DNA from: Candidatus Heimdallarchaeota archaeon
GTDB taxonomy: Archaea > Asgardarchaeota > Heimdallarchaeia > Heimdallarchaeales > Heimdallarchaeaceae
Assembly (NCBI GenBank): GCA_030668875.1
Contig: DAOVER010000039.1
Location: forward strand, 1 to 27,857
Length of the DNA stretch: 27,857 nt
Reading direction: 5' to 3'
The stretch's first letter is position 1. Every line of letters starts with the position of its first letter. The translations under genes were made by a program, and so were the position numbers. This document shows positions 1 through 27,857 of this stretch, piece by piece. The notes below the pieces were generated by a model, which did not search any database, was not told where the DNA came from, and saw nothing but the letters and a program-made list of their open reading frames with translations.

Positions 1-44
1 TCCGCACTTTCCTATATAAACCCGTAGAAAAAGTACTGCAGGTA

Positions 45-215
45 AAAATACTTCCGCCCTCCCTTGTAGAGTGCAATGACTCCCCACCACAACCCTTCTG
101 GCAAGATTGGATAAGATTTGCAGACACAGTTGTTTACGGTAATATTACCGTTTCTTCTCTAGACGAGAGTCCTCTTGACAAGAAGGTGGGTGAAAAAACT
201 AAGGTGTAACCTTGT
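45..215. other. GC-enriched, hairpin-rich non-coding segment (possible structured RNA or mobile-element relic)
   Basis: Perfect 16-bp palindrome ACGGTAATATTACCGT at 136-151 and several short stems (GAGT/ACTC, TCTTG/CAAGA, AACCTT/AAGGTT). A 24-nt motif starting at 95 matches the one at 3609 in 19 of 24 positions. Confidence 0.3.
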
Positions 216-389
216 GATAAGGTTTATTTCTTTACGAGAATTTTTTCGATTAAATTTACACATAGTTTTTATATTCTGTAACTTAGATTGGCGTTTTCCT
301 ACCATAATAGCTAAGTTTTGAGGGGGAAAGTTTATTATTGTTTATACCATTTAATTGATGAATCTTTCAAAATATCAAAGTGAAGAAAA

Positions 390-2744
390 ATGAAAAAATT
401 AGCAGTTTTAATTTTGTTATTTATAGTAGTAAATCCTATCACAAGTCAATCCAACACGATTATTTTAGATGACACATTTGTTCCATTGCAATATGTCTCT
501 CATTCACCTTTTGATGTTGATGAAGATTCAGATTTCATTAGTTATGCATTCCCAGGAAATGGATCTTTAATAGATCCGTATATTATTGAAGATTACATTA
601 TAACTACTTCAAATTCATATGGAATTAGGATAAGCAATGTTACAAAATATTTCGTCATACGTAATTGTATGATCGAAAATCAACTCATAGGGGTTCATAT
701 TCAGAACGTAAGTTCAAATCGAACAAATGTTCAATATAATATATGTAAAAATAATAGTGACTATGGAATTAGAATAGAAAATAGTGGTGAGGTTGGAGTA
801 GAGAATAATACATGTCAAAATAATGGCAAGTCAGGAATATATATCTTTAATGGAACAAATTCTTTGATAAAGAGCAATATCTGTGAGTATAATGGTGTAC
901 ATGGCATCTATGTAGAGGATACTGCTTTAACAATGATTACTAAAAATGATTGTTACAACAATTTTCATTATGGAATAAACATTGAAAATTGCAGTTCATC
1001 AGAAGTAGTGGAAAACAGCTGTAATCAGAATCGTGTTTATGGTACTAAGATTTTTGATAGTCCTTCATCGATTTTTTTGAATAATGAACTCAACTCCAAT
1101 TGGAGAGGTGCTTATTTCTTCAGATGTGATTTCAATAATATTTCAAATAACACATGCGAGGATAGTTCAAGCTCAGGATTTACAATAACTAGATGTGAGC
1201 AAATTAACTTTACAAAAAATTTACTAGCAAATAATGATGAAGATGGATTAGATGCATTTTTTATGGACAATTCTATAGTTGATAACAATACATGTATCGG
1301 AAATAGGAAAGCGGGTTTAAGTATCAGAAGTGCGCTTAATTCCACTATTTCATTCAACAACTTAACTAATAATGGGTTAGAAATTGAGGAAACGCTGACT
1401 GAATCATATTCAACATATACTCTATATAACAACACTATCAACAATTTACCTTTTGGTTTTCTTTTACATCTAAGAGATGGAATAATTACAAAGGAATATG
1501 GACAAATGCTTTTAGTTAATTGTTCTAGAACAACTATCGAAGGAAAATCACCAATATCTATTAAACTATCTAATAGTCCTCAAAACACGATTATTAATAA
1601 TAATGTAAAACATAGTGAAATTGGAATTAATCTGATAAATTCAGATTTTTGTGAAATTCTGAATAATTCTATAAGTCATCAGCTTTTTTACGGAATATAT
1701 ACAGAAGATTCTGATCACACCCTCATAGCAAACAATACGATAGGGGGTTTCACTTATGAAGGATTTTATATACGGTATTCTCCAAATTCTGAAATAATAA
1801 ATAATACTATCCAAGATTGTACTATCTGTCTAATTTGGGGATCTGACAGCTCAATTTTTAGTCAAAATACTTTAACTATAGATTATGGTGTAGGATTTGA
1901 ACAATCGTCAGACCTCATTGTTGAAAACAACTACTTCTACAAAGGAGGATTTATTTTTTCAGAGCCTTCTTTAGATTTTCTGACATATACTTGGAATAAC
2001 AATCTGATCGATGGATTACCTTCAATGATTCTGATTGATCTTAATGGTATAACTGTGACTGAAAAATTTGCACAAATTCTACTTATTAACTGTATCAATG
2101 TCATAGTCAAAGATCAGCAGTTTACGAATGTTCCAGAAGGTGTAGCCGTAAGGCAGAGTGAACATATCACTATTAGGAACTGTCTATTTACGAATGGATC
2201 TGGTACTGCAATGTACATCATGTATTCTTCCTATATTGATATCAGAGACAATATAGTCGACAATTATTTCCAAGGTATTCTAATTCGCGAAATGACACCG
2301 TACATCAATATTTCTCATAACACTTTCATGAATAATGCAGCTCAAGGAATTGTGCTTTCTGATGACTACTGTCGAATTACATACAACCTCTTTCAAAACA
2401 ATTCCGCTCACGGGATAAGTATCTATGAAGGACATTCTAACATTTTACATCACAATAATTTTATTGGGAATAATCATGATCACGAATGGGGTACTTCTCA
2501 AGCTCTAGATGAGGGATATTCTAATCAATGGTATGAAGCATCGACTCATCAAGGAAATTTCTGGGATGACTGGAGTGGTTCTGGACCATATATCTTAGAT
2601 GGAGGTAATGTTGACCCTTATCCATTATCTTCCGAAGTTCCAGCTATCATGCCTGAATATTCAGCGAACCTTCTTATAGCTTGCATTCTATCTCTTTTCT
2701 TCGTAATTTTTATTTCGAGAAAACATCGAAAAAAACAACTGTAA
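390..2744 (+). CDS. Secreted, membrane-anchored right-handed parallel beta-helix protein (NosD/CASH-like), 784 aa
   Basis: Signal peptide MKKLAVLILLFIVV, N-cap FPGNGSLIDPYIIE, many I-x-N-N-T-C/G-I-x-I repeats, C-cap GNFWDDWSGSGPY...DPYPL, then MPEYS, a TM helix and RKHRKK. Confidence 0.9.
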   Translation: MKKLAVLILLFIVVNPITSQSNTIILDDTFVPLQYVSHSPFDVDEDSDFISYAFPGNGSLIDPYIIEDYIITTSNSYGIRISNVTKYFVIRNCMIENQLIGVHIQNVSSNRTNVQYNICKNNSDYGIRIENSGEVGVENNTCQNNGKSGIYIFNGTNSLIKSNICEYNGVHGIYVEDTALTMITKNDCYNNFHYGINIENCSSSEVVENSCNQNRVYGTKIFDSPSSIFLNNELNSNWRGAYFFRCDFNNISNNTCEDSSSSGFTITRCEQINFTKNLLANNDEDGLDAFFMDNSIVDNNTCIGNRKAGLSIRSALNSTISFNNLTNNGLEIEETLTESYSTYTLYNNTINNLPFGFLLHLRDGIITKEYGQMLLVNCSRTTIEGKSPISIKLSNSPQNTIINNNVKHSEIGINLINSDFCEILNNSISHQLFYGIYTEDSDHTLIANNTIGGFTYEGFYIRYSPNSEIINNTIQDCTICLIWGSDSSIFSQNTLTIDYGVGFEQSSDLIVENNYFYKGGFIFSEPSLDFLTYTWNNNLIDGLPSMILIDLNGITVTEKFAQILLINCINVIVKDQQFTNVPEGVAVRQSEHITIRNCLFTNGSGTAMYIMYSSYIDIRDNIVDNYFQGILIREMTPYINISHNTFMNNAAQGIVLSDDYCRITYNLFQNNSAHGISIYEGHSNILHHNNFIGNNHDHEWGTSQALDEGYSNQWYEASTHQGNFWDDWSGSGPYILDGGNVDPYPLSSEVPAIMPEYSANLLIACILSLFFVIFISRKHRKKQL

Positions 2745-2900
2745 TATGATTTGCTATTTGGGGTAAATACTTTGCAAGATTTAACGAAAATTCAGTTTTG
2801 TTTACTGGATTATTTAGCTATTATAGCTTTAATTCTCTTCATAGGTGTATTAGTGGGCAATTACGTCTATATGATAAAAGTCAAATGTCCAGGTTCATGA
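2745..2900 (+). pseudogene. Possible gene relic encoding one TM helix
   Basis: Open 52-codon frame with no ATG start (...LLDYLAIIALILFIGVLVGNYVYMIKVKCPGS*); a TTG lies at 2751. Confidence 0.25.
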
Positions 2901-2937
2901 TTAAGCTTAAAAACATCTAATCAATGTAAACATACAA

Positions 2938-3474
2938 ATGAAGATGAATGTAAATGATGTAGAGATACAACCAAAAATACTGATATCATATTACACACGT
3001 TCAGGAAATACTGAGAAACTTGCAAATCAGATAAAGAACCTTGTAGGTGGTGATCTTTTCAGAATTGAAGTAGTTAATGAATATCCTCCCAGTTATCAGG
3101 AAGTTCTCAAAGTTAGTAAGGTAGAAATTGACAATCAGTACAAACCACCAATAAAAAATTATGTAGAAAATATGGACGAATATGATATCGTTTTTGTTGG
3201 TACTCCTAACTGGTACAGTACAATGGCTCCACCAGTTGCAACATTTCTTTCCATGCATGATCTATCAGAGAAGACAATTATCCCTTTTGCAACACATGGA
3301 GGTGGTGGAGAAGCTCGATGCTTAACTGATATTAATGAAATGAGCTCTCAAGCAACTGTTCTAGAAGGAATCGCGATTTACGGTTCACAAGCTGAGACTG
3401 CAAAAAATAAAATGTTAATGTGGTTAAAGAAATTGCAAATATTCAGCAATTCACTAAGAGAACTTAATGACTGA
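2938..3474 (+). CDS. Flavodoxin (Flavodoxin_4-like)
   Basis: FMN-binding motifs YYTRSGNTEKLANQI, FVGTPNWYST and PFATHGGGG. Confidence 0.9.
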   Translation: MKMNVNDVEIQPKILISYYTRSGNTEKLANQIKNLVGGDLFRIEVVNEYPPSYQEVLKVSKVEIDNQYKPPIKNYVENMDEYDIVFVGTPNWYSTMAPPVATFLSMHDLSEKTIIPFATHGGGGEARCLTDINEMSSQATVLEGIAIYGSQAETAKNKMLMWLKKLQIFSNSLRELND

Positions 3475-3551
3475 AATTAATAGAAGTTTTATAAAGAAAA
3501 AGAAATGAATTTATGGTTCCAACCATTTACAATTCAATTCTTTCCTTCCTT

Positions 3552-3650
3552 CTGATCCTCTTCCCCTCAACGCACGTGAGGGGATCCACTTAAACGACGG
3601 TCAGAATGCTTCTGGCAAGTTTGACCAAGTTTCATAACGTGCGCTAGTAA
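3552..3650 (-). mobile_element. Orphan IS200/IS605-type right end or TnpB omegaRNA-like relic (no tnpA/tnpB)
   Basis: The minus strand ends GGATCCCCTCACGTGCGTTGAGGGGAAGAGGATCAG. There is an 8-bp stem (3562-3569/3577-3584), a second hairpin GGTCA/TGACC (3599-3603/3622-3626), and 3637-3643 is complementary to 3571-3577. Confidence 0.4.
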
Positions 3651-3769
3651 GAAATTTTCTTTCTTATATTCTATGGTGTATTAATAGGGAGAGAATCTAC
3701 ATTTATTTAGGTGTTTTACATGTAACTCATGTCTGTCTATATTGAGGAATTGTACAAAATTCACTGAAT

Positions 3770-4504
3770 TCACTTTGTTTTCAAAAAGGTGGTGATTAAA
3801 GCCAAGGTATGCTGCATAATCATTTCATAATCCATTTGGACCCTCACTAATGTTGATTTTCTTAAACTAGTTTCGTTCATCACTCCACATATTAATACAA
3901 ATAAGAAATGAACTATTTGTTCAACTCCCATGTCTGTTTCAATTGTTTTATCTTTTTTTCCATTTGAAACAGCTCTAATCCACAATTCACCTATCCTGAG
4001 CATTTGTACGTAAAATTTTATGAGATATGGTTGTTTAAAATTCTCAATTAATTCATTATATTTGATTGTACCAAGACTTTCCACTATTTCCTCGTGCATT
4101 TCTTCTACTGGAAATAAATCTGTGAAATTTATACGATTAAACCATTCTCTAGCAATTGTGAAACCTACCATGTCAGAAAAAACCTTGAAAATTCTTTCAC
4201 TCAAATATAAAACCTGTTCATATCCCGTCATATCATTAGGAAAATTATTTTCGTTAAAATCATTTTCTTCCTTTAATAGCTCGATTCCCAGACCAAAAAA
4301 AATTTCATCTTTATTCTGAAAATAATGATATATCGTAGTTCGACTAATAAAAGCCTCTTCAGCTATATTTTCAACAGAAATGTCATTAAAATGCTTATCT
4401 AAGAGAAATTTATGCGCAGCTTTAAGTATTTCGCTTCTAGTATTCTCTTTTTTCTTATCACGTAGAGTTTGCTTCTTTTTCGTTAGATCTGTTGATTTAT
4501 TCAT
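3770..4504 (-). CDS. TetR/AcrR family transcriptional regulator
   Basis: N-terminal HTH RSEILKAAHKFLL...ISVENIAEEAFISRTTIYHYFQNKDEIF; transcribed divergently from the ABC-2 exporter. Confidence 0.92.
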   Translation of the reverse strand: MNKSTDLTKKKQTLRDKKKENTRSEILKAAHKFLLDKHFNDISVENIAEEAFISRTTIYHYFQNKDEIFFGLGIELLKEENDFNENNFPNDMTGYEQVLYLSERIFKVFSDMVGFTIAREWFNRINFTDLFPVEEMHEEIVESLGTIKYNELIENFKQPYLIKFYVQMLRIGELWIRAVSNGKKDKTIETDMGVEQIVHFLFVLICGVMNETSLRKSTLVRVQMDYEMIMQHTLALITTFLKTK

Positions 4505-4582
4505 ATATATCTGTTATAAGAACAGTCTATATAAAGTTTTACAAAGAGTAAAGTTTATAAATGGTAATAACTAATTGTATTC

Positions 4583-4602
4583 TGTGTAAAGATTAATACA
4601 CA
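4583..4602. promoter_or_regulatory. Candidate TetR operator
   Basis: Inverted repeat TGTGTA-N8-TACACA in the divergent tetR/ABC intergenic region. Confidence 0.3.
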
Positions 4603-4656
4603 TAATGGTGATTTATATTGCATGTCGAAAAAACTGGAAAAAATGGAGGAGTAATT

Positions 4657-5448
4657 ATGAAAGCGAGTATAAATAAAAAATACGCTAACTCCAATTCCAT
4701 TGAAGTGAAGGATCTAAAGAAGCACTTTACTGGGAAAAGAGGGTTGGAAGATGTTAAAGCAGTTGATGGAGTATCTTTTCAAGTAGAAAATGGAGAGGTC
4801 TTCGGAATTTTGGGTCCGAATGGAGCAGGAAAGTCTACTATTGTTAACATTTTAACAGGTATAAGCTCACCAACAGAAGGAACAGCAATTGTAGGTGGAT
4901 TTAATGTTAAAACCGAGCTTAAACAAATTAAAAAAGTGATAAGCATGTGCCCACAAGAACCTTCTGTTTATAAATTTCTTACAGGTTTTGAGAACATTCA
5001 GTTTTTTGGCAATTTACACCTAATGTCGAAAAAAGAGATAATGGGACGCTCAGAAGAACTATTGAAGATGTTAGGATTATATGAAGCCCGGAAACGGAAA
5101 ACAAAAGGATATAGTGGTGGGATGTTAAGACAACTAAGTCTAATCATTGCGTTGATCAACGAACCCGACATATTATTTCTAGATGAGCCAACAGTCGGAA
5201 TGGACCCTCGAGCTCGACGAAAAGTTTGGGAGTTTCTTGGTTCCATAAAAAAACAAAATAAAACTATCCTTTTAACTACCCATTATATAGAAGAAGCGGA
5301 AGCGCTTTGCGATAGAGTGGCAATAATTGATTATGGAAAGTTGATAGCAATTGGACCTCCACAAAAATTAATTGAGGAGCATGAAGTTAATAATTTGGAA
5401 GAGGTTTTTCTGAAGATAACTGGCAGAAGAATTTTGGAGGGAATCTAA
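4657..5448 (+). CDS. ABC-2 (DrrA/CcmA-like) exporter ATP-binding subunit
   Basis: Walker A GPNGAGKS, signature YSGGM, Walker B ILFLDEP, H-loop LTTHY. ATG 4657 was chosen over TTG 4618 because GGAGGA lies at 4645-4650. Confidence 0.95.
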   Translation: MKASINKKYANSNSIEVKDLKKHFTGKRGLEDVKAVDGVSFQVENGEVFGILGPNGAGKSTIVNILTGISSPTEGTAIVGGFNVKTELKQIKKVISMCPQEPSVYKFLTGFENIQFFGNLHLMSKKEIMGRSEELLKMLGLYEARKRKTKGYSGGMLRQLSLIIALINEPDILFLDEPTVGMDPRARRKVWEFLGSIKKQNKTILLTTHYIEEAEALCDRVAIIDYGKLIAIGPPQKLIEEHEVNNLEEVFLKITGRRILEGI

Positions 5449-5450
5449 TC

Positions 5451-6206
5451 ATGAAAACAAAAAGAATACTTACCATTGTTAAGATGGAGCTGTTAAGAGT
5501 ACTAAGAGACCCAGTTGTTTTAGTCTTCACAGTATTGTTAGTACCATTGTTAATACTAATTTTTGGGTTAACTATGGGTTCTAATTATGGATGGCATTCT
5601 GAATATACTATATTCGAAATAATGCTTCCAGGATTTCTAACTTATGCCTGTTTAATGACAATATATGATGTTGCTGCATCAGTTGCTGGTGAACGTGCGT
5701 TAGGTATACAAAGAAGAATTAATACAACTCCATTAACTTCCGCTGAATATATTCTTAGTCAGTTGATATCCTACACGATTAAACCACTTATTCAACTATT
5801 TTTGGGATTTGGTGTTGCTCTTATTGTTGGATATCGACCATTAGCCACAGCTGCAGGATATTTGTTGGTGATTGTGTTTTTAGTGCTTCTCACATTTTGC
5901 TCTGTAGGATTTGGACTGATAACAGCTCACTTTGCAAAAAGTGCTGGTGCAGCAGGTGGATTAGCTTTTATTTTCATCGTACCTCAACAGATATTTGCCA
6001 CCTTTATTCCTCCAGTATTTATAGGGGCGGATTCATTTAAATGGATCTTTCCGAGTTTCTATGCTACTGAAGGTTTAGGCTATATTTTTGCAGGAAGCTC
6101 TTTAACTGACTTATATTTATGGATGATACTGGGAATACTTTTCGCTATTAGTATTGTAATATATGTTATTGGTATATTAGTATATGAGAAAAATAAAAAT
6201 AAATGA
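5451..6206 (+). CDS. ABC-2 type exporter permease
   Basis: About six TM helices with ERALGIQRRINTTPLTSAEYILSQ and WIFPSFYA motifs; starts 2 nt after the ATPase stop. Confidence 0.92.
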   Translation: MKTKRILTIVKMELLRVLRDPVVLVFTVLLVPLLILIFGLTMGSNYGWHSEYTIFEIMLPGFLTYACLMTIYDVAASVAGERALGIQRRINTTPLTSAEYILSQLISYTIKPLIQLFLGFGVALIVGYRPLATAAGYLLVIVFLVLLTFCSVGFGLITAHFAKSAGAAGGLAFIFIVPQQIFATFIPPVFIGADSFKWIFPSFYATEGLGYIFAGSSLTDLYLWMILGILFAISIVIYVIGILVYEKNKNK

Positions 6207-6474
6207 AATCTATCCTAAGAAAATGGGTGTGATTAATTTTACCACGCTCAAATACCTTTTTTCTTTAAATAAATTTGGATTTTTTCAATATACTATTTCT
6301 AAGGTGAAATAAGCATCGTAGCATTGTAGACAAGGTTATAGAAAAAAGAATAAAAAGGAATTAATAGGGTACAAATATATTCTCTTTTTCTTTTTTATTA
6401 GTATATTTCTAACAAACTTTTTATTCAAGATACTAGAATATAATATATTAGAACTAATTTTATGAGGATAAAAC

Positions 6475-8010
6475 ATGAAATGTGTTTCAAACCTATCTAA
6501 AGCCTTTGTAAAAGGGCTTTTCTGCATATTGATCATGCTTATATGTTTAAGTTTTCATCCATCTATAAATACTAAGTTTGCGACTCTCCCTCCTGATCAT
6601 GGAGTAAGTTTGTCTTTGACACCACATGAACCAATTTCAATTATTTCTGATAGTGATTTTGGTCCTTCAAAATATAATTATTCAGGATCTGGAACAGCTG
6701 AAGATCCTTATGTTATTGAAGGATATAGTATCACAACAACGAGTCTTATTGGTATTAATATTGCTGGCACAACTAAATATTTCATTATTCGTAATTGCTA
6801 TATTGACGCAAGTGATTACGGCATTTATATCAGTGATGTATCAGATGGTACAGCTACTGTCTCCAATAACACGTGTTATTATAGCGGTCGTGGCATCTGG
6901 CTTTCTTATTCTGACAGTTCTACTGTCAATAATAACACATGCAAATTCAATGACGAAGATGGCATAACCCTAGATTATTCTGATAAATCTTTAGTTGCAA
7001 ATAATACTTGCAATTGCAATGGTGATTATGGTATCCATCTTAGTAGATCTGAGAATTCTATTGTTACTAATAACTTGTGTAGAAGTAACATGTGGAGCAT
7101 CTCAATCGGAGTTTCTCATAACTCTACTGTTACTTATAATAGGTGTTATAATAATTTCGTAGGATTATCTTTTGGAAATAGTAGGAGTTGTACTGCTGCT
7201 AACAACTCTTGTAATAATAACGGTATAGGGATTTCTGTTAAATTATCCTCCTCTTGTATTATATCTAACAATACATGTATATCTAATGCAGATTATGATG
7301 GCATCACCCTAACTTCTTCTGATTATTGTTTCCTTACCAACAACCTTCTAAAAGATAATAGAGGTGAGGGTATCTATTTATCAACTGATTCTGATTTTAA
7401 TATAATCCACCATAACGTTTTTGTTCATAATCGAGTTACTCCCCAGGCAACAGATTGGGGTTTCAATAATATATGGTTTGAATTTGCAGCTTTAGAAGGG
7501 AACTACTGGGATGATTGGTCCGGAACCTTAGAGTATTCAATCGGCGGTGGAGCTGATTCTAGTGATCCTTATCCTCTAGGTGTGCCTAGTGTATATTATG
7601 GTGCTCCTCTAATTGAATCAGTTCTTCATTCACCCCTCTCTCCTACAGAAAAAGACAATGTCAGAATAGAATCTGTTGTTACTAGTTTTTATGGTATGCA
7701 ATCGGTTGCTCTACATTACAGAATTAATGACTTATTTTGGAGAGTATTGAATATGACACTTGATTATGATGATGTGTACAGCCTAAAAATTGGTTCTTTT
7801 CCAATTAATGCAACAATAGAATATTATGTTAGTGCGGTAGGTAATTCTATTTACCATAATATTACGATTAATGACAACTCTAGTTTATTTTACTCATTTA
7901 CAATTAGAGCTTATATTTCAGATCCACAAATTTCTACTTATCTGATTCCTTGGTTTACTGTGTCCTTCTTGTTCTTTGTTTTAGTTGTAGTAAAAAGAAG
8001 AAGAAAATAA
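6475..8010 (+). CDS. Beta-helix surface protein A1 with a C-terminal Ig-like domain and TM anchor, 511 aa
   Basis: GSGTAEDPYVIE cap, NNTC repeats, EGNYWDDWSG...DPYPL, an Ig-like segment (PLIESVLHSPLSP...IEYYVSA...YSFTI), TM helix and KRRRK. Confidence 0.9.
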   Translation: MKCVSNLSKAFVKGLFCILIMLICLSFHPSINTKFATLPPDHGVSLSLTPHEPISIISDSDFGPSKYNYSGSGTAEDPYVIEGYSITTTSLIGINIAGTTKYFIIRNCYIDASDYGIYISDVSDGTATVSNNTCYYSGRGIWLSYSDSSTVNNNTCKFNDEDGITLDYSDKSLVANNTCNCNGDYGIHLSRSENSIVTNNLCRSNMWSISIGVSHNSTVTYNRCYNNFVGLSFGNSRSCTAANNSCNNNGIGISVKLSSSCIISNNTCISNADYDGITLTSSDYCFLTNNLLKDNRGEGIYLSTDSDFNIIHHNVFVHNRVTPQATDWGFNNIWFEFAALEGNYWDDWSGTLEYSIGGGADSSDPYPLGVPSVYYGAPLIESVLHSPLSPTEKDNVRIESVVTSFYGMQSVALHYRINDLFWRVLNMTLDYDDVYSLKIGSFPINATIEYYVSAVGNSIYHNITINDNSSLFYSFTIRAYISDPQISTYLIPWFTVSFLFFVLVVVKRRRK

Positions 8011-8191
8011 TTTTCTTGTTCTATTGATTTGCTTCTTTGAACTTATAATCCTAAACCTATACTTACTTAAGCAATTCTATAATTAATTAACTTTCAATGT
8101 TTATTGGAAATCCATTCTATAAAACTTATATACTAATGTCATCTATTATTAGTTTGCATATCTTATTTAATGAATAAGGAGCAAAGAAAAA

Positions 8192-8617
8192 ATGGCAATT
8201 AATGAAATCGGTCAACAAATAAAATCTATTTATACATGGATCTGATTGAATGTTTTCCTTTTCTGGTTAATATTTCCACCTATTGTTCTTCTAGTTAAAT
8301 GGTTTAATCTTGCTAGCATTACAAAGGCACAAAATGATCCTGGATTAACAGAAGCTGGTGATAAACTATTCTTGTCTCTAGTACTACTTTTGCTTCCATT
8401 TGGTATAACACAACTAATAGCTGTGATATTCTTCATATCTTACTATGGCAAAATGGAAGCTTGGGCTGGAGCAAACAACAGAGGAGTAGCAGCTACTGGT
8501 TTTGGTCAAGTTAAAACAGCTATGATTCTGAACATAATTCCATTAGGAATAACTCAATTTATTGGTTTGATTATGTTCTTAATTGGTTTTCCAAAAGCTG
8601 GAAACGGCATGTTGTAA
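8192..8617 (+). pseudogene. Small multi-pass membrane protein with an in-frame TGA at 8243-8245
   Basis: ATG 8192 (AAGGAG upstream) reads MAINEIGQQIKSIYTWI*LNVFLFWLIFPP..., in frame with the 8246-8617 ORF. Confidence 0.6.
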
Positions 8618-8695
8618 ATTTCTTAAACTCTTTTCTTTTTCTTCTTTTTCTAGCAATCAGCATTCTTTTATTCATGATAAAAATAATAACAACAT

Positions 8696-8935
8696 TCTAA
8701 AATCTAAATGTAAATATTTATATTGTAATTTTTCTGTTTATGTTATTATGCGGAGGATGTTTTTTAGAAAAAAGAATAAGCTGATATTTTTGGGTTTGAT
8801 TTTTGCATTATCTCTACTTACTGTCTCCAATTTAAATTTGATTTCTTTTGGAGTTCATGCCAAAGTATCAGTTGATCATACTGAATTTTCTTTTGATTAC
8901 ATAGAACGAGGTTCTATTTCTATTATTGGAGATGC
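8696..8935 (+). repeat. Promoter and leader of B1, duplicated at about 11939-12178
   Basis: Identical 30-mer at 8775-8804 and 12018-12047. The TTTATA box lies 31 and 30 nt before the respective ATGs. Confidence 0.9.
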
Positions 8936-10730
8936 AGACAGTGATTTAGACCCAATTAATGGTATCGTTACTGGAAATGGTTCTGAATCTGACCCTTATG
9001 TTATAGAGAATTATAAAATAGAAAATACAGACAATGTTGGTGTTTATATCCAAGATACTTCGGTTAGTTTTATCATAAGAAATTGTTACATTGATACTGA
9101 AAATTGGGGGCTTTATATCCTTGGTACTTACTCTGGTAAACTTACAATTTACAATAATGTGATCGTTAACCATGATTCAGAAGGAATACTTATCTATCGT
9201 TATCCAGGCTGTGAAATATTCAATAATACTGTTCAATACAATCATCAAGGTGGTATAGATATTCATGATTCTAGTTACAGCTCAATTTACAATAATACTT
9301 GCAAGAGTAACCTTGCTGATGGTATTTCTACATCAACTTCAGATAATGTCTTAGTTGAAAATAATACTTGTAATTATAATAATTGGGGAATTTCTACTTG
9401 GTTTAGTGAAAACAGTATTGTCAAAGAAAATTATTGTTACAGCAATACTTTTGATGGTATAAGAGTTATTAGCGGAGTTAATATAAGTATCATCTCAAAT
9501 GAGGTTCTAGCTACATCTGTTTATGGTATTAGCATAGAATCTGATTCAATAAATAATACTATACATCATAATGATATTATTGACAATGGGGGAACTTCAT
9601 CTCAAGGATTTGATGAAGGAATAGGAAATATTTGGTATGATAATCTCACTTTGGAAGGTAACCTGTGGAGCGATTGGACGGGAGGATATTACTACCTTGA
9701 TGGATCGGCAGGATCTTATGATATGTATCCATTAGTCAATTTAGACTCTCTTGATTTCATACAGATTCATTCTGATGTTGGATTCAAAACCTTAAATCTC
9801 GAAGGTGATGGAACAGAGTTGCAACCATATATCCTTGAAGATCTTGTAATTGATACAAATAATTTAATTGGAATATCAGTTAAAGGGACAACGAAACATT
9901 TTATCATACAAAACTGCACTATAAGTAGTAGTGGAACAGGAATATCCTTACGAAACATTTTAAATGGTACAGCTACGATTCACAACAATTCTTTGATTAA
10001 CAACGATGACTATGGAATATATCTTGACAATTCTTCATCAACTTTGATTTCTCATAATTATTGTAATAATAGTTTTTATGGTGGAATCCATGTTCAACTT
10101 TCAAATTCCTGTGAAATATTAAATAACGTCTGCGAGGAAATGTATTGGGAAGGAATAAACACCTTGTATACAGATGGGAATACAATTATAGGAGACAATA
10201 TCTGTAGAAATTGCTCTACTGGGATATTAGTCTTTTATTCAAGTGAGGCCTCTATATTTAACAACACTAATCATTACAACATACATAATGGAATAGAAAT
10301 ATGGAGAAGTACTAATTCTACCTTGTATGAGAATAATTGCAGTTTTAGTTTTGCGGGAATACGATTTACTGAATCTAACCAATCTCTAATAAGTTATAAT
10401 TACTTAACTCAAAATCACTGTGGATTGTATCTTAGTATTGGTTCTTATAGTAATATCATACACCATAATCATTTCATAGACAATTCTGGTTTTCAAGCTA
10501 GAGATGAAGGAACGGGAAATATCTGGTATGATATAACAACTAGCGAGGGCAACTGGTGGTGTGATTGGACCGGAGGAGAATATCTGATAATAGGCTTAGC
10601 AGGTTCAGTAGATCTTTTCCCATTAGGAACTCCTGTCATTTCAGAGTTTTTAACTTCTTATAGTTTTATTCTGCTCTTTGCTCAATTATCAATGGCCATG
10701 GTAATCTTGTGGATTAAAAAGAGAAGATAA
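8748..10730 (+). CDS. Beta-helix surface protein B1 with two tandem beta-helix modules, 660 aa
   Basis: Each module runs from a GxGxxxxPYxxE cap to an EGNxWxDWTGG...DxxPL cap; the C-terminus is VISEF, TM helix, KKRR. The start was moved from 8583 to ATG 8748 because it precedes the signal peptide and is conserved with the paralogue at 11991. Confidence 0.88.
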   Translation: MRRMFFRKKNKLIFLGLIFALSLLTVSNLNLISFGVHAKVSVDHTEFSFDYIERGSISIIGDADSDLDPINGIVTGNGSESDPYVIENYKIENTDNVGVYIQDTSVSFIIRNCYIDTENWGLYILGTYSGKLTIYNNVIVNHDSEGILIYRYPGCEIFNNTVQYNHQGGIDIHDSSYSSIYNNTCKSNLADGISTSTSDNVLVENNTCNYNNWGISTWFSENSIVKENYCYSNTFDGIRVISGVNISIISNEVLATSVYGISIESDSINNTIHHNDIIDNGGTSSQGFDEGIGNIWYDNLTLEGNLWSDWTGGYYYLDGSAGSYDMYPLVNLDSLDFIQIHSDVGFKTLNLEGDGTELQPYILEDLVIDTNNLIGISVKGTTKHFIIQNCTISSSGTGISLRNILNGTATIHNNSLINNDDYGIYLDNSSSTLISHNYCNNSFYGGIHVQLSNSCEILNNVCEEMYWEGINTLYTDGNTIIGDNICRNCSTGILVFYSSEASIFNNTNHYNIHNGIEIWRSTNSTLYENNCSFSFAGIRFTESNQSLISYNYLTQNHCGLYLSIGSYSNIIHHNHFIDNSGFQARDEGTGNIWYDITTSEGNWWCDWTGGEYLIIGLAGSVDLFPLGTPVISEFLTSYSFILLFAQLSMAMVILWIKKRR

Positions 10731-10998
10731 TTTCTTCTCTTTTCTTCTCTTTGGTTAAATATTAAATAAACTATTTTCTTTTTCCTCTAGTCATTATCTC
10801 ATTATATTTATTATGTTATTCTAATCAGAATATTTACAAATTTAGAGGATTAATCTTTCAGCGAAGAATAATCTCTCTCTGTATAGGAAATCATCTTTTG
10901 TGAAAAACCTTAAAGCTGTTTTGATAAATTAAAGGGTAATATTAAGTAAACTGTAACGAATAATATAAATACGTATTACTTATAATTAGGGATTGAAC

Positions 10999-11841
10999 AT
11001 GAAACGAGTATCAAACCACTCTAGAACATTAGTTAGAGGACTATTCTATATCACAATTATGCTTTTAGGATTAAGTATATTACCAATAATGAATACTAAT
11101 TCAGCTATTGAATCAAATAATCTTCAAGTTAGTTTCTCATTGACACCACATGATCCAATATCAATTCTTTGTGATAGTGATTTTGGTCCTTCAAAATATA
11201 ACTTTCCTGGATCTGGAACAGAAAAAGATCCTTATATTATTACAGGATATAGGATTACAACAACTATCGCCTCTGGTATTCATATTTCTGATACAACGAA
11301 ATATTTCACTATTCGTAACTGCAATGTTAACACAAACTATTCTGGAATTTATATCGATGATGTAACTGATGGTACAGCAACTGTCATTAACAACATATGC
11401 AACAATAACAACATAGGCATCTCTCTTGAGAATTCTGATTTTTGTGTCATTACTTACAATCTTCTAGAAGAAAATAAACACTTTGGAGTATTCTTAGATC
11501 CCGATTCTGATGATAGTATCATTCACCATAATAACTTTGTAGCTAATAATCTTGGTTGTGTTTTTGGTATTACTTCCCAAGCGTGTGATCATGGAACAAC
11601 TAATACTTGGTATGATACTGAAACACTCGAAGGTAACTATTGGGATAATTGGTCAGGAACAGGAAGCTATTCAATTGGGGGTGAGGCTGGTGCTAGTGAT
11701 CCTTTTCCTCAAAATGAATTATTGAACCCTCCAATTACAGAACCCAGTAATAATACTGACGTGCAAATCTTAGTGCTTATACTCAGTCTAGCAATAGTTC
11801 CTTTATCTATTATAACTAGGAAGCGAGTAAAAAACAAATGA
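10999..11841 (+). CDS. Short beta-helix surface protein A2, paralogue of A1
   Basis: LSLTPHxPISIxxDSDFGPSKYN is shared with A1, with an identical 30-mer at 6648-6677 and 11172-11201. It has few repeat turns, no Ig domain, a TM helix and RKRVKNK. Confidence 0.88.
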   Translation: MKRVSNHSRTLVRGLFYITIMLLGLSILPIMNTNSAIESNNLQVSFSLTPHDPISILCDSDFGPSKYNFPGSGTEKDPYIITGYRITTTIASGIHISDTTKYFTIRNCNVNTNYSGIYIDDVTDGTATVINNICNNNNIGISLENSDFCVITYNLLEENKHFGVFLDPDSDDSIIHHNNFVANNLGCVFGITSQACDHGTTNTWYDTETLEGNYWDNWSGTGSYSIGGEAGASDPFPQNELLNPPITEPSNNTDVQILVLILSLAIVPLSIITRKRVKNK

Positions 11842-11990
11842 ACTATTTCTTCTTAACCACTTATCAGTAAGACAATCTCTTCTGTAGTAGACCAAAATTG
11901 CTTATTGATTCTTATTCCATGTTAGCTTAAGACTAATATTCTAAAATGCAAATGTGAATATTTATATTGAAGTTTACTATTTATACTAGT

Positions 11991-12254
11991 ATGTGGAGGA
12001 TGTTTTTTAGAAAAAATAATAAGCTGATATTTTTGGGTTTGATTTTTACATTATCTATACTCGTTGGCTCTAATTTGAATTTGATGTCTTTTGGAATTCA
12101 TGCTCAAGTATCTGTTGATCATACTTCTTTTTCTTTTGATTACATAGAACGTGGTTCTATATCCATTACTTCTGATAGTGAACTTGAAGTTTTTCTTCAG
12201 CTTATGTTCTTTAAGTTCTTATATCTCAAGAATACTCATATAGTCATAAGCTAA
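11991..12254 (+). pseudogene. Truncated paralogue B2 of B1 (leader only)
   Basis: Matches B1 through FSFDYIERGSISI, continues TSDSELEVF, then runs into unrelated sequence before the GxG...DPY cap. Confidence 0.8.
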
Positions 12255-12381
12255 GCAGAAATTGGTTATAAATCCTTTATTCTCACTACACGTGATTGTA
12301 CAGGAGTCTGGCACTATTCTAATATTTAAAAACTATTCTGCATATTTAGATTTGAGATGAATAAGAAAGGTTGATTTAAAT

Positions 12382-12702
12382 ATGATACCAAAATGGATTG
12401 CAGAATGGATTGAAAAGGATCGTCTCGTTCGTAATAAATATAAAATAAGTCATAAGTATGTTAGAAGTTCAAAGAAGATACAAAAGACGCATGAAGAGAT
12501 TGATGACAAAGGAAATATTATTTCTTTTACTTATATGGTTCTTTCTTCAAAATATGGCAAATATTGGGTGAAATACAATGAAGGATTATATTCATGTAAT
12601 TGTCCTTTCTTTAAACAAAGGGGCATCTGTTCGCATATTTTTGGCGTTTGTCAAAAAAACAATATCTGGCCAAAGAAAGAAAAACTATTTCCAACTGAAT
12701 AA
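12382..12702 (+). CDS. Small SWIM zinc-finger protein
   Basis: SWIM motif CxC-xn-CxH: YSCNCPFFKQRGICSHIFGV. Confidence 0.8.
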   Translation: MIPKWIAEWIEKDRLVRNKYKISHKYVRSSKKIQKTHEEIDDKGNIISFTYMVLSSKYGKYWVKYNEGLYSCNCPFFKQRGICSHIFGVCQKNNIWPKKEKLFPTE

Positions 12703-12963
12703 TTGTTCGAGAATTAAATTACAATTGAACCCTATGTGATTGACAAAAATAAGATTGAATTGTGACTATTTGATGTTCTCAGTATTTGAAATCTTCCCGA
12801 TTTGATTTTATGTAACAATTAAGTGACGTAATTTTTTTTAGTAACCTTTAGAATCACTGCTCAATTGTGTGAAATTATTCCTTTGTATTCTCAAACTAAT
12901 GTTGATACTCAAATAAAAACAATTATTGAACCATTTCAAGAGTTACTAGAAAAAGAACGCTAG
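12703..12963 (+). pseudogene. Decayed gene relic
   Basis: Protein-like frames broken by stops (ITIEPYVIDKNKIEL*LFDVLSI*NLPDL; RITAQLCEIIPLYSQTNVDTQIKTIIEPFQELLEKER*). Confidence 0.3.
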
Positions 12964-12986
12964 AAAATTGAAAGAAGAAGGAGTTT

Positions 12987-15173
12987 TTACTCCTTTTTTA
13001 AAATCACCATTATTTGAGTGATACTTCCAATTATAGGGAGATAATCATGCATCCACGTAGGAATAGGTGGAGGATCTGTATCTAGCATATCATGCCATGC
13101 TTCATCTGTCAATCTATCTACCATTGGATGTTTGAATTCATAATAAGAGAAGGTTCCTCCTCTAGCAATTCTTAGATCACCGTTATGATCTTGTACAATC
13201 ACGTATAAGACATAAGGATCACCTGATCCTTCTTCTAATACTTGACCTGAATTTGGATCTGTATGAACATCTGCTATGACTGCCATCCTATCATCAGTTT
13301 CACTTACCCAGTCTTCTACATCAGGATCATTATAGGAAGCTATATCAGCAATATTTGAACCAGCATAGTGAATGAAGCTTATATCAGTTTCATTCAAAGG
13401 CTGATTTTCAAGTTCTTGGATACTAATTGTCACTAGTTTGTCGAATATCTCTGCCAAACTTGTTAATTTATCATAAAATTGCTGGTTTAGCAAATTTCTA
13501 TCATTTAAGCCATTAAACATTAATCTTACTAGACCTGCTAATCTTGCATATACTTCTGGATAGGGTTCGACATATCCTTTTTTCATGGGTGGAATAGATG
13601 TGTAACCTGCATAGGATTGCTTTGCATAGAGAATGGTATCATGTCTTAATTCAGTCCATGAACCTAGAGCCGTCATCAATGCTTTATCTGTCCAAGCATC
13701 ACTGAGCATGAACCCAGGATAACCTTCCTTTGCTGGTTGGAGTAATGGAAATAATGTATATAGCCATAACCAATAGAGATTTTGAGTCCAATCATAGTCT
13801 GTTAGATTTCCAAATTCCTTTCGTAATTTCAGTATTTGATCACTATAACCTAGATAAGTTTCGTTATCTGGTTGCATATGAAAAGCTGCTCTAGGGCTAC
13901 CGAATACAGAAAAAACATCAAGTCCTGATGGAAACATTCTCTGAAAAACTTTATTGTGAACTAATTGTTGAAAGATATAAGAATCAGGAATGAATCTCTG
14001 ACCCATCAAACGAAAACCTTGGGTGACATTTTCAGGTTCAAAAGCATCATAGATGAACATTGAATTGATTTGAGGTTTCCTATATGTTTTTGCTCTTTCA
14101 ATAATATCTACTATTACAGCTTCTTCTGCTAGTTCATCTCCTTCTGGAGCACCCTGTTCTTGCCAGATTTGGTAATATTCTCCTGCTGTTAAATCATCGC
14201 TAGCACCAACATAGAAAACTGTTGGCTCATAGACTTTATCGAATAAATCCCAGACAGTTTCAGAAGTAACGGTTTCATTAAAGCTGGTAATTAGAAGTAA
14301 AGCCATTCTAGTATGTTCAATCCCCATAGAGAGATCACCTGTTGGACTTTGTAGTAGAAAACTGATTCTTCCTGCATACATCATGGCTTTGAAATAATTG
14401 CTTAAGATTTCATTTCTAGTATAATGGCCTCTTACTTTATATTGTGTAAAATCTTCATCGTAACCAAAAATTGCTGATTCTGTAGGAACCACATTTTCAA
14501 TATTGGCTAATTCAAGATTAGTTAATACTTCTACTTCTGTGGGAATAGTATTAGTGCTATTAAGTAAATAGAGCATAACAGACAAATAAGCAATATTTCT
14601 GGTTAAAGCATCCTGAACAATTGCTTCTGTTACGGTTGTATTAAGAGATATTTGAGAATTTCTTAAAGCTATAAGCATCTGTTCAAAATCATAGAAGAAA
14701 TTTTCACCCTCAAGAACTCTTAAGCTAATGTCGTAAAGAACATGATAAGCATGTAAACAAATATCAGTTGTGACAAGTTTGGGGTTTCCATCATAAGTGG
14801 TGTCATAAATATCATAGATATTTTCATATCCTTCATCAACAAGAGCAAAACCATAAATTTCTAGAAGATTTTTAATTTCACTAGTTAATTGGACTCCTTG
14901 TAAATCAACGTTTGCTAAGTTCACACTTATTTTTGTAGGATTTATTGAAGGTGAATATTCAAGTGACAATGCATTATATGTTCCAAAAGAAGTATGAACG
15001 GGATTTACAATGTTATGAGTAGAAGCGGTTCCTTGTATAAGATCTTCATAATCCCAATTTATCTCTGGAACATTAAATAGAGGAGGAATAAAAATAATTA
15101 GATTCGCAACTATAGCAATTGTCATTACTATCCCTACTCCCCAAAAGACCATTTTCTTTGTAATCATTACCAT
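12987..15173 (-). CDS. DUF3160 family protein with an N-terminal membrane anchor
   Basis: Motifs GFRLMGQRFIPDSYIFQQLV, SWTELRHDTILYAKQSY, GYVEPYPEVY, IADVHTDPN and RGGTFSYYEF. The start is placed at MVMITKK ahead of the TM helix (the track starts at 15218). Confidence 0.88.
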   Translation of the reverse strand: MVMITKKMVFWGVGIVMTIAIVANLIIFIPPLFNVPEINWDYEDLIQGTASTHNIVNPVHTSFGTYNALSLEYSPSINPTKISVNLANVDLQGVQLTSEIKNLLEIYGFALVDEGYENIYDIYDTTYDGNPKLVTTDICLHAYHVLYDISLRVLEGENFFYDFEQMLIALRNSQISLNTTVTEAIVQDALTRNIAYLSVMLYLLNSTNTIPTEVEVLTNLELANIENVVPTESAIFGYDEDFTQYKVRGHYTRNEILSNYFKAMMYAGRISFLLQSPTGDLSMGIEHTRMALLLITSFNETVTSETVWDLFDKVYEPTVFYVGASDDLTAGEYYQIWQEQGAPEGDELAEEAVIVDIIERAKTYRKPQINSMFIYDAFEPENVTQGFRLMGQRFIPDSYIFQQLVHNKVFQRMFPSGLDVFSVFGSPRAAFHMQPDNETYLGYSDQILKLRKEFGNLTDYDWTQNLYWLWLYTLFPLLQPAKEGYPGFMLSDAWTDKALMTALGSWTELRHDTILYAKQSYAGYTSIPPMKKGYVEPYPEVYARLAGLVRLMFNGLNDRNLLNQQFYDKLTSLAEIFDKLVTISIQELENQPLNETDISFIHYAGSNIADIASYNDPDVEDWVSETDDRMAVIADVHTDPNSGQVLEEGSGDPYVLYVIVQDHNGDLRIARGGTFSYYEFKHPMVDRLTDEAWHDMLDTDPPPIPTWMHDYLPIIGSITQIMVILKKE

Positions 15174-15330
15174 TGAAAAGACCATTCCATTAACAGATTT
15201 TATCAAAGTAACTTTCACAAAAGGAATATATAATTATTACGTATATATGCTGAAAAAACAAGAGGTACTCAATCATTTAGGAAAAATTTATTTAGATAAG
15301 CATATCGTTTACTGTTTGAGAGTGTACAGA

Positions 15331-16243
15331 ATGATTAATGATAATACACTTGATTTTGGTGTTATAACAGTACAAAATGCTCCTTGGGAAAAACTTGTTG
15401 AACGTTGGAAGTTCATAGAAGAAGCGGGTTTTGATAGTGTTTGGGTTGCAGATCACTTTGCTCATTGGATAAAGAAAACAATGACCTTTTTTGAAGCTTG
15501 GTCGACCTTATCTGGTCTAGCATGCGAAACTTCTAGAATCAGAATTGGGACCTTAGTTTCAGCTATCCATTAGCGTCATCCTGCATGGTTAGCTAAACAA
15601 GCACTTACAATTGATCACATCAAATGGCAGATTAGAACTTGGTCTAGGATCTGGTGGTAGTAGTAAGATTGAATATTCAATGACTGGTATCGAAGAATTG
15701 AGACCAGGTGAGAAGGTAAAACGATTTCGCGAATATGTGGAGATTGTTGATCAACTTCTCAGAAATGCTGTTACAACTTATCATGGAAAATACTACCAAC
15801 TTGAAGAAGCAACGATGCAACCTGATACAATACAGAAACCCCGACCTCCAATAACCATAGGGGCACACAGACCCAAAATGTTGAAGCTTGTTGCTCGTTA
15901 TGCTGATACTTGGAATACCTTGGGTGATATCACACCAATAGAAGAGACCATCGAAAAACTCCGAAAACAGAATGATTTATTAAATGAATATTGCAAAGAA
16001 ATTGGTCGTGATCCACGAACACTTCGAAGATCTTTCGGGATATATGAACGAGAAGCAGCAAATAATTTAAGTCCCATGAGACTTTTTAAATCTCCAGAGA
16101 TACTCAAAGAGGTAGTAAAACAATGTAATGATGTAGGATTCAATGAAATACTTATACCTTACCCATTAGTTAAAGATGAAATCCCTGATTTTGAGCAAAT
16201 AGCACAAGAAGTAGTTCCTGAACTTAGAAAATTATATTCATAA
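15331..16243 (+). pseudogene. LLM-class flavin-dependent oxidoreductase (luciferase-like), disrupted
   Basis: AGFDSVWVADHF, RIRIGTLVS, RHPAWLAKQALTIDH, NGRLELGLGSG and PITIGAHRPKMLKLVARYADTWN motifs. There is an in-frame TAG at 15571-15573 and a frameshift near 15619-15622. Confidence 0.85.
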
Positions 16244-16359
16244 TACTTTGTGTGAATATCCTCTTAAAAACAAAAGAAAGAGAGCTATCTCCCAGTGTAA
16301 AGATTTTATCCAAGTTTGTAGAGAAGGATCTTAGTTAGTATTTGCTTTAATATCAAAAA

Positions 16360-16605
16360 TCAATAATTTGAATTAATAGTATCAGATAATTTTTCATTTC
16401 TTGTTTTCATATATCCTGTTTCAAGAACATTTTCAAATAATGCATCTAGATTTTCTCTTTTTACTGGAGAACATATTGGACAGTATGCATTACAGTAACT
16501 TCCATGATTTACGACATCTTCCAAATACTGATGATTTGAGTAATAAGGGAACTTACATTCCCAGGTTTCTCCACATTGTTCACATTCATGTTTGCATTTT
16601 AACAT
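16360..16605 (-). CDS. Small Cys/His-rich putative zinc-binding protein
   Basis: CKHECEQCGETWEC...HGSYCNAYCPIC; an AGGTGA RBS-like motif lies upstream. Confidence 0.6.
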   Translation of the reverse strand: MLKCKHECEQCGETWECKFPYYSNHQYLEDVVNHGSYCNAYCPICSPVKRENLDALFENVLETGYMKTRNEKLSDTINSNY

Positions 16606-16982
16606 TTTTTCACCTATTCTATTTTCTTGCTAAATTACCGCATCATAAACAACTTCGAATGATTTTCCTACTTCTCTTGATCTTCTTGACCAGAGCAAAT
16701 AATTGCTTCGTAAAGCTTCTAAAAACGTTATGATGCAAATCATAACTAGCCAAGTTTTAACGTTATTTCGTTAATATTTATGATATTTTGTACACATTAC
16801 TATAGGTTTGAATATTTAAATATGTTTTCATTAAAAGATTCAGTTCAAAATCAGTCCAAATCTAAGTAGAATGCTTTAGCAAACCCTATAGGCGGGTAGA
16901 CAGGGAGATGTAGTGAGATTTCTGTTTTTCTAGGTAATTCTGCAAAATCCTTAAATTTTATAATATAATCTAGTAAAACAAG

Positions 16983-18929
16983 GTGTCATCGAGAAATTTT
17001 CTTTGTATAATGATAATTTTATCAGTATTTTCCTCTTCTTACATGAACCTAAGCACTGTTTCTTCATACGAATTAGAAAACATTCACCTCACTCTTATTT
17101 GTAATGCTGGTGGTGTTCTTCCTTCATATATTTACGGAGCAGCAAATTATCTAGAAGACTTAGGTTTGAATGTTAAAGTTGAAAACCTAGAATGGAGTGT
17201 GTTTATTTCACGGTTGTTAACTACAAGTGATTATGATTTAGCCTTTTTAGGCTTTTCTGGAGGGGGATACAGCCCAGATATGAGAGATATTTATACTGAA
17301 AATGGTTCGTTGAATATATTTGGTTTAGATAATAGTATTCCTTACGTTCAAACAAGCGAAGATATGCAAAATGAAGCTGTTACTGAAGTGAATTTAGTTA
17401 CTAGACAGCAAATGTATTTCGATTGGCAAAATATGTTTATGGATAAAATCGTTCCAATGTTGCCTTTTTACAGTTATTTAAAATATCAAGCTAGCTGGTC
17501 AAATCTAGTGGGTTATAACTCTTCTTGGGGAATTGTCGATTGCTTACCTTATATGCACTTTGTTTCTCTACATGAGAATCAGTCGTCAATCTCAGAATTT
17601 AACTTGGCTGATGCTGCCTGGAGAGATTTGAACCCACTACAAACAGACGATACATCCAGCTCTTTCATATACAACTTAATTTCTGAACCAGTTGTAGGAT
17701 GGTCACAGGAGATGAAGCCAGTTAAAAATGCTTTAGTTAAAGAATGGCTTCCTATCGATGAGTATCATTACAGATTTACTTTAAGAGACAATATATTTTG
17801 GAACCCTTCATATAATATATCATTTAGAAACGAGACATCCCCTCCATTAGATCCTTTAACAACTCCTTTGCTTACAGGTTTAAAAGAGGGTTTTGTTAGT
17901 GATGGTACCAATCTAAAGGTTACAGCTAAAGATGCAGTTTTTACTCTCCTTGCTGCTGGGAATGATTTAGTTAGTAATGATATCTACAAACATGATTGGA
18001 TCGCAGATTGTTATGTTGATCCAATAGATGAGTACTCTTTTCATATATTAGTTGATGGTGATTCCACCACTCTTGAACTAGAAAAGTATGTTGATTTCTG
18101 GTATAAGTTATCAACAAACATTTTGCCAGAGTTTTTCTTAAATTCGACTGATTCAACTGTCAGCTATACTTCTGGTGGAGTAGAATGTATTGGTCTATAT
18201 GAGGGGATTCAAAATACAACCGAATGGAAGTCATTTAGCTACTCTCCTTTTTCTTGTGGCAAATACATGCTTGATTTTCATATAAACGATTCAATAACAG
18301 TTTTACGAGCAAGCCCATATTGGTTTGGTAAGGGGCTCATAGATGGAACATCTCAAGTTTTAGATCTCGATACAATTAATATTCACATAATACCTGATAT
18401 TTCTGCTGAACTATCTTTATTCAAGGATGGATATCTTGATTGGACGAGTTTAACTGCTTTTCCTACAGAAAGAAAATTGATGCAAAAAGATTCAAGATTT
18501 GATGTACAATCCACCCTATCTGGTAGCTTCACTTTTCTTGCTTTCAATATTCAAAAATCATTTATAGGCGGCTCAAATAATGATAAATTTCTTACATTAG
18601 AAGGAAAAACTGAGTATACTAAAGGAGCTGCGATTCGCAAAGCACTCTGTTATTCCATTGATCGTGTCGAAATGAATAATCAGTTCAGTGATGGAGAATA
18701 TTTTATTACAGATAGTCCAATGTATCCAATTACAAAATTCTACTACAATGATGATATTGTCAAATATGATTATAACCTAACACTAGCTGAAGAATGGTTA
18801 TCTGCAGCACTAGATCCTATTCAAACAAGTACACCATATCCTAATTTAATCCAAATCTCAGTAGTTTTATTGATGATATGTTATGTAATAAAAAATAAAG
18901 AAAAAAGGAAACTTTCAGCTCAAAATTGA
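16983..18929 (+). CDS. Family-5 (OppA/DppA/NikA-like) solute-binding protein, apparently circularly permuted, with a C-terminal TM anchor
   Basis: YLEDLGLNVKV, DYDLAFLG, RQQMYFDWQ...VPMLPFY, LNPLQTDD, WLPIDEYHYRFTLRD, TAKDAVFT, CGKYML, RKALCYSIDR and YDYNLTLAEEWL motifs. Confidence 0.85.
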   Translation: MSSRNFLCIMIILSVFSSSYMNLSTVSSYELENIHLTLICNAGGVLPSYIYGAANYLEDLGLNVKVENLEWSVFISRLLTTSDYDLAFLGFSGGGYSPDMRDIYTENGSLNIFGLDNSIPYVQTSEDMQNEAVTEVNLVTRQQMYFDWQNMFMDKIVPMLPFYSYLKYQASWSNLVGYNSSWGIVDCLPYMHFVSLHENQSSISEFNLADAAWRDLNPLQTDDTSSSFIYNLISEPVVGWSQEMKPVKNALVKEWLPIDEYHYRFTLRDNIFWNPSYNISFRNETSPPLDPLTTPLLTGLKEGFVSDGTNLKVTAKDAVFTLLAAGNDLVSNDIYKHDWIADCYVDPIDEYSFHILVDGDSTTLELEKYVDFWYKLSTNILPEFFLNSTDSTVSYTSGGVECIGLYEGIQNTTEWKSFSYSPFSCGKYMLDFHINDSITVLRASPYWFGKGLIDGTSQVLDLDTINIHIIPDISAELSLFKDGYLDWTSLTAFPTERKLMQKDSRFDVQSTLSGSFTFLAFNIQKSFIGGSNNDKFLTLEGKTEYTKGAAIRKALCYSIDRVEMNNQFSDGEYFITDSPMYPITKFYYNDDIVKYDYNLTLAEEWLSAALDPIQTSTPYPNLIQISVVLLMICYVIKNKEKRKLSAQN

Positions 18930-19013
18930 GTTATATCTTAATTAACAAAACATGAAGTTTGTAGCAAGTACTAATAGCTTTTTAAATTTGTAATTCTTTC
19001 CTAGTTTGTTAAA

Positions 19014-19580
19014 ATGACAGGACAAGTTGCAGATGCCTTTCTTTATCAAGATGAAGGCTATTCAATCGTAGGTATAAATGGTGGTTCATTATTTGAACCA
19101 TTGGCATATAACATCGAAACCATAGCTGCTTCAACAGCATGCTGGCGAGGTTTTCAAGCATTTTACACTCTACTGGATAATAAATTAATGTTGAAGGAAC
19201 TTTTTCTGAATTCTAAAAAAGAAGAAATAATTAATGAGCAAAAACCGAAAAATGTGAAAAGTATGTTTAGATTTCGATACCCTAAGCTAAATCTAGAAAT
19301 CAATTTCACTGGAAAACTTCTAATTGCTAGAGATTTTATTTCAGAACTTTATGTTCATATGGGTTTTCAAAGTCCTGAGAGTTTTAAAACTGTTTTAGAA
19401 TTTATTTTTGAGGAAGGGGTCTTAACAGAAGTTATAGATCTTTCAGAACAAATGGAGAAATTACGTGAAAATGATTATGAACAGCGAACTAAACCAAATG
19501 ATCCCAATGATTCATTTGAAGTTGATAGATGGATTAGAGACAGATTTTCACTCGAATACGGCACAAAGAATGATGATTAA
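19014..19580 (+). CDS. Conserved hypothetical protein (MTxQ...STACWRG motif)
   Basis: 188-aa ATG-started ORF. The N-terminus MTGQVADAFLY...LFEP...STACWRGFQAFY resembles a widespread uncharacterised family from recollection only. Confidence 0.75.
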   Translation: MTGQVADAFLYQDEGYSIVGINGGSLFEPLAYNIETIAASTACWRGFQAFYTLLDNKLMLKELFLNSKKEEIINEQKPKNVKSMFRFRYPKLNLEINFTGKLLIARDFISELYVHMGFQSPESFKTVLEFIFEEGVLTEVIDLSEQMEKLRENDYEQRTKPNDPNDSFEVDRWIRDRFSLEYGTKNDD

Positions 19581-19662
19581 TTAATTGAGTGTGACTTGTT
19601 TATTCTTCTATTCAGATGTTTTAATGAAAGGTTTATTAGTATTCAAACTAATAATTACCAAA

Positions 19663-21651
19663 ATGCTAACCAAAAAGTATCTCACTAAATTAAAGATTAT
19701 TACCTTCGTTTTTTGCATAGTTATTATTTTTTCCATCTTACAATCTTCAACATCCGTATATGGTACTTCAGAATTTCATGTAAATCTAGTGATGAAAGTT
19801 GGAGGGGGTGGTGTTCGTCCTGATTATGGTCTTTTCATAGCTCAATATCTTAGAGAGATTGGTATAGATGTAGAAATTAAGGTTGAAGAATGGACTGCAT
19901 TCATGGGAACAATTTTATTAACACATGATTTTGATTTAGTGATTCTTGGACTATCAGGAGGTAGCTCAATCCCGGATATGAGGGAAGTTTATACTGAAAA
20001 CGGACAATTGAATCTTTTTGGTTTGAATACAACTATTCCTTACTGCCAAGAAAGTGAAGATTTACAAAATCAAGCTCTAATAACATCTGACTTTTATGAA
20101 AGACAAATAATACTTCAGGAGTGGCAACAACTAATGATGGATCAAATTATTCCAATGCTCCCACTCTACTCCCCGCGAAGTTATGTTGCTACTTGGGCAA
20201 ATTTAGTTGGATATGATGCTAGATGGGGTATTGCAAATAGCTTGCCTTATATGGAATTTATTGGTTATCATGAAGGTCAACTTTCGCTTGAAGAATTTAG
20301 AATTGCTGATGCAGACTGGGAGAGGTTAAACAATCTTCTATTCTCTGATAGAGCAAGTAACCTTATTACCGATTTGTATTCAGAAAAAATAATTGGTTGG
20401 AGTCCAGATATTGCTCCTCTTAAGACTGGTTTAATTGTAGACTGGCAAGAAATCAACTCTAATCATTACAAATTCTTTTTACGCGATAACGTATTTTGGA
20501 ATCCAAGCTACAACATTACAGATCGTGATGAGAATTCAATCCCACTTGACTCTATATCTACCAATGATTTAATGACCGGTTTGAAAGATAACCAATATAG
20601 TAATGGAACTAATCAGATGGTTACAGCAAAAGATGTGCTTTTTACTCTTCTCTGTTATGCTAACCCAGTGTTGTATGAGGATTTAGAAACTGATCATCTA
20701 AGATGGCTATCTGATATCTATATTGATCAAGTCGACCCTTTAGCGTTTCACGTTCTAATAGATGGTGATCCAAATACTTCTGAAATAGAGATGTATGTGG
20801 ACTTTTGGGTTGACTTAGATTTAGACATTCTACCAGAATTCTTTTTGAACAGTTCAGAACCTACAATCACCTATACAACTGGAAATGTCAAATGCATAGG
20901 GATTTTCTCAGACATAGTCAATACAACAGAATGGATTTCGTTCACAAAATCCGGATTTGGATGTGGGAAATATCTTTTGGATTATACAAACGACTATGAA
21001 ACGGTTCTACGTGCCAGCCCCCATTGGTTCAAATTTGGTGTAATTGATGGAACAGAACAAGATTTAGATATTGAGAGCTTCATCATTAAAAAAATACCTG
21101 ATTTAACTTCTGCTTTTAACGAATTTAAAGCAGGAAAATTAGATTTGTTAGAGGTAGCCCGTTTTTATCAAGAATTAAGATCTTGGGATCCGCATTATCA
21201 GAAAATTGATATTCAATCGTTTCTCTTAAATTCCTTCAGTTTCATGGGTTTCAATTTAAGGAGGCCTTTCATTGGAGGCGTAGATAATTCTGAGTTCTTA
21301 ACTGATGAAGTTGTAGAAAACTATACCAAAGCATGTGCTGTTAGAAAAGCAATCTGCTATTCGATTGATAGAGACGAGATGAACCAACTGTTACATGATG
21401 GAGAGTGTCTGATAGTACACAGTGTACTTCAACCCTTCTATGCGTACTACTATTTTAATGATATCATAAAATATGATCAAGATTATGATGCAGCTCGATT
21501 ATGGTTAAGTTATGCCGGATATATTGAATATGAAACTATAGTTGCTATTTTTCCAAGCGTGTTTATCATTTTTGCTGTTGTAACTTCAGTAGTACTACGT
21601 AAAAAATTTCTCAAAAAAATCGTCCAGTGTGAAAGAAAACTTCTCTCTTGA
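19663..21651 (+). CDS. Second family-5 solute-binding protein, same permuted order, with a C-terminal TM anchor
   Basis: IAQYLREIGIDVEI, DFDLVILG, ERQIILQEWQ...IPMLPLY, WQEINSNHYKFFLRD, TAKDVLFT, CGKYLL, RKAICYSIDR and YDAARLWLSYAGY motifs. The start is uncertain (19624 or 19663). Confidence 0.85.
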   Translation: MLTKKYLTKLKIITFVFCIVIIFSILQSSTSVYGTSEFHVNLVMKVGGGGVRPDYGLFIAQYLREIGIDVEIKVEEWTAFMGTILLTHDFDLVILGLSGGSSIPDMREVYTENGQLNLFGLNTTIPYCQESEDLQNQALITSDFYERQIILQEWQQLMMDQIIPMLPLYSPRSYVATWANLVGYDARWGIANSLPYMEFIGYHEGQLSLEEFRIADADWERLNNLLFSDRASNLITDLYSEKIIGWSPDIAPLKTGLIVDWQEINSNHYKFFLRDNVFWNPSYNITDRDENSIPLDSISTNDLMTGLKDNQYSNGTNQMVTAKDVLFTLLCYANPVLYEDLETDHLRWLSDIYIDQVDPLAFHVLIDGDPNTSEIEMYVDFWVDLDLDILPEFFLNSSEPTITYTTGNVKCIGIFSDIVNTTEWISFTKSGFGCGKYLLDYTNDYETVLRASPHWFKFGVIDGTEQDLDIESFIIKKIPDLTSAFNEFKAGKLDLLEVARFYQELRSWDPHYQKIDIQSFLLNSFSFMGFNLRRPFIGGVDNSEFLTDEVVENYTKACAVRKAICYSIDRDEMNQLLHDGECLIVHSVLQPFYAYYYFNDIIKYDQDYDAARLWLSYAGYIEYETIVAIFPSVFIIFAVVTSVVLRKKFLKKIVQCERKLLS

Positions 21652-21693
21652 AGAATTATTTTTTTAAACTGATGTGACGGCAACTGAATTAGA

Positions 21694-22719
21694 ATGACTG
21701 ATACTGTATGTGCTTACTTGTTGGGTAGTGAACCTTCGACAAGAGAGAACCTTGCTAGACAACTTGGTAAGAAAGGAACTTCTTCTGATGTTTGTTTATA
21801 CAATTATGACAAGGATTTCACACTGGAGGTGGTAGACCCCCTACGGTATCCTGACAAACCTCTTGCATTGTTCCAAACTATCTTCATGACAGATGTACCT
21901 ATAGTATTGATACCACTTACTGGTCCTGATATTCATACAGCTGAATTCGGATTACTTCTCGAATCACTTAGATTTGAAAATGGTATCATAGCAATTGTTC
22001 ATGAGGGAGAATATTTTGATGTTGACCAAATTGAGCAGAAAATCCAGAAAATGTTTTCTAATCTTCTCTTAAACAATTATCCAATTTTGAATGTTGATTT
22101 AACAAAAGGAGAAACTGTTAATGAGCTGAAATTATTGATAAAAGAAAAATCATCTGCTAGACCTTCATTCATGTGGGCAGAAAAAGATCATTCAAGAGTA
22201 GATGTTGATCATGTTTTTCCAGTAAAGGGAATAGGAACTGTTATACTAGGAAGAGTTAGAGCTGGTAGCTTGAAAAGAGGAGAAACTTTACATGTTTTTC
22301 CCTCAAAAAGAAACTGTATACTTCGCTCAATTCAAATAAGTGATGTTGAGTATAATGAAGCTGAAACAGGAAAAAGAGTAGGGCTTGCTCTTCGTGGATT
22401 ATTACCAAAAGATGTTCAAAGAGGATTTGTTCTTTCTAATAGTATCAGCTGGACTATTTCTTCAGAATTAGATGTAAAATTACGTATTGCTCCTTATTCT
22501 AAACTACCAGAAGAAGGTAAAACAAGGCATTTGATTGTTGGTCTCCATGCAGTACCTGCAAAGGTTTTAACATGTGCTCCAATCAAGGATGAAGACCCAG
22601 GTATGTTTTGCATCTCATTAAAATTAGATCAAGAAATAGCTTTCTTTCATGAAGAACCTGCACTTCTGATTGATTTGAATGGTAAACCAAAAACTATTGG
22701 ATTTTGTAAGCTAGTTTAA
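21694..22719 (+). CDS. Archaeal SelB-like elongation-factor homologue (aSelBL type) with a degenerate G domain
   Basis: LGKKGTSSDVCLYN and YPDKP motifs, plus EF-Tu domain II VDHVFPVKGIGTVILGRV...LRSIQ...GKRVGLALRG. No GxxxxGK[ST] P-loop is present. Confidence 0.85.
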   Translation: MTDTVCAYLLGSEPSTRENLARQLGKKGTSSDVCLYNYDKDFTLEVVDPLRYPDKPLALFQTIFMTDVPIVLIPLTGPDIHTAEFGLLLESLRFENGIIAIVHEGEYFDVDQIEQKIQKMFSNLLLNNYPILNVDLTKGETVNELKLLIKEKSSARPSFMWAEKDHSRVDVDHVFPVKGIGTVILGRVRAGSLKRGETLHVFPSKRNCILRSIQISDVEYNEAETGKRVGLALRGLLPKDVQRGFVLSNSISWTISSELDVKLRIAPYSKLPEEGKTRHLIVGLHAVPAKVLTCAPIKDEDPGMFCISLKLDQEIAFFHEEPALLIDLNGKPKTIGFCKLV

Positions 22720-22792
22720 TTTGTGAGAGGATTATGTTAGGTTTATTTTGAAATTAACAAAGATTTAAATCTATGATTCTAAAGTTTGGATT

Positions 22793-22909
22793 ATGTCAGA
22801 AAAGAAAATCTGCTCGAACTGCAGTTCTGCTAATCAAGTTGATGCCACTATTTTTTTAGTTTGCAGAGTTCCACTTGATATTGATGGTCTGGAGGATAGT
22901 GAGTATTAG
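22793..22909 (+). CDS. 38-aa degenerate zinc-ribbon ORF (possibly a pseudogene)
   Basis: MSEKKICSNCSSANQVDATIFLVCRVPL... fits CxxC-x6-A-x-F-CxxC-xx-L with one Cys lost. It is not in the ORF track. Confidence 0.45.
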   Translation: MSEKKICSNCSSANQVDATIFLVCRVPLDIDGLEDSEY

Positions 22910-23076
22910 TTTAGTAGTTTGGTTGCTAATTTAGAATAATAGAACAATTAAATGATATTGTCTCTGTTAGCATCTCATTTTCTTCAAACCTAGTAAATAC
23001 GTTTATTCACGATTTTACTGACTTTTCTGTATGTTGGAAATAATTATAAGTGGCTGACAGATAATAGATTTGCAAA

Positions 23077-23439
23077 GTGATGTCTATGGGTTCTAGTATA
23101 AATCAATCCTATTTCCGAAAACGAATTTTTCCAATCTTCAGTTTTGTTTTTGGACCCATTTTAATTTCAGTAGGCATCTTTGTTCCAAATATCTTATGGA
23201 AAATAATCTTCATTGTTCTAGGTTCAAGTCTGATAATCAGTTTATATCTTTCAAGGAGAGCCACTGCTGCTGCTCCTCATGAATTGTGCCCCGCTTGCCA
23301 TGGTGCTGGTTCAGTAAAAAATCAGACCGATCAGCTTTCAGAACATTTTGTTAAGAGTTGTTTGAGTTATAAAGTAATTACCCAAACTTGTGGTATGTGT
23401 GATGGTACTGGTAAAATGAAACAACAATCTCCAGATTGA
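23077..23439 (+). CDS. Two-TM membrane protein with a DnaJ-type zinc finger
   Basis: Two hydrophobic helices followed by CPACHGAG and CGMCDGTG (CxxCxGxG twice). Confidence 0.75.
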   Translation: MMSMGSSINQSYFRKRIFPIFSFVFGPILISVGIFVPNILWKIIFIVLGSSLIISLYLSRRATAAAPHELCPACHGAGSVKNQTDQLSEHFVKSCLSYKVITQTCGMCDGTGKMKQQSPD

Positions 23440-23548
23440 ATTATATTTTACTTAGGTTAGGATAAAACCTATTGCAAGACAATTACTGGAAGAAATGAAT
23501 CATCATTATCTTACTCATTCATAGAGAACATTTTTATCTGTCTGAACA

Positions 23549-23884
23549 ATGTATGTACTCGTGACAGAAAAGAAATGTGATCATTGTAATGCTCCAATAG
23601 AAGAGAATGCAGTTTTTTGTTTTGAATGTGGACACGAACTTAGTTTTTCAAAACCCAATTCTTATGATAATCAAGTGACAGACAATGAAAAACACACACA
23701 GTCATTCATTCGGAGTGGGAGCTCTCCAACCGAGCGTACATATGCACAACAAGACATATACGGTAAGCAACAAGGGAAAAATTATAGGCGCAAAAGAGTG
23801 ACTTCAAGAATGATTTCGCGTATAATTAGCTTCGCAATAATGATGGCAATAATTTACGTTTTAGGTTACTTTTTCTTAGATTAA
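23549..23884 (+). CDS. Zinc-ribbon protein with a C-terminal TM helix
   Basis: CDHCNAPIEENAVFCFECGHEL, a polar linker, then IISFAIMMAIIYVLGYFF. Confidence 0.8.
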   Translation: MYVLVTEKKCDHCNAPIEENAVFCFECGHELSFSKPNSYDNQVTDNEKHTQSFIRSGSSPTERTYAQQDIYGKQQGKNYRRKRVTSRMISRIISFAIMMAIIYVLGYFFLD

Positions 23885-23926
23885 TTTTCATAAAATTTTA
23901 TAACTAACTGGTATTCTAACAGTGCT

Positions 23927-24484
23927 ATGGTTTTCATTGATTACGTCTGGCATTCCATTATTGCAGTTTTCGTTTTTGCTCATCCTATGTTCCAAACAAG
24001 TTCTTTTGCTAATATTTGGGGTGGAGGAAAGCCAGTTGATTTGGGAAAAACTTGGAAGGGAAAAAGGATACTAGGTGATAACAAAACTTGGAAAGGATTT
24101 ATTGCTGGGCTGATTGCAGGAACATTCTTCGGAGCAGTTATCTCTTTCTTCTTTGCTGATCCTTTCAATCTATTTTACGGAAATGTTTTCCCTTGTGAAT
24201 ATCCAATGTATATAGGCTTTTTCTTCTCAATTGGAACCCATTTAGCAGACTTCATAGGTTCCTTCATTAAAAGAAGAATAAGCATTGCTCCAGGAAGAGG
24301 TTTGTTCCCATGGGATCAAATGGGATACATCTTAACTGGTTTTGCTTGTAGTATAGGTTTTATGTTTCCTTTAAAAGAACTCTTCTGGTATTATTTCCTG
24401 TTTTTACTAATAGCTACTTTCTTTATTCATATACTTGTCAGCTTTATCGCTTATAAATTGGGAATAAAAAATGTATGGTACTGA
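23927..24484 (+). CDS. carS: CDP-archaeol synthase (CDP-2,3-bis-(O-geranylgeranyl)-sn-glycerol synthase)
   Basis: AN...GGGKPVDLGK...RILGDNKTWKG and DFIGSFIKRR...PG...WDQ motifs in a multi-TM protein. Confidence 0.9.
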   Translation: MVFIDYVWHSIIAVFVFAHPMFQTSSFANIWGGGKPVDLGKTWKGKRILGDNKTWKGFIAGLIAGTFFGAVISFFFADPFNLFYGNVFPCEYPMYIGFFFSIGTHLADFIGSFIKRRISIAPGRGLFPWDQMGYILTGFACSIGFMFPLKELFWYYFLFLLIATFFIHILVSFIAYKLGIKNVWY

Positions 24485-24530
24485 GAAATTGACAAAATAA
24501 CTTTTATTATACTCTTCTATTCTTTCTTTA

Positions 24531-25391
24531 ATGGTAAAACAAGAAGAGAAGACTAAATTTGAGCTAATGACACAAGCTAATTATGAGAAAATTGCTAAAA
24601 TTGAGTTTGTACCTCTCTCTGATGGGTCACAAATTAGAACACTATATACTGAAGCTCCAGAAGAAACGTCTACTAACTTCACGATCGTTCTTGTTGCTGG
24701 TTGGGTTTCAATAGTTTTAGGATGGGATGATCTACTTATGGAAGCTAAAGAGTTTTTTAATATTCTATATGTAGAGTCCAGAGAAAAAGCTACAAGTATA
24801 GTTCCAAAAAAAGGAAAATTCGATCTTGATCGCTATGCTTTGGATATCAATGAAGCTATTGAATATCATCAACTTAATGAAAAAGAGACGATTATTCTAT
24901 CTACATCCTTCGGTTCAGTTCTAGTCGCTTTAATGCTTAAAAATCTAGAAATTAATCCCTACCTCTCTATTCTTGTTGGTCCCATAGACCAAATTGTCTT
25001 GCCTTTAGCTTTAAAACTAGCTTTTATCATTTTACCTTCTTGGATGTTTGATCTAATCAAACCCTTTGGATTCTGGTGGGTAAGGAAATTTAAGACAGAA
25101 GATGAATATCAAGCTGCTCGTTATATTCGAGCAATTCGTGACTCTGAACCGAGAAAATGGAAGAAAACTATTAGACATGTAGCTTTTGCTAAGTTTTTGG
25201 ATTATTATAAAGGTCTAGAAAATAATATCCTTGTTATTGATGAAAGTGAAGATCCTCTGCATGATACTGAAAAAACAAGGAAGATAGCCTCACTTATGCC
25301 AAATTCTAGAATAATTGATATCAAAACCAACAGAGCTGCACATTCGTCACCCATGATAGAAATAATGCTTGAAGAAATAAAGAAAAAATAA
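24531..25391 (+). CDS. Alpha/beta-fold hydrolase
   Basis: VLVAGW oxyanion loop, nucleophile elbow STSFGS, acid in DESEDPLH, catalytic His in RAAHS. Confidence 0.8.
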   Translation: MVKQEEKTKFELMTQANYEKIAKIEFVPLSDGSQIRTLYTEAPEETSTNFTIVLVAGWVSIVLGWDDLLMEAKEFFNILYVESREKATSIVPKKGKFDLDRYALDINEAIEYHQLNEKETIILSTSFGSVLVALMLKNLEINPYLSILVGPIDQIVLPLALKLAFIILPSWMFDLIKPFGFWWVRKFKTEDEYQAARYIRAIRDSEPRKWKKTIRHVAFAKFLDYYKGLENNILVIDESEDPLHDTEKTRKIASLMPNSRIIDIKTNRAAHSSPMIEIMLEEIKKK

Positions 25392-25413
25392 AAAAGAGAA
25401 AAATAATGCCTTT

Positions 25414-26204
25414 TTAATCTAATTCAAATCCACAATTGAAGCAGAATTTTTCTTTAGATTTTATTTTCTAACCACAGTTTGAACAAAATTGAGTTATTTC
25501 AGGTTCTAATAATTTTACTGGTATTGCTTGTTGTTCATCCATTTGATGTTGATCTGTTATGTACTCAAGAGTAGGCTCAGGTATCCTCATGGCATCCACT
25601 GGTTCATGTTTTGCAACTTTCGTTCCATTACGATAAAGGATAATTCCCAAAGTAATAGAAATAATCAAAGAAATTGCAGAAACAATAAGAAAAATTGTGT
25701 AAGCTGTTTCTTCTATCGCTTCTAGATTCTGGACATCAGGAGCTAGTATAAAAGCAAGCACAATTGAAAAACCAACTACGAGTAAAGAAGAATAACCATA
25801 CAAAGGAAATATCCAGTGATTTAATTTTCCTTCTGAAGAGTACGCATAACTCATTTTATTGAAAGTTTTATTTAATTTAGTAAATCCTAATGTTACTGAA
25901 AGAAGCAATTATAGTTGCACCTAGAAATACCAATAACCACAATCTAGCAGAACGAGCGTCATTTATAGAAGGAGGAATTTGTTGAGATAAAAACATCCAA
26001 TGCGTTAACGAGAAATAATATTGAGCCTACATTAAAAAGTATCAGTGTTATCTTTAAAACAAGAAATAGGGTTAAATTACTTGATATTATATCCAATGGT
26101 AAAAAAGCTGTCCCTAATGTAATACTACTTGATAATATGAAAAACAATCCAGCTAATTTAAAACCCAAAGATGAATTTTTTAAAAACCTGTTATCCCTAC
26201 ACAT
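25414..26204 (-). pseudogene. Multi-pass membrane protein with a C-terminal zinc ribbon, disrupted by two frameshifts and an in-frame TAG
   Basis: The 26204-25959 and 25908-25468 ORFs are bridged by a third frame (PSINDARSARLWLLVFLGATII). The TAG at 25468-25470 splits FCSNCG*KIKSKEKFCFNCGFELD, which ends at TAA 25414. Confidence 0.75.
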
Positions 26205-26233
26205 CTTATCTCACGTTGCTTTCTTTTACTTTT

Positions 26234-26275
26234 TAAACGTATTATATAAATATACGACGTTTAGTATATAAATAT
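26234..26275 (-). promoter_or_regulatory. Tandem TATA boxes with a flanking inverted repeat
   Basis: TATATAAATAT occurs at 26243-26253 and 26265-26275. TAAACGT (26234-26240) and ACGTTTA (26257-26263) bracket the gene-proximal box. Confidence 0.4.
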
Positions 26276-26299
26276 GAAATTAAGAAAAAAAGAAAAAAT

Positions 26300-27517
26300 T
26301 TAGATTGTTTTTCTTTTTCTTCTAAGCATTAATGGAAAAATTATTACAGAAAAAATCGTTAAGGTAATTGATATAATTGTGTTAGATTTTTCAAATTCTG
26401 CTATTACTGGAGAAGTTCCATATCTTGTTATAGTCTCATTTACAGCTTTGGTTGCATCGATAAGACCATATCCGAAGTATTCGTCGAATCCTACCATACC
26501 TAAATCTAACGCTGTATCGTGGAGTATCTCTCGAATTTGATCCACAGTTATAGCATAATTTACCGATCTCATAAGAGCGATAACACCTGCTACTTGAGGA
26601 CAAGCAAAAGATGTTCCAATTGCTTGACCATACAAATTAGAGGGATAATAGGTTGGGGGGAATGTGCTATTGATTAAATGATCCAATGTGATATATAATT
26701 CATCGCCAACAGGGGCTACTAATTCTGTCCACAACCCATAGTTACTATAATCAGCTTTTGCATAAGTGATGTTTGTTGCACCCACTGAAATAACTTCATC
26801 ATATCCTCCAGGAAATGATTGATACTCTACTCCACCAGTTGGTTGCCAAGTATTTCCTGTAACAGAGACTACAGGTACATTTTGTGAGATAGCATAAACA
26901 ATATCGTCATAATATGATGAATCATTGGCATAATATTGCAGACTTAGATTAATAACGTCAGCTCCATTGTCAACTGCATAACGAATAGCATTTCCAAAAT
27001 CCTCATATGATGTACCAGCATAATTAAACTCGTCTAAAATACGTATGTCCATAATCTTACAATCTGGAGCGACACCTGCTATTCCATATAGATCTATTGG
27101 AGCAGCAATAATTCCTGAAATGAACGTAGCATGCCAGTGAATAGGATCTAAAGGTTCAGGTCCTGGGGTATTATCGGAACTTGTAAAGTCCCAACCTGCA
27201 ACATCATCTATGTAACCATTTGAATCATCATCTATCCCATTGTCTGCTATTTCATCAACATTGACCCAAGATGCACTTGCTAGTTCAGGATGTGAGAAAT
27301 CGATACCAGAATCTATTACCGCTATGATAAGATCTTCAGAGCCATTAGTTATTTCCCAAGCTCCTGTTATATTTATCTGTTCTAGATGCCAACCAATTTC
27401 TAATGAGCTAGATATGGAAAATGAAGGCTTGGCAATATAATGTTTTTCTGCTAAAGGTTGTGTCAGTAAGGTTAAAAGAAGAAATGTGATTATAAAAAGG
27501 GAATTTCTCTTCCTCAT
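26300..27517 (-). CDS. S8 family (subtilase) serine peptidase, secreted, with a C-terminal TM anchor
   Basis: Catalytic triad AVIDSGID, HWHATFISG and GTSFACPQVAG; oxyanion Asn in VTGN; signal peptide from MRKRNSLF (27517); C-terminus VIAEF, TM helix, RRKRK. Confidence 0.92.
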   Translation of the reverse strand: MRKRNSLFIITFLLLTLLTQPLAEKHYIAKPSFSISSSLEIGWHLEQINITGAWEITNGSEDLIIAVIDSGIDFSHPELASASWVNVDEIADNGIDDDSNGYIDDVAGWDFTSSDNTPGPEPLDPIHWHATFISGIIAAPIDLYGIAGVAPDCKIMDIRILDEFNYAGTSYEDFGNAIRYAVDNGADVINLSLQYYANDSSYYDDIVYAISQNVPVVSVTGNTWQPTGGVEYQSFPGGYDEVISVGATNITYAKADYSNYGLWTELVAPVGDELYITLDHLINSTFPPTYYPSNLYGQAIGTSFACPQVAGVIALMRSVNYAITVDQIREILHDTALDLGMVGFDEYFGYGLIDATKAVNETITRYGTSPVIAEFEKSNTIISITLTIFSVIIFPLMLRRKRKTI

Positions 27518-27656
27518 AATAATTAAAGTAACTATACTCGAGGTTCTAAATAAAGTATTTGTAAAAAATGTAAAAAAAGATAGAGTAAAATAGAAAGCGA
27601 TTGGAATTTGTAATAGATAGTCTTGATAGAGATCATAAAAGATCTCTAATATGTTC

Positions 27657-27857
27657 CTATTTTTCACTATTTTGTTTTGCATAGAAATTTCGGATTATAT
27701 CTAACTGAAAAACCTTATCGACATCCATTCCTAGTTCTGGATCATCTGCTATCACACCTAAACAGGCATTAGGTGTTTTGAAGAAATACTTGTTTACAAC
27801 ATCATTAAATCCTTGCATTGTAATTCTTCTGAAGAACAATTTTATCACTGTAATTGG
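27657..27857 (-). CDS. C-terminal part of a gene running in from the right edge, function unknown
   Basis: The frame is open to the window edge (PITVIKLFFRR...YAKQNSEK*). Confidence 0.5.
   Translation of the reverse strand, partial: PITVIKLFFRRITMQGFNDVVNKYFFKTPNACLGVIADDPELGMDVDKVFQLDIIRNFYAKQNSEK

Follow-up and report, generated by a model that had tools for sequence, protein, structure and literature searches.

Two genes of Candidatus Heimdallarchaeota archaeon (GCA_030668875.1), located on the forward strand of contig DAOVER010000039.1 within the 27,857 nt stretch of DNA analysed here (the window), were found to encode proteins that are almost certainly true circular permutants of the cluster C (SBP_bac_5, OppA/DppA-type) substrate-binding fold. 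The permutation is supported by sequence, by structure prediction and by close relatives of canonical block order. The first gene (P0001, 16983..18929) encodes a permuted family-5 solute-binding protein of 648 aa, identified from its ORF, translation and Pfam SBP_bac_5 match, and the second (P0002, 19585..21651) encodes another, with a longest ORF of 688 aa whose real start is probably either Met14 (19624, as in database protein P0005) or Met27 (19663). The two products share 48% identity over 609 residues. Between them lies an ORF of 188 aa (P0003, 19014..19580, same strand), given for context only, which matched no Pfam family and has a counterpart in the equivalent position of L009 (91% identity, dN/dS 0.22). 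The ORF list and translations agreed with the two reading frames reported in a first-pass annotation of this DNA, and the motifs quoted there were found at the positions it gave.

The chain of each protein would run from a signal peptide through a block corresponding to canonical residues ~345-507, a junction of ~10 residues and a block corresponding to residues 1-344, to a transmembrane anchor and a Lys/Arg-rich cytoplasmic tail. For P0001, a putative signal peptide (residues ~1-29; 16983..17069) was recognized from a few polar residues leading into a hydrophobic stretch, its position being the same in all family members. The relocated block (residues 30-200, canonical ~345-507; 17070..17582) was placed by column mapping from P0002 and by rotated family-profile matches to the PDB; it is followed by the block equivalent to canonical 1-344 (residues 201-610; 17583..18812), ending at the A..WL..A helix, and by a predicted C-terminal transmembrane anchor (18843..18890) with a Lys/Arg-rich tail. 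The corresponding features of P0002, likewise on the forward strand, are a putative signal peptide (residues ~27-61; 19663..19767) with a Lys-rich start, a hydrophobic core and the ending ...SSTSVYG, the relocated block (residues 62-232, canonical ~345-507; 19768..20280), the block equivalent to canonical 1-344 (residues 233-648; 20281..21528), ending ...WLSYAGY, and a C-terminal anchor (residues 651-671; 21535..21597), read from the sequence and modelled as a helix by AlphaFold, with an RKK... tail. The spacer between the AGY motif and this anchor is only ~4 residues. Sequence, models and relatives all agree with the earlier placement of the cut directly after the 'AG' helix, with the chain then ending at the membrane anchor.

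The junction between the old C-terminus and the old N-terminus of P0002 (residues 223-240; 20251..20304) was modelled with a pLDDT of ~93-94. The motif W.NLVGY...WGI...LPYM.F, which had been proposed as a conserved linker, proved for the most part to be the C-terminal tail native to canonical relatives, aligning with the tail W.NYTKKPGGVFTSFNPQTMIFM of canonical P0292. The true junction is formed by the next ~10 residues (GYHEGQ.SL.EF), of which H229 and Q232 are invariant. HMMs of the canonical blocks of Thorarchaeota-type (Thor-type) proteins failed to find the corresponding blocks in the window's subfamily, and the junction was therefore set from a collinear alignment of all proteins sharing the window's cut (type A, after the AG(Y) helix). 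The insertion previously noted between ...RDN.FW and VTAKD is real, comprising ~35-40 well conserved residues (~40 in P0002, residues 306-345; 20500..20619; pLDDT 93-95). It is specific to the subfamily, with profile positions 276-311 being skipped by a sister subfamily that lacks it.

The claim that the normally C-terminal block is placed first and the normally N-terminal block second was borne out by rotated matches to solved structures. In a single-sequence search of the PDB, residues 73-211 of P0002 matched residues 368-503 of Bacillus subtilis AppA (E 4.5e-08), and residues 582-646 matched AppA 279-344. A profile of 47 family sequences gave three separate matches to 6ofq_A, arranged in rotated order (whole-sequence E 6.4e-17), with chain residues 42-103 corresponding to profile positions 215-275, 294-372 to 537-616 and 384-518 to 47-181. 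Both proteins are members of SBP_bac_5 by Pfam score (88.7 bits for P0001 and 77.6 bits for P0002, threshold 32.4), and neither follows the profile in a single collinear pass (1 to 368). The P0001 match covered profile positions 4-276 only (residues 249-609). Profile positions ~4-281 fall in the C-terminal two thirds (residues ~249-649), with positions 292-353 matched upstream in the same ORF. This is the pair of partial matches in swapped order that the first-pass annotation had predicted, and the one result that it had named as contrary to its reading, an alignment to canonical family-5 proteins that is collinear over the full length, was not obtained. Furthermore, canonical P0268 is matched twice by the family profile, in rotated order (64.5 and 43.1 bits), and un-permuting the profile in silico merged these matches into a single stretch running across the cut (115 bits, profile 224-552). 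The AlphaFold model of P0002 (mean pLDDT 85.6, pTM 0.77) has the bilobed cluster C fold with its extra domain, and a separate model of residues 60-236 (pLDDT 86) aligned with chain ~338-520 of solved structures. Foldseek matches to the PDB were partial only (TM by target 0.25-0.49), as is expected when a sequential aligner is applied to a permutant, and were counted neither for nor against the permutation.

Comparison with canonical cluster C proteins, namely Escherichia coli DppA (1dpe, 1dpp, 8z1z), B. subtilis AppA (1xoc), Helicobacter pylori DppA (6ofq) and OppA (1ola, 3tcf), identified several differences. The window proteins are rotated, with a cut after DppA residue ~344, both of their termini are found in lobe 2, where those of the canonical proteins are in lobe 1, and the AG helix leads almost at once into a C-terminal transmembrane anchor. 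They also carry the ~40-residue insertion of their subfamily, their genes have no adjacent OppBCDF operon, and they do not conserve the Asp that serves the peptide amino group in DppA. The relocated block comprises the second half of lobe 2 and the final strand segment of lobe 1. The exchange is confined to the two mature blocks, with the signal peptide and anchor keeping the gene ends, and the membrane tether would move from lobe 1 to lobe 2. The hinge crossings of DppA, which we take to lie at about 262/263 and 478/479, are both left intact by the cut, and Venus-flytrap closure should therefore be preserved.

The permuted proteins form a family and are not a one-off, as had been proposed: 220 homologues were identified, every one collinear with the query, 153 clusters were matched at E<=1e-30, and the family was present in all 29 sampled genomes of the taxonomic family. 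Its description as lineage-specific holds only at the level of Asgard archaea and fails for a single lineage, the same cut being found in several Asgard families. Junction-bearing forms were found in at least 83 of the 399 Asgard genomes sampled. A second cut point (type B) was also identified, which appears to dominate Thorarchaeota-type genomes, judging by the two genomes inspected, accounts for many genes in G037 and was not found in the window's genome. Type B proteins belong to the same protein family, are similar in length and tethering and share the same closure of old C- and N-termini (junction profile matched at 31-172), but are cut elsewhere. In the type B protein L006 (from G145), residues 30-334 correspond to chain ~222-518 and residues 346-547 to chain ~20-223, the Pfam order of type B being 143-364 followed by 2-145. 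A homologue search with L006 gave 6 proteins, and the commonest taxa among its look-alike clusters, which were listed irrespective of block order, were Thorarchaeota, Thermoplasmatota and Heimdallarchaeota.

The closest view of the exchange was provided by the Thorarchaeota-type permutant L007, whose canonical-order relatives allow the joints to be read residue by residue. These relatives, among them P0292 and P0313 (Candidatus Thorarchaeota, named 'ABC transporter substrate-binding protein' at NCBI), share its signal peptide, stalk and C-terminal anchor, retained at the gene ends, and are 55-67% identical to L007 block by block, but possess the usual block order. They show the ancestral look of a permutant, although their kinship with the window's subfamily is remote, its profile scoring them at 15-47 bits. 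Among Asgard archaea, block order has switched at least three times.

Regarding function, glycosylated, surface-tethered receptors would capture a ligand and pass it to one of two Opp/Dpp-type ABC translocators, which would be shared by ~15 paralogous receptors. The window's genome contains about 16 SBP_bac_5 genes, of which ~15 are permuted and one is canonical. No Opp-type permease or ATPase was found within the 27.9-kb window, while the genome encodes two Opp-type permease/ATPase operons (C38, C52). Neither has an adjacent binding protein, and both therefore need one encoded elsewhere. With so short a spacer separating the AGY motif from the membrane helix, docking may or may not be feasible. 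The Asp of the GW.GD motif is presumably DppA D408, which we take to bind the peptide alpha-amino group; in the window family this position falls on a Gly (G-L-S-G-G), Thor-type proteins have Tyr there, and canonical P0268 keeps the Asp. The 8z1z entry names an R383D+D436R mutant, which was taken as support for the identity of the DppA residue. The ligand is unlikely to be a peptide whose free N-terminus is held in the manner of DppA. Permutation and inferred receptor function, taken jointly, are considered likely.

P0001 and P0002 are very probably functional genes under purifying selection, a dN/dS of 0.27 being found for both in comparison with syntenic orthologues in L009. A chimera of two tandem genes, in which the 3' part of the first is fused to the 5' part of the second, could have been created by mis-assembly or gene calling, and tandem pairs of these genes do exist in several places where such chimeras could arise. 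However, hundreds of proteins from independent assemblies, including the single-contig genomes G026 and G074, share the architecture, beginning with a signal peptide and closing with an anchor. This recurrence, along with the uninterrupted ORFs, the syntenic orthologue and the dN/dS values, effectively refutes an artefact, the probability of which is negligible. For the genuine permutants, a single ancient event without reversals or repeats would account for the cut being identical in every type A family examined, with one and the same strand coming first behind the signal peptide and the chain ending just after the AG(Y) helix, and for the junction profile also matching divergent members. Against this, forcing monophyly on all 32 type A proteins cost 152.6 log-likelihood units (AU p 0.00024) in a tree of in silico un-permuted sequences, with the constrained group having been named after a first look at that tree. 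Moreover, at least two order changes are required within the Thorarchaeota-type clade (55-76% identity), one change being allowed by 0 of 200 bootstrap trees, and the window-like profile scored a bacterial canonical protein at 129 bits versus 15-47 bits for the Thor-type canonical proteins. A single origin was rejected, and it is regarded as improbable. Gene conversion between paralogues could mimic switches of order.

The permuted folds may alternatively no longer serve ABC importers and instead act as surface sensors, adhesins or envelope modules that capture substrate. Every copy is an orphan far from permease genes, with ~15 copies set against only two translocators, and the canonical peptide-anchoring Asp is missing. 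The genome's single canonical SBP_bac_5 gene adjoins genes for a HAMP protein and a PAS histidine kinase, and sensor use of the fold therefore occurs in this genome. Related modules were also identified inside very long proteins, namely P0159 (1772 aa, two modules), P0197 (1695 aa) and the 2520- and 2587-aa ORFs of G037 and G145. On the other hand, the sharing of one Opp/Dpp translocator by several orphan binding proteins is well documented in bacteria, with Borrelia and Pseudomonas among the examples, the two Opp-type operons lack a binding protein of their own, and the fold and hinge segments are kept under purifying selection. A role outside import is rather unlikely, and the reading of P0001 and P0002 as proteins that are still ABC-importer receptors is somewhat favoured.

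Natural permutation of an ABC-type binding protein has been documented for one bacterial cluster B protein, Treponema pallidum Tp0684 (TpMglB-2), the founding 'Type Ic / Cluster Bc' permuted ligand-binding protein. It retains ligand binding, and the authors of that study noted that its permuted homologues are found chiefly in settings where tethering of binding proteins is probable (PMC4990184). The window proteins resemble it in being natural, probably tethered permutants. However, TpMglB-2 is of the glucose/galactose type and is not homologous to them at the family level, all sequence and fold matches of the window proteins being to cluster C, and in its case it is the N-lobe that is permuted, with a fourth hinge crossing added. 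No description of permuted family-5 or permuted Asgard binding proteins was found in the open-access literature searched. In the present case, a whole, highly expanded set of Asgard cluster C proteins is permuted, with two cut points.

It is tentatively suggested that the block order of tethered family-5 proteins flips recurrently and adaptively in Asgard archaea, forward and possibly back, by recombination in tandem arrays and with at least two cut points. If so, the order switch would be a recurrent adaptive mechanism and not a neutral accident; the shift of the tether from lobe 1 to lobe 2 would alter how receptors are presented to shared translocators, or the flip may instead permit the concatenation of modules into giant surface proteins. 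The two cut points, along with canonical relatives at ~60% identity that give the exact joints, make this an unusually clean natural system for the origin and cost of permutation, and a tether on the other lobe offers a test of how tethered receptors dock on Opp/Dpp translocators. These proteins give only partial Pfam matches and are named plainly as 'ABC transporter substrate-binding protein'. Models aware of domain order are needed, and counts of Asgard 'peptide transporters' in metabolic reconstructions rest on such annotations.

Two ORFs encoding proteins of the SBP_bac_5 fold (family 5, cluster C, OppA/DppA-type) lie on the forward strand of the window, namely P0001 (648 amino acids, 16983-18929) and P0002 (longest ORF of 688 amino acids, 19585-21651), which share 48% identity across 609 residues. 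The first-pass annotation had read from motifs that the normally C-terminal block comes first in both, and this order was borne out, with single-sequence, family-profile and Pfam matches all being swapped. Searched as a single sequence against the PDB, P0002 was found to match B. subtilis AppA with residues 73-211 corresponding to AppA 368-503 (E 4.5e-08) and residues 582-646 to AppA 279-344. A profile of 47 sequences of the window family matched 40 cluster C structures. Against 6ofq_A, chain residues 42-103 aligned to profile positions 215-275, 294-372 to 537-616 and 384-518 to 47-181, which is a clean rotation broken between residues 372 and 384 of the chain. The Pfam SBP_bac_5 match (88.7 bits for P0001, 77.6 bits for P0002) covers only profile positions ~4-281, which fall in the last two thirds of each chain; positions 292-353 were identified upstream within the same ORF, giving the two partial matches in swapped order that had been anticipated.

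The rotation was also examined by restoring, by script, the canonical order of the two blocks of columns in the family alignment and rebuilding the profile. The native-order profile matched the best canonical relative, P0268 of Syntrophomonadaceae, in rotated pieces (64.5 and 43.1 bits), and the un-permuted profile matched it in a single stretch spanning the former cut (profile 224-552 to residues 222-561, 115 bits). An AlphaFold model of P0002 with the family alignment as input had a mean pLDDT of 85.6 and a pTM of 0.77. Comparison with a syntenic metagenomic locus (L009), whose proteins are 88-93% identical, gave a dN/dS of 0.27 for both genes, which are under purifying selection. P0001 and P0002 thus represent a real and conserved circular permutation of a well-known fold, and one that we infer to be functional.

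The joints of the permuted chain were located by alignment. In what is here termed type A, the cut falls just after the AG(Y) helix, and the canonical ~345-507 block is moved ahead of residues 1-344. The stretch W.NLVGY...WGI...LPYM.F, previously described as a linker between the old termini, is present, but alignment to canonical relatives identified it as the native C-terminal tail. The true junction in P0002 is GYHEGQ.SL.EF, in which H229 and Q232 are invariant. The window subfamily has lost the beta-hairpin that follows AGY, and its anchor begins ~4 residues past this motif. The insertion noted in the first-pass annotation was found at P0002 residues 306-345 (P0001 274-312), where it is well conserved and confidently modelled, pLDDT exceeding 90 for both junction and insertion. 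The corresponding profile positions 276-311 are skipped by a sister subfamily and by the Thor-type family, so the insertion marks the window's own subfamily.

The window (G+C ~32%) is contig C53 of a 3.23 Mb genome in 99 contigs. Between the two genes lies P0003 (19014-19580, forward strand), a 188-amino acid ORF that lacks a signal peptide, a membrane segment and any Pfam match; as it is kept at the same position in L009 (91% identity, dN/dS 0.22), it is considered a real gene, with no function assigned by Pfam. Downstream, a 341-amino acid protein with EF-Tu domain 2 and without a GTPase-domain match (21694-22719, forward strand) is likewise syntenic with the binding-protein genes in L009 (95% identity, dN/dS 0.12). 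Other neighbours include CarS (CDP-archaeol synthase), a subtilase, a DUF3160 protein and a luciferase-like monooxygenase split over two adjacent forward-strand ORFs (15247-15573 and 15611-16243; Pfam positions 16-75 and 95-209), which may reflect a frameshift, a pseudogene or a sequencing error. A cluster at 390-11841 combines four paralogous NosD/right-handed beta-helix proteins (784, 511, 715 and 282 amino acids) with an ABC-2 type exporter, whose ATPase lies at 4618-5448 and permease at 5451-6206, and a TetR regulator.

About 16 SBP_bac_5 genes were identified in this genome, comprising nine full window-like permuted copies, often as tandem pairs, one permuted copy without the insertion, several divergent type-A copies, one internally deleted 'single-lobe' copy and one copy in canonical order. 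Every copy possesses a C-terminal hydrophobic helix with a Lys/Arg tail. The single-lobe paralogue (G000:C22:51581-52612, reverse strand, 344 amino acids) matches only family-profile positions 29-165 and 516-617, its middle (~350 positions) being cleanly deleted with signal peptide and anchor retained. The only canonical-order gene (L003:5376-7472, reverse strand, contig C3, 698 amino acids) is flanked by one gene for a protein with a HAMP domain and another for a PAS histidine kinase, a setting that suggests a function in sensing rather than in transport.

When 1.84 billion representatives were searched exhaustively with the profile, 153 clusters matched at E<=1e-30. Of the full-length matches listed, only P0268, the top canonical one, was not collinear with the permuted profile. 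The closest database relatives carry the names Candidatus Heimdallarchaeaceae or Heimdallarchaeota, which places the window's organism among the Asgard archaea, and all named sources are Asgard. Across 399 genomes of Asgard species, matches spanning the junction were strong in every genome of the window's family (29) and of another family in the same class (12), and weaker in at least ten further families; the 83 of 399 genomes matching at E<=1e-4 are a lower bound, because the junction profile is Heimdall-biased. Among longer proteins, P0159 (1772 amino acids, partial, NCBI label Heimdallarchaeota) has two complete permuted modules, one after the other (residues 141-690 and 857-1409), so that its middle reads in canonical order, and P0197 (1695 amino acids) carries one, followed by ~1000 more residues.

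Weak matches across the junction were also seen in further Asgard families. Of five such loci retrieved, four (L004, L005, L007, L008) have the same cut as the window proteins, with Pfam profile 1-287 at residues ~240-580, after which the protein ends; the fifth, L006, is cut elsewhere. L007 belongs to a large family labelled Thorarchaeota/Promethearchaeota/Hermodarchaeota; among its best 120 matches, 29 were collinear and 91 had two blocks exchanged at 55-67% identity. Against the canonical-order P0292, L007 residues 29-219 correspond to 375-568, 205-545 to 30-379 and the anchor, 545-577, to 551-582; reading of the sequences showed signal peptide and stalk-plus-anchor to be unmoved relative to canonical relatives. 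The cut in this family lies within ...DG(I/V)REFP(D)GV / TP..(F/Y).LWVLSWDD... (at the spaced slash), and the old N-terminus (...(F)VMAY...) follows the old C-terminal tail (...FNPQT.I(F/Y)M...) after a connection of 7-17 residues.

A single origin of type A was examined with a 50-row tree of type-A proteins, un-permuted in silico, and canonical relatives. Holding all 32 type-A proteins together was rejected (delta lnL 152.6, AU p 0.00024), for a group named after the first tree was seen and on a large tree with long branches. In a tree restricted to the closely related Thor-type clade (25 rows, 524 columns), no fewer than two changes of the order label are required, with none of 200 bootstrap trees allowing a single change, and the window-like profile scored 129 bits on the bacterial canonical P0268 versus 15-47 bits on Thor-type canonical proteins. 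Together, these sequence comparisons indicate at least three order switches, by either repeated gain or reversal, a count that gene conversion among paralogues may have inflated. A second permutation, type B, is seen at L006:1256-3025 (forward strand, G145:C32), where many cluster C structures are matched, with residues 30-334 on chain ~222-518 and residues 346-547 on chain ~20-223. In the Thorarchaeota-type genomes G037 and G145, it is the dominant form, most SBP_bac_5 genes having Pfam order 143-364 then 2-145 inside one ORF; type-B genes include a tandem array (G037 contig C39, ~50.5-62.8 kb) and ORFs of 2520 and 2587 amino acids. None was seen in the window's genome.

With what we take to be the domain boundaries of DppA, both hinge crossings are left intact by the permutation and both termini shift from lobe 1 to lobe 2, and the membrane tether moves likewise. 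Where DppA/OppA have the Asp that binds the amino group of the peptide, the window family has an aligned Gly, which makes DppA-like peptide binding doubtful. P0001 and P0002 carry 7-10 N-x-S/T sequons. No Opp-type permease or ATPase was found within the window; the genome has two such operons (C38, C52), neither adjoined by a binding-protein gene. In the OppB-type permease of C38 (L001:5556-8168, reverse strand, 870 amino acids), a beta-propeller of LVIVD repeats precedes the BPD_transp_1 domain as an N-terminal fusion. The simplest interpretation is that these dispersed, membrane-tethered permutants would serve as receptors for the two translocators, much as several OppA/DppA paralogues are reported to use one permease in Borrelia and Pseudomonas.

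In the open-access literature searched, Treponema pallidum TpMglB-2 (Tp0684) was the one case found of an ABC binding protein with a natural circular permutation, and none of the papers found dealt with permuted family-5 proteins or with Asgard binding proteins. TpMglB-2 belongs to cluster B; its authors proposed 'Type Ic/Cluster Bc' for it and remarked that permuted homologues are found mostly where binding proteins are probably tethered (PMC4990184). Public annotation of the proteins described here is plain 'ABC transporter substrate-binding protein'. The permuted family is a variant of a known fold rather than a new kind of system, and bears on protein evolution and transporter mechanics.
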